Source of the DNA: Octopus sinensis | Lineage: Eukaryota | Assembly: GCF_006345805.1 (NCBI RefSeq) | Contig: NC_043019.1 | Span: forward strand, 12,523,360 to 12,587,359 | Length of the DNA: 64,000 nucleotides | Direction of reading: 5' to 3' | In this document: positions 1-64,000 of the stretch, in pieces | Position numbering within the stretch: the first letter of the stretch is position 1 | How the letters are laid out: each line of letters begins with the position of its first letter | Program-made: the position numbers and the translations under genes | The notes under the pieces: generated by a model | Database searches by the model: none | What the model saw: only the letters and a program-made list of their open reading frames with translations | Told to the model about the DNA's origin: nothing

Positions 1-530
1 ATATATACATAGAAAAGACAGTAAGGTGTGATTTGGGGGAAATTTGGCTGCTATTTCTACCAGGTCTAGCTACCATGTAGAGGTCCCCCTCATTGGCTCA
101 TATATATATACATACATAAGACAGTAAGGTGTGATTTGAGGGAGATTTGGCTGCTGTTTCTACCAGGTCTGTTAGGCCTTCTCATGTAAACTCAAGCTTT
201 CTCATGCCTTGAACATAAGACCAAAGCAGAGAATGTATTCTTTTATTCTTCTGCTTTTTCCAGCCATTGGTCTGTGGCCATGCTGGGGCAATGCCTTGAA
301 GAATTGTAGTTTAATGAATCAACTCCACTTTTATTTTTGTAAGCATTGTACTTATTCTATCTGTTTCCTTTGTCAAACCACTAGGTGACAGGGATGTAAA
401 CAACCAACATTCGTTGTCAAGCAGTGGTGGAGGACAATCACAAGCACAGACACGCACACACACACACATACATGCATACACATATACACACATACATACA
501 TACATATATATATATGTGTGTATATATATA

Positions 531-789
531 TTGCAGCGTGGAAGGTGTTTGTAAGCCATTTAAGAAACACAAAAAAACCGTTACATTCACTTCAACATTT
601 AAATTTAATTTGCCAAAATATTTTCGTCGCTTTGAGACCGCGACCTCTTCACTGACAAAAATATCGTGCTAACAGGTCGCAGTCACAAAGCGATGAAAAT
701 ATTTTGACAAATTAAATTTAAATGTTGAAGTGAATCTAACGGTTTTTGTGTGTTTCTTAAATGGCTTATAAACACCTTCAACGCTGCAA
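531..789. mobile_element. Fold-back MITE with ~105-bp terminal inverted repeats
   Basis: TTGCAGCGTGGAAGGTGTTTGTAAGCCATTTAAGAAAC... at the left end mirrors ...GTTTCTTAAATGGCTTATAAACACCTTCAACGCTGCAA at the right end; short central spacer; no ORF. Confidence 0.85.
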
Positions 790-955
790 CTGTTTTCGTT
801 CCAGCGCACGATCTCAGATCAAGTCACTTGCTATGCAAGTACATCTCTGTAACTATATATATTTATATATATATATATATATATATGTATATTGGTAAAA
901 ACATTAAGATAACAAAAGAAAGAAAGAGACCTCAATATTATGTAAATAGAGGAAA

Positions 956-1349
956 TCTTTATATATAAAAGTGAGGTTGTGTGTCTGTCTCCTACGATTT
1001 AGATTCCTAACTACTCCCACATTTTGCGGTGCAGTTTAACCAAAACCGGGTATCTTATAGTCGTGATTCATATCGAGACCGTCTGGGTATTAGCGCGCGT
1101 CTACGATGAGTCTACGATTTTAAAAAAATTTACCATCAATTTTTCCCATTTTTAATCCATTTTTGACATATATAAGGGAAGTAACTCTCTAAAATTTATT
1201 ATTAAATCTCAGAACGTAAAAAGCTACAGTAACACCCCTCCCCCTTTGTGGTTAGCCATATTGAGATGGCTATTATACTTTACATCTCTAAAAATGCTTA
1301 TATAATTATTTCCCTTACAAACCCGAGCAACGCCGGGCGATACTGCTAG
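956..1349 (+). mobile_element. Non-autonomous Helitron (394 bp)
   Basis: Starts A|TCTTTATATATAAAAG and ends CCCGAGCAACGCCGGG (hairpin) CGATACTGCTAG|T: 5'-TC, 3'-CTAG, insertion between A and T, no TSD, the standard Helitron signature. Confidence 0.8.
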
Positions 1350-1476
1350 TATTACTATAAATGCTTCATACTACATGCATTATATGTGTTAGTAATAGTT
1401 TCACGTACATAAGAATGTTCACCTGTGCCTGATATACGTACTTATGTATTTGCACATACAATGCTTATATATATAG

Positions 1477-1960
1477 GTGTAGGTATGGCTGTGTGGTAAG
1501 AAGTTTGCTTCTCAACCACATGGTTCTGGGTTCAGTCCCACTGCATAGCACCTTGGTCCAGTGTCTTCTACTATAGCCTTGGGCTGACCAAAGCCTTGTG
1601 AATGGATCTGGTAGACAAAAACTGAAAGAAGCCCTCCATATGTATGTAATGTATGTATATAATGTATGTATGTAACGTATGTATGTATATAATGTATGTA
1701 TGTAACGTATGTATGTATATAATGTATGTATTGTATGTATGTAATGTATGTATTTATGTCTGTATTTGTCCTGCCACCATCACTTGTCAACCGATTCTGG
1801 TGTGTTTATGTCCCTGTAACTTAGTGGTTTAGCAAAGCAGACTGATGAAATAAGTACTGACAAAGAATAAGTCCTGGGGTTGATTTCATCAACTTAAAAC
1901 CCTTTAAGACGGTGCTCCAGCATTGCCGGTGTCAAATGACTGAAACAAGTAAAAGAATAA
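1477..1960 (+). mobile_element. Composite tRNA-derived SINE, family A (head + CORE-like segment + internal microsatellite + 3' module)
   Basis: A-box-like TGGCTGTGTGG, B-box-like GGTTCAGTCCC, internal (TATG)n, 3' module ending GACTGAAACAAGTAAAAGA; many near-identical copies in the window. Confidence 0.85.
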
Positions 1961-2545
1961 AAAAAACGCGTGTGTGTGTGTGAGAGAGAATGTTTGCAAA
2001 ATTGTGCCAGGGCTTCAGTGACCAACAGAGATGTCACTGTTTGTGATTAATCCATGAACAGTGGTGGTTGTTGACGTTTCTTGTCAACATATCTTCCGCT
2101 AGATATGTTCTTTTGAATTCCTCTATGTACACATATCTACATTTGCACACCCTCACCATAAGTTAAAAAAAGAAAAAAAGGAAGAAAAAAAAGCACACAG
2201 ACATATTGGACAATGTTGACCTTGTTGTATACAAAATGACAGGGTGATTATGACTAGAACTTCTATAACCCTAGTCAGTTTTTTGAATTCATTTTGAGTT
2301 CAAACACTGCTGAAGTCAACTTCACCTTTCATCCTTTTGTGGCCAATAAAATAAGTAACAGTTGAGTGTTGGGGTTAATGTAGGAGTGGCTATGTGGTAA
2401 GTAGCTTCCTTACGAACCACATGGTTCCTGGTTCAGTCCCACTGCGTGACACCTTGGGCAAGTGTCTTCTACTATAGCCTCTGGCTGGGAAGCAAGGTTT
2501 TAACCACACAACCACACCTGTACCTAAAACATATACATACATACA

Positions 2546-3345
2546 TTTTTTTTTTTATTATGGCTACCCCGTCGTTATCGAGTATGGCCATTGCACGAAG
2601 CTTAACTGTTACTGGTGCTGTGATCGAATGTGACTTTTTAGCCCAGCTAAAGATCTACAATGTCTTGTACAGAATTGGCAGCTAAAACCTTTACCAGTAA
2701 TAGCCGGCTGTAGTTGTAACTGGGCTTCATGTACCTTTGCATGTCGTTTAAGTCCTCCTGCCGAATTACACTCTCTTCCACATGCCCAAGAGACATGATT
2801 AGTATGGTGTGTTACACCACCACCAGTGGCCAGGTTGTCACTCATCTGTCTCGCTTTATGACTACGAAGATGACTCTTGAGTCCAGCTTTACTGAGGCAG
2901 GGTCTTGCACAGACACTGCATGTCAGCATCATAGGAAGACCCTTCCCATCTGGAAGTGTAACAGCGATGCCCTTCCTGACATCCTCCTTACTTTCTCCTG
3001 TGCAACTCGAAATTCTGAAAAGTAGCTGTCCCCTCGTGCACAATCCTTCTCCACCTGCTACGATCAATAGCTATGCCTTCCCATGTGTCAGGAGAGATGC
3101 ACAGACACTGCATGTCAGCATCATAGGAAGACCCTTCCCATTTGGAAGTGTAGCAGCGATGCCCTTCCTGACATCCCTCCTTACTTTCTCATGTGCGACT
3201 CGAGATTCTCAAAAATAGCTGTCCCCTCGTGCACAATCCTTCTCCACCTGCTACGATCAATAGCTATGCCTTCCCATGTGTCAGGAGAGATGCAAGCATC
3301 TCTTAAGGAAGCCTTCAGTAAGTCCTTATATCTCTTTTTTGGTTT
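2546..3345 (-). mobile_element. 5'-truncated RTE-clade LINE 3' end with three C2H2 zinc fingers, short 3'UTR and poly(A)
   Basis: Minus strand reads KPKKRYKDLLKASLRDACISPDTWEGIAIDRSRWRRIVHEG (RTE ORF C-terminal motifs), then CSVCARPCLSKAGLKSHLRSH, a degenerate WACGRECNSAGGLKRHAKVH, and CQFCTRHCRSLAGLKSHIRSQH; stop at 2609-2611; poly(A) near 2546-2556; internal ~192-bp duplication and frameshifts. Confidence 0.9.
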
Positions 3346-3361
3346 ATGTATATATATGTGT

Positions 3362-3747
3362 GTGGAGGCACAATGACCCAGTGGTTAGGGCAGCGGACTC
3401 GTGGTCATAGGATCGCAGTTTCGATTCCCAGACCGGGCGTTGTGAGTGTTTATTGAGCGAAAACACCTAAAGCTCCACGCGGCTCCGGCAGGGGATGGTG
3501 GTGATCCCTGCTGTACTCTTTCACCACAACTTTCTCTCACTCTTACTTCCTGTTTCTGTTGTACCTGTATTTCAAAAGGGCCGGCCTTGTCACTCTCTGT
3601 GTCACGCTGAATATCCCCGAGAATTACGTTAAGGGTGCACGTGTCTGTGGAGTGCTCAGCCACTTACACGTTAATTTCACGAGCAGGCTGTTCTGTTGAT
3701 TCGGATCAACCGGAACCCTCGTCGTCGTAACCGACGGAGTGCTTCCA
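3362..3747 (+). mobile_element. tRNA-derived SINE, family C (Arg-like head, RTE-like tail)
   Basis: GTGGAGGCACAATGACCCAGTGGTTAGGG...GTTTCGATTCCC head; tail CTCGTCGTCGTAACCGACGGAGTGCTTCCA; near-identical copy at 6003. Confidence 0.85.
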
Positions 3748-4264
3748 TATGTATGTGTAAATATTTTTAAAACAGATATGGAAGTATGGCCCATGCTTCT
3801 GCCTGGTCAGTCCCTGTGAAACCTTCCAACCCATGCTGACATGGAAGGAAGATGTTAAACGATGACACACACACACACACACGTATACACACATTCACAC
3901 ACACACTGTTATCTAAATAAGGAAGCAAACACATTGGACAGTGTTGTCCTTGTTATATATTAAATGACTGGCTGACTGTGTCTAGAGCTTCTATAATTCT
4001 TTAATCATCATTCTGCTCAGTCAGGGCTGACCAGGAACTTAACGACAAACCATACATGCTTTCATTAATAAAGTGTTTATACATTCACGAACTCATTAGC
4101 ATGCAAACACCATCGTTATAACGTTACATCCTGTAATTTATTATTGGCTCTGTTGTTCTGCTGAACGCTTGGCCTTCGGATTATTTTTAATCATATACTG
4201 ATGACTGGGGTTTTGTATTTATTTATTCGTGTTATCATATCATATCTTCAGGGTCATAGTTAAC

Positions 4265-4854
4265 AGATCTTTACCTTTTGACCTACAGGTTTTAAAAATA
4301 ATTTTTTGTAACTAAACACTTTCAAACTGGTAGAATGTGTTATATAAAACATCTTTTACTCTCAACTTTTTTGAGAAAAGTTTATATTTACAAAGTTATT
4401 TCGTGTTAGAGTTGTCGTATTTCGGTAATTTCAACCAATCAATGACATGTATTCAGCTGAATAAAATTACTGCCGTTGTTTGTCGACGGTGTATTTTTCA
4501 TTTGTCACTGTTATTTATGACATCGTTTGTGCATTTGCACTGGTTTTAGATTTAAGGTTAGGGTTTTGGGGTTAGGGTTAGGGTTCTCATAAGTAACAGT
4601 GACAAATGAAAAATACACCGTGGGAAGTTCTTGTTGACAAACAACAGCAGTAATTTTATTCACGTCATTGATTGGTTGAAATTACCGAAATAGGACAACT
4701 TTAACATGAAATTATTTCGTAAATATAAGTTTTTCTCAAAAATGCTAAGAGTAAAAGATGTTTTATATGGCACATTCTACCAGTGTCCAAAGTTTGAAAG
4801 TGTTTAGTTACAAAAAATTATTTTTTAAATCTGTAGGTCAAAAGGTAAAGATCC
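4265..4854. mobile_element. Fold-back element with ~250-bp TIRs and central TTAGGG repeats
   Basis: AGATCTTTACCTTTTGACCTACAG... mirrors ...CTGTAGGTCAAAAGGTAAAGATCC; centre has TTAAGGTTAGGGTTTTGGGGTTAGGGTTAGGGTT; a solo right arm recurs at ~12540-12685. Confidence 0.85.
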
Positions 4855-5771
4855 TAATTAAGATTTCAAGCATTTTGCTTGAAATGAACTTCTAATGTTG
4901 CTGTTGTTTTTAGCCCCTTGATGGGCTCTGGCTGTTTGACCAGTCCCTGATAAAAGGTTTACAAAGTATGGCTGTCCCATCTTTTTCTCAAGCACTACAC
5001 AACTAGGGAAAGGGCAAACAATCGGCAGGGTCATAAGAGCGTTGGATAGAAAGCATTATTGTACTTATTTCCAAAATTAGCATTCTGAGTTCAAATCCTG
5101 CCTTGGTCAACTTTGCCTTTCATTCTTTCATCATCATCACCATCATCATCATTGTCATTGTTTTACGCCCACTTTTCCATATTTGCATAGATTGGACAGA
5201 ATTTGTTGAAACAAATCTTGTACTGCTGGATGGCTTACCTGTCTCCAGTTCTCACCTGCTTCCATGTTATGTAATATTACCTGATGGCTAAAGTGGTGAA
5301 CTGGCAGAACTGTTATCACGCTGGGTGAAATGCTCAGTGGCATTTTGTCCATCTTAATGTTCTGAGTTCAAATGCCACCATGGTTGACTTGGCATATTAT
5401 CCTTTCTTTGTCATCATCACCATAATCATCATTTTAATGTCCACGTTTCTGTATTTGCATGGGTTGGACAGAATTCATCAAGGGCAGCTGAACCATGTGG
5501 TCATTTTACGGACTCATTTTACCACAGCAACGGCATATGTAGACGCTGTGTGTGTCTGTGTTGAGGGGAGAGGTGACTTTCTTGGTCAATTGGCTCGTAG
5601 GAGTATGAAAGACATGGGCCTCTGGCTGCTATTTCTAGCAGACTGAGTGACCATATTGAGATATACAGGTCCCATCCCACCTCAACAATGGTGTTTGTAG
5701 ATATTGCGTAGGTGGGTGGGGATAGGCAAGGCATCTCATCTTCGTTCATGCATGAAAACACACATGAATAA

Positions 5772-5802
<31 letters not shown>

Positions 5803-6002
5803 GCAAATAAGAAAATGGAGATATATATATAATGTATGTATATATGTTAACATTCAGGCAATAAAACCTAGAAACCAAGACTTGAGCTTGTTATTCAAGG
5901 GCTTGGCCTTATTATTCACAGATACACCCACACACAGACTTACAAACTGCGCACATGTACACAAACACTCAGAAATGTGCACGTGCACACACACACACAC
6001 GT

Positions 6003-6388
6003 GTGGAGGCGCAATGGCCCAGTGGTTAGGGCAGCGGACTCGCGGTCATAGGATTGCGGTTTCGATTCCCAGACCGGGCGTTGTGAGTGTTTATTGAGCG
6101 AAAACACCTAAAAGCTCCACGAGGCTCCGGCAGGGGATGGTGGTGATCCCTGCTGTACTCTTTCACCACAACTTTCTCTCACTCTTACTTCATGTTTCTG
6201 TTGTACGTGTATTTCAAGGGGCCGGCCTTGTCACTCTCTGTGTCACACTGAATATCCCCGAGAACTACGTTAAGAGTGCACGTGTCTGTGGAGTGCTCAG
6301 CCACTTATATGTTAATTTCATGAGCAGGCTGTTCCGTTGATTTGGATCAACCGGAACCCTCGTCGTCGTAACCGACGGAGTGCTTCCA
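6003..6388 (+). mobile_element. SINE family C, full-length copy
   Basis: Colinear with 3362-3747; flanked by (CA)n tracts. Confidence 0.85.
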
Positions 6389-6421
<33 letters not shown>

Positions 6422-6880
6422 TATAAAGCCCAATACATATAGAACCACTACAAAAGAAATAATGGGTCATGTTTGCTGCCTTGTACACAATATACACACA
6501 CACAAATATACACATGTATATGCTGTAGGCTAGAGTTTGCGGGCATTCTGAAAATACCCAATGGAGTGACAACTATGCTCTGTGTAGTTAAGGGCTTCCC
6601 TTTGGCAAGGCATAGCACCCTTTCAGCTGCCTTGCCTGAGATATGGCGAAGTCATGGGACCGTAGCATGGTGGATTGTGACAAGGTTGTGGAAGAGCTCA
6701 GCTGAGCCCTCATTGCCTCTAATATTGTTGCTGGGCAGAGAGGAACCCTAGAAGATCAGGGTTAGGGTCAGAATCACGAAGCTCTATGAAGAGAGTAACT
6801 GCAATATATCCATAGGGGTACCTTTCATCCTTAGGGGGTTGACGAAATAGGTACAAGTGAAGGTACCATAGTACCATAGA

Positions 6881-7115
6881 AGGCGGCGAGCTGGCAGAAT
6901 CGTTAGCACACCGGGCGTATTGCGTAGCCGTATTTCGTCTGCCGTTACGTTCTGAGTTCAAATTCCGCTGAGGTCGACTTTGCCTTTCATCCTTTCGGGG
7001 TCGATTAAATAAGTACCAGTTATGCACTGGGGTTGATGTAATCGACTTAATCTGTTTGTCTGTCCTTGTTTGTCCCCTCTGTGTTTAGCCCCTTGTGGGT
7101 AGTAAAGAAATAGAA
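6881..7115 (+). mobile_element. tRNA-derived SINE, family D (Meta/MESC-domain-like centre)
   Basis: GGCGAGCTGGCAGAA...GAGTTCAAATTCC head; GTCGACTTTGCCTTTCATCCTTTCGGGGTCGATTAAATAAGTACCAG resembles the Meta-SINE domain as I recall it; copies at 59054, 61010, 61800, 62200. Confidence 0.75.
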
Positions 7116-7635
7116 ATAAGTACCAGTGAAGTATTGGGGTTGCTGTAATCAACTAACCCCCAGCCCTTAAATTCCATGCCTTGTGCCTATAGACAAAAGG
7201 ATTATTATACCATTAGTCTGTCTCTTTCTCTTTTCCTCTTTCTCCCTCTTCTTCTTTTCATCCCTTCCTCTTTATAATAATAATAACATTAATAATAATA
7301 ATAATGGACAAAATACCACTGAGCATCATAGCCATGTGTTGAGAGGGATTCTTGGAGGTTTGGATAATTCACCTCTGGAAACATGGTTGTTTCTTTCAAC
7401 ATCCTTAAACAACCCTTATTCAAGGACCTTTTGAGCGGGATGGGTTACTCAACCCGAATAAAATTTTAACTGGGTCCCACCTGCAAGGTCATGTACTGTT
7501 TATCTTGATATAAGATCATATGGTTGTGATGCATGTGCCTAGTGTACCCTTATCAGACGGGTAGTCATGATAGGTATACTGGGCTTCATATATATTACCC
7601 CAGTATCACTTTGATGGCATGCACTGCTCTCTCAC

Positions 7636-7672
<37 letters not shown>

Positions 7673-7945
7673 AATTATTGTATACAGTGCTTAGGTGCAC
7701 CATGACTTGTCAAAATGCGTATAAAGCATATGCAGTAATGTACAAATGTCTGGAAAGTGAACAGTGTATGAGTCAGACACATGCTTGCGTGTGTGTATGG
7801 AGGGGAGAAAATCAGGTGTAGTGTTGGCAAATCTCAGGAAGCATGGAAGTTTCGAAGGATGCAGTACTCCGACAACTAACAACTGATGCCGGCAGTTTGT
7901 TCCATACTTCAGCAACTCTTAGCGTGAAACAATGTTCTTTCTCTG
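7636..7945 (-). mobile_element. CR1/L2-type LINE 3' fragment with (ATT)n tail
   Basis: Minus strand EHCFTLRVAEVWNKLPASVVSCRSTASFETSMLPEICQHYT* matches the CR1-type C-terminal FF..RV...WN.LP..VV pattern. Confidence 0.75.
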
Positions 7946-8156
7946 TATTTTGTCCACGCTTCAGTTTTAAAAATAATACCTTCTGCTAGTTCTAATTTAA
8001 TCAACAATAGATGTACTGTTTAATTTTTTCAAGCAATATAAAAGCCTCATTTTCTTTTTCAAGAGGAAAGTTTATTAACCAAAGAAAAAAAAAAAATCTG
8101 AAAAAGATAGATGTAAATAAAATAAACAGGTACATGTTTTCTTTTACAGGAAGAGT

Positions 8157-8188
<32 letters not shown>

Positions 8189-8385
8189 GTTTAACGTCCG
8201 CTTTCCATGCTGGCATGGGTTGGATGAGCTGACTGAGGACTGGCGAACCAGATGGCTGCACCAGGCTCCAATCTGATCTGGCAGAGTTTCTACAGCTTGA
8301 TGCCCTTCCTAACACCAACCACTCCGAGAGTGTAGTGGGTGCTTTTACGTGCCACCGGCACATGGGCCAGTTATGCGAACTGCTA
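8157..8385 (-). mobile_element. SINE family B with (GAT)n tail
   Basis: Plus strand (CAT)nCGTTTAACGTCCGCTTTCCATGC...GATGCCCTTCCTAACACCAACC...TTTTACGTGCCACCGGCA; other copies at ~13119, 19201, 25540, 28845, 50865 (-) and 9355, 26620, 41640, 58360 (+). Confidence 0.8.
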
Positions 8386-9522
8386 AGTAACGGGCATGTA
8401 AACACACCAGCATCAGTTGTCAAGTGATATTGGGGGGGACAAACACACACACACGTACATATATATATATATATACATATATACGATGGGCTTCTTTCAG
8501 TTTCCGTCTACCAAATCCATTCACAAGGCTTTGGTTGGCCTGAAGACACCGTGGCTTGACAACTGGTGTTAGTTTGTTTACATCCCCATAACTTAGCAGT
8601 TTGGTATATGAGATTGATAGAATAGGTACCAGGCCCCAAAACACACAAAAAAAAAAAAAATTAGTGCTGAGAGTTGATTTGTTTCACTTAAAAACCCTTC
8701 TTCAAGGCAGTGGCTCAGCATGGCCCCAGTTCAATAACTGAAAGAAGTAAACGTTAAAAATGTATTACCTCTCCGTCTTTATCTAAAATAGTTTTCTCTT
8801 TCCTTTTCGACTGTACTCATACTCTCATACACCGTGTCACTCACAGTCCCACCCCACCACACACAATGTACACCCCCACATAATAGTTTTTCCAGTGTTA
8901 CGAATAACACAACTAAAAGAAAACGGAGGAAGAGAAAAAAAAGTAGACTAGAAAAGACTATAAAACTATTTTAAATAAAGAGTAGGGTAAGAAACCTTAG
9001 AAATAAACTAGTTGACAGTCCAGTTTTTCAGAATTTTCTCATAAACCTAATTATTTTATAAGTGCACTTCCACATATGTGAACACGCAAACTCACTTGTG
9101 CATGTGTGTCTTATATATCATTATTATCGTCATCATTTAATATCGGTTGAGTAGGTAGATAAACAGTTCCCTTTTGCTAGAATCTGTTAACTTTGGGCAC
9201 AGGAGTGGCTGTGTGGTAAGTACCTAGCTTACCAACCACATGGTTCTGGGTTCAGTCCCACTGCATGGCACCTTGGGCAAGTGTCTTCTACTATAGCCTC
9301 GGGCCGACCAAAGCCTTCTAATTGGATTTGGTAGATGGAAACTGAAAGAAGCCCGGCGTTAGGAGGGGCATCCAGCTGTAGAAACACTGCCAGATCTGAC
9401 TGGCCTGGTGCAGCCTTGGGCTTCCCAGACCCCAGTTGAACCGTCCAACCCATGCCAGCATGGAAAGCGGACGTTAAACGATGATGATGATGATGATACA
9501 TATATATATATATATGTATGTG

Positions 9523-9578
<56 letters not shown>

Positions 9579-9779
9579 TGTGTTTGATCCCCCAACATCG
9601 CTTGACAACTGATGCTGGTGTGTTTACGTCCCTGTAACTTAGTGGTTTGGCAAAAGAGACCGATAGAATAAGTCTTGGGGTCGATTTGCTCGACTAAAGG
9701 CGGTGCTCCAGCATGGCCACTGTCACATGACTGAAACAAGTAAATGAGTGTATATATATATATATATATATATATATTT

Positions 9780-9812
<33 letters not shown>

Positions 9813-10849
9813 CAGACATTGCAGATACATATACACATAAGATGCTCACACATAAACAAAGAGAGAGAGAGAGAAAATGAGAAAAACAGTGAAATGTCTG
9901 ATGTCAAATAAATTTGCCTGGAATTAGCAAATGCCAAATAAGTATTCGTCTGCTCACAACTCCAGATACACTCGAAACGGTTAAGTGACAAAGTGCCATA
10001 TTCGCTTGCAAGTGCCGGCTAAGCTTATTCAACACATTTCATACCTATCAAAAATGGTTTCCTTTTCTCGTAAATTAATTAGCAAAATCTGTTTTTATAT
10101 CAGATAACTCTCATAAACCTGCCTTCAGCTATTTTATAGCGATTGTAAATTCACACAAATGTACTTCTCCGAGTTCATGGAATAACGCTTCACTTTGTAT
10201 GAATTGATTTGCTTGACTTGTCAGAGTACGACTCACAAATTTCCCTTTTCCTTTTATGTTATTTATTTAGAGCAAGTCAATTTAACATGGATTGTTATTT
10301 CCCCCGAGGTATACCTAAGTTGTATAACAGTATGACAGTTAGGTCATTGAACCATTATGAAAGCCATCAACTTCATTTAGCCTTGTAATTGAAATTAAGT
10401 CTTGAGAAACTGTGGGGAATCTTTTTATTAGATTGACTGTTTTTTTTTTGTTTTTTGTTTTTTGTTCTCATTATTGTCATTGATACTATTTCTATGAAAC
10501 ACCGCAGTTGCTGTCATGACTATGACAACCAGAATTGCAGTCACCAACAACATAAAAGCCATCAATACCAATATCAACCGCCAATATAGCCACAAACACC
10601 ATCATCACAACCACTGCCAACACCAACACTATAGCTACCGCCACCACCAATGATGACATCACAGCTCTCACTACTACTAACCACCACCACCACTATCCAA
10701 CCAGCACCTACACTACCATCACAGCTACCAGCATCACAGCCACCACCACCACCATCACAACAGCAACAAATTCGGCCATACAATGGTTTAACATAATAGC
10801 AATGAAATACATAAAATAAATAAAATAAAATAAATGCGCCCTTTTTAAA

Positions 10850-11315
10850 GCCTAGCCAGGCTCATGGGCCCGGGTTCCTGGTTTCTATGGCGTATGTGTT
10901 CCTTAGCTGGACGGGACGCCAGTCCATCGCAGCATTACTCATTTTTGCCAGTTGAGTGGACTGGAGCAACTTGAAATGAAGTGTTTTGCTCAAGAACACA
11001 ACGTGTCGCCTGGTCCAGAAATCAAAACCACAACCTTACGATCATGAGTCCAACACCCTAACCACTAAGCCATGCACCTCCACTTTGTAAAGATGAAAGT
11101 ATTGCTCGAGAATACAACGCATTGCCTGGTCCAGGAATCAAAACCACAATCGTGCGATCATGAGTCCAACACCCTAACCACTAAGCCATGCACCTCCACT
11201 TTTTAACGATGAAAGTATTGCTCAAGAATACAACGCGTTGCCCGGTCCAGGAATCGAAACCACAATCTTACGATCATGGTGCTGACACTCTAACCACTAT
11301 GCCACGGGCCTCCAC
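10850..11315 (-). mobile_element. SINE (CORE-like head, V-domain-like body) with triplicated tRNA-derived head
   Basis: Three tandem copies (~117-bp period) of GTGGAGGTGCATGGCTTAGTGGTTAGGGTGTTGGACTCATGATCG... on the minus strand. Confidence 0.8.
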
Positions 11316-11738
11316 AACGAAACACATAAATGACTAAATATAACAATGATGCTTCGTCTGCTCTTAAATCTCTTAAGTTAATAACCTTACTCCTCCATTT
11401 ATCATAGCATCACCAGTAAACACGAAACCCAAGCATTAGGTCTACATATTCCGAGACACTTAGTATCCACAAAGACATTTGTTCACTTCAATCTGTGACA
11501 TGAATGCACAAGCACTCTCAAGGTAATACAAAATCTCTGCTATAAATTACAAACACATCAGAAGCAGCTATTGTGAAGAGGTTTATGGCCATACTGAAAT
11601 CGTTTTTGTTATTGTTATTGAGTATGGCTATTCTAGGTCAGGTTTGTGTGTGCTGTCGATTGTCGATGTCGTTTAACACCAGGTCAGACCTGCTTGATTG
11701 AGGCTGACCTATGTATGATTAAAGACATTCCACTTCTA

Positions 11739-12155
11739 ACAGGAGTGGCTGTGTGGTAAGTAGCTTGCTTACCAACCGCATGGTTCCGGGTTCATTCCCA
11801 TTGCGTGGCACCTCGGGCAAGTGTCTTCTACTATAGCCTCGGGCCGACAAAAGCCTTGTGAGTGGATTTGGTAGACGGAAACTGAAAGAAGCCCATCGTG
11901 TATATGTATATATGTATGTATGTGTGTGTATATGTTTGTGTGTCTGTGTTTGTCCTCTCTCCCCAATATCGCTTGACAACCAATGCTAGTGTGTTTGCGT
12001 TCCTGTAACTTAGCGGTTTGGCAAAAGAGACTGATAGAATAAGTACTAGGCTTACAAAGAATAAGTCCTAGGGGGGCGATTTGCTCGACTAAAGGCAGTG
12101 CTCCAGCATGACCGCAGTCAAATGACTGAAACAAGTAAAAGAGTTTTAAAAGAGT
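11739..12155 (+). mobile_element. SINE family A, full-length
   Basis: Same modules as 1477-1960. Further copies at ~13925-14285, 18233-18625, 27490-27882, 32050-32425, 34868-35257, 52620-53000 (+) and 23336-23745, 55805-56228, 56940-57350 (-). Confidence 0.9.
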
Positions 12156-12685
12156 TAACCATCCCATTTTGTTTCTGTTTTTTTTTTTTTGCTTACTTAA
12201 TCTGCCTGTTGACTATATTATTAGGCAATATGTCCTTTTTTTTTTTTACCTTAAAGATAGTAATGTATAGTTTTGAGGAGATTGAACTGCTATTTCTAGC
12301 AGGTTGAATTGTGGTGTGTAGGTAATGCGCTGAAAAAATTGTTTGATCTACATTCTTTTTATTGGTTATCCATTTTTTATATTGCGGAGTTTATGGTCCT
12401 AAAATGTTGGGACTTCAATAGGCACAAGAGCTGTTTTATAGATCGGCATATATAGGTGCAGACATGGCCGTTTGGTTAAGAAGCTTGCTTGCAACCACAT
12501 GGTTTCAAGTTCAGTCCCACCGTACGGCACCATGGGCAAATAACTTCGTAAATATAAACTTTTCTCAAAAACTCTGAGAGTAAAAGATGTTTTATATGAC
12601 ACATTCTACCAGTATACGAAGTTTGAAAGTGTTTAGTTACAAAAAAATATTTTCTAAATCTGCCGGTCAGAAGGTAAAGATCCCA

Positions 12686-13107
12686 AATGTCTTGTTTACA
12701 TAAGCTTTGAATTAAAATCTTCCACCAAACCTTAGTTATAATTTATGTTCCTAACACTAGCTTAATGATGACTAAGTTATTTTACTAAATTCTTTGTTAT
12801 AGTTAAAATTAATTAAAACAAACACAGAGTATCTCAATAGAAATAAGGTAACAAAAGGGTTAAAGTCACCATGATATTTTTAACTCTTTTGATAACCACC
12901 CAGCTGAAACCGCCTCTGGCTCTGAATACAAATGTCTTGTTTTCATAAGTTTTGAATTAAAATCTTCCACCGAACCTTAGTCACAATTAATGTTCCTAAC
13001 ACTAGCTTAATGATAACAAAGTTATTTTACTAAATTCTTTGTTATATTTAAAGTAATTGAAAGAAACACAGAGCATCTCAAAATAAATACAGTAAGGAAA
13101 GGGTTAA
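12686..13107 (+). mobile_element. piggyBac-like MITE, one truncated plus one full copy in tandem
   Basis: TTAA|CTCTTTTGATA...GGAAAGGG|TTAA at 12884-13103; a preceding partial copy ends AAAAGGG|TTAA at 12859; same family as 51291-51512. Confidence 0.75.
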
Positions 13108-14679
13108 TATGGTGTAGTCATCATCATCGTTTAACGTCCACTTTCCTTACTAGCATGGTTTGGATGATTTTGACTGAGGGCTGGCGAACCAGATGGCTGC
13201 ACCAGGCTCCAATCTTTATCTGGCAGAATTTCTACAGCTGGATGCCCTTCCTAATGCCAACCACTCCGAGAGTGTAGTGGGTGCTTTTTACGTGCCACCA
13301 GCACGGGGGCCAGTCAGGCGGTACTGGCAATGACCTCGCTCGAATCTTTTTACACATGCTACCGGCACAGGTGCCAGTAAGGCGACGTTGGTAGTGTAGA
13401 AATGTGTTCTCCAACATGGTCACAACTCCTGAGCTGAAGCACGTAAAAGAATACCATGTGATGTGTGTGTAGTAATATAATAGCATATATATGTTTGTGT
13501 GTGAGAGAGAGAGAGAGAGACTAACTCATGCTTTGTGCTAGGATGAGCTAGACAGTTTGTCAGGATCAAATGAGTTGTGTGACTGCATTGTGTCCCCAAT
13601 ATCTGCTTTGGCTTGGTTTCATGTTCCTTCTGGTGTTAGCCTACTTAACACCATGTACAGGGTGCGTCTTTTATTTATTTTTTTTGTCTCTTTGTTTTTT
13701 TTCATTGTGGCATCACCACTTGTGAAGTTGTCATGCAGCTTGCAAAACCGCAGAACCTGAGAGAATTTGACTTTATGCAAGGAAAGGAGGGTGTTAAAGT
13801 ATGAGAAACGGGATCAGAGAAGAACAGAGATTTTTCTTGATGTAGAGGAGTAGAGGAGCTACACAGCTGGTATATATATATGTGCGTGTATGCATATTAG
13901 AATAGATATATGTATTTCGCTGTGTCGTAAGTTGCTTGCTTACAAACCACATGGTTCCGGGTTCAATCCAACTGCGTGGCACCTTGGGCCGACCAAAGCC
14001 TTGTGAGTGGATTTGGTAGACGGAAACTGAAAGAAGCCCGTCGTATATATGTATATGTGTATGTGTATGTGTATATGTTTGTGTGTCTGTGTTTGTCCCC
14101 CCAACATCGCTTGACAACCGATGCCGGTGTGTTTACGTCTCCGTAACTTAGCGGTTCGGCAAAAGAGACCGATAGAATAAGTACTAGGCTTACAAAGTAT
14201 AAGTCCTGGGGTCGATTTGCTCGACTAAAAAGGCGGTGCTCCAGCATGGCCACAGTCAAATGACTGAAACAAATAAAAGAGTAAGAGCATATATATATAT
14301 ATATCCATCTATCTATCTATCTATCATCTCTCTCTCTCTCACTTTATAGACACACACACACACATATATATAAAATCATCATCATTTAATGTCTGCCTTC
14401 CATGCTGGCATTGGTGGGACAGTTTGACAAGAGCCAGCCTGGAAGATGCCTGGACGAGACTGCTGTAACTGTCTTGGCAGGATTTTTACAGTTGGGTGCC
14501 CTTCCTAACACCAACCCCTCAGCAGAGTTGACTTAGTGCTTTCTATGTGGCACAGGCAAGGCATGGCACAGTGAACCATATGTCTGGAAGAGAAGCACAC
14601 TTTAAAAGTTAAATATTGGAGTCTGACGACTTGCCTACAAAGCTAAGCACTTTGTGGATGCAAAACCATTGGTCAAATA

Positions 14680-14846
14680 TCTATCTGTCTGTCTGTCTGT
14701 TTTCTGTCTGTCTGTCTATCTATCTGTCTATCTAACTGTCTGTCTATCTGTCTGTCTGTCTATCTGTCTGTCTATCTAACTGTCTATCTATCTGTCTAAC
14801 TGTCTGTATCTATCTATCTATCTGTCTGTCTGTCTGTCTGTCTGCC

Positions 14847-14880
<34 letters not shown>

Positions 14881-15064
14881 ACTGTCTGTCTGTCTAACTG
14901 TCTGTCTGTCTATCTATCTGTCTAACTGTCTGTCTATCTATCTGTCCGTCTGTCTATCAAACTGTCTGTCTATCTAACTGTCTGTCTATCTGTCTATCTA
15001 ACTGTCTGTCTATCTATCTGTCTAATTGTCTGTCTATCTGCCTATCTGTCTGCCTGTCTGTCTA

Positions 15065-15113
<49 letters not shown>

Positions 15114-15115
15114 GT
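14680..15115. repeat. Compound (TCTG/TCTA)n tetranucleotide array
   Basis: Read directly from the sequence. Confidence 0.95.
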
Positions 15116-15669
15116 GTATATATATATATTTAAATTAGTAATTTCTCTGTGTCCATATGCTGTGGTACAATGCTGCGATGTAATATGGTGTGTTGTCTAC
15201 TGAGATGCAGATGCAGTCTAAGGCACTGTGGTGCATAGCACACTGTAATTAACACACACACACACACGTACACACACATATTTGTCTTGCGTCCATCTGC
15301 TAATTTAATGTCATCACAATCTACTATGTCGATAACAGTTAGAATATTGCAATGCTTTTGTTTAGCTGAGGAATTAACAAATGACAGGCGCATATCTCTC
15401 TCGTAATTAACTCTTCCTCTTTCTGCCACTCTCTCTCCCTCTCTCTCTTCATACACACACATATGCATGTAGGTTGATATGTGTGACTCAAAGCTGACCT
15501 TTTGTTACAATAAAATAGAGTGGCTGTGTGTGGTAAAGTAGCTTGCTTACGGACTACATGGTTCCGGGTTCAGTCCCACTGCATGGCACTTTGGGCAAGT
15601 GTCTTCTGCTATAGCCTCGGGCCAACCAAAGCCTTGTGAGTGGATTTGGCAGACGGAAACTGGAAGAAG

Positions 15670-15680
15670 CCCGTCGTATA

Positions 15681-15716
<36 letters not shown>

Positions 15717-15764
15717 TGTATGTATGTATGTATGTATGTATGTATGTATGTATGTATGTATGTA

Positions 15765-15810
<46 letters not shown>

Positions 15811-15985
15811 GTGTGTGTGTGTGTGTGTGTATATGTATGTGTGTATGTGTGTGTATGTATATGTATGTATGTATATGTATGTATGTATATGTATGTATGT
15901 ATATGTATGTATGTATATGTATGTATGTATATGTATGTATGTATATGTATGTATGTATATGTATGTATATATATGTATGTATGTT
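15670..15985. repeat. (TATG)n/(TG)n microsatellite inside a family A SINE
   Basis: Follows the SINE head ...GAAGAAGCCCGTCG; explains the YVCM-type ORFs. Confidence 0.95.
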
Positions 15986-16116
15986 CAGCTGAAATTGCGA
16001 GGATGATCCGGTTCTTGACTGAAGATTGAAGGCTTCAAATGTCCCGACCGTGATTTTTGTATCGTCTTCTAAATGTTTTACGTTCTTGTCCCAGTTTGTA
16101 TTTTTCTACATATAAC

Positions 16117-16148
<32 letters not shown>

Positions 16149-16999
16149 ATGTGTATGTTTGTGTATCTGTGTTTGTCCCTCCAACATTGCTTGACTACAT
16201 GGTTCCGGGTTCAGTCTAAATTCTTCATCCAGTTTCAAAAATTAATTGAAACAAAAGCAATGTATTTCAAATGAAATTTGGTCAGAAAGGGGTTAAATAT
16301 TGTCTGACACCATCAGTCCGTGTTCTGTAATTTATGTGAGACTGCCCTCTGGTTCTATGATTCAAACTTCCTGTTTGAAAGTGATTTAAATTGTATGACC
16401 TCTTACCCCCATCTTCAGGAAGGAAATTTGGAGCAAGAATCTAATGGAATTCTCAACAATTCTGTTAAGTGCAGGCAGATATCATTCAGATTAGAAACAA
16501 CAGCTTTCATTTTGACCACAAACGTGTTAGAATGAAGAGCTGCCTTTTGTTATTTTTTTTCCTGCTGTGTAATTCCGTGATAGCTGGTGATAACTTCATC
16601 ACGTTTCCTGGTGATTCTTGAAAAGTGGAGTAAACTCTAAGCTGTTGCTCACCATGACCACCACCACCAGCACCACTGTCCTATTAGTAGTCAGAGATAT
16701 TATACATTGAACAGAGGACTGTTAAACATTTCAATGGTTTCTCCGACATATTTCAAAATATCTTCTCGTTTGCTTTCTCTCCTTTCAAAGGATACAGAAT
16801 GAAACAAACAATTATTGATGTTATAAGTGGAAATGCTGTGCTGTACAACGTCATGAATATCTATTCTTTCATCAACTGCGTGTGCAGTCGCTGCTATTTC
16901 CTATCCCTTGGGGAAGTAAGCTACGCATCTGCATTCATAAAGCACAATGATAAACAAGTTGCAAAATTGCAGTATCAGCTGTTGCTGTTGCTATTGAGC

Positions 17000-17360
17000 G
17001 AATGGTCTTTGTCCCAGAGCTCGCAAGACGGGAGAAGTCTGAAACGTGTTTCTTTGCTATTCGTAAGACCCGCAGAAGAGAAAGCAGGTCAACTCCCGAC
17101 ACCGAGACCATCGATGAATGGATGAATGCGCATCCAGGCTCAGCGGTTGCGTAGGAAGTCGGGGACAAGAAACAGGAAGATTGAGAGAAAGTTGGAGCGA
17201 AAGAGTACAACAGGGGTCGCCACCACCTCCTGCCAGAGCCTCGTGGAGCTTAAGGTGTTTTCGCTCAATAAACACACACAACGCCCGGTCTGAGAATCGA
17301 AACCGCGATCCTCCGACCGCAAGTCCGCTGCCCTAACCATTGGGCCATTGCGCCTCCACT
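17000..17360 (-). mobile_element. SINE with family C head and a different 3' region
   Basis: Reverse complement of the GTGGAGGCGCAATGGCCCAATGGTTAGGGCAGCGG head at 17360; diverges from 3362/6003 after ...CTTTCTCTCAATCTTCCTG. Confidence 0.75.
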
Positions 17361-17877
17361 GCAGTATCAGCTGAGAGAGAAACTGCTTTGTTGGATGTTG
17401 AGCAGTTTTTTTGTGTTTTTGTTCCATTTGGTCCACTAGTTCCTCAACAAGAACTTTAAGAGTCTTTCGTGATGGGTTACATGTCAGAGTACAACTTTGC
17501 TTTGGCAACTATCTCCAGAATCTTAAATAAAATGATGTACATGTCGATAGTTTGCTCCATCCTGAAAGAGACCATTATCTGCTTCTGTGTTATTTTTGCA
17601 GACCTTATCCTTGCAATATAAGCTGCAACCTGAAGTGGGCACTTCTCCTTGTACACCCTTGTGTTGTGAGTTTTGCGTAGAAATGCTCACTAAAGGTTGC
17701 TCCTCGTCATAGCAGTCGAGGTGTACATTACAAAACATTACAAAAATGCTTTAGCTACAATAGAAAACGTTGCTGTATATATGTAAGAGACTGGATTAAA
17801 ATTAGCCTATAATGGTGAGTGTTAGGTACACTCTAATTTCAGCAGTGTATATTGAGAATAAATTTTTAGTGTATTAA

Positions 17878-18097
17878 TCCTTTAGCATTTAAACTGGTCG
17901 TATCTGGCATAAGTGTTCTGTCTGTTTTATGTTCAAACCAGCCATATCCAGCCTCTCACACTTATCCTGCGTTATCATTATAATGAGGAACAAACACCTC
18001 GTCAAAATCTGAAAGCCACGAGATAATGCATGATTAATTAAAAGCAAAGTGAATAAATAACGATAATATTTGTCGGAGTGATCTGAATGTTAAAGGT
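17878..18097 (+). mobile_element. piggyBac-like MITE (second family, degenerate)
   Basis: TTAA|TCCTTTAGCATT ... AATGTTAAAGGT|TTAA imperfect TIRs with TTAA on both sides. Confidence 0.6.
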
Positions 18098-19707
18098 TTA
18101 AAGCCTGTAATATTTCAAGCAGTCGAGCAGTTTGTTACAAAGCTTTACAAAAATGTTTTAGCCATGGCAGAAAACAACTGTATATCTGTGAAAGAGACTG
18201 TCTAGATTAAAATTAGTCTATTGCAGTGAGTGAGTGGCTGTGTGGTAAGTAGCTTGCTTACCAACCACATGGTTCCGGGTTCAGTCCCACTGCGTGGCAC
18301 CTTGGGCAAGTGTCTTCTACCATAGCCTCGGGCCGACCAAAGCCTTGTGAATGGATTTTGTAGACAGAAACTAAAAGAAGCCCGTCATATATATGTATAT
18401 ATATATATGTATGTGTGTGTGTTTGTGTGTCTGTTTTTGTCCCCCCCAACATCGCTTGACAACCGACACTGGTGTGTTTACGTCCCTGTAACTTAGCAGT
18501 TCAACAAAAGAGATCCATAGAATAAGTACTAGGCTTACAAAGAATAAGTCCTGGGGTCGATTTGTTCGACTAAAGGTGGTGCTCCAGCATGGCCACAGTC
18601 AAATGGCTGAAACAAGTAAAAGAGTTATAGGAAGCACAACTTGACATAAGATTTTTTTGTAACATTTTTTTTCAAATATTTAAAATTGCTTCTTCTATGC
18701 CATCAAATATGGTAATAGTTTGGCATCACATTTAGTTGTGCTTATATTCTACCTTCTTAATTTTACAGTTGTATCATTTTCGAAACATCTTAAAAAAATT
18801 CAGAGGGACTCTCAGACTTTGTAAGAGAAGTGAGCCGCAGGCATAAGCACTTCCTTGCTTCAATGCATACCTGATTGTCGATAGACTGTTGTAATGTAAA
18901 ACATGCCCTGTCTGCAAGCTGTAAGTCATGACTACAAAATTGGCTCAGTGTCAACGCTTGATGCAGCAGGGCTGCGGAAACACTCAGTAAAGAAACTTGT
19001 GTGAGAACAAATAAATACAAACTAATATTCAACCGTACGACACAACTCCTCTAATAAAATCAATAGGATTAAAATTTATGATCAGGTCATCTATAATGTA
19101 TTTTAGGAGCCAGATCTTCTGTCTGCACTTTTAGCTCGTCAGGCTGTATGTGGCCAGAGAAGTTCGGTTGGTGGAGCACTAGCCTAAAGGCTTATAGTAC
19201 TCATCATCATCATCGTTGTCGTTTAACGTCCGCTTTCCATGCCAGCATGGGTTGGACGATTTTGACTGAGGGCTGGTGAACCAGATGGCTGCACCAGGCT
19301 TCAATCTTGATCTGGTAGGGTTTCTCCAGGTGGATGCCCTTCCTAATGCCAACCACTCCAAGAGTGTAGTGGGTGCTTTTACGTGCCACTGGCATGGGCC
19401 AGTCAGGCAGTACTGGCAATGCGTTATAGTACTAGTTGTCGTTGTCATGTTCACTTTTATATGCTTCCATGGGTTGAATGGAATTCACTGAGGCAGATTT
19501 TCTCTGGCTGGGAGCCTTTCCTGTTGCCAGCCCTTACCTGTTTCCAATCCAGGTAATATTTCCCCATGGGCCAGGCATATTTTTCATGGAATACTTCAAA
19601 TGAACAACACTGCTTGTATGACGATGGTACTCATTTACAGCCATGACATGATGTCAAGACAAGGGTGTATATACACACACATACATGCACACACAACCAC
19701 ATATATA

Positions 19708-19920
19708 CGAGGGGGTGCTGAAAAGTTCTTGGCTTTAAGGATATCGTGAAAGGCCTGGTTGAAGACCCAACCTTCTGAGTTCTTTTACAGGGCTTAGGAA
19801 AACTGAAGGACCACTGCAACAAGTGTGTGAATCTGAGAGGGAAATATGTTGATTAAAATCATAATTCATCCTCCTGTATTTTCTTTTACCCAAAGCCAGG
19901 AACTTTTCAACACACCCTCA
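19708..19920 (+). mobile_element. mariner-derived MITE
   Basis: TA|CGAGGGGGTGCTGAAAAGTTCTTGGCTTT ... AAAGCCAGGAACTTTTCAACACACCCTCA|TA TIRs with TA TSD; interior resembles a mariner transposase C-terminus. Confidence 0.85.
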
Positions 19921-20614
19921 TACATGATGGGCTTCTTTCAGTTTTTATCTATCAAATCCACTCAAAACTTTGGTTGCCCTGGGGCTATAGTAAAAGAAAT
20001 TTGCCCAAGGTACTATGTAGTGGGACTGAACCGGAGACCCTGTGATTGGGAAGTGAGCTTTTTAACCACACATCCACGCTTGTGCCTATATGTTAACAAT
20101 TATTTCCAGTTTAGGCATAAAACTAGTAATTTTGCGGGGAGGAGATTTGTTGATGACATCAGTCCCAGAACATGGGTGGTACTTTATTATTTTGTACTAA
20201 TCTTTACTATGGAGTATATCAATAGATTTTGAGAGTTATAGACACCTGTCATGTTTACAATTCCTCTTTTACTGCCTATGCAGTCATTCTGTAATGAACA
20301 TGTCAGGTATTTACAACTGTTTTATGAATTACCACCACCAGCAGTACCAGAATCATTGTCTTTATGCCAGTTTTTCGATGCTGGCATGGGTTATATGAGT
20401 CATCATTGTCTGAGTCTTATTTGGAGTTACTATATATACTTGTGGGTAAGTCACAACCTTTCTTGGGGTTGCCAAAGTAGGTATTTGTAGTTGACTCACA
20501 GATAGGTTGCACTGTGATATAGGGAGTCACATGGCTCTATTTTAATGTAAATTTAACTAAGATTTCTTAAGTATTATCAGATATTCACCTCTATTTCAAA
20601 AATTTGCTTACAAA

Positions 20615-21002
20615 TCTGTATATATAAAGCTGAAGTTGTCTGTGTATGGCAGGTTTGGTAGCCTTCAACTAACACTATCTCCTCTGAGACCCTGCGGCAC
20701 AAGTTGACCAAAATTGAGAGTGATAGAAGAAGGCTTGCTCTTCCTTCCGTAGAAGAAAAAATTCAAATCGGACCTTGTTAACACCAAAAATTATTTACAT
20801 CAAAAAGGTGCTTTTTTTCTCTGAAAATCCCTATTTTTTACGATTTTTTGACTGCTGTGTCGCCATTTTTCGGTGTATTTCAACCAGAAAAATGTTCGCT
20901 TAAAGAGAATAACAAGCTACATAATTCAAAATTTTTACTTTTCAAAAATTCCAATTCTAAAGGGTCGAAACAAACCCAAGCAACGCCGGGCAATACTGCT
21001 AG
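20615..21002 (+). mobile_element. Non-autonomous Helitron (388 bp)
   Basis: A|TCTGTATATATAAAG ... AAACCCAAGCAACGCCGGGCAATACTGCTAG|T. Confidence 0.8.
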
Positions 21003-21324
21003 TATTAAAATATTTTTGTAGAAGTGACATTATAAAAGTACTATAATTCATATATCAACTCTACAGAAAAAAAATCAATAAGTATCTACTTGACAAGAAA
21101 AATGTCTAGAATTACAAACAACAGAAGAAAATGTTATAAGAAAAGTGTTTATTCATTTTTTCTTATAGTTATTAAACTTCATCAGAATTGAAACTCAAAA
21201 ATTCTTCTTCATTATCATCAGATCTGTTTCCATGTTCTTCTGCATAATCCACCACTTCCAACTTAAAACCTACTAAATAACTCTTTCTTTTATTCATGAT
21301 TTTATTAATTTTTTTATTTGTTCC

Positions 21325-21618
21325 TTCTCAAGCCGTCCCTGGCTCATAAGGGCCGGTTTCCTGATTTCCTTGGCGTATAGGTTCCCCACCTGGACAGGAC
21401 GCCAGTCCGTCGCAGGTGAGCTGCAAGATGCAGGAGGAAAGAGCGAGAGAAAGTTGTGGCAAAAGAGTCAGCAGAAGTTCACCATTACCTTCTGCCGCAG
21501 CCACGTGGAGCTGAGGTATTCCGCTCACAAGCACACACATTGCCCGGTCTGAGATTCGAACCCATGATCCCTCGACCGTGAGTCCGCTGCTCTAACCACT
21601 AGGCCATGTACCTCCACT
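21325..21618 (-). mobile_element. SINE with family-C-like head and V-domain-like body
   Basis: tRNA-like head at 21560-21618; CTGGACAGGACGCCAGTCCGTCGCAGG at 21390-21416. Confidence 0.7.
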
Positions 21619-21738
21619 ACTCATGATTAGGGTTTGCAATTATTAAAATTTTAAAATTAAAAATTGGAATGAATCGATATTGTCAAAAAGACCAATACAC
21701 AGACTTCCGGTTTCCTGGTAAACAGACACCACAAAAAT

Positions 21739-22190
21739 GTTTCCATAACAACTTGAAAACTGAAAAGCCCAGGCCCAGAGTGCACACTGCCTGGATTACT
21801 GATATGCCACCGTCAGCTTCAGCTCTCTATGATGTCAAGTGAATAGGTCACACCCTTGATTTTTAGTGAAAGTTTTGGTAAAAAAAATTTGTTTCCATAA
21901 CAACTTGAAAACTGAAAAGCCCAGGCCAGGGTGCACGCTGCCTGGACTACTGATATGCCACCTTCAGCTTCAGATCTCTATGATGTCAAGTGAATAGGTC
22001 ACACCCTTGATTTTTATTGAAATTTTTGGTAAAAAAAATTTGTTTCTGTAACAACTTGAAAACTGAAAAGCCCAGGCCCAAGGTGCACGCTGCCTGGACT
22101 ACTGATATGCCACCGTCAGCTTCAGATCCCTATGATGTCAAGTGAATAGGTCACACCCCTGATTTTTTATCAAAATTTTTGGTAAAAAAA
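21739..22190. repeat. Tandem repeat, 3 x ~151 bp
   Basis: GTTTCCATAACAACTTGAAAACTGAAAAGCCCAGG units start at 21739, 21891 and 22042. Confidence 0.9.
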
Positions 22191-23547
22191 GTGTGACCTT
22201 TCCACAAGTATATGTAGTACTGTCGTCCTTGACAAATCAGGGACCAAGTCTCACTTGTCCATTCCATCTGTGGTATGAGTGTTACAGCTGGATCATGCCC
22301 TTCCTAATGCAGACCCCTTTCCAAGAATGCACTGGTTACATTTTATTATGGTGCCAATATGTAGTAAAGGATGGTCAGAAAGGAACAAAGAATAAATTCT
22401 CGATGAAGGAAACGGTAGATTAAATCAACTCCAGTTTTTGGTTGGTGTTTACATCATTAACCGCAGAAAGTAGACGGATGTAATGAAAATAGCACAAAGT
22501 ATTTCTGTTCGATGCTCCACTGATTAGACAAACGTCATCACACAGATATGGTCAAAAATGTAGGCCATAAGCATTAAAGTTCTCTGAAGATCAGACAATG
22601 GGTGGGGGTCACGTGACGTAGATAATTAATAACTGTTTAGTCAATTAAAAGTGTTGTGGGGTGGGGTGGGGGAAGAGTTATTGGAAGATTAAGTCAGTGA
22701 CTGGTGCTTTGTTTATTCATACCTCCTACTTCTCCCCCCCCCATCACCAGTTGATCGGTAAACGAGAGTTGAAAGGTAGATGTGACCGCAACAGGATTTG
22801 ATTCAAAGTAAAGTGAGATTAGAATAAAATAAAAACCCCCGTAAGGCATCATTGCTGTCATCATCATCATCGTAATCGTCATTATCATCATCATCATCAT
22901 TGTCGTCATCGTACATGTGTTTTCCACGCTGGCATGGTTTAACGGGATCCAGCGAACCGTGGGACTGCGTCACGCTCCAGGGTTAGCTTCGGTATGTGTT
23001 CTGTGGTTGGATGCCCCTTTTGTAACACCAGTCGCTCTACAGTGCGTCTCGAGTGCCTTTTCTATGTGCCACCAGGACTAGTTACTTGTAAGACAGGAAA
23101 AGAACAAGGAAAGAAACCCTTACAGATACAACGAAATGGCAGGCAATAGTATTAAGTGATTGAGTTTGATGTTAAATTGCCCTCATATAGGACTTTGACA
23201 GAAAACAAACATTTCTATATATACATATATATATGTATATATAGTAATTATTATTTGAGGGAATAAAATCCAAACTTACAAGAAAAAAGAATTCAATTTA
23301 GAAATACTAAATCAAATTCCACACAATATAATATTACTCTTTACTCTTTTACTTGTTTCAGTCATTTGACTGTGGCCATGCTGGAGCACCGCCTTTTTAA
23401 TCGACCCTGGGACTTATTCTTTTGTAAGCCCAGTACATATTCTATCGGTCTCTTTTGCCGAACCGCTAAGTTACGGGGACATAAACACACCAGCATCGGT
23501 TGTCAAGCAATGCTAGGGGGACAAACACAGACACACAAACACACACA

Positions 23548-23582
<35 letters not shown>

Positions 23583-23850
23583 AAACATGATGGGCTTCTT
23601 TCAGTTTCCGTCTACCAAATCCACTCATAAGGCTTTGGTCGGCCCGAGGCTATAGTAGAAGACACTTGCCCAAGGTGCCACGCAGTGGGACTGAACCCGG
23701 AACCATGTGGTTGGTAAACAAGCTACTTCCACACAGCCACTACTGCACCTATATATAATAATTATTATTTGAGGGAATAAAATCCAAACTTACAAGGAAA
23801 AAGAATTCAATTTAGAAATACTAAATTAAATTCCACACAATATAATATAT

Positions 23851-24114
23851 ATATAAAATATCAGAAAAAACCCACCTTTTATCAATTCAAAATGAATAAT
23901 TAAATTACACCATCTAGAAAATTACATATAATAGAAAAGTTAAAATTAAAATAACAATTAAAAAGTAAAGATTAAGTAAATTACAAAAATAATATAATGT
24001 ATATAATTGTTATTTTAATTTTAACTTTTCTATTATATGTAATTTTCTAGATGGTGTAATTTAATTATTCATTTTGAATTGATAAAAGGTGTTTTTTTTT
24101 CTTATATTTTATAT
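23851..24114. repeat. AT-rich inverted repeat (~115-bp arms)
   Basis: ATCAATTCAAAATGAATAATTAAATTACACCATCTAGAAAATTAC mirrored at 24030-24085. Confidence 0.85.
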
Positions 24115-24119
24115 ATATG

Positions 24120-24152
<33 letters not shown>

Positions 24153-25301
24153 CTTTGACTTATTTCAGTCATTTAACGTCCGTTGTCCATGCTGGCTCGG
24201 GTTGGACGGTTTGACTGGGCTGGCACACTGGAAGGCTGCGCCAGGATCCAGTGTAATTTGGCATGATTTTCTACAGTTGGATGTCCTTCCTAATGCCAAC
24301 AACTCCAAGAGTGTAATGGATGCTATTACGTGCCACCGGCATGGGTACCATTTGTGTGACACTAGTATCTGCCATGACTGCAATTTTGCTTGGTTTGATG
24401 GGTCTTCTTCTCAAGCACAACATAATGCCAAAGGTCTAGGTTGTTGCCTCCTTGAGGCCCAACACTCAAAAGGAGCTTGGCCATCACGCCTCTGTGAGGC
24501 CCACTCAAAAGGAACTCATCTGCCTCACCTCCTTGAGGCGTAAACATATTACCAATGAGATTTTTATTCACAAATATACATAACGTAAAAAGCAAGATAA
24601 ATTCTAAAGAAGACAAAGTAAAAAGTCCTTGTGGTTATCAATGGGTTTTGTGAGTTAACCTATTTAGAAAGAATAGCAAACATACCTTTATTTCTTGATC
24701 TATTAAACGGCTCTGTAATAGTGAATACAGAGAGAGAATGAGATTTGATCCTTTCTTCTTTTGTTAGGGATTGATACATTTGTAATGTATGTAGGTAGCA
24801 GGGGGTACAGTTTACCCTGTAACCCATGCTAAACTGACAATCCTTTTATTGTTTTGTGTGTGTGGAAGATGGTAAGCTGGTAGAATCGTTAACACATCAA
24901 GCAAAATGCTTAGGAGCATTTTGCCTGTCACATATTCTTTATTCTTCTACTTGTTTCAGTCATTTGACTGCGGCCATGCTGGAGCACCACCTTGAAGAGT
25001 TTAAGTTGAACAAATTGACCTCCCAGGACTTATTTTATTAAGTCTTATACTTATTCTATTGGTCTCTCTTTTGCCAAATCTCTAAGTACGAGGGTGTAAA
25101 CACACCAACACTTGTTGTCAAGCAGTGATGAGTGACAAACATGGGCACAAAGACACTCACACACACACACACATGTGTATATATATATATATATAAGTTC
25201 AGCAATATTTAAATTCAGATGAATATGGTACTTAAGTCAGAGGCACCAGAATTTTGTATGGTATTATCCATATAAATCCATGGGGTGATTATAATCAAAA
25301 T

Positions 25302-25540
25302 AAGCAACAAGTATATCTTAGGTAATTTGGTACGATTGTTTCATGCTACTTCATTTTATTAAACATTGTAAGTATTACATCAGTTTTAAAATGTCGAGCA
25401 ATCTTCAGCCATTTATAGAAGTCTTATAAATGGCTGAAGATTGCTCAACATTTTAAAACTGATGTAATACTTACAGTGTTTAATAAAATGAAGTAGCATG
25501 AAACAATCGTACCAAATTACCTAAGATATACTTGTTGCTT
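25302..25540. mobile_element. Near-perfect palindrome (~116-bp arms), Penelope-like inverted terminal fragment
   Basis: AAGCAACAAGTATATC...ATTTATA-gaagtct-TATAAAT...GATATACTTGTTGCTT; each arm carries a hammerhead-like motif. Confidence 0.75.
25431..25514 (+). ncRNA. Candidate minimal type-I hammerhead ribozyme (mirror copy 25328-25411 on -)
   Basis: TGG-CTGAAGA-TTGCT...AGCAT-GAAA-C-AATC-GTA-CCA; core boxes in order, short stem I, U-U at the stem II base. Confidence 0.55.
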
Positions 25541-26359
25541 CATCATCATTTAGCGTCCGTTCTCCATGCTAGCATGGGTTAGACGGTTCAACTGGGATCT
25601 GTGAAGCTTGAAGGCTTCATCAGGCCCAGTCAGATCTGGCAGTGTTTCTACGGCTGGATGCCCTTCCTAATGCCAACCACTCCGTGAGTGTAGTGGGTAC
25701 TTTTTACGTGCCACCCGCACAGGTGCCAGACAGAGCTGGCAAACGACCACGAACGGATGAACAGCATGGCATATGGATGTTAAATGATGATGATAGTGAC
25801 AATAATTAAGAATGATAAAAATGCCAGATTTTAATCTGCCTTATTCAAATATGTCTTTATGCATATTAGTTATCTAAAATGTCTTTCTCCCATATCTACA
25901 TATATAAGTATCGTTAAACATTATTCTTAATGAAACCCAATGGTTTTGGCATGACATCCTGTAACTCATTACCACTGTTGAAGAATGTAACGTGGCTTCC
26001 GTCTGAAGCTTTGTATTTCCAAGAAGTGTTTCCTTTGTGATTTGAAATGCTTCCTATGTGATTTCTAGTTCATCCAAGTGATCACATCCGTTTATCCCAC
26101 CTTTGCAACATTTTAAAATGATTTTGACTCCGCTTGAAAATTTTGCATGTTGTTTTTTGTCTTTATTTATTTTATTTTATTTATTTTATTTTATTTTATT
26201 TTATTTTATTTATTTTATTTTCGTGTCCCTCTACCCCCATCTTTGTATTTAGATTATAGCAAAAGCATGAAGCCGTGATCTGTGACATGAGACTCCTCGG
26301 GCCCGAGCCTGAATTATTGTAACTTTTATGAGTAATGGGAGTTGTACATTGCTGTATGT

Positions 26360-26406
<47 letters not shown>

Positions 26407-28313
26407 TGTTTCCCCTGAGCTTGCAAGGGGAAACAGATATAGGATGAAGATCATCTACATCATCAGTGTATGAGTAAATAAGTAAACACACACACACACA
26501 CACACTCATAATATAATATTACAATGGATGTGAGGATGTGCAGTAAGAAATTTACTTCACAACCCCATGGTTCCAGGTTCAGTGCCATTGCACAGCACCT
26601 TGAGTATATATATATATATGCGGGTGGCACGTAAAAGCACCCGCTACACTCACGGAGTGGTTGGCATTAGGAAGGGCATCCAGCCGTAGAAACACTGCCA
26701 GATCAGACTGGGCCTGATGCAGCCTTCTGGCTTCACAGACCCCAGTTGAACCGTCCAACCCATGCTAGCATGGAAAGCGGACGCTAAATGATGATGATGA
26801 TATATATGTATGAATGTATGTGTGTGTGTATATGTTTGTGTGTCTGTGTTTGTCCCCCCCAACATTGCTTGACAACCGATACTGGTATGTTTATGTCCTC
26901 CGTAACGTAGCGGTTCAGCAAAAGAGACCGATAGAATAAGTACTAGGCTTGATTTACTCAACTAAAGGTGGTGCTCCAGCATGGTCACAGTCAAATGACT
27001 GAAACAAATAAAAGAGTAAAAAATGAGGGTTCAGTAAAACAAAGCGTTAAATCATGTTCTATGGGTACAAATGTGTGTCTTGAGACCCGCTGGTGCCTTG
27101 CAAATCTTTTGGCAAAGGGAACAAATTGAGGACTCAGTTTGCTCAAGTGCTTGTGGATCATTTACTATGTGCTTTCTTGAGAGGATGGCAAACTCTGATA
27201 CAAAACCAGGTTTGTGGTTGTTGACGGCCCCTTAGCTGGTGTGCACTATCAGTATATACTTACTCATAGGGCAGTCTGGGCCTTGTAGCTTTTGAGCAAC
27301 TAGACTAGGAGAAGGCCATTCTGATCTCAAATCTGCGATTGATTTAGCATCTGATACGTGACACACTGTGCACCAGTACAGGTAAGTGCTCCTGTATATA
27401 TATGTGTGGAGGTGTGTGTGTATAGATACAGACACACAAACATACATATACATAAGGTGGAAGGTGGTTGTTTTAATGTAAAAGTTGCTGCAGGAGTGGC
27501 TGTGTGGTAAGAAGCTTGCTTCCCAACCACATGGTTCTGGGTTCAGTCCCACTACATGGCACCTTGGGCAAGTGTCTTCTACTATAGCCTCAGGCTGACC
27601 AAAGCCTTGTGAGTGGATTTGGTAGGCGGAAACTGAAAGAAGCCCCTCATATGTGTATGTATGTGTATGTTAGTTATTTGTGTTTGTGTTTGTACCCCCA
27701 CCACTGCTTGACAACCGATGTTGGTGTATTTATGTCCCTGTCACTTAGCGGTTTAGTAAAAGAAATCGATAGAATAAGTACTAGGCTTACAAAGAATAAG
27801 CCTGGGGTTGATTTGTTCGACTAAAGGTGGTGCTCCAGCATGGCTGCAGTGAAATGATTGAAACAAGCAAAAGAATAAAAAGATTAAGTCTAATGTAAAT
27901 GGTACATATCAAGATGTGTGTGTGTGTGTGTGTGTATGTGTGCAGGGATGTAGTTATAGGTTGTATTTGTGTGCTCAGAGCTTAAGGTATTCTAAGAGTA
28001 TTCCTGATGGAAGGGGAGGGTGTTGCTCCTGCTGACATTGAGCATGGTGCTGTTGCTAAAGATATCACTGTCAATGACAGGTCTGTGATGAGAATTCAAC
28101 TGCTGTCATCAGTCAGCCCACAATGGGTAAGTACTAAGCAAAACCAGCTGTCGGATTGTGCCCCCCCCCCTCTTCCAGTTTCCCATTTTCATGATATACA
28201 TTAGTTAACCCTACAAGTGTAGCTTACTGATACCACCTACACTAAAAAATTAAGGTACTGAGTACTCTTTCTACCAATAGTCAACGCTAAACAGACATAT
28301 ATATATATATATT

Positions 28314-28712
28314 ATATACGAGAAAGAAGCAACAAGAATGGATTAGTTTTTAGTACAATTGTTTCATACAAAGACAGGCTTTATTACAAGTTGCAAAAAT
28401 TGCAGCAGATAAAAGTGTCCCGTACTCATCAGCTAAAATACATATGAGTTCTCTAGACATCTTAGTGGGTGAGGTTATACTCATGAAATATTGGAGATAA
28501 TTCCATTAAAGGCAGATATAGGTTGTAAACAGTTTTCCAAAGTTCCTTAATGATGATGCACAGTCTTATCACAGATTTTTAAAAAACTTATTAGTTTCAA
28601 AGAGAAGATGAATTATCTGCTGCAATTTTTGCAACTTGTAATAAAGCCTGTCTTTGTATGAAACAATTGTACTAAAAACTAATCCATTCTTGTTGCTTCT
28701 TTCTCGTTTATA
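28314..28712. mobile_element. Inverted repeat (~100-bp arms, ~200-bp spacer), Penelope-like
   Basis: 28314-28412 mirrors 28613-28712; shares AAGCAACAAG with the 25.3-kb palindrome. Confidence 0.75.
28348..28438 (-). ncRNA. Minimal type-I hammerhead ribozyme, apparently intact
   Basis: TTTTAG-CTGATGA-GTACGGGACA...TGTCTTTGTAT-GAAA-CAATTG-TA-CTAAAA: 6-bp stem I, intact core, palindromic stem III ACAATTGT, GUA cleavage triplet. Confidence 0.75.
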
Positions 28713-30169
28713 ATCACCCCACATTACTGTATGGTTAACACCATATAGTTTTTCTGGTGCATCTAAGTTAAGTACCACATTCAAGTAAATTCATTGGAAT
28801 TTACTTGAATCTTAATTGCTTTGATTATATATATATATATATATCATCATCACCATTTAATGTCTGCTTTCCATGCTGGCATGGGTTGGACAGTTTGAGT
28901 GAGGATTGGCAAGCCAGGAGGCTGCACCAGGCTCCAATCTTATCTACCAAGGTTTCTACATCTGATTGTCCTTCCTAATGCCAACCACTCTGAGAGTGTC
29001 ATAGCTGCTTTTTACATGCCGCTGGCATGGGGTTCCAATCAGGTGGTACTGGCATCGAATGGTGCTTTTTACGTGCAACTAGCATACACATATATATGTC
29101 TATATATGTACAGGTATGTGTGTGTGGGTGTGTTAATGTATCTGTCTATCCTTCCATCCATCCATTCTTCCTTTCTTCCTTGCCATTTCCACAATGGGGA
29201 ATTCCGTCAACACTTTTCAATCCAATAACATCAAGTGTAAAAGTTACACATCTCTGATGATTTGACATTATGTAACTAATGATGATCTTATCCGTTACCT
29301 GTTACTTGTTTCAATCAAAGGATTGTGACCATGCTGGGGCACTGCCTTATGTTAATGAAATGAGCCAAAGACGATTTAATTTAATATAGTTTAGAAAATC
29401 TTGTGTTTTGTTTTCTACACAAATAAATGTACATATACAGTTATATGCAAAGATGCACAATTTACACATATGCGTGTGTGCGTGTATATGTGTGTGTATA
29501 CATATTTGCAAAAATGAATAGAAATGGCTATTCTGATAATTTTCCCACTTTAATGATTAGATGTTTTATAAGCTTACAAAACGTGACTTTGATGGGAGTT
29601 TTTCACTTAAAGGCAGTTTTCATACCAATATCTTTAAGAGTTTGTTAGTCACTGTTTAAATAGTGAGTGTTGAATTACAAACATACATACATACATACAA
29701 ATACTAACAAGCACCTATACACATATATTTACATACACACACACACACTTGCATGCTGAGGCATGCTAGATCTATACACTGGAATCTCTCGTCTTATAAA
29801 AGTGATCATCTAAGTTCTAATGCAAAGGGAGTTTAGAATTCGCTTCCCCTTTCACAGTTGGAACCTGTCCACTTACCCTAGAGAAAGAAAGGCATATACA
29901 CCACAACATTCCTCTTAACTTAGCCCTCAATCCATTATTTTTTTTTTTACTAGTTTCATTCATGGACTGTGACCATGCTGAGCACTTTAGTGCATGCATG
30001 ACAGTACACATTTTTATGCTCACAGGGAGCCTCTGCACAGTTTCTGCGGCACGATCAATACTCAAAATTGATCGGGCCATGACTTGCCCCAGTGGCTGTG
30101 CACAACATTGGCATCAAGTATGGTACCACTCGGTTATAAATTGGTCTTCTCAGCTACGACATCCCACCC

Positions 30170-31107
30170 CCCAGCCGGCCCTTTTTTCCCCCATGTAAGG
30201 AACTCCGGCGGGCATTGCATATTGACACCATTCCCTGCGTTCTTCTTCCCCCAGTTTGTGTAGGAGAAAATATTACTAATTCTATAAATCTAACTGATGC
30301 ACTAGCATCACGCCACACAAATTCTACCCCCCACCCCACATCACTTCCACCGTTGCCACCACCACCACCACCGCCGCCACCACCATTTTGTATCATCACC
30401 TTCATTTATCTTGAATGGATGGATATTTCTGCTTTATGTGTTGTGATGTGATGCGGAAAATCCAGCCTCCTCCTCCTCTGCCTAAATCTCATCCATCTCT
30501 CACTCTTCCCCCCCCCTCTCTCTCCCCCTTCATTCTCAGTGTCAAATATACGGAAACGAAATGTCATTAGAAATCTTGCATACTGTGTGATACACTATAC
30601 ACACACATACACATGCAAATACATGCAAATAGACACACATACATACACAAATGCACAAAAGCAAGTTAGCTTGTTTATACACTCATACATCAACTTATGC
30701 ATGCATACACATTTGTGTGCATGTATGTATGTGTTGTGTGTGTGTGTGTGAGGTTAACAAGATTTTGTTAGTTCCACCTTATAACTACCGAAGTATGGCT
30801 ATGTTGTATACCTCAGCATACAAGTAATACCAACAACACCAACAACAACTAAAACAACATTTTTTTTTACTTGACAAAACTTAATATTGAAAGATGAATT
30901 TGATAAACATAGAATTAGTCACCATCACACACACACACACACACACAAATCCTCATTTATTCTGATAAAAATTCATCATACAAAACTATACACATATATA
31001 CATTACATATTCATGCATAAAGACACGTAAACAAATACAAATTCACAACTGCATACATACATGCATACACTCAATATGCACATATGCATACAATCAAGAT
31101 GCACACA

Positions 31108-31154
<47 letters not shown>

Positions 31155-31435
31155 CATGTATATATACCAAGAGCCACTTTGCAATGAAAACACTACAAGC
31201 ACACATGGACCTACAAATAAATATATGTGTGTGTGCATGCATGTGTGTATATATATATATATATGTGTGCGTGTGTGTGTGTGTATATATATATATGTGT
31301 GTGTGTGTGTGTAAGTGTATATGTGTGTGTGTGAATTTATATGTGTATATATATATGTGTGTGTGTGTATATATCTCTCTCTATGTATAATATATATTAT
31401 ATATATATATATATATATGTATCTCTATCATATAT

Positions 31436-31480
<45 letters not shown>

Positions 31481-32020
31481 GTATACATGCACACACACAG
31501 TATAACCTTTGCCGGACACAGATGGCCAGTGTGTATAATCTTGTCTAAAGCAAAATACCAATAGTGACCACCACCGCAACCACCACCACTCCAACTAAAA
31601 TAAACGAGGAGAGAATATTAATGGAAGCTGGCCAGTTTCAGGTTTTTCTTTGTCATAGAAACAGTTAATTTTTATCAACTTTTCCAAAGATAATCACGTC
31701 TTTTCATCGCAGCATCATAAGGCCATCATTGAAGAAGGTCGGCAAGAGGACGTAATTAAGTGCATGAACACCATCAATACACACAGACACACACACACAC
31801 ACACCATATACATATATGCAAACATATACAGACATACATGTACACACACACACATGTACACATACACACATGTATAATATATAAAACATTACAACATCTT
31901 GTATACTATTCTGAGCCATTGCAGAAACCTCTGTATGGTTGCTTTAATTGCTAGAGGCAACAGCCAAGTATGCCTCGAATCACACTCTACTGTCAAAGAA
32001 AGTGAAGATGGTCATGACTG
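30170..32020. repeat. Left arm (inner part) of ancient inverted duplication
   Basis: Collinear reverse-complement blocks with 38150-40920; see findings. Confidence 0.9.
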
Positions 32021-32168
32021 GAAGAAACAATAACATTGCATGTATGCACATGGTTCCGGGTTCAGTCCCACTGCGTGGCACCTTGGGCAAGTGTCTTCTA
32101 CTATAGCCTCGGGCCGACCAAAGCCTTGTGAGTGGATTTGGTAGACGGAAACTGAAAGAAGCCCATCG

Positions 32169-32212
<44 letters not shown>

Positions 32213-32479
32213 CGTGTATGTCTGTGTGTCTGTGTTTGTCTCCCTAGCATTGCTTGACAACCGATGCTGGTGTGTTTATGTCTCTGTTACTTAGCGGCTC
32301 AGCAAAAGAGACCGATAGAATAAGTACTGGGCTTACAAAGAATAAGTCCCAGGGTCGAGTTGCACAACTTAAGGCGGTGCTCCAGCATGGCCACAGTCAA
32401 ATGACTGAAACAAGTAAAAGAGATAAAGAGACACATGTATGCACACAAACACACACACTCTCTTTCAAATGCCCCTTTC

Positions 32480-32890
32480 TTCCATGCTTGCAATGGTCAG
32501 ACAGTTTATTGGGTCGGATTCTCTGTAGTTGGAAGTGGTTTATCTGGTATTTGTTGGGGGTAATCATCTAGGGATCGGTTGAATGCTGTGAAGTCACTTT
32601 CCCCCTTTATGTGTGCCTGGCACGATGTTGAAGAGAGCAGGGCCAATTGAGGTGAAATAGTTCTATCATAGTGTTTTGATACGACATGAACATTTCTATA
32701 GTGGATGGATGGCAGGGGGCAAAGCCTCGGACGAATTTTAAAGATCGGCAATGTTGATGTAATATTTTCCACATCATACAGATGATATAGAGCTCACAGC
32801 AGTGGTGGAGGGAGCAGAGCCTGAGCTTTTTGAGTCGATCCCAATAGTCAAGGCTTGTCATGTCATCCTTCGCAGACCTCTGCCAAGCAG
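32480..32890 (-). mobile_element. CR1/L2-type LINE RT C-terminal fragment (frameshifted)
   Basis: LDYWDRLKKLRLCSL...YIICMMWKIL and FNRSLDDYPQQIPDKP match the typical Y.ERL..L.LYSL...W / FK..LD.YL..VPDQP pattern. Confidence 0.8.
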
Positions 32891-33054
32891 CTCATTTTAA
32901 GATAGATACGCGAGTAAAATTACTAATAGAGAAACGAAAATAAACTTTGGAAACAGCAACGCCACCATAGGTTACATGGAAACGATGAATGTGTTTTCAA
33001 GGGAGATAATCAAAGAACGTAACATTGTAATACTTCATGTAAAGTAAATATATC

Positions 33055-33262
33055 AAATGAAAAATCCTGCAAGAATCCATAAAAATTCCTGGATCACTAC
33101 CAAAATGTCATCATCTGTTCCTTGTGTCTTTACTAATTTTTCCTGCATGTTTCATCAAATACCCTTCATAACTTTTGGAGTTATTCTGCACACAGACAGA
33201 CAGATGGACAAACCACCGCTGATGAAAATATAACCTCTTTTCTCTGGTGGAGGTAATTAAGA
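33055..33262 (+). mobile_element. Helentron-associated (HINE-like) element end
   Basis: CATAACTTTTGGAGTTATTCTGCACACAGACAGACAG...GAAAATATAACCTC-n-GGAGGTAATT terminal hairpin; the same end appears reversed at ~62577-62685. Confidence 0.5.
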
Positions 33263-33309
33263 AAGGAAGAAGGAAAGCTTGTGTATCACCTTAACTGTGT
33301 ACATAATAT

Positions 33310-33356
<47 letters not shown>

Positions 33357-33554
33357 TATTATCAGTAAAGTACCAAGGAAAAAGCAAACAATTAGTCAAG
33401 GCAGGACAAGGACGTTTGATTTTATTTATTCAATCTAAAAATTTAGCTACAAACGAACGGTAAAAATAGCACAAACTAGTTATGTTAGTCTATACAGCTG
33501 TTTATATATGTGTATGTGTTTTGTGTATACACACGTGTGTACATACATACATAC

Positions 33555-33606
<52 letters not shown>

Positions 33607-34154
33607 GTATATATTAGGTAGAGGGAAAATCAAAATTCAGACAGAACGAGTATTTCAAGTCATTGAGCATAATTTAGTTAGGGTAATTTGGTGAATTTGA
33701 AGTCTTACAGCTGTTTCTGGGATAACCCAAGTGGTAGGTTAGCTTGTCCATTCACTGGGTATTCCGTCATCAGAGACAAAGTATGAATATTTTAGACAGG
33801 GAAAATTTACAGTTTACAAGAAATTAAATTCACAGTTTATAAAGAATAAAATAGAAGAATAAAGAGTAAAAGTTGTTAGAAGAACTATATTATTCTCCTG
33901 CCAATATTCTTCTATTTTACTCCTTTATTCTTCTATTTTATTCCTTATAAACTGTAAATTTTCCCTGTCTAAAATATTCATACCTTGTCTCTGATGGTGG
34001 AATACTCAGTGCATGGACATGCTAACCTACCACTTGGGTTATCCCAGAAACGGCTGTAAGACTTTAAATTCACCTTACCCTAACTAAATTATGCTCAATG
34101 ACTTGAGATACTTGTTCTGCCTTGGTTTTGATTTTCCCTCTAATCAATATATAC
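33607..34154. mobile_element. Fold-back (~240-bp arms) Penelope-like element with hammerhead motifs
   Basis: Arms 33607-~33870 and ~33915-34154; follows a (TA)n tract. Confidence 0.8.
33702..33777 (-). ncRNA. Minimal type-I hammerhead ribozyme (mirror copy 33987-34062 on + is degenerate)
   Basis: GTCT-CTGATGA-CGGAATACCCAGTG...CACTTGGGTTATCCCA-GAAA-CAGCTG-TA-AGAC; palindromic stem III ACAGCTGT; GUA triplet. Confidence 0.7.
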
Positions 34155-35838
34155 CTGCAATAATGGAACCCTAAAATGGATCCCTTGATCCCATCAGGGG
34201 ATTTTTAGGGGGCTGTACCTCTGAAAAACCTAAACCTTGTGTATAATACACACCCCTTCCCTAACTTGAGTCGTGAGTAATTAAGCCAGCAGCACCTAGT
34301 CGGACAAACACTTCCACGCATGCGTAATACAATAATGGTGATGTTCTTAACTGTTATATGGGAATGTAAATATGTTTGCAAATTGTTTTTGTTACATGTT
34401 ATTCTGTGTTCTGGATACTTTTATTTTAATAAATGTTGCTTACTGCAAGTTATGGATGATTCTTTTATGACTTCATAGCTTTCAGGCTTAGCTTAAGGTA
34501 TTTTCGCGCCCAACATCACAAAATGCGTCTGAATAAACATTGCTGGACAGCAAATAGAGACTCGGGCATTGCTTAGAAAATATTTTTCATTTTTAACCTT
34601 GTAGATAGTATGCACTAGGGATATTGACCTTTAAATTTTTAGAAAAAAATGCGGATTATACTCGAGGATTTATGGAACTTAAAGATATATATATATACGT
34701 TTAAATATTTGTTGTGCAAGATTTTTTATGTGAAGTCGTGTGTGTTGAAACAGATATTGTTATATTTCGGAATGGTCATATTGCCAGTTTAGCCAATAAA
34801 AACACACGCACTATATATTTGGTGTTATTTTGCTTCAGTGATATTTATTTTTTACATTAATCTAATGTAGCTTGCTAACCAACCACATGGTTGCGGGTTC
34901 AGTCCCACTGCGTGGCATCTTGGGCAAGTGTCTTCTGCTATAGCCCGGGCCGACAATGCCTTGTGAGTGGATTTGGTAGACGGAAACTGAAAGAAGCCTG
35001 TCGTATTATAGTATATATTATATATATTGTGTGTGTGTGTGTGTGTGTGTTTGTGTGTCTGTGTTTGTCCCCCCTAGCATTGCTTGACAACCGATGCTGG
35101 TGTGTCTACGTCCCCGCCACTTAGGGGTTGCAAAAGAGACCGATAGATAAGTACTGGGCTTACAAGAATAAGTTCCGGGGTCGATTTGATCGACTAAAGG
35201 CGGTGCTCCAGCATGGCCGCAGTCAAATGACTGAAACAAGTAAAAGAGTAAAAGAGAATATATATATATATATTATATAATCAATATTTGGCAGAAAAAA
35301 ACAGAGTGACTCGAGGTGTGAGAGTTTCATGTGTTAGCATTTATTGAACAGACTATTGACAAACCCATGTATATATATGTGTGTATGGTGCTATACTGTG
35401 CTGTGGTATGTAATATTGTGTAATTAATACATGCATCTATATATTTATTTGTCTTGTGTCCATCTGTTAATGTAATGTCATCACAATCTGCATTGTTGAT
35501 GACAATTAAAAAAAAAAGTATTACATTTTATCAGTTGTTCTATCAATGAAACTTTTGTTTGGTTGAAGAATTAACAAATGACAGGCACCAATCTCTTTCG
35601 TAGTAAACTCACATATGGAAACTAAATATGCACACGCTCATATGAATAAGAATATACTTAGTTATACACAGCCTGTGTACACACATTCACAGATGCTTGT
35701 ATATATACACACACATATATATATATGGTTATATGTAGACAACACATTTATAGAACGCTAATACATTGACATACAAACATCTATGTATGTATATGCATGT
35801 ATCTCTCTCTCTCTCTCTCTCTCTCTGTATATATATAT

Positions 35839-35880
<42 letters not shown>

Positions 35881-36049
35881 TATTTTTGTGTGTGTGTACA
35901 CACACTGAAATGAATAAAAGAATAAATGTGTATATATATATATTTTGTGTGTATATATGTGTATGTATGTGTGTGTGTATGTATATGTGTGTATGTATAT
36001 ATGTGTGTATATATATATGTGTATGTGTGTATATATATATATATGTGTG

Positions 36050-36101
<52 letters not shown>

Positions 36102-37590
36102 CGTGTGTATATATATGTGTGTGTATATATATATTGAGAGAGAGAAAGAAAGTGCTGTGGATTGCTTGAAGCATCATGGAATATATATAGAAAATCAGTC
36201 TGCTTCAGATGATAGCAAGGCTGAAAAAAAATGTTTAAATATCAAAAGCAACAATGAAACTAGGATACTGAAAATGTTAACATAGAAATATTTTAGTCCA
36301 GATATTTTTTTTTACAAAGCCTATAAAAAAAAAATAATTATGAGTGAGAGAGTGAGACAGATTAAATGTCTATATGTCCATTTTGTTGCCATATCAAATC
36401 TTTGTGTGATATTTGAATGACCATGTGTGTAAAAAGTGTAGGATTGTGTGTCACAGGCTGTCTATGTCTCTGGTTCCAATGACTTATTTACAAGAAGGAA
36501 TTGGGTCAAGTTTTGTGGTGCACAGTTGCTCTAAGGAGTGGTTATTTGTAGGAGTCATGATTGGTTGTCATTCAGTTAGTGAGTTTGGAACTTAACCTCA
36601 GTGGATTATTGCTTCTCTACTAAGGATAGAGACTAAATTCTCAGAAATCAACCAAGGGTTTTACTGGGATGACGACTTTAAAAATTCATTGTATAATCCC
36701 CAAACTGGTTTGCTACAAATTAAAATCATATTTCCTTTATATCATGTGTCAGACATTAACCATTTCGTTTGACTCTTTTACGATATTGACTTAATCTAGT
36801 TGTGATTAATACTTGACTTGTCACTAAAGAAGTGAAACAAAACCAATACCTGTGTTTTTATTGGCAGAATGTCTCTCCTAAAATACATTTGTTTTTAACA
36901 TACTCACACACACATATATATGAGCATATTTATGTATATAGATCCACACACACTCACATTTGATATGAACTTGTACATGTGTGTGTATGAATATATATAT
37001 ATATATCATCATCATCATCATCATCGTTTAGCGTCCGTTTTCCATGCTAGCATGGGTTATATATATATATGGTGTGTGTGTGTGTGTGTGTGTGTTTGTA
37101 TGTATGTATGTGTGAGTGTATATACCAGAGTAAGAACATAAATGTGAAACAAGGTGGGAAAAAGAGTACTCATCATCATTTAATGTCAATTTTGCATGTT
37201 GGCATAGGTTGGACAGCTTGACAGGAACTGGCATGACCAGAGCCTGAACCAGGTTTCATAGTCTGTGCTGGCTTGGTTTCTACAGCTGGATGCCCTTCCT
37301 AATGCTAACCACTTTGCAGAATGTATTGGCTGCTTTTTACATGACACTATCACCAGTGCTTTTTACATGGTACCATCAACAGTGCTTCTTGCATGGCACC
37401 ATGACCAGTGCTTCTTATGTAAAACCAGCACCAACACTGGTGCTTTTTATAGGACACTTTGTTTTTAGGATATCATTGCTTTTGTGGTGGGCAGTTCTTC
37501 TTGAGTATAGCAGTGTGCCACATATCTCGGTCCTCTGTCATCTCCTTTGTAAGGCTCAGCGTTTTGAGCTCACCCTTCATATACACATGC

Positions 37591-38345
37591 ACTCATGCTC
37601 ATACACACACACACACACACAAACACAATCTTATTAATCCAGATCAGTTCTCACTGAGTAAACCAGACCTGTGATCAAAGGCATTCTAGCCATGACCGTC
37701 CACACTTTTTTTTTTCTAAAGAACAAAGTATGATCTGAGGGCAATTTAGCTGATTTGGCTGTTGTTTCTAGGAGGTCAAGCAACCATGCAGAGGCTCCAT
37801 CATTGGCTCATTTTAGCATACAATGTACTATAGTGTTCTACACACACACTCATGCTCTCACACACACAAACACAATCTTATTAATCCAGATCAGTTCTCA
37901 CTGAGTAAACCAGACCTGTGATCAAAGGCATTCTAGCCATGACCGTCCACACTTTTTTTTTTCTAAAGAACAAAGTATGATCTGAGGGCAATTTAGCTGA
38001 TTTGGCTGTTGTGTTCTAGAGGTCAAGCAACCCATGCAGAGGCTCCATCATTGGCTCATTTTAGCATACAATGTACTATAGTTTCTACACACACACACTC
38101 ATGCTCTCTCACACACACACACAACACAATCTTATTAATCCAATCAGTTTCTCACTGAGTAACCAGACCTGTGATCAAAGGCATTCTAGCCATGACCGTC
38201 CACACTTTTTTTTCTAAAGAATAAAGTATGATCTGTGGGCAATTTAGCTGATTTGGCTGTTGTTTCTAGGAGGTCAAGCAACCATGCAGAGGCTCCATCA
38301 TTGGCTCATTTTAGCACACAATGTCCTATAGTGTTCTACACACAC
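37591..38345. repeat. Tandem triplication, ~250-bp unit containing a SINE fragment
   Basis: ACTCATGCTC units start at 37591, 37848 and 38097; copies differ partly by scattered single-base indels. Confidence 0.9.
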
Positions 38346-38939
38346 ACACACACACATATACAGACATTCTATATATATATATCTGGTTTTGATACACTTG
38401 TTAACTCTGTCCTTTTGCTGGCCTTCTTAAACAAACTACGTACTTGTGATGCTGTAATGAAAAGATGTGATTATCTTTGGAAAAGTTGATAAAAATTAAC
38501 TGTTTCTATGACGAAGAAAAACCTGAAACTGGCCAGCTTCCATTAATATTCTCTCCTCATTTATTTTGGTTGAGTGGCATTGGTGGTGGTGGTGGCGAGG
38601 AGTGGGGGTCATTATTTGGTAGTTTGCTTTATGCAAGATTATGCACACTGGCTGCCTGTGTTTGTCTGGCAGAGCTTATGCTACAATTGTGTGTGTTTTA
38701 TATGTATATATATATGTGTATATGTATGTATATATATATATATATATAATATATAATATATATATATATATATACATACATATACACATATATATATACA
38801 TACATACATGTATACATACATATATACATACATACACACACACATATATATATAGATATATACATACATAAATACACACATACACACACATATATATATA
38901 CACACATATGCATACATATATACACATATGCATACATAT

Positions 38940-38970
<31 letters not shown>

Positions 38971-39429
38971 TATTTATATATATACACACATATACATACG
39001 TATATATATATATACACATATACATACATATATATATACACATACATATATAATATATACATATATAAGTGTTTGTATCTCTCTCTGCATTACAAAGTAG
39101 CTAGTTGTGTATGTGTATATATAATATATATATATATATATATAATATATATATATATATATCATCATTTAACGTCCGCTTTCCATATATATATATGTGT
39201 GTGTATGTGTAATGTGCATGTTTTGTGTGAATTTGTATTTGTATCTTTAAGCATGTATGTATGCTTGTATATAGTTTTTTTGATTTCTTTTTTTTTTTCA
39301 GAATATGTGATGGTTGTCTATGTCTATTATCTCTGTTTATCTCCTTTAATATTAAGCTTTATTGGGTAAAAAAATATGTTCTAATTTCTGTTTATGCTTG
39401 TTATACATACTTTCATGCTTGTTATATAT

Positions 39430-39466
<37 letters not shown>

Positions 39467-39790
39467 GCATATATATATATGTGTGCATATATATATATGC
39501 ATATGTGCATATATATATATGCATATGTGCATATATATATATATGTGCATATATATATATATATATATGCATATATATATATATATACATAGTGTATATA
39601 TATATGTGTTTGCATATGTGTATATATATATATGTGTATGCATATGTGTATATATATATATGTGTATGCATATGTGTATATATATATGTGTTTGCATATG
39701 TGTGTATATATATGTGTGTGTGTATTTATGTATGTATATATTTATATATATATATGTGTGTGTATGTATGTATATATGTATGAATACATG

Positions 39791-39830
<40 letters not shown>

Positions 39831-40171
39831 TGAGATATACACTATAACACATGCATCAGTATCTATAAAGAAATTAACCTGCACACAAGCATATACATAC
39901 ATACACACATGCATGCACACACATGTGGGTCTGCATCTATTACTTGTACATGTGTTTCAGTACACTATCTCAAATGCATACATGTATGCGTGTATTTATA
40001 TATGTTTTATGTCACACATTTACAATATGAAAGAATTTTAATGATGTTTCCATATGTTCAGCATTGAGAATCAGGAAGAGGATAGACAGATAGATAGACA
40101 GACACAAAGATAGAGCAATAGATAGATAGACTGCTAGAGCAATAAATAGACAGATATATATATATATATAA

Positions 40172-40240
<69 letters not shown>

Positions 40241-40920
40241 TATATATATATATATTATATAGAAATAGAGAGAGAGAGAGAGAGAGAAAACGAGAGAGAT
40301 AATATAGATAGAGATATAGAGAGAGAACGAGAGAGAGAGAGATAGACGGATAGAGAAATGGATAGATAGATAGGTAGACAGGCAGATAGATAGATAGATA
40401 TAGAGATGGATGGATGGCTAGAGAGATGGATAGAGAGATAGGTAGATGGTGGATGGATAGATATGTAGATGGATGGATGGATAGATAGAGGGATGGATAG
40501 ATAGGTAGATGGATGGATGGATAGATAGAGGGATGGATAGAGAGATGGTTAGATGGATAGCTAGCTAGCTAGATAGATAGATAGAGTGATAGGTAGAGAG
40601 AGAGCAGGTAGAGGAAGGTGGTGTTGGATTTTCCATATCATATCACAATGCATAAAGCAGAAATATTCAACCATTCATGATAAATGAAGATGAGGATATA
40701 TACCGAGGAGGGGGTGTTGTTGCTGGCAGCAATACTTGTGGTGGTGGTGGTGGTGGTGGCAGTAGTGGAGGTGGTGGGTGAGTGAGTGTTGATATTTAAA
40801 TTAGATTTATGGAACTGGGAATATTTTGCTTTATCTAAATTGATGGAAGAATGCAGGGAATGGTGTCAGTATGCAATGGCCATGGGAATTTGTTATGTGG
40901 TGACATGGGCCTGGCTGGGA
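38150..40920. repeat. Right arm (inner part) of ancient inverted duplication, expanded by microsatellites
   Basis: Reverse complement of blocks in 30170-32020, separated by long (TA/TG/TAGA)n tracts. Confidence 0.9.
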
Positions 40921-43089
40921 TTAAAAAGTTCACATAAGCAAGTATGCCTGTGTGGTAAGAAGTTTGCTTCCCAACCATATGGTTCTGGGTTCAGTCCCAC
41001 TGGGTGGCACCTTGAGCAAGTGTCTTCTACTATAGCCATGGGTTGACCAAAGCCTTGTGAGTGGATTTGGTAGATGGAAACTGAAAGAAGCCCATAGTAT
41101 ATATACATATATATATATATATATATACTTTTGATACATATTTAAAATAATATAAATTAATTAATTTTATGTATTGGCTTATGTTTTTCATTGTCTGATT
41201 TGCCTAATAGTGGTTTTATCTCTAATTTAATATAATATAATATATTTATACTATAAAATTGGATTCAATCCTAAATCTGATTTTCCCCTGTAAGTTTGGA
41301 TTTATTCCCTAATATTTTATTATATATATATATATATACACATACATACACTGTTACACCCATGGAAAACAGATGTTAAATGATGATGATGGTGATTGGT
41401 GTTGATGCCATGTAAAAAGCACTCGACACACTCTGTAAAGTGGTTGGTGTTAGGATGGGCATCCAGCTGCAGAAATCAAGCCAAAACAAACTATGGAACC
41501 TGGCGTGACCCTTGGCCTTGCCAGTTCCTATCAAACTGTCCAACCCATGCCAGCATGGAAAAACTGACCTTAAATGATGATGATGATGATGATGACACAT
41601 ACAAACACACCCAAATGTGTATATGTGTGTGCGTGTATATATTCATATATATATACTCTCGGAGTGGTTGGCGTTAGGAAGGGCATCCAGCTGTAGAAAC
41701 ACTGCCAGATCTGACTGGCCTGGTGCAGCCTTCGGGCTCCCCAGACCCCAGTTGAACCGTCCAACCCATGCTAGCATGGAAAGCAGACGTTAAACGATGA
41801 TGATGATGATATCAGCCGAAATTGCGAGGATAATCTGGTGTTTGACTGAGGAAAGAAAGCTTCGAATGACGTGTCCTTGTTTTCTTTGTATCGTCTATCT
41901 GGATGTTTTGTTGTCCCATTTTTGTATCACCTAGCTGCCCGGATATTTTGCGTTCTTGTCCCATTTTGTATTTTATACACACACACACACACACACATAT
42001 ATATAAACACGCAAATGTACATTAATTCCTATGTGCTTATGTATGTACCTACATATATATATGTGTGTGTTTGTGTGTACAGACACATGTATAAGCACAA
42101 TCACACACACACATGCACACACAATATTTCTTTGTAATGTTGCACTAGGCTAGCAATTTTAGAGGTGAGGACAAGACAATTACGTCAACTCCAGTGCTCA
42201 GCTTATACTTATGTTATTGACCCTGAAAGGATGTTATCGAACCTGAAAGGATAAAAGGCATAGTTGGCCTCGGTGGAATTTGAACTCACTGTTTAATGAA
42301 TCAGAATAAATACCACAAAGCATTTTTTTTTGTGTATGATACTCTAATGATTCTGCCGGCTCACTGCCCTCCACACATGCAGAGTATTAAACGATATATC
42401 AGTTTAGCATGGGTTACAAGCTAACCTGTACCCCACCTCTACATACATAATATACGTACCTATATCCAATGACAAAAAGAAAGGATCAAATCTCTCTCCC
42501 TCTCTTCACAATGACAGAGCTATTTATTAGACCAAGGAATAGAGGTGTGTTTGCTATTCTTTCTAAACAGGTTAACTCACGAAACCTATTGTTAATCACA
42601 ACAGGGGCATTTTCTCTGTAATTATTTTCTATTTTATGTCAGGTGTAAATATGGCTGTGTGTATAGACACAGGTGTGGTTTCTCGACCACGTCGTTCCAT
42701 GTTCAGTCCCACTGCGTGGCACCTTGGGCGAGAGTCTTCTACTATAACCTTAGGCCAATCAAAGCTTTGTGAGTGAATTCTGTAGATGGAAACTGAAAGA
42801 AACCCATTGTATATCGAAACGTGGAGTAGATAAAACAGGGGACAACTGATAAAGGGAATGTTCTTTATGTTGCATGTCTCGTTTCTCTGTTTTTTTCTCG
42901 TTGTTTGAAAAAAAGGTTCATTTTCTATGTTTTTGTTTTTATGTTTTCGTTTCTCATTGTGTCCCTGAAAGTTTTTAAGGGCATCCGGCTATAGAAAATC
43001 TGTGTCACTGAATTCCATCCAACCTAGGCAAGTGTGGAAAAGTGCACAATAAAACGGTGGTCCTTCATCATCAGTGACTTGGATTTTTT

Positions 43090-43745
43090 TATTTAAGGGC
43101 CCTTAAGTAGGGGAAATGAGTAGTGATTGTGTTTGTGTATGGGAGGAGGGATGGTAGTGGTGGTAGGTTTGTGTGTGGTGAAAAGTTTGTTGGTGGGATA
43201 GGGTTTACGTTGGCAGTAGTAGTGATGGTGGTAGAAATGATGGTGTGGTGGTGGGGATGGCAGTTATGATGGTGTTGGTGATGGTAGTTGTGATGGTGGT
43301 AGTGGTAGTAATGATGTTGTTGTTGGTGGTGGTGATGGTAGTTATGGTGGTGGTGGTGGTGATAGCAGTTATGATGGTGGTAGTGGTAGGGATGGTAATG
43401 ATGGTTGTGGTGGTTATGATGATGATAGTGGTGGTGATGGTAGTTATGATGGTGATGGTGGTAGTGGTAGTAATGATGTTGTTGTTGGTGGTGGTGATGG
43501 TAGTTATGGTGGTGGTGGTGATAGCAGTTGTGATGGTGGTAGTGGTAGGGATGGTAATGATGGTTGTGGTGGTTATGATGGCAATGATGATAGTGGTGGT
43601 GATGGTAGTTATGGTGATGGAAGATAGGTGGCAAGAGTGGGGGATGAATATTAGACAGTAAGAAAGATGTCAACAGGGAGCTCAGGAGGAGTAGGGGAGA
43701 TATTTGCAGGTAGATGATGGTGGTGGTGGTGGTAATTGTGGTAGA
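43090..43745. repeat. Cryptic (GGT/GAT)n trinucleotide tract
   Basis: Low complexity; source of the His-rich and Val/Met-rich ORFs. Confidence 0.9.
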
Positions 43746-44039
43746 GGTGTTTGATCCTTAGGGGTAGGGTTTAGTAGCATCAGGTATGGTTGAGTACATT
43801 GAGGTGATCTTTCACTGGTGTGGGGACCAACAGAGGTCTTGTGTTTAAGAATGAAATAATTAACACCATAAAGAGGAAAGGTGTTGTAGTAGGAGTGGAG
43901 GTGTTGATCGAGAGGGAGAGAGATGTCATAAGGGGCTGGAGTTGGGGTTGGGACCCTTGCTCACTTTTGACCTCCCTGTCTAACAAATTTGGGAACTTGA
44001 CCCTGCTACTAAATTTTAATTGTAGACCTGCTAAATTTT

Positions 44040-44630
44040 CTGCAACCAGCACAGCCACAACTACCATCACCACTACCAACACCACCACCAATACCACTGA
44101 CATCACCACCACCACTGACACTTCCACCAGCACCACCATCAACACCACCAGTCACCATCACCATTGACACCACTACCACCACCACCACAACTACCACCAC
44201 CACAATAACAACACTACACAGCAGCAGCATTACATTGCTGTCATTAACACTGCACCATCATGCTACCACCTCTACACTATCACCAACACCACTCCACCAC
44301 TGTTGCCAGTACCATCACATCATACCCAGCAGTTACCACTGCCACTACATCACCACCAGTATCACTACCTCCACCACCTCCACCATTGACAGACCACACC
44401 TGGCATCACTACTATGACCACCTCCTTTGCTACTACTGCAACACTGCTGCCACACCCAACACTACACTATCACCATCACCACCACCAGTATCACCCTACT
44501 ATAGGTGTTGTTGGTACCACTAGTACTATTAATAATGATTAGATAATCTAGTAGAATTCCTAGAAACTTTTGCTACCACCAAAACCCACCATCACCACCC
44601 CACCACCACCACTACCAATACTACTAGTAT
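44040..44630. repeat. Cryptic (ACC/ACT)n trinucleotide tract
   Basis: Low complexity. Confidence 0.9.
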
Positions 44631-44709
44631 TACGCCCCAAACTACTTCTAATACTATTGCATTTAACATTTATTTTTACCTCCCTCACCAACTGTTACAA
44701 GGGAGCCTC

Positions 44710-44970
44710 TATGTGGTCACTTAATTTGCTAGAAATCTTACCAGACCTCAGCCCCTTTGAGTTCTTTTTCTGGGGTCTGCTAAAGGAGAAAGTGTACTCA
44801 ATGAAAATCACAGATGCAGCACACTTGATGGAATGCATAAAGAGCGAATGTGCTCAAATTGAGGCCAGTGTGCAATTATTGCATTGAGTTCTCATAAATC
44901 TTGCGAAGTGCATTGACCTCTGCATCACAAATGGTAGAAACCATATTGAAGATGTTGTTTGTTATTAGCA
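44710..44970 (+). mobile_element. Tc1/mariner-superfamily transposase C-terminal fossil
   Basis: PDLSPFEFFFWGLLKEKVY...IDLCITNGRNHIE matches the SPDL.P.DFFLWG.LK.KVY...CI...G.H.E motif; contains an in-frame stop. Confidence 0.85.
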
Positions 44971-45024
44971 AGACACCTTTTCCTCTGTCTCTGTCTCACT
45001 CTAACCTTTCATCCTCTGACATAA

Positions 45025-45910
45025 GATCCCCTCCTCCAATTCCCCTCCCCTCCTCCAATGCCCCCCTCCTTCAATAATCCTCCCCTCCTCCAATGCCCCT
45101 CCCCTCCTCCAATGCCCCTCTCCTCCTCCAATGCCCTCCCCTCCCCGATGCCCCTCCTCCAATGCTGCCCCTCCCCTCCTCCAATTCCCCTCCTCTCCTC
45201 AAAAGCCCCCTCCTTCAATAATCCCCCCTCCTCCAATGCCCCTCCCCTCCTCCAGTGCCCCTCCCCTCCTCCAATGCCCCTCTCCTCCTCCAATGCCCCT
45301 CTCCTCCTCCAATGCCAATCCCTGCCCTGATGCCCATCCTCCAATGCCCCTCTCCTCCTCCAATTCCCCTCCTCTCCTCAAATGCCCCCCTCCTTCAATA
45401 ATCCAACCCTCTCCAATGTCCCTCCCCTCCTCCAATGCCGCCTCCCTTCCTCCAATGCTCCCTCCTCTCCTCCAATGCCCCTCCCCTCCTCCAATGCCCC
45501 TCTCTCCTCCATGCCCTCCCCTCCCCGATGCCCCTCCTCCAATTGCCCCTCCCCTCCTCCAATTCCCCTCCTCTCCTCAAAAGCCCCCTCCTTCAATAAT
45601 CCCCCATCCTCCAATGCCCCTCCCCTCCTCCAGTGCCCTCACTCCTCCAATGCCCCTCTCCTCCTCCAATGCCCCTCTCCTCCTCCAATGCCCTCCCTCC
45701 CTGATGCCCCTCCTCAATGCCCCTCTCCTCCTCCAATTCCCCTCCTTCCTCAATGCCCCCCTCCTTCAATAATCACCCTCCTCCAATGTCCCTCCCCTCC
45801 TCCAATGTCCCTCCCCTCCTCCACTGCGCCTCCCTCCAATGCTCCTCCTCTCCTCCAATGCCCCTCCCCTCCTCCAATGCCCTCTCCCCTCCTCCAATGC
45901 CCCCTCCCCT
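45025..45910. repeat. Pyrimidine-rich minisatellite (CCCCTCCTCCAATG-like units)
   Basis: About 900 bp of variant 11-16-nt units with a recurring CCTTCAATAATC higher-order marker. Confidence 0.9.
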
Positions 45911-47457
45911 CTTATAATTCCTTGTCTTGCAAGTTACTTGGTGACCCATCTCATGCTGGTGCCACTTAAAAAAGCATCCAGTCCATGCTGTAAGGGTGGT
46001 TGGCATTTGGAAGGGCATCCAGCTGTAAAAACCCTGCCAAAACTGACCTCACCTGTGCTAGTGCCAGGTGAAAAGCACTCAGATCCACACTACCGGGTGG
46101 TTGGCGTTTGGAAGGGCATCCAGGTGTAAAAACCCTGCCAAAACAGACGCAGTAGTCTCGTCAGCTCTTGTCAAACCTTCCAACCCATGCCAGCATGGAA
46201 AGCAGATGTTGAACGATGATGATGATGATGATGATTTCAACTGAATAAAATGTTGAAAATTTTATGTGTATTTCTTGAAAATATACATTTTGCCTGTGTC
46301 CAGACTTTAAGAACACCTTGTATAACTACCACCACCACCACCACCACTACCATCAACACTGTCTTCATTATATCTTCATGCCGTTATACAAAAGTGGAAA
46401 ATAAGACTTTCTCCTGTTCCTTCTCTTCCTCTTCTTCTCATTTCCCCACCCCCTCCTCTTCTCTCTTAATACCCTTTCTAAAACCTAAGTGTTGTTTTTT
46501 TTTTGTTTTGTCTTGTGATTCTGATTTTGTTTTTTAACACATCCACTTCTTCCTTCGACCACCACCACCACCACCACCACCACCATCACATCATCATCAT
46601 CTACCATCATCATCATTATTTACCACCACCACCAGCAGCTCCACCACCATCATCATATCATCATTATTGTTATCTACCACCATCCCTACCAGTACCACCA
46701 CCACTACCACCATCACATCATCATCATCATCTACCATCATCATTATTATTTACCACCACCACCACCAGCTCCACCATCATCATCATCATCATTATTGTTA
46801 TCTACCACCACCCCTACCAGCAGCGCCACCACCACCACTACCACCATCAACATCATTATTATTATCTGCCACCACTACTCTATACTTTATGCAATATACT
46901 TCAAGTGTATGCTTAATAGCACCTAAGGAAACTACCACTTAGCTGCCATGCCGTTCCTCTATGCGTATGTACTGTATGTATATATGTATATGTGAGCACT
47001 TCTACTGTACATGACTGTGGTTTGTGTATGTATGTGTGCGTGACAGGTATTATTACTTGTAGAAGATATTTTTAAAAAAATATTTTTACTCACAATTTTT
47101 TTTTTGTTTCATTTCTTTTTTTCATTTTCATTCTATTTTATACTGTTGACCTGGTGGGTGGAAATAACTATTTTTGATGATGGCCTACCCCTGAAGGCAG
47201 GCACTTTATTTCATTTATTATTATTATTATAATTATTATTATTATTATTATTATATTATTTCATTAATGATGGTTTTTAAACTCCCATTAAAAATACTTT
47301 CTTATGACTTATACCTAGTTTTTTTTTTATCAGTCCTCGATTTAGACCTGTTCCTGAATGGTTTACTTCCTCAATGTCAGCTGGTATATCTCCTACTTCC
47401 TTAGCAGCAGCACGAGGGTTGTGTGGATCAGGTCAGCATGGGAATAAAAGCATAAAT

Positions 47458-48355
47458 CAGTGGTTCTCGGTCATTTTGTTCTTTCACTTTCGGTTCCCTT
47501 TTTTTTGCTCTACTGGACCCTCATAAACATTCAATGTTTAAAGAAAAGTCATACTTTGTTTTTATAATTAGATATTATAAGGTAAAGGGTTTACCCTAAA
47601 AAGCCTTTACCCCTTTGGTCATGAATGACCATAGGGTTGCACCTAGGTAGTTCCCCTCCATGGCACAAGAGTGGGCAGGGTTGTTTTATGGTAGACCAGC
47701 AGTCATCCATGCTTACCAGCCTCCCCTCTCCACGCCACTGATATTATCTAAAGGAAAGACAAAGGTCGATACAGCTTGGCACCTGTGATGTGCAACTCAT
47801 TTCTACAGCTTAGTGAACTGGAGCAATGTGAAATAGAATGTCTTGCTCAAGAACATAACACACAGCCTGATTCAGGAATTGAACTCACAAAGACCTCCCC
47901 ACCTTCGGTCACAAATGATCATGGGATTTCTCCTACACCTAGAAAGTTACCATCTGAGGCACAAGTGCGGATGAGGTTGTTTTATGGAAGGCCAGCAGTC
48001 GCCCATGCATACCAGCCTCCCCTCTACATGCCACCAATGTTATCCAAGGGAAAGGCAAAGGCTGATACATCTTGGCACCAGTGACCTCGCAACTCATTTC
48101 TACAGCTGAGTAAACAGGAGCAACGTGAAATAAAGTGTCTTGCTCAAGAACACAACCCAGTCCAGGAATTGAACACACTACCTCATGATTGCTAGCCTGA
48201 TGGAATTATCTATTAAAAAATTGTTAAAATATTTTTTGTATTGTAAAAGCATAACTGATTTATTGCATATAAACTTTAGCATCAAAATCTTGTGTGGGCC
48301 CCTAAGGGCCATATGGATCACCAAGGGTCATATGGACCCCAGTTAAGAATCACTG
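47458..48355. mobile_element. hAT-like MITE with two nested tandem SINE copies
   Basis: CAGTGGTTCTC at 47458 and GTTAAGAATCACTG at 48342-48355 are imperfect TIRs; the interior ~47625-48190 holds two tandem minus-strand SINE copies. The 8-bp TSD is degenerate. Confidence 0.55.
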
Positions 48356-49090
48356 ACATGGATAATATGTGCCAATATGTAAATACACTCTGTGGAGGGG
48401 TTGGCGCTAAGAAGGGCATCCAGCCATAGAAGCCATTCCAGAACAGACAATGGAGCCTGGTGCAGCCCCTGGCCTTAAAAGCTCTGGTTAAACCATCCAA
48501 CCCATGCCAGCATGGAAAACACGCTTGAGTGATGCTGATGATGATGATGATGATGATGATATGCTGGCATGGCTGTGTGGTGAAGAAGCTTACTTTGCAA
48601 TCACATGATTCCAGGTTTAGTCTCATTACGTGGGTTGTCCAAGGTCTGGTGAGTGCCTTTGGTTGATACACACACACACTCACACACATGCATGCACAAG
48701 CAATCACGTGCACACACAAGCACACTCATTACATATACACAATCGCTACATAGGCACAGGAGTGGCTGTGTGGTGAAGAAGCTTGTCTACCAACCACATG
48801 GTTCCGGGTTCAGTCCCACTGCGTGCACCTTGGGCAAGTGTCATCTGCTATAGCCCCGGGCCGACCAATGCCTTGTGAGAGGGATTTGGTAGACGGAAAC
48901 TGAAAGAAGCCTGTCGTATATATGTATATATATATATTATATATGTGGGTGTTGTGTGTCGTATATTATATATATATGTGTGTCTGTGTTTGTCCCCTTA
49001 GCATTGCTTGACAAACGATGCTGGTGTGTTACGTCCCCGTCACTTAGCGGTTCGGCAAAAAGAGGCCGATAGAATAAGTACTGGGCTTAC

Positions 49091-49190
49091 NNNNNNNNNN
49101 NNNNNNNNNNNNNNNNNNNNNNNNNNNNNNNNNNNNNNNNNNNNNNNNNNNNNNNNNNNNNNNNNNNNNNNNNNNNNNNNNNNNNNNNNN
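49091..49190. other. Assembly gap (100 N)
   Basis: N run truncating a family A SINE. Confidence 1.
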
Positions 49191-49254
49191 ATTCCTGACT
49201 ACAGGCTTTTATTGGACAATGGTTTTTTGATGAGACTTAATTAGTCTAAATCAT

Positions 49255-50112
49255 ATGTCACCGCGTTTTTGCCATCATCATTACTATCGCTTTGTCGTCA
49301 TCATAATCATCATCTTCGTCATTTTCACTGTTATCATCATCATTATCATTGTTGTTGTCGCCATCATTGTCATCTTCTTCATTGACATCATCATCATCAT
49401 CGGTCATCTTCATTGTCATTATCATCATCATCGTTATCATCGTCATTGTCATTATCTTCATCGTCGTCATCATCGTTGTCGTCATCATTATCTTCATCGT
49501 CATCGTTATCATCTTCATCATTGTCGTCATCATCGTTGTCGTCATCGTCGTCATCATCGTCATCGTCATCATCATTGTCATCGTCATCATCATCATCATC
49601 ATCTTGAACACCAATAGCACCACTATCTTTCTCACTGCCGCTGTCGCCCTCACCACCCTCACTGCAACCACTACCTCCACCATCATGAAGACCAATACTG
49701 CCACTCTCATCCTTACTGCCACTATCGCCATCTCTACCACTACCACCACCATATCTACCATCATCATCATCTGTACACCTATGCTACCACTACCATCGAA
49801 CAACTACCACCTCTGCCAATATCATCATCACAATCATCATCATCACCAACAGTAATGTAATTACTGCTATGGCTACTATCACAGACATCAATAATCCTAC
49901 CACCGCTACTGTCACCACCACCACCACCACCACCATCATCATCATAAGCATTAATATCACCACCACTATGATCACTATTGTAAACATTAATGCCACCACA
50001 CCACCAACACTACCTTTATTGTCATCATCATCACAAACACTAATACTACCACAACCACCCACACTACCACCACCACCACAACCACCACAATCACCACAAC
50101 CATCATCATCAT
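49255..50112. repeat. Cryptic (ATC/GTC/ACC)n tract
   Basis: Low complexity; source of the poly-I, poly-S and poly-H ORFs. Confidence 0.9.
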
Positions 50113-50629
50113 ACCTTCAGTACAGGAAAAACAAGTCAGATAAAAATAAAAGAAAAGATCCAATCTTGAAGAAACAATCTTGTCACATCGCAATTTGCAA
50201 TTCCAGACTGCATTAATTAGACACGTGAGTGATGTGAGTGATGCGACAGACGTGTCGGTCAACCAGGAAACAAAGTTACACTGTCCTCCTGTGGAGAGCA
50301 GAATTATATCTTTTGTTTTAAATGTAGGTTGTTGTTGTTGTTATTGTTGTTTAACTCTGAGTCTGAACTGATCCAGCAGACCTCTGATCAAAAAAAAAAA
50401 AAAAACCCAAAAAAAACACGTCCTCATTGAATGTTCTGTGAAGGTTCATTTCGCAACCACATTCCTAAGCTTGCAACCCATTTCGGCACCATTGGCTTGT
50501 CTCTGGACTATGTCATTAGGGTGGAGGAGGTTTATGAGATGTTGCACAAGCCCTATTAGACCTAAAAATTTTGCACAGTGATGGTCATACTTCTGTAGGA
50601 GTTGACTAACATCATTAATGTGTAAAATG

Positions 50630-50830
50630 TGACCGCGTGTGTACCGTTGGCGATTTTTTTCCCCCTGTCTTCCCTTCTCTGGATCTTTCCTTCTCTTATG
50701 TTTCCGACGAAGAGCTCCACTCGAAACGTTAAACCCTCCTTCTTTCCTTCTTTCCTAAGCGTCCAATAATACTATATTTGTTCCACGTCCTCGCGTTGTT
50801 GTGTTTTTCTGTGCTTTCTTGTTTGGATTA
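50630..50830 (+). mobile_element. Penelope-like terminal-repeat fragment with degenerate hammerhead (50699-50735)
   Basis: GTTT-CCGACGA-AGAGCTCCACTC-GAAA-CG-TT-AAAC; U4 of the core changed to C. Confidence 0.55.
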
Positions 50831-50862
<32 letters not shown>

Positions 50863-51290
50863 ATCATCATCATCATCGTTTAGCGTCCGTTTTCCATGCT
50901 AGCATGGGTTGGACGGTTCAACTGGGGTCTGTAAAGCCGGAAGGCTTCATCAGGCCTAGTCAGATCTGGCAGTATTTCTATGGCTGGATGCCCTTCCTAA
51001 TGCCAACCACTCCGTGAGTGTATTGGGTGCTTTTTACGTGCCACCCGCACAGGTGCCAGACATATATATATATATATGTATATATATAGTTCTTACCACA
51101 TTGCCACACCTAACAGATAACTGGAAAAAATTGTTGGTATTATTTATTCTGCATCACATATGTTTCATTACTAATAGGAGTTATATAGGTATTACATGTA
51201 GAAAAACATATAAGACATCTATTAGTCATTCTCCAGACTAAGTGATAATACAGATCTACATTGGATTGAACTATACTATATAGTGTTTAA

Positions 51291-51512
51291 CCCTTTTGAT
51301 AATAACCTGCCTGAAACCGCCTCTGGCTCTGTAGTACAAATGTCTTATTTTCAAAACTTCTGCATTAAAATCTTCCACCGAACCTTAGTCACAGTTTATG
51401 TTCCTAACACTAGCTTAATGGTAACTATGTTATTTTATTAAATTCTTTTTTATATTTAAAATTAATTAAAAGATACACAGAGCATCACAAAATAAATATG
51501 GTAACGAAAGGG
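51291..51512 (+). mobile_element. piggyBac-like MITE
   Basis: TTAA|CCCTTTTGATA ... GGTAACGAAAGGG|TTAA; ends ~90 bp upstream of the PX exon. Confidence 0.85.
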
Positions 51513-51601
51513 TTAATGTTAGTCATGTGTCATAGCTTGTATCAAAATCCTATCTAAATATCTAAATATATATATGTGTGTTTTTTTATTTGTCTTTACA
51601 G

Positions 51602-51734
51602 TATGATGCGTCATATGTGTCTGAAAATGGGGAACTTTCTACAAAAACTGGCAAAGTGAAACGCAGGTTTCGAGAATTCTGCACGCTACAACAGAAACTT
51701 GAAGAAAGGAACGTCTATAAGAAATGCTTGAAAG
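51602..51734 (+). CDS. SNX19: Internal coding exon, PX domain of a sorting nexin (SNX19-like)
   Basis: Acceptor TTTTTTTATTTGTCTTTACAG|, donor AAAG|GTAAAT; 133 nt, phase 0 to phase 1; YDASYVSENGELSTKTGKVKRRFREFCTLQQKLEERNVYKKCLK resembles SNX19 YETA...VNRRYREFLNLQTRLEEK..RKFIK as recalled. SNX13/14/25 cannot be fully excluded. Confidence 0.75.
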
Positions 51735-53000
51735 GTAAATACTTACGTTTACATTATAAGATATTGATTTTAGCAACTTCAAAAGATAACAAATAAACCG
51801 TTTTTAACTCTGGAACTCAAAGTACACAAAGCATTTGATACTATCACGCAAAAAGATAAAAGACTTAGAAGATCAATAAACCCTGTTGACCCCAACCTGC
51901 TCATCACTGTCCTAGATTCTCTGATACGAACTTCTTTAAAAAAGGGGTCAAAATTAAAACCTTTCATCAAAATTTCCTGCTAATTTTTCTTCCAAATCCC
52001 AGCTTAATAATCAATCTTTTATCTTTTACTTGTTACAGTCGTCAGACTGCGGCCATGCTGGGGCACGTCTTGAAGAATTTTTAGCCGAGGGGTTTGACCC
52101 CAGTACTTCTTATTTTTTAAGCCTGGTACTTATTCTATCAGTCTCTATTACTGAACTGCTAAGTTACAGGCATGTAAACACACCAACATCAGCTGTCAAG
52201 TGGTGGTGGTGGTGGTGGTGGGGCACACATACACACATAGATATACATACATACATATACAATACATACATACATACATATACCATATATACATACATAT
52301 ACAATACAATACATACATACATACTATATGTGTGTGTGTAAGGTGACTAAGTACAGAAAAAATGCTCTCATATATCTGTCAGCAGAATGAGTATATACAT
52401 CGAAGTGTACAGTATTATATACCCATTACAGCTGATTATATCAATCAGTTTTGCACAAGGGGTTTAACAGTCATCATATTTCATTCCATAATGGCCATCT
52501 CCGATGAGCATAGGATTACATAACTGAGCCGCTAGTGTGAAAGTAGTTGGTAAGATCAGCAATAATGGATATATAATACTGTACGCTTTGATTAATATAT
52601 ATATATATATATTAATCAAGGAGTGGCTGTGTGGTAAGTAGCTTGCTTACGAACCACATGGTTCCAGGTTCAGTCCCACTGCGTGGCACCTTGGGCAAGT
52701 GTCTTCTACTATAGCCTCAGACCGACCAAAGCCTTGTGAGTGGATTTGGTAGATGGAAACTGAAAGAAGCCCGTCTTATATATGTCTATATATGTGTTTG
52801 TGTGTCTCTGTTTGTCCCCCACCAACATCATTTGACAACCGATGCTGGGGTGTTTACGTCTCCATAACTTAGTGGTTTGGCAAAAGAGATGGATAGAATA
52901 AGTACTAGGCTTACAAAGAATAAGCCCTGGGGTCGATTTGCTTGACTGAAGGCGGTGCGCCAGCATGGCCATAGTCAAACGACTGAAACATGTAAAAGAG

Positions 53001-53032
<32 letters not shown>

Positions 53033-53188
53033 TATTTATACACACACACATATATATATGCGTACATAAATGTCGAACGATGAAAATGAGTGCTCAACAC
53101 GGCATTGGTGGATATCAGTTCTTTATTTGTAAATTAAGGCTACCAATGGTTTCATGTTAAGAAATGTTGGAAAATATCCCAGCGTCTT

Positions 53189-53227
<39 letters not shown>

Positions 53228-56024
53228 ATATATATATATTATATTTATACAATGGGCTTCTTTCAGTTTCCGTGTACCAAATCTACTCACTAAACTTTGA
53301 TTGGCCTGTCCCTATTTTTGAAAATGAACTAAAACAAAAGCAGTCTATTTGAACAGAAATATGGTAAGAAAAGGGTTAAGGCACTCACTTTATTCATGGA
53401 AATAGCAAGAAGGGAATTACCACTTACAGAGGTGCAGGATAATCTGTACAGGATTATTATGTAAGAAAACTCTCCCACAAGGAAGCTAAACAAAAAAAAA
53501 ACAACTGCAAAAACCCCCAGCAAATCTTAAAAACCAGCCCAGCAAACGAACTGCCCCCCCCCCCGCCAACCACCTGTCATAGTAATTCTATCTTTAAGAA
53601 AAGTCTTTATAAATGGCAAACAATGACTTTTTTGTTGTTGCTATTTTGTTACTTTGGTTTCGGCTTCTGTGAACTTGTTGCTATGGCAAGTCTGTGGAAG
53701 TGCGATAGTTTTCATTTTATCTTTATTTTTTAATTTTTTTTGGGTGGCTTTCTTTTCTTTTTTTATATATTTTCTGCGGACTGTTTATTTAGCCATGGCA
53801 ATTGGTGAATAAAACTCCTGTCTGCTGCTGTTTTTTCCTACCAGTTTTACTCACTCACACCTACTACTTTTTTTGTTTTGTATATATTCTTAAAAGTCAC
53901 ATATAAGCAAGCATGTACTGTATATAATTTAAATATAGCGTATATATACATATATGGTATAATTGTATTCCTATGATGTAGATTGAATAAAAGCATTCTT
54001 TTTGCTGTAGCACTTTAGTAATAAAGTAACAAGCTGTTATTTTCAGTTTAGGCCATTTTCTATTTTCGATGTCGCTTACGTTTTCATTAACCTACATCTA
54101 ATTGACTGGCGTATAATTGATGTTACATATGCTGACGGCCCGAAATTACATTTCAAAAGAAGACCACCCAGTTATTTTGTTTCTCTTTTACCTATGAGCT
54201 TCCCCCCCCCCACCGGTTATTGGCCTGCAGCCAAGCTGGAGCACACACACTGAAGGGTTTTAGTCAAACTTATTGACCCCTGCGCATGATTCTTGGCTTT
54301 ACCCCATGCAACTCGAGTTCAATTCCTGGCATGAGAATGTTGATGCACATGTGTGACTGTGGTCGACAACCTCGCTTTCCACCCATGTGGTCTCTGGCTC
54401 AATCCCTATGTGCGGCACCTTGTTCAAATGTCTTTTTACTATAGCCCTGGGTTGACCAAAGCCTTGTAAGTGGATTTGGTAGACAGAAACTGATAGTTCA
54501 TTGTGTATATATATCATCATCATCATCGCTTAATGTCTGCCTTCCATGCTGGCATGGGTTGGACAGTTTGACAAGAGCTGGCCAGGCAGAAGACTGCACC
54601 AGACTTCTGTGTCTGTTTTGGCATGGCTTTTATGGCTGGATGCCCTTCCTAATACTGATCACCCCACAGAGTGGACTGAGAGCTTTTTATGTGGCACCAA
54701 TACAGGCAAAGTCAGTTTTGGCATGTTTTTAGAGCTGGATGTCCTTCTGAATGCCAATCACTTTACAGTGTGGACTGGATGCTTTGTGTGTGTGTGTGTG
54801 TGTGTGTGTTTGTGCGTGTGTGTGTGTGTATGTGTGTGTTCGTGTGTAAACCTGTCTTGACATTACTTGTTGGCTGTAAGTGAGCCTCACTGTTATACAA
54901 GCGATGCTGTTCGCTTCTAATCTCTCATGAAAAATGTCTGATCACGGGGAAATATTATTAACTTGCTTGGAAACAGTTCAGGGTTGGTGACAGAAAGGGC
55001 ATCCAGCCATAGAAAATCTACCTCAACAAAATCCTGTCAGACTTATGCAAGCATAGCGAAGAAGAGGTTAAATGAGGACGAGGCAGAGGAGGATAACTAG
55101 AGGGGGCTCTGCTTCTCAGAACCATCTAGTTTGTTGCCACCTCACTTAGACCCCACCCCTCCCCAAATCTTATTCCTCTTGTTATCAACCACATTACGTC
55201 CGTTGTCCTTTCTATCTTCCTCAGAAAGTACTTATGCCATGTTTTCCCTGCTGCTTATCGTTATTATTCTAATTAATTTATTGATTATTAGTTGAGTTGA
55301 TTTCATGTCTCCTGGAATGCCTCCAGACCAAATCATTTAAAAAAATATAAATACCATTTTCCTTTTGTTTTTTTGTTCACATCTAATTAATCCGGTCCAC
55401 ATTAATGGAAATGTGGAGGTGCATGGCTGTGGTTAGAGTGTTGGACTCACAATAGTAAGATTGTGGTTTCGATTCCTGGACCAGGTGGTGTGCCGTGTTC
55501 TTGAGCAAAACACTTCATTTCAGTTTGCTCCAGACCATTTTGCTGATGAAAACGAGTAATCCTGAGATGGACCGGCATCCCATCCTGGAAGGAATATATA
55601 CACCAGAGAAACGAGGAAACTGGCCCTATGCTCCTTACAGAATATTTGTTCCTCACTCACTAAGCCATCTCAAGGCAGTTCTAGTTAACCCTTATTTCTT
55701 ACTTAAGGGCGAACTATACTCAAGGATTTACAGTAGTTATATTTGCTCATCTTACTGTGTCCTACATGACTACAACTGTTTATTGCAGGGACTCTAAACC
55801 ATTTTTATTCTTTTATTCTTTTACTTGTTTCAGTCCTTTGACTGCGGCCATGCTGCAGCACCGCCTTTAATCGAGCAACTCGACCCCGGGACTTATTCTT
55901 TTGTAAGCCCAATACTTATTCTATCGGTCTCTTTTGCCGAACCGCTAAGTAACGGGGACATAAACACACCAGCATCGGTTGTCAAGCAATGCTAGGAGGA
56001 CAAACACAGACACAAACACACACA

Positions 56025-56066
<42 letters not shown>

Positions 56067-59053
56067 TACGACGGGCTTCTTTCAGTTTCCGTCTACCAAA
56101 TCCACTCACAAGGCATTGGTCGGCCCGAGGCTATAGTAGAAGACACTTGCCCAAGGTGCCACGCAGTGGGACTGAACCCGGAACCATGTGGTTGGTAAAC
56201 AAGCTACCTACCACACAGCTACTCCTGCGCGTTTATCTATAGATCCCTTTGATTACTATTTTATTCTGGTGGACCCTTAAAGCCATCCGATGTTTGAAAA
56301 CTAGGTTTTTAGAAACTCCTTTCAAAATTCCTATTTTGCTTTTCCCCGCATTTACTTCTGTTAAGCTGACCTATGTAAAACGATAGAAAAAGAAACCCAG
56401 CTGTTGTGGATCCCCAGTTTACTATTTTGTTACATGGACCCTCAAAAATTTTATATGGATCCCCAGGGGCCATATGGACTGCTGGTTTATTCTTTAAATT
56501 TCGACAAATGGTGTTATTGATTTGATGTTTATTTATGTTCACATCTCATCACCATCTCCTTAAGTGTACTTTAATCTCTTTATCTTTTATCATTTATGTG
56601 TTTTGGTCATTGGACTGTGGCTATGCTGGGGCACCTTCTTGAAGTGTTTAACGGAATGAGTTGACCTCAGTATTTATATTTTTAAGCCTACTATTTGTTA
56701 TTTCGATCTTTTTTGCCAAACTGCCAAAAAAAAAAAAACAGTTATGATGTCATAAAAAAATTAAAACCGGTTGTCAGACGGTGGTGGGGAATGAAGGCAA
56801 ACACACACAGATAGTCACAGACATACACAGGCACACACACACACACGGACAGACAGACGTGAAATGATATGGTGGGTTTTTTTCAGTTTCTGTCTGCCAA
56901 ATCCACTCACAAGGCATCGGTTAGACCAGGGCTATATTCTCTTATTCTTTTATTTGTTTCAGTCATTTGACTGCGGCCATGCTGGAGCACCACCTTTAGA
57001 GTCAAGCAAATCAACCCAGGCTTATTCTTTGTAAGCCTAGTACTTATTCTATCGGTCTCTCTTGCTGATCAGCTAAGTTATGGGGACGTAAACACACCAG
57101 CATCGGTTGTCGAGTGATGTTGGGGAAATAAACACAGACACACAAACATATACACACACATATACACACACATACACATATATATACATACGACAGGCTT
57201 CTTTCAGTTTCCGTCTACCAAATCCACTCACAAGGCTTTGGTCGGCCTGAGGCTATAGTAGAAGACACTTGCCCAAGGTGCCACGCAGTAGGACTGAACC
57301 CGGAACCATGTGGCTGGTAAGCAAGCTACTTACCACACAGCCACTTCTGTGCCTATAGTTAGAAAACATTCGCCCAAGGTGTCACACAGTGGGGCTGAAC
57401 CTGAAACAAAATGATTGCAAAGCAAGCCTCTTAACCACACAGCCATGAATTATTCCAAACAAAGATCCTGTTTATCTCCAGCTATATCTGATTAACAACT
57501 CTCTGCTTGTTTCTTGTTTGTTTATCCTTTTATGCCACTCATGTTTCTGGTTGGTTCTTGTTCACATTGCTTATCATTAGGATTTATTTATCTATTTTTT
57601 TTTATTTCATATTATTTTTTTTCTATTGCTGTCTCTAAATATGTTCTGTTTATCTCTGATAATCTTTCCCAATTATTTCTGACTATTTATGTCTGTAGTT
57701 GGTTATTCGGTTGTTCCTCGCTCACTAAGCCATCTCAAGGCATTTCTAGTCAACCCTTATTCCTTACTGTCCGTCTTTGACCATTCCTAGTTTTCGGAAT
57801 GTCCGTGAAGAGAGGTGTGGAAAATGTCACCCTGTGGTCAGACATGACAGACAAAGTATCATAAAGACACAATAATAAATTTTGTCAAACAAATCAACTC
57901 CAGTACTTGATGTTTTTTAAGTCTGTTACTTATTCAGCTGTTCTCTTTTGCCAAACTGCTAAGTTATGGGGATGTAAACAAACTAACACAATCACTACAG
58001 ATGCAGGATTGGTTGTGTGGTTAAGAAGTTCATTTTGCAACCAGATGGCCTAACCGATGCCTTGTGAGTGGATTTGGCAGACAGAAACTGAAAGAAACCC
58101 ACCATATCATTGCTTGCTTCAATTATAATCAACATATTCCAGTTTCTGGCCCCCAGACACTGTGATCTCTACCATTCACCAAAACACTCCCATCCTCTGG
58201 TCCACAGATATTCTGTCTCTCCCATCCAGCAACACTCCTCATCCTCTGGCCCTCAAATCTCCCCCACTCAGCAACATACACCAGTTTTTGGTCCACAGAC
58301 TCTGCTGCCCTTTCCCTCTACCTATTCCATTACTATTGTAATGGTTTTTGATCCAGCTGGTGCTGGTGGCACGTGAAACATTCGAGCGAGGTCGTCGCCA
58401 GTGCCGCTGGACTGGCTCCTGTGCAGGTGGGACATAAAAAGCACCATTTGGGTGTGGCCATTGCCAGTACCACCAAACTGGCCCTCGTACCGGTGGCACG
58501 TAAAAGCACCCACTACACTCTCGGAGTGGTTGATGTTAAGAAGGGCATCCAGCTGTAGAAACTCTGCCAGATCAAGATTGGAGCCTGGTTCACCAGATCT
58601 CAGTCAAATCATCCAACCCATCCTAGCATAGAAAGCGGACATTAAATGATGATGATGATGAACAAGTGTGTTGCATACTACCGACCCCTAGGATCATCTG
58701 ACACTTCTGTCACCCCTCTTGGTGTTACATATACTGTCTTCCCCTCCAGGACCCCTGCTCTCACACCTATTCCCAACCCTTCTTCTCCACCAAAATGCGA
58801 ACATCTTTTCTGTCTCATGTATGGCATCATTAATCAAATGACTAATGATGATCACACACCCATCTCTGGCAAATGTTATCTTTGTGTAGCTAAATCAAGC
58901 TAATAGTGACTTTGGTTAGTGGTTATCAGTGATGCTCACACAAGCCAATAACACCCACCTCTATTTATCATGGCAAATGATAGTCGTTATCTCATTATCT
59001 CTGATCAATATTGCCTATATTTGGGCACCTTTTGCCTTGATAATTATATCCCA

Positions 59054-59466
59054 AGGCGAGCTGGCAGAAACGTTAGCACGCCGGGCGAAATGCGTAGCCG
59101 TATTTTGTCTGCCGTTACGTTCTGAGTTCAAATTCTGCCAAGGTCGACTTTGCCTTTCATCCTTTCGGGGTCGATAAATAAAGTACCAGTTACACAATGG
59201 GGTCGATGTAATCGACTTAATCCATTTGTCTGTCCTTGTTTGTCCCCTCTGTGTTTAGCCTCTTGTGGGTAGTAAAGAAATAGGTATTTCATCTGCCGCT
59301 ACGCTCCAAGTTCAAATTCCGCCGAGGTCGACTTTGCCTTTCATCCTTTTGGGGTCGATAAATTAAGTACCAGTTACGCACTGGGGTCGATGTAATCGAC
59401 TTAATCCATTTGTCTGTCCTTGTTTGTCCCCTCTGTGTGTAGCCCCTTGTGGGTAATAAAGAAACA
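59054..59466 (+). mobile_element. SINE family D, full copy plus tandem 5'-truncated copy
   Basis: Unit repeats from ...GTTCAAATTCCGCCGAGGTCGAC at ~59310. Confidence 0.85.
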
Positions 59467-60104
59467 GATAATTATTATCCCAATAATGTTTGACTACTTT
59501 GGACTAATTTCGACGAGCTAGCCGCCTGTGTCCAGTTTTGATTATATCTAACCTCTCTCATCATGTACCATGTCCATAAGCATCAGTGATTACGGGTCTC
59601 CATGTCCATCTCTCCTACACAACATAGCACATTATTGGGATGATCTTTCTGAAACCAGCTGGTAAGGCTCCTTATAACTGGTAATATTTGCTCATTTGGG
59701 TACCAAGTTGTTCGTTATTCTATCTACCTTCAGCATTCTTTTAACGACCATTTAGCATTCAGGTCCTTCTGTCAAATGTAATGCTTATTTATTCACTTCA
59801 TCTTGGCTTAATCATGCATTATCTCATAGCTTTGATATTTCAACAGTATAATTGTTTTCGTTTAGAATGACATTGTAGGGTAGGTATGAAAGGCAAGACT
59901 CGGTCAGTTTGAACATTACACAAGGAGAACACTTGGGCCAGATACTTAACCTCGGACTGACCAAAACCTCGTGAGTGGATTTGGTAGGCAGAAACTGAAA
60001 GAAACATGTTGTATACACACACACACACACACACACAGACATATATATATATAGCAACGATATATATATATATATAATATATATACACACACACACATAA
60101 CGAA

Positions 60105-60177
<73 letters not shown>

Positions 60178-61729
60178 TACATATATATATATAATAATAT
60201 ATATATATATTATATATATATAGATATATATATATATATATATATGTAAAAAGCACTGAGTCCACTCTTCAGAGTGGTTGGTGTTTGGAAGGGCCTCCAG
60301 CCATAGAATCCCTGCCAAAACAGACACAATAGCCTTGGGTAGATTTTCTACTGGTCAGCTCCTGTCAACTGTCGTACCCATGCATACATAAAAGATAGAT
60401 GTTAAATGATGATGATATATATCTGTGTTTGTTTGTCCCCCCACTACCACTTGACAACCGATGTTGGTTTGTTTATATTCCTGTAACTTAGTAGGTCGGC
60501 AAAAAAGACCAATAGAATAAGTACTAGGTTTATAAAGAATAAGTCCTTGGGTTGATTTCTTTGACTAAAATGGCCACAGTCTAATGACTGAAACAAGTAA
60601 AAGAATAAAAGAACGGAATAATCACTACATCATTATTTTTGTTACTGCTTTATATTTGTTTTAGTCATTGGACTACGGCCAGCTGGAGCTTTGCCTTGAA
60701 GGATTTTGTCAAACAAATCAACTCCAGTACTTGATGTTTTTTAAGTCTGTTACTTATTCTGCTAAGTTATGGGGATGTAAACAAACCAACACAAGATATC
60801 AAGTGGTGGTGAAACAAAACATACACGCACACACACACACACAGATACATGACACGCTTCTTTCAGTTTCCGTCTGCCAAATCCACTCACAAGGCTTTGG
60901 TTGGCCTGGGACTAGTAGGAGACACTTACCCAAGGTACCAAACAGTGGGACTGAACCCAGAGCCATGTGGTAGGGAAGCAAGCTTCTTATTTCTTTATTG
61001 CCAACAAGGGGCTAAACATAGAGGGGACAAATGGATTAAGTCGATTACATCAACCCCAGTGCGTAACTGGTACTTAATTCATCGACCCTGAAAGGATGAA
61101 AGGCAAAGTCGACCTCGGCGGAATTTGAACTCAGAACGTAAAGACAGGCAAAATACTGCTAAGCATTTCGCCCAGCATGCTAATGTTTCTGCCAGCTCGC
61201 CGCCTTCTTACCATACAACCATCCTGTGCTTATTCAATTGAAAATCTAAATTTCTAACCTTCCCATGACTTGTCAGAAATGAGGGTAACACGGTTTTTTT
61301 TAATGATTTTAAAAAAAAATCTGATGTTGCATGTTTGATTTCACTATAAACAGCCAGTCCTGACCTGTGACCTGTCCAATCCTGGACTTAATTGCTTTGA
61401 TCTTATCTGATAACTGACCAGTAGAGAAGGATAAGAGTTGGAGATAAGACAGTTTTCCAAATGCAATTATAACATTGCATTTCTTCTTTTTTCCTTATTG
61501 AGCTAATCTTTATTCTGTGAAATCAGTAATTATTATTATTATTGTTATTATTATTAAGGTGGCGAGCTGGCAGAAATGTTAGCACACTGAGCAAAATACT
61601 TAGTGGCATTTTGTCTGTCTTTACGTTCTGATTTCAAACTCTGCCGAGGTTGACTTTGCCTTTCATCCTTTTGGGGTCAATTAAATAAGTCCCAGTTACT
61701 ACATCTGGCCTTCAGTGCTCTAACACCTT

Positions 61730-61749
61730 TATTATTATCATTATTATTA

Positions 61750-61797
<48 letters not shown>

Positions 61798-62149
61798 GGG
61801 TGGTGAGCTGCTGGTCGACTTTGCCTTTCATCCTTTCGGGGTCGATAAATTAAGTACCAGTTACGCACTGGGGTTGATGTAATCGACTTAATACCTATGT
61901 CTGTCCTTGTTTGTCCCCTCTGTGTTTAGCCCCTTGTGGGTAATAAAGAAATAGAAATAGGTATTTTGTCTGCCGCTATCTTCTGAGTTCAAACTCCACT
62001 GGGGTTGACTTTGGTACTTATTTGATTGACCCCAAAAGGATGAAAGGCAGTTATGCATTGGGGTCGATGTAATCGACTTAATCCCTTCCCCCAAATTTGA
62101 GGCCTTGTGCTGCCAGTAGAAAGGATTATTATTATTATTATTGTTATTA

Positions 62150-62197
<48 letters not shown>

Positions 62198-62560
62198 GGG
62201 TGGTGAGCTGCTGGTCGACTTTGCCTTTCATCCTTTCGGGGTCGATAAATTAAGTACCAGTTACGCACTGGGGTTGATGTAATCGACTTAATACCTATGT
62301 CTGTCCTTGTTTGTCCCCTCTGTGTTTAGCCCCTTGTGGGTAATAAAGAAATAGAAATAGGTATTTTGTCTGCCGCTATCTTCTGAGTTCAAACTCCACT
62401 GGGGTTGACTTTGGTACTTATTTGATTGACCCCAAAAGGATGAAAGGCAGTTATGCATTGGGGTCGATGTAATCGACTTAATCCCTTCCCCCAAATTTGA
62501 GGCCTTGTGCTGCCAGTAGAAAGGATTATTATTATTATTATTATTATTATCATTATTATT
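61730..62560. repeat. Near-identical 400-bp tandem duplication of (ATT)n plus SINE fragments
   Basis: GGGTGGTGAGCTGCTGGTCGAC at 61798 and 62198; the ORF track repeats with a 400-nt offset. Confidence 0.9.
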
Positions 62561-63233
62561 ATTATAATTGTTATTGTTATTACCTCCACCTTAGCGAAGT
62601 TGTGTTTGTTTGTTGGTTTGTCTGTGGACAAGATATCTCAAGAACTGCTGGATGGATTCAGATGAAACTTTCAGGGATGTTTGGATAAAAGGCAAAGTCA
62701 ACTTCAGAAGGATTTGAACTCAGAGCGTAGAGAGCTGGAGGAAATGTCGCTAAACATTTTGTCTGATGTGCTAACAATTCTACCAGTTCGGGGCCTTTAT
62801 GGTTTCCAATTTTGGCACGAGGCCAGTAATTTTAGCATGATGGAGTAAGTCACTTACATCAACTCCAGTGTTCAATGGGTACTTGTTTTATTGACCCTGA
62901 GAGGATGAAAGGCAAAGACAACCTCGGAACATAAAGTTGGAAGAAATTCTACAAAGCATTTTGTTCGATGCACTAACAATCCCACCAGTTTGCCATCTTA
63001 ATGGTTTCAAATTTTGGTACAAAGCCAGTAATTTTAGCAGGGTGGGGTAAGCCGATTACACATCCACCCCCAGTACTCAACATGTATTTTATTTTATTGC
63101 CCCCAAAAGGATGAAAAGGCAAAGCCAACCTCAGCAGGATTTGAACTCGGAATATAAGGAGCTGAAAATAGTGCCACTAAGCATTTTGTCTGATGCACTG
63201 ACAATGCCAGCTTACCATACCACCTTAATGCCA

Positions 63234-63525
63234 GCTCAACGACCCATGGTTAATAATCTCCTTCTTGTAGTGGGTAACCAGGAATGGCTATTTTCTGCTG
63301 TGGGAGCAGATCTCTCTCCTTCTCTCTCTCTGGCTAATTCCAGACAATTGTATGGGGGTGTGTAGAGTGGGGATCGGCTCAACGACCCATGATTAATAAT
63401 CTCCTTCTTGTAGTGGGTAACCAGGAATGGCTATTTTCTGCTGTGGGGGAGCAGATCGCTCTCCTTCTCTCTTTCTCTCTCTGGCTAATTCCAGACAGTT
63501 GTATTGGGGTGTGGAGAGTGGGGAT
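63234..63525. repeat. Tandem duplication, ~143-bp unit
   Basis: GCTCAACGACCCATG starts at 63234 and 63377. Confidence 0.9.
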
Positions 63526-64000
63526 AATTATTTATCTAAGAGATCAACTAAATATAACTAACACCAGACCAATCATCCTCAACTAGTGATAGCCAAACCA
63601 AGCCAAGCCAAGCCAAGCCAGGCCAAACTGAGCCAGTCAGCCAGCCAACAAACCAACCAACCAGCCATAAACATCCACCCAAAAACTACCAAGGGTAACT
63701 AAAGGTGTGTGGTGGTGTGTGGAGAGAGTGGAATAGATAGACATTACCCTAAAGAGTCTGTTGTCTCTCAGCTTATCTCTAGCTAACTTACACACACACA
63801 AAAACAACAACAGTATCTGTCATGTAAGCTTAACCTAGATTTCTGGGTTACTGTTTTGGTTTTATTTTTGTGTTGTTGTTTTTTTTTATATATCTTTTAG
63901 GTAGTTTTTCCTCTTGTTTTTCCTGTTTGTTTTTTTTTTTTTTCTGCATCAAGCAATTAAAATTTGGTTTGGATGGCTGTGAGAGAGGGAGGGAGAGAGA

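Follow-up and report, generated by a model that had tools for sequence, protein, structure and literature searches.

A near-identical 130-nucleotide core in an old intronic inverted duplication in an octopus SNX19-like gene

An inverted duplication in intron 1 of a sorting-nexin gene

The window, a 64,000-nucleotide stretch of the Octopus sinensis genome, carries an inverted duplication that lies entirely within the 67.3-kb intron 1 of an SNX19-like gene on the + strand, which encodes a PXA-PX sorting nexin. We rebuilt the gene structure by tblastn of a homologous protein on the window and its flanking sequence, and the duplication is intronic because exon 1 lies upstream and exon 2 downstream of it (Table 1). 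The host gene most closely matches Octopus bimaculoides LOC106879713, and its counterpart in cuttlefish bears the name SNX19; the orthologous genes span 105 kb in O. bimaculoides and 244 kb in Sepia pharaonis. A search for literature on SNX19 in cephalopods returned nothing.

Since direct repeat finding in this region is dominated by TA/TG microsatellites, BLAST was preferred. BLASTN of positions 29000-35600 against 35600-42500 detected strong similarity on the minus strand twice, at 30170-30483/40919-40606 (70% over 324, E 3e-28) and at 31250-31773/38950-38384 (77% over 567, in part TA/TG microsatellite). Unique anchors appeared in mirror order when arm A was compared with the reverse complement of arm B in a sensitive plus/plus search, and each block pair was then scored by local alignment against 200 shuffles. 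The inverted similarity of the arms is real, with collinear blocks scoring far over shuffled controls; reverse-complementary arms of this kind, confined to one locus and separated by a spacer, are what define a local inverted segmental duplication.

A sequence-only reading had listed eight blocks in mirror order around a loop of about 6 kb. The order and the loop hold up, the spacer measuring ~6.2 kb, and five of the eight blocks are strong. Outside the core these are 30170-30293/40919-40801 (72%, z 22), 30391-30483/40698-40606 (82%, z 39), 31499-31587/38682-38585 (77%, z 22) and 31899-31967/38321-38253 (75%, z 17); the 64/74 identity given for 30391-30464/40625-40698 is exact on recount. Two further blocks, placed at ~30530-30590/40020-40075 and ~30850-31050/39215-39400, are collinear but weak in significance, the former (30532-30586/40071-40022, z 6.9) being outscored by one shuffle of 200. 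The last, 31165-31205/39065-39105, is unsupported and shrinks to a 15-nt match beside the listed positions (z 3.9) within a microsatellite. The innermost pair (~31900-32020/38160-38330) had been called a shared old SINE; positions 31880-32046 are matched elsewhere in the genome by six weak sequences alone, so that a SINE origin is not demonstrated.

About 48% of arm A can be aligned to arm B, the remainder being microsatellite or low-complexity sequence (30590-30760, 30978-31490). Arm B is longer through TA arrays (38699-39162, 39423-39826) and a GATA/AT/AG array (40081-40601). No homology was found past the arm ends, past the adjoining SINEs or into the loop, and visual inspection of the outer arm ends revealed no direct repeat. 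SINEs adjoin arm A at its inner end and arm B at its outer end, and neither arm contains one, so that of the differences between arms that had been claimed the microsatellites stand and the younger SINEs do not. As had also been claimed, no ORF is common to the arms; an ORF in arm B found no homologous protein. A hairpin at 30385-30485 (+ strand, z -2.35) is not preserved in arm B. After the duplication the arms acquired their differing microsatellite arrays and arm B a tandem triplication, the 247-bp unit having been triplicated later than the inverted duplication.

Arm queries (30160-30490, 30500-31060, 31490-31790 and 31592-31721) run against the 2.72-Gb genome returned only the two local copies and low-complexity matches. 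The same search readily recovered the foldback transposable element (TE) family of the loop as a positive control, and it recovered arm B at 70% identity; other arm copies would therefore have been detected. The arms are confined to one locus and so are not copies of a long dispersed TE, the possibility that the sequence-only reading had named as a check on itself. Two loop ORFs and two ORFs at the outer edge of arm A contained no Pfam domain, transposase or other.

Table 1. Coordinates of the host exons, the arms of the duplication, their blocks and the neighbouring repeats (window positions)
Feature	Position	Strand	Details
Exon 1	-18073..-15668	+	tblastn
Exon 2	51602-51735	+	tblastn; aa 799-842, PX domain start; acceptor ttacag/TAT, donor AAG/gtaaat
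Arm A	30170-32023	+	~1.85 kb
Outer block, arm A	30170-30506	+	pairs with 40919-40583; identity 70-82%; (CCA)n mid-block
Weak collinear block	30517-30586	+	pairs with 40086-40022, 67-71%
Weak collinear block	30856-30929	+	pairs with 39380-39306; 74%, z 7
Left flank of core	31499-31591	+	pairs with 38682-38573; 77/97 aligned identical (79%); (CCA)n at end
Core copy A	31592-31721	+	130 nt, 33% GC, 123/130 identical to copy B, no indel
Inner block, arm A	31882-32023	+	pairs with 38338-38184, ~70-72%
Loop/spacer	32024-38183		6.16 kb; mostly later insertions
Loop SINEs	32047-32431, 34867-35260, 37170-37355		first adjoins arm A inner end
Foldback TE in loop	33607-34154
TA/TG array in loop	35800-36130
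247-bp x3 tandem array	37611-38347		units ~94-97% alike; unit = arm B inner end
Arm B	38184-40919	-	~2.74 kb; reverse complement of arm A
Core copy B	38443-38572	-	+ strand (host-gene sense) = complement of copy A
Outer block, arm B	40583-40919	-	pairs with 30170-30506
SINE at arm B outer end	40932-41127

Divergence of the arms and of the core

The duplication is old, judging by the 74.5% identity of its alignable parts, and on this point the sequence-only reading was right. Five alignable blocks outside the core are 68-82% identical (pooled 330/443) at a Jukes-Cantor distance of 0.31, which is roughly how far the oldest SINEs of the window have diverged. These blocks are homogeneous (chi-square p = 0.16) and therefore require no constraint; they are simply the alignable sequence left over between microsatellites, and their pattern is consistent with neutral decay.

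The core departs from this background. Its identity of ~95% compares with 330/443 in the other blocks (Fisher p = 7e-8), the local alignment of 31586-31721/38577-38443 reaches 94% with z 97, and the binomial probability of no more than 4 mismatches over 112 nt is 9e-10 given 25% divergence. Indels are absent from its 130 nt and many in its flanks. The central stretch that had been singled out earlier, 31606-31707/38457-38558, is identical at 100 of 102 positions. The earlier statement that identity is very uneven is thus borne out for the core and not for the remaining blocks, and the block-wise constraint suggested with it could apply to this single block at most.

All seven core differences are transitions, which is marginally unusual against 63% transitions in the flanks (p ~0.04), and five of the seven fall at CpG. 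Each of the four CpG dinucleotides present in either copy differs between the copies, suggesting that they were last identical long ago. Non-CpG divergence is 2/122, a distance of 0.017 against 0.31 elsewhere. The core is AT-rich, and its flanks are 46-50% GC apart from the short right flank in arm B (38%).

The core is without protein-coding potential, with stops in six of six frames and a longest frame of 32 aa. An Rfam search (E<=1) gave no core match, returning only mir-297-like, microsatellite-driven matches, all under the gathering score. No local hairpin was found in either copy on either strand (fold z -0.8 to +0.3). The longest Watson-Crick run against the 18S, 5.8S and 28S rRNA of this genome is 9 nt, where shuffles give 8-13 nt, and an exact-pattern scan of metagenome contigs yielded no match to the core. 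The core also contains putative TAAT, GATA and ETS-like motifs.

Retained element, conversion tract or RNA duplex

We propose, with a probability of roughly 0.4, that the core is a non-coding and probably cis-regulatory element preserved in both copies, and as such a candidate for function. About 1.9 kb of intron 1 was copied locally in reverse orientation, the copies now lying 6.2 kb apart, and the bulk of both arms would have decayed neutrally. The AT-rich core would have been functional and non-coding already before the duplication, and purifying selection would still act on both of its copies. Most likely, it would bind proteins as an enhancer- or silencer-type cis-regulatory module that works in either orientation, and the pair would represent redundant 'shadow' copies sharing an intron. 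Mutable CpG sites would have decayed and almost every other core position would have stayed unchanged. As a single intron contains both copies, a 130-bp pre-mRNA duplex could form, which we take to be a by-product; of the duplicated cis-regulatory module or RNA structure proposed from the letters alone, we prefer the module for the core and regard the RNA version as weakened. Candidate conserved non-coding elements (CNEs) shared by squid and octopus (>=100 bp, >=95%) have been described, and about half of these were assigned to gene features (PMC9023564). Against a retained element, the constraint would be deduced from two paralogues of one genome, and one gene-conversion tract of typical size gives an identical picture. 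It is also uncommon for a regulatory element, once duplicated, to keep its two copies for long at ~98% non-CpG identity.

Ranking just under the retained element, and nearly as likely, is a neutral, functionless duplication in which a single late non-crossover conversion of ~130 nt between the arms reset divergence. What we observe, a short, sharp-bordered tract of low divergence inside diverged paralogues, is what defines such an event; the tract has no indel, and its size is typical of conversion. Inverted repeats a few kb apart, as the arms are, are classic conversion partners, and differences that are all transitions and mostly at CpG are the first changes expected in a young neutral tract. 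It also fits that no feature related to function was found, whether an ORF, an RNA family, a fold or complementarity to rRNA. However, a conversion late enough to leave 5% divergence would have to enter through flanks that were already ~17-20% diverged by the implied time, where heteroduplex formation would be strongly suppressed given its known dependence on mismatches; mismatch-limited recombination makes conversion through such flanks inefficient. The GC enrichment expected of recurrent biased conversion was not seen in the tract (33% against 38-50% in the flanks), and an AT-rich core between GC-richer flanks is the opposite of that outcome. By our estimate, decay of 4/4 CpG sites in one copy alongside changes at 2/122 other sites has a probability of ~0.02-0.4, depending on CpG hypermutability, if the tract is young and neutral.

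We consider it unlikely that selection acts instead on a long-range RNA duplex, in which the cores would be kept complementary and a 130-bp stem would loop out 6.7 kb of + strand pre-mRNA and serve ADAR as a target, give rise to small RNAs (as a Dicer substrate), aid intron processing or control splicing. A single intron of a + strand gene contains both cores, so that, transcription being assumed, a long inverted-repeat dsRNA is predicted; its computed energy is -207 kcal/mol (+ strand RNA), with five of the seven differences appearing as G.U wobbles and two as C.A mismatches. The host, moreover, is a coleoid, and coleoids edit their RNA very heavily. Five wobbles in seven are nevertheless not significant (P = 0.23), the core has no local fold, and we know of nothing that requires exactly this stem. 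With at least 17 inverted SINE pairs (120-411 nt, 85-94% identity) in the same part of the intron, potential for long dsRNA abounds there in the absence of selection and is not special to the core pair. Less probable still is a duplicated small ncRNA gene such as an intronic C/D-box snoRNA. Read on its minus strand (31725->31629), arm A does give UGGCC-UU-AUGAUGC ... CUGA-AACU-GGCCA, in which motifs resembling a C box and a D box are joined by a terminal stem of 5 bp. That stem, however, is absent from arm B, the host-sense copy, conservation runs 37 nt past the putative 3' end, Rfam offers no matching family even at E<=1, and the rRNA complementarity lies inside the shuffle range and below the 10-12 nt or more expected of a guide. 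The small-RNA-gene reading is thus largely refuted, and a miRNA-like hairpin is likewise lacking. The least probable reading makes the arms the terminal inverted repeats of one large old transposon, copies of a dispersed TE or an assembly artefact. Inverted arms flanking a ~6-kb internal region, with a SINE adjoining one end of each, would suit a transposon; against it stand the two solitary genomic copies, the four ORFs devoid of Pfam domains and a loop made mostly of later SINE and foldback insertions. An assembly artefact is rejected by the 74% arm identity, as haplotype or read-folding artefacts would yield near-identical arms.

If the core is constrained in both orientations, it would be a candidate intronic regulatory module in a cephalopod genome, a group in which few enhancers have been pinned down, and would make it possible to test naturally whether such modules are redundant and independent of orientation. 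Should it instead be a conversion tract, ectopic conversion would still be possible between repeats that are ~20% diverged. Selection on RNA, in turn, would imply that the SNX19-like pre-mRNA of animals that edit RNA heavily has a dedicated intronic stem that is conserved, spans a long range and does not derive from repeats.

Comparison with known systems

What the locus preserves is one ordinary structural relic within a very large intron full of repeats, and it represents no new type of system. Like local inverted segmental duplications in other animals, it has reverse-complementary, collinear arms a few kb apart at a single locus, altered later by insertions and microsatellites. The well-studied palindromes homogenised by conversion exceed 99% identity, whereas the octopus arms are much older and more decayed, at 74%, and have stayed similar to each other in the 130-nt patch only. 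Ectopic gene-conversion tracts are likewise short and sharp-bordered, show low divergence amid diverged paralogues and arise between partners that are inverted and close; here, in contrast, the flanks are unusually diverged and the tract, instead of being enriched in GC, is rich in AT. Intronic inverted-repeat dsRNAs (inverted Alu/SINE pairs and Drosophila hpRNA, substrates of ADAR and Dicer) also have their arms in one transcription unit and form near-perfect duplexes of at least 100 bp, which here is a prediction, but the octopus core is not repeat-derived and supplies one of many potential duplexes in its intron.

CNEs are defined by conservation between species, whereas the conservation described here is that of paralogous copies within one genome. 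In other respects the likeness is close: the core is non-coding, longer than 100 bp and ~95% identical, and it is AT-rich with sharp borders against GC-richer flanks. It is also intronic, a location shared by many of the peaks of open chromatin in squid and by about half of the squid-octopus CNE candidates that were placed on gene features (PMC9023564). A function independent of orientation would account for the retention of an inverted copy.

An old inverted duplication within a sorting nexin intron

The structure is an old, locus-unique inverted duplication and adds a further example to an already known class. The inverted similarity proposed by the sequence-only reading is borne out by minus-strand BLASTN matches (30170-30483/40919-40606, E 3e-28; 31250-31773/38950-38384, E 6e-120, the latter in part microsatellite) and by shuffle tests, and its mirror order is seen for the unique anchors of both arms. 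Five of the eight blocks it listed are strong against shuffles (z 17-97) and two more, though weak (z about 7), are collinear, leaving 31165-31205/39065-39105 without support in the shuffle test. Its count of 64/74 for 30391-30464 in arm A was exact on recount, and block 31606-31707 is identical between the arms at 100 of 102 positions. Homology ends at about 30170/40919 on the outer side and about 32023/38184 on the inner side, with none found to resume past the abutting SINEs or within the loop. Arm B is longer than arm A (2.74 kb vs 1.85 kb) because of its TA and GATA arrays. At 37611-38347, a 247-bp unit derived from the arm B inner end is repeated three times in tandem; the units are 94-97% alike, so this triplication is much younger than the inversion.

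Whether the arms are copies of a long dispersed transposable element (TE) was checked across the 2.72-Gb assembly (13,516 contigs). Four arm queries returned the two local copies only, plus CCA/CA low-complexity matches, in a search sensitive enough to recover arm B at 70% identity; a dispersed TE is therefore not the source of the arms. As a positive control, the 548-nt foldback element of the loop gave more than 1000 first-look candidates. This palindromic, MITE- or foldback-like insertion (84% arm identity) belongs to a large, dispersed family whose copies are 84-89% alike and often lie as inverted pairs. An assembly artefact is excluded by the 74% identity between the arms. Contrary to the earlier claim of a shared old SINE, no SINE lies inside either arm, and the segment so described (31880-32046) has six weak matches elsewhere in the genome. 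One SINE family does adjoin arm A on its inner side and arm B on its outer side, at 24 and 12 nt from the respective ends; these copies, both + oriented, are 92% alike over 143 nt, and their placement reflects either coincidence or a common insertion preference.

The gene was traced by tblastn of an Octopus bimaculoides protein (XP_014784879.2, 1147 aa, gene LOC106879713, domains PXA and PX) against the window extended by 100 kb on its upstream side and by 50 kb on its downstream side. Judged by this alignment, the host is a predicted six-exon, SNX19-like PXA-PX sorting nexin, orthologous to LOC106879713; the cuttlefish homologue bears the name SNX19. Exon 1 is 92% identical to O. bimaculoides at the protein level. 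Exon 2, the sole protein-coding exon found within the window, has clean splice sites and matches residues 799-842 at 98% identity. These values point to an Octopus species near O. bimaculoides but distinct from it. From the positions of exons 1 and 2, intron 1 spans 67.3 kb; intron 2 is 23.4 kb. Intron 1 contains the whole duplication (30170-40919), which lies upstream of exon 2 by 10.7 kb; the two arms belong to a single predicted primary transcript.

The window is AT-rich (36-44% GC), and self-repeated SINE-like or simple sequence makes up 59% of it. Its zinc-finger ORF may represent a pseudogene or a finger protein carried by a TE, and the GC-rich tract at 43-46 kb looks like a minisatellite. 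An ORF ending ...LPDLSPFEFFFWGLLKEKVY... is reminiscent of the C-terminus of a mariner/Tc1 transposase, and two overlapping ORFs (…DYWDRLKKLRLCSLHH…) are reminiscent of the ORF2 C-terminal tail of non-LTR retrotransposons; Pfam searches with these ORFs gave no match.

Features of the window and host gene (window-relative positions)
Feature	Position	Strand	Basis or remark
Exon 1 (aa 1-798)	-18073..-15668	+	tblastn
Exon 2	51602-51735	+	tblastn, splice sites
Exons 3-6	75094-79546	+	tblastn
Foldback element	33607-34154		in loop
SINE copies beside arms	32047-32431, 40932-41127	+
Self-complementary palindromes	531-789, 4266-4853, 23840-24126, 25302-25540	.	arm identity 76-96%; arms of 4266-4853 common to 12538-12686
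C2H2 zinc-finger ORF	2609-3070	-	Pfam zf-C2H2, zf-C2H2_4; overlaps a tandem duplicate (2906-3294; about 195 bp, 96%)
GC-rich tract	43089-46000		52% GC; strongly skewed (-0.65 GC skew at 44-46 kb); both strands carry long open frames of low complexity (His/Tyr-rich, Pro-rich)
Transposase-like ORF	44564-44884	+
ORF2-like overlapping ORFs	32509-32891	-
Assembly gap	49091-49190		100 N, inside a SINE
Young direct duplicates	3360-3747/6001-6388		95%
Young direct duplicates	61729-62182/62129-62582		98.7%

A single anomalously conserved core

Five alignable blocks outside the core are 79, 68, 70, 70, and 82% identical and statistically homogeneous (chi-square p = 0.16), so no constraint is needed for them; pooled, they give 330/443 (74.5%, Jukes-Cantor distance 0.31), in keeping with the old event proposed earlier. 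The core (31592-31721 vs 38572-38443) aligns without gaps at 123/130 (Fisher p = 7e-8 vs the other blocks), and within its tightest 112 nt the copies differ at 4 positions (P = 9e-10 given 25% divergence). The sequence-only reading is thus partly supported: the duplication is old and unique, and its block-wise constraint reduces to one anomalous block, not many. All seven core differences are transitions, a class that makes up 63% of those in the flanks (p about 0.04). Five fall at CpG sites, and each of the four CpG dinucleotides present in one copy or the other differs between copies; outside CpG, divergence is 2/122 (distance 0.017). GC content is 33% in the core, 46-50% in the immediate flanks, and 38% in the short right flank of arm B.

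The core has stops in all frames (longest frame 32 aa) and no Rfam family match at E<=1, and neither strand of either copy shows local secondary structure beyond shuffled controls. An arm B ORF has no homologue in a 5.8-billion-protein collection. The arm A minus strand superficially resembles a C/D-box snoRNA (terminal stem, AUGAUGC, CUGA); this candidate was largely rejected, as arm B, whose copy is the sense-oriented one, has lost the terminal stem and the conserved stretch runs 37 nt past the putative 3' end. Against the genome's own rDNA unit, the longest run of guide complementarity is 9 nt (shuffles 8-13 nt). Besides a complete 18S-5.8S-28S unit on an unplaced contig (G000:C11589:28300-39950), 16 other rDNA-related places were noted, and an 18S 3' motif with an identical 1-nt variant occurs in 15 copies across many chromosomes and unplaced contigs. 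One such place (L039) carries only the final quarter of 18S, so these places may be dispersed 18S-derived fragments.

Selection, conversion, or RNA pairing

A tract at 5% within arms at 25% divergence cannot be attributed to chance, which leaves purifying selection on both copies or late arm-to-arm gene conversion. We slightly favor purifying selection, with a probability of roughly 0.42, because of the diverged flanks, the AT-rich tract, the pattern of CpG decay, and the likeness to conserved non-coding elements. Conversion is a somewhat less probable account, although a single tract of typical size would give the same picture. At the time implied by core divergence, however, divergence of the flanks had already reached about 20%, a level at which strand invasion is inefficient in mismatch-limited recombination, and this disfavors conversion. 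The tract is also AT-rich, without GC enrichment. Decay has reached every CpG but hardly any other site, a pattern that suggests long-lasting constraint and not a brief neutral phase.

That the pair was kept for a pre-mRNA stem seems improbable. The + strand transcript is predicted to form a 130-bp stem (-207 kcal/mol) in which five of the differences are G.U wobbles and two are C.A mismatches, and ADAR would be expected to be drawn to it. However, 17 or more inverted pairs of SINEs, similar to it in length or longer and 85-94% identical, lie in the same intron stretch, so dsRNA potential is commonplace there.

Under purifying selection, the core would probably act as an orientation-independent cis-regulatory element, which would account for the retained inverted copy. 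It resembles conserved non-coding elements in its AT-richness, length of at least 100 nt, sharp borders, and intronic place, and reported squid-octopus conserved non-coding candidates have a length of 100 bp or more and an identity of >= 95% (PMC9023564).

Follow-up and report, generated by a model that had tools for sequence, protein, structure and literature searches.

Two 102-nt segments that lie 6.7 kb apart in inverted orientation within one long intron of Octopus sinensis form an island of near-identity inside otherwise diverged arms, and their agreement is well past chance expectation. The cause of this island is likeliest either local gene conversion or constraint on the sequence, and no sign of a selected RNA duplex was found. 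In the window, which is the whole 64-kb stretch of DNA that was analysed, the two cores and the blocks surrounding them are placed as follows:

31606-31707, plus strand: left 102-nt core, identical at 100 of 102 positions to the reverse complement of 38457-38558.
38457-38558, minus strand: right 102-nt core, the inverted copy, delimited by alignment to the left core.
31484-31775, plus strand: left arm of block B, which contains the core and aligns to the reverse complement of 38385-38696.
38385-38696, minus strand: right arm of block B, delimited by alignment to its left arm.
30165-30470, plus strand: left arm of block A, the outer block, 78% identical over ungapped columns to the reverse complement of 40610-40935.
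40610-40935, minus strand: right arm of block A, which stops at a SINE insertion (40942-41127).
31881-32023, plus strand: left arm of block C, the inner block, which stops at a SINE insertion (32047-32431).
38184-38339, minus strand: right arm of block C, part of a 247-nt unit that is repeated three times (37611-38347).

Direct alignment of the cores is free of indels and reproduces what the sequence-only reading had reported, namely a 102-nt core with two differences and neighbouring blocks that are far more diverged: the flanks continue at about 77% identity with indels, and block B without the core shows 76.9% identity and 28 gap columns. The probability of finding at most two mismatches in 102 columns at a divergence of 23% is 1.3e-9 (binomial), and when the columns of block B were shuffled 20,000 times the longest run with at most two non-matches averaged 31 columns with a maximum of 68, compared with the 102 observed. 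In the 20-column bins adjoining the core 12 of 20 columns match on each side, so that there is no gradient of identity and the borders are sharp. The core has a GC content of 32% and its flanks of 43-47%. The two mismatches are located at 31651 (T vs C) and 31698 (G vs A), in contexts that contain a CpG in one of the two copies (CTTCGTC/CTTTGTC and CACGTC/CACATC, read off the printed core sequences), and both are transitions of the kind left by CpG decay. That an assembly or polishing artefact homogenised both cores is hardly credible. Nothing specific speaks for it, the window containing one 100-N gap (49091-49190) which is 10 kb away; two sites still distinguish the copies, and reads are not expected to cross-map on the strength of a 102-nt match when the flanks are 76% identical and rich in indels.

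The cores belong to an inverted duplication that is old and local, spans at least 1.9 kb and consists of the three colinear blocks A, B and C in mirror order. Outside the core all blocks together show 453 matches in 594 columns (76%), 53 transversions and 90 gap columns, corresponding to an arm-to-arm divergence (K2P) of about 0.29; the local alignment of block C scores 99 compared with a shuffle maximum of 43. The ends of the arms, where target-site duplications would lie, are obscured by SINE insertions, and no homology was found past the SINEs that bound them. Between the arms lie SINEs, a small foldback, microsatellites and a putative LINE-tail remnant, the latter recognised by eye and giving no Pfam match. 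A transposase gene between the arms and further copies, which would be expected of a transposon with long terminal inverted repeats or of a foldback element, are both lacking in the window. Microsatellites occur at matching positions in both arms. The tandem arrays of 247 nt and 151 nt in the same intron show 94% identity, and the intron also holds a 102-nt inverted repeat at 99%.

The second of these arrays bears on the question whether the cores belong to a dispersed element:

21738-22190, minus strand: tandem array of three 151-nt copies, with a weak similarity of the unit to core positions 22-92 (nhmmer).

This array scores 12.9 and 10.5 bits against the core (E = 0.0055 and 0.03), while 21 decoys reach at most 7.2 bits, and its core-like segment of about 70 nt, located 10 kb upstream, is about 70% identical and has unrelated flanks. 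The cores might accordingly be fairly recent insertions from two diverged subfamilies of a moderately repeated transposable element with a conserved core, in which case the flanks would differ because the subfamilies do, rather than through age. SINE superfamilies with a central domain (CORE, V, Deu, Ceph, Nin-DC, Meta) likewise share a module of about 70-100 nt between differing flanks, the array may represent a third copy, remote and in a different setting, the window is packed with interspersed repeats, and some elements carry microsatellites such as those found in both arms. We nevertheless regard this explanation as rather unlikely. Blocks A, B and C occur just twice each in the 64-kb window, colinear over at least 1.9 kb and in mirror order at a distance of 6 kb, as is better explained by a local duplication than by a transposable element; neither the arms nor the sequence between them showed coding capacity, ARAGORN detects no tRNA-like head in 30000-41200, and the 76 kb of Argonauta hians sequence that were compared contain no copy. 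From the SINE superfamilies the pair differs in lacking a Pol III head, in forming two close copies within 64 kb with one distant core-like segment, and in being colinear over about 2 kb.

The strand and the intronic position of both arms are given by a single exon:

51602-51736, plus strand: PX-domain exon of the SNX19-like host gene, with tttgtctttacag as acceptor immediately before it and gtaaat as donor immediately after it.

This exon matches the Pfam PX family (E = 0.011), and its ten PDB matches are without exception PX domains, with KIAA0254, which we take to be SNX19, ranking first (E = 0.08). It is 98% identical to residues 799-842 of XP_014784879.2 from O. bimaculoides and identical to O. 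sinensis LOC115223689; protein-database searches with the exon gave no match. The tblastn queries comprised XP_014784879.2, an older version of it with 1283 aa and eight further proteins, and by these gene models of related species, rather than by RNA, 51602-51736 is the sole SNX19-like exon in the window. The exon before it does not occur in the first 51.6 kb, and with the O. bimaculoides isoforms as queries neither the stretch between the arms nor their vicinity yields an exon of this gene. On the basis of these models both arms appear to lie well inside a single intron, longer than 51 kb, which is the first long one of a plus-strand SNX19-like gene. The canonical PX exon bears out the earlier assignment of the plus strand as the sense strand, whereas the proposed steering of splicing or back-splicing finds no support: with both arms in the same intron and no exon between them, back-splicing or exon skipping has no target. 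Inverted pairs of the Alu type promote the formation of circular RNA when they flank exons, with the arms in different introns, which is not the arrangement found here.

Short-tract gene conversion between the arms of the old inverted duplication, with pairing of the cores as a by-product, is the explanation that we tentatively prefer, at somewhat less than even probability. The inverted duplication would have arisen in the first long intron of the SNX19-like gene and would later have undergone microsatellite expansion and SINE insertion. Much later, a single short-tract non-allelic conversion, in which a break in one arm was repaired from the other arm, 6.7 kb off, as template, would have re-equalised the 102-nt patch, and afterwards each copy would have lost one of its two CpGs through deamination. 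A patch of this kind, free of indels and set in inverted paralogues in cis with far more diverged flanks, resembles the non-allelic conversion tracts found by GENECONV-type tests and in palindromes with arm-to-arm exchange, and the sharpness of both borders is as one event predicts. The length of the tract, about 100 nt, is in keeping with short-tract conversion, and nearby inverted repeats, such as palindrome arms and segmental duplications, are its standard substrates. Other recent local copying is observed in the same intron, comprising the 247-nt and 151-nt arrays and the 102-nt inverted repeat. Against conversion stands that it is strongly suppressed between sequences diverged by about 23%, here because the flanks are without long identical seeds, and the arms are far more diverged (76% identity) than typical conversion substrates. 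Moreover, the core is AT-richer than its flanks, the opposite of what GC-biased conversion leaves; GC enrichment of conversion tracts is frequent but not obligatory.

The main rival to gene conversion, which we consider somewhat unlikely, is purifying selection on the primary sequence, the core being a non-coding element specific to the Octopus lineage that is needed base for base in both copies, e.g., an intronic enhancer or silencer duplicated together with the segment. The sharp borders suit this explanation as well, and so does the AT-richness of the core, which does not suit GC-biased conversion, as do the recurrence of a related segment in the 151-nt array and the lack of any indel or non-CpG change within the core in comparison with the divergence of its flanks. 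Both differences affect CpG nucleotides, of which the core has four, and the other 98 nucleotides are unchanged. With the CpG to non-CpG rate ratio of 3.3 estimated on local SINEs, the probability of this outcome under neutral decay after conversion is about 0.014, and it rises to about 0.08 at a ratio of 10, giving a post-hoc hint of constraint on the remaining core that counts against conversion. Discrete non-coding elements that stand well above neutral flanks and occur twice near one gene are also known as duplicated conserved non-coding elements (CNEs) or shadow enhancers. Duplicated vertebrate CNEs are typically 70-85% alike between paralogues, and for selection alone to keep paralogues 100% identical at all non-CpG sites would be unusual. 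A precedent for the class exists in cephalopods, in which CNEs of at least 100 bp and at least 95% identity number 1187 common to squid and octopus and 42920 among squids (PMC9023564). Such conservation between orthologues is not seen for the core in Argonauta hians, the one species compared: in its orthologous gene with 10-kb flanks the core is absent, the best nhmmer match reaching 8 bits (E = 0.23), which is the level of decoys. This comparison covered 76 kb including the 37.6-kb orthologous intron and was the sole cross-species test; the absence speaks for conversion and against selection, and a position well inside an intron, surrounded by SINEs and microsatellites, is likewise unfavourable to selection.

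Searches for a function in the core were negative throughout, which favours conversion. No open frame runs through the core, with stops in all six frames, and the GT and AG candidates at its borders differ between the copies as read from the alignment; a coding exon was rejected on these grounds. Protein-database searches with open reading frames across the core and exact ORF look-ups returned nothing. A recursive splice site was considered for a CAG|GTTTTT in the core and rejected, its polypyrimidine tract and donor being poor and the other arm having no equivalent by eye. Rfam gives no match over either core at E <= 1; in 24-46 kb all Rfam matches are sub-threshold and most fall in microsatellite tracts, the strongest lying in the palindrome 25302-25540. 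The core shows no significant fold of its own (z-scores of -0.02 to -0.97). The sequence-only reading had offered gene conversion and a TAAT-rich conserved enhancer as alternatives; both conversion and a conserved element stay as the two leading explanations, while the TAAT-richness is accounted for by base composition, with four sites compared with 2.5 expected from shuffles (P = 0.24). ATTAAT, TTAATT and AGATAA, the latter a GATA-type motif, are not significant against shuffles either. Exact-pattern scans of JGI metagenomes, IMG/VR and GTDB genomes with the core returned only three chance bacterial 20-mers, none of which extends, and substrings of the core were not found in published paper texts.

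Since both arms lie in the same intron, the pre-mRNA can form a 102-bp duplex in which two of the pairs are G-U, as had been proposed from the sequence, and the computed energy of this duplex is -171 kcal/mol on plus-strand RNA compared with -163 on the minus strand; the minus-strand duplex is nearly as stable, which makes the strand difference marginal. With both arms transcribed in one intron, the cores probably pair, and the duplex may be edited by ADAR, in either case as a by-product and not as the cause of their identity. Inferred from gene models to be on one transcript and forming a long near-perfect duplex, the cores have two of the properties expected of an ADAR substrate, and across metazoans such substrates conventionally derive from inverted repeats close to each other, with O. 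bimaculoides among the species profiled (PMC9989829). The pair shares two inverted copies and a potential duplex of about 100 bp with intronic inverted pairs of the Alu type, which give rise to dsRNA and ADAR hyper-editing, but differs from them in not being a young high-copy repeat and in its 6.7-kb spacer within the same intron.

The earlier proposal went further, suggesting that selection acts on the long-range plus-strand duplex as such, because it recruits ADAR or serves intron processing, and that mutations which break pairing are purged. Besides the energies and the shared sense-strand intron it could draw on the two core differences, which do form G-U pairs in a plus-strand transcript and A-C in a minus-strand transcript, as claimed. 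Both being CpG transitions, however, they would fall on the plus strand by chance in one of four cases. The wider G-U bias across blocks was not upheld: G-U-type and other transitions number 51 and 37 outside the core (p = 0.17) and 53 and 37 over all aligned blocks including it (p = 0.11), whereas a narrower choice of block C gives 46 and 28 (p = 0.047). A strand-specific mutation bias as source of the excess was rejected, the arm bias itself not being significant and the background asymmetry weak, as shown by 42 SINE copies with 384 C>T plus A>G compared with 346 G>A plus T>C changes on the plus strand (ratio 1.11, p = 0.17). With 53 transversions and 90 gap columns outside the core, pairing as such is not preserved in the flanks; a single mismatch would cost a few of the 171 kcal, and selection on pairing could hardly hold every base. 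The lack of an exon between the arms also tells against a selected duplex, and better hairpins with short loops exist in the same intron, at 28311-28714 (99%) and 25302-25540 (96%). Selection for the duplex is for these reasons improbable. Less probable still is that the cores are a lineage-specific ultraconserved pair kept complementary for a functional 102-bp duplex in the SNX19-like pre-mRNA, which might serve, e.g., as a regulated ADAR-binding platform or loop out 6.7 kb of the very long intron to aid its processing.

As it stands the finding is of limited reach, an illustration of the ways in which patches of identical sequence come about or are retained within old duplicates in the introns of a repeat-rich cephalopod genome. 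It also indicates that a pair of sequences which looks designed for an RNA duplex needs controls for copy number and across species before claims on ADAR or splicing are made. If both copies were frozen across Octopus, the core would be a duplicated ultraconserved element, a rarity for a cephalopod, and would lend itself to assays of regulation or RNA structure.

The two cores, near-identical segments of 102 nt in inverted orientation, lie at 31606-31707 (plus strand) and 38457-38558 (minus strand). Alignment of the first with the reverse complement of the second gives 100 of 102 identical positions and zero indels, in full agreement with the sequence-only reading, and the two differences are located at 31651 (T vs. 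C) and 31698 (G vs. A). The more strongly diverged neighbourhood described in that reading was recovered as well, as the cores sit within a larger inverted duplication, whose halves are termed arms here and which comprises three colinear blocks:

30165-30470 versus 40935-40610, inverted: block A, defined by alignment
31484-31775 versus 38696-38385, inverted: block B, containing the core, 77% identical beyond it with 28 gap columns
31881-32023 versus about 38339-38184, inverted: block C, defined by alignment
37611-38347: 247-nt unit in three copies at 94% identity, in the right arm only and taking in right block C

At the divergence of the block B flanks, a 102-column stretch with at most two mismatches has a probability of 1.3e-9, and in 20,000 column shuffles of block B the longest run with at most two non-matches had a mean of 31 and a maximum of 68, against 102 observed. 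Identity drops abruptly and without gradient, with 12/20 matches in the 20-column bins adjoining the core on either side. The core-pair observation is real and statistically solid. Outside the core, the 594 ungapped columns are 76.3% identical and show 88 transitions and 53 transversions (90 gap columns; K2P 0.29). The blocks are spaced by microsatellites of unequal length in the two arms, which measure about 1.9 kb (left) and 2.7-3.3 kb (right) and are bounded by SINE insertions at 32047 (left) and 40942 (right). No homology was found past the left-arm SINE or, in 270 nt of unique sequence, past the right-arm SINE, and the window holds no extra copies of blocks A, B, and C. The 6-kb spacer contains two copies of the SINE-A and one of the SINE-B repeat family, a small foldback, microsatellites and a putative LINE-tail remnant; a transposase-like ORF was not found in it.

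The host gene is marked by a single exon:

51602-51736, plus strand: PX-domain exon of 135 nt with canonical acceptor and donor

Pfam recognized it as part of a PX domain (E = 0.011), 10/10 of its PDB matches are PX domains with KIAA0254, which we take to be SNX19, at the top, and an exhaustive HMMER search identified it as residues 799-842 of the O. bimaculoides PXA+PX protein XP_014784879.2; the Sepia pharaonis orthologue of the host gene bears the name SNX19. The plus strand is the sense direction of this SNX19-like gene, as had been read from the sequence. The exon matches O. sinensis LOC115223689 throughout, and one K/R residue separates it from O. bimaculoides. At this site (51716-51718) the window and O. 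sinensis carry the codon AAG (K) and the O. bimaculoides RefSeq has R, an A/G difference (AAG vs. AGG); K-to-R is a typical recoding type in cephalopods, and the comparison gives no evidence of more than a species difference. Further host-gene exons were not found in the 64 kb by tblastn with both O. bimaculoides versions and eight proteins from a representative search. In Argonauta hians the intron orthologous to the one upstream of the PX exon measures 37.6 kb and follows a giant first coding exon; the gene spans 105 kb in O. bimaculoides, 106 kb in O. sinensis and 244 kb in Sepia. Because tblastn revealed no other exon, both arms appear to lie deep inside a single intron longer than 51 kb, 13-20 kb ahead of the PX exon. 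Very probably they are co-transcribed in sense direction. On this gene model the arms have no exon between them that could be circularised or skipped, since tblastn shows none there, and the suggested steering of splicing or back-splicing is not supported.

The core was rejected as coding sequence (stops in 6/6 frames) and as an exon (candidate border GT and AG sites are not the same in the two copies). Rfam returned nothing for it at E <= 1, it does not fold significantly by itself, and a tRNA-like head was not found; the TAAT richness on which an enhancer had been proposed was not recovered, as neither TAAT nor related motifs exceed their frequency in shuffles. Pattern scans for the core in metagenome, viral and prokaryotic collections returned chance 20-mers only, and ORF-based protein searches and exact look-ups returned nothing. 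Core and blocks A-C are all absent from the 76-kb locus of Argonauta hians; what aligns there, beside the exon, is limited to SINE cores and low-complexity tracts, and intronic sequence is therefore saturated at this distance. Most of these non-exonic matches involve SINE cores and the following tracts, which also yield spurious His/Thr/Val-rich ORFs on both strands:

43089-44500 and 49255-50216: long low-complexity tracts of CAC/CAT/ACC type

Inside the window, one array is distantly similar to the core:

21738-22190: 151-nt tandem array, three copies at 94% identity, with minus-strand resemblance to the core

Using nhmmer, core positions 22-92 resemble the 151-nt unit weakly (12.9 and 10.5 bits, E = 0.0055 and 0.03; maximum of 21 decoys 7.2 bits), over about 70 nt at about 70% identity with unrelated flanks. 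Because of this resemblance the core module may be of repeat-family origin; that the two copies belong to a family of transposable elements sharing a conserved core is improbable. Further features of the window are:

2609-3067, minus strand: C2H2 zinc-finger ORF of 152 aa (Pfam zf-C2H2 and zf-C2H2_4), probably a transposable-element segment or a degenerated zinc-finger gene
2906-3294: 197-nt tandem duplication at 96% identity, overlapping this ORF
32509-32891, minus strand: putative LINE reverse-transcriptase ORF tail, recognized by eye (DYWDRLKKLRLCSL), no Pfam match
44564-44884, plus strand: putative mariner-type transposase C-terminal end, recognized by eye (LSPFEFFFWGLLKEKVY), no Pfam match
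49091-49190: assembly gap of 100 N directly behind a SINE copy

Non-allelic gene conversion classically leaves an island of identity within cis paralogues that have otherwise diverged, and for this reason it is tentatively preferred as the most likely cause of the core identity. However, a flank divergence of 23% makes conversion hard, the tract is AT-rich, and both core differences fall on the 4 CpG nucleotides and none on the other 98 (probability about 0.014 at the local CpG/non-CpG rate ratio of 3.3, rising to about 0.08 if the ratio is 10). All three speak for the main rival, in which purifying selection maintains a lineage-specific element in both copies. This rival remains rather unlikely, as the core is missing from Argonauta, carries no motif or other functional signal, and perfectly identical paralogous conserved non-coding elements (CNEs) are rare; for scale, only 1187 CNE candidates (at least 100 bp, at least 95% identity) are common to squid and octopus (PMC9023564). 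Window CpG observed/expected is 0.43 (TpG+CpA 1.33). In SINE copies the rate of change at CpG sites is about 3.3-fold that of the remaining sites, a pattern that germline methylation of the gene body could explain.

In plus-strand RNA both core differences are G-U pairs, as had been pointed out, but the wider G-U bias did not hold up: in all aligned blocks, transitions giving G-U on plus number 51 vs. 37 (p = 0.17) when the core is left out and 53 vs. 37 (p = 0.11) when it is counted. A narrower choice of block C gives 46 vs. 28 (p = 0.047), and the result therefore hangs on how the blocks are aligned. To control for strand-specific mutation, changes were counted in 42 SINE copies of the window, giving 384 plus-strand C>T+A>G vs. 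346 G>A+T>C (ratio 1.11, not significant), among which A>G vs. T>C (119 vs. 95) is a weak hint of transcription-linked asymmetry. Both core differences lie at CpG sites (inferred ancestral CTTCGTC and CACGTC), with one CpG lost per copy as C-to-T on the window plus strand, for which the chance of both falling on this strand is 1 in 4. The duplex energies are -171 kcal/mol (plus) and -163 kcal/mol (minus), and a single mismatch should therefore be almost invisible to selection for pairing. The transversions and indels in the flanks show that the arms have not kept their pairing as such. A selected RNA duplex received no positive support and is very improbable. Better short-loop hairpins than the core pair exist in the same intron:

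28311-28412 versus 28613-28714: inverted repeat, 99% over 102 nt, 200-nt spacer
25302-25540: perfect-type palindrome of 239 nt, 96% identity, adjoining a SINE-B copy
SINE-B pair at 94% identity, same intron
33607-34154: foldback or MITE-like element of ~550 nt, arms 89-92% complementary, 105-nt centre, no second copy in the window

The first pair has unrelated flanks and no sequence similarity to the core, and the palindrome gives the region's top miRNA-like Rfam scores, which are sub-threshold. The 28311-28412/28613-28714 pair is a young hairpin-forming duplication and makes a stronger candidate for dsRNA than the core pair. With such hairpins in the same intron, duplex-forming potential is commonplace there. 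The main target of metazoan A-to-I editing is repeat-formed dsRNA, whose conventional source is nearby inverted repeats, as profiled in species including O. bimaculoides (PMC9989829). For this reason, incidental pairing of the cores and their editing by ADAR would be plausible. The biology behind the core pair is ordinary.
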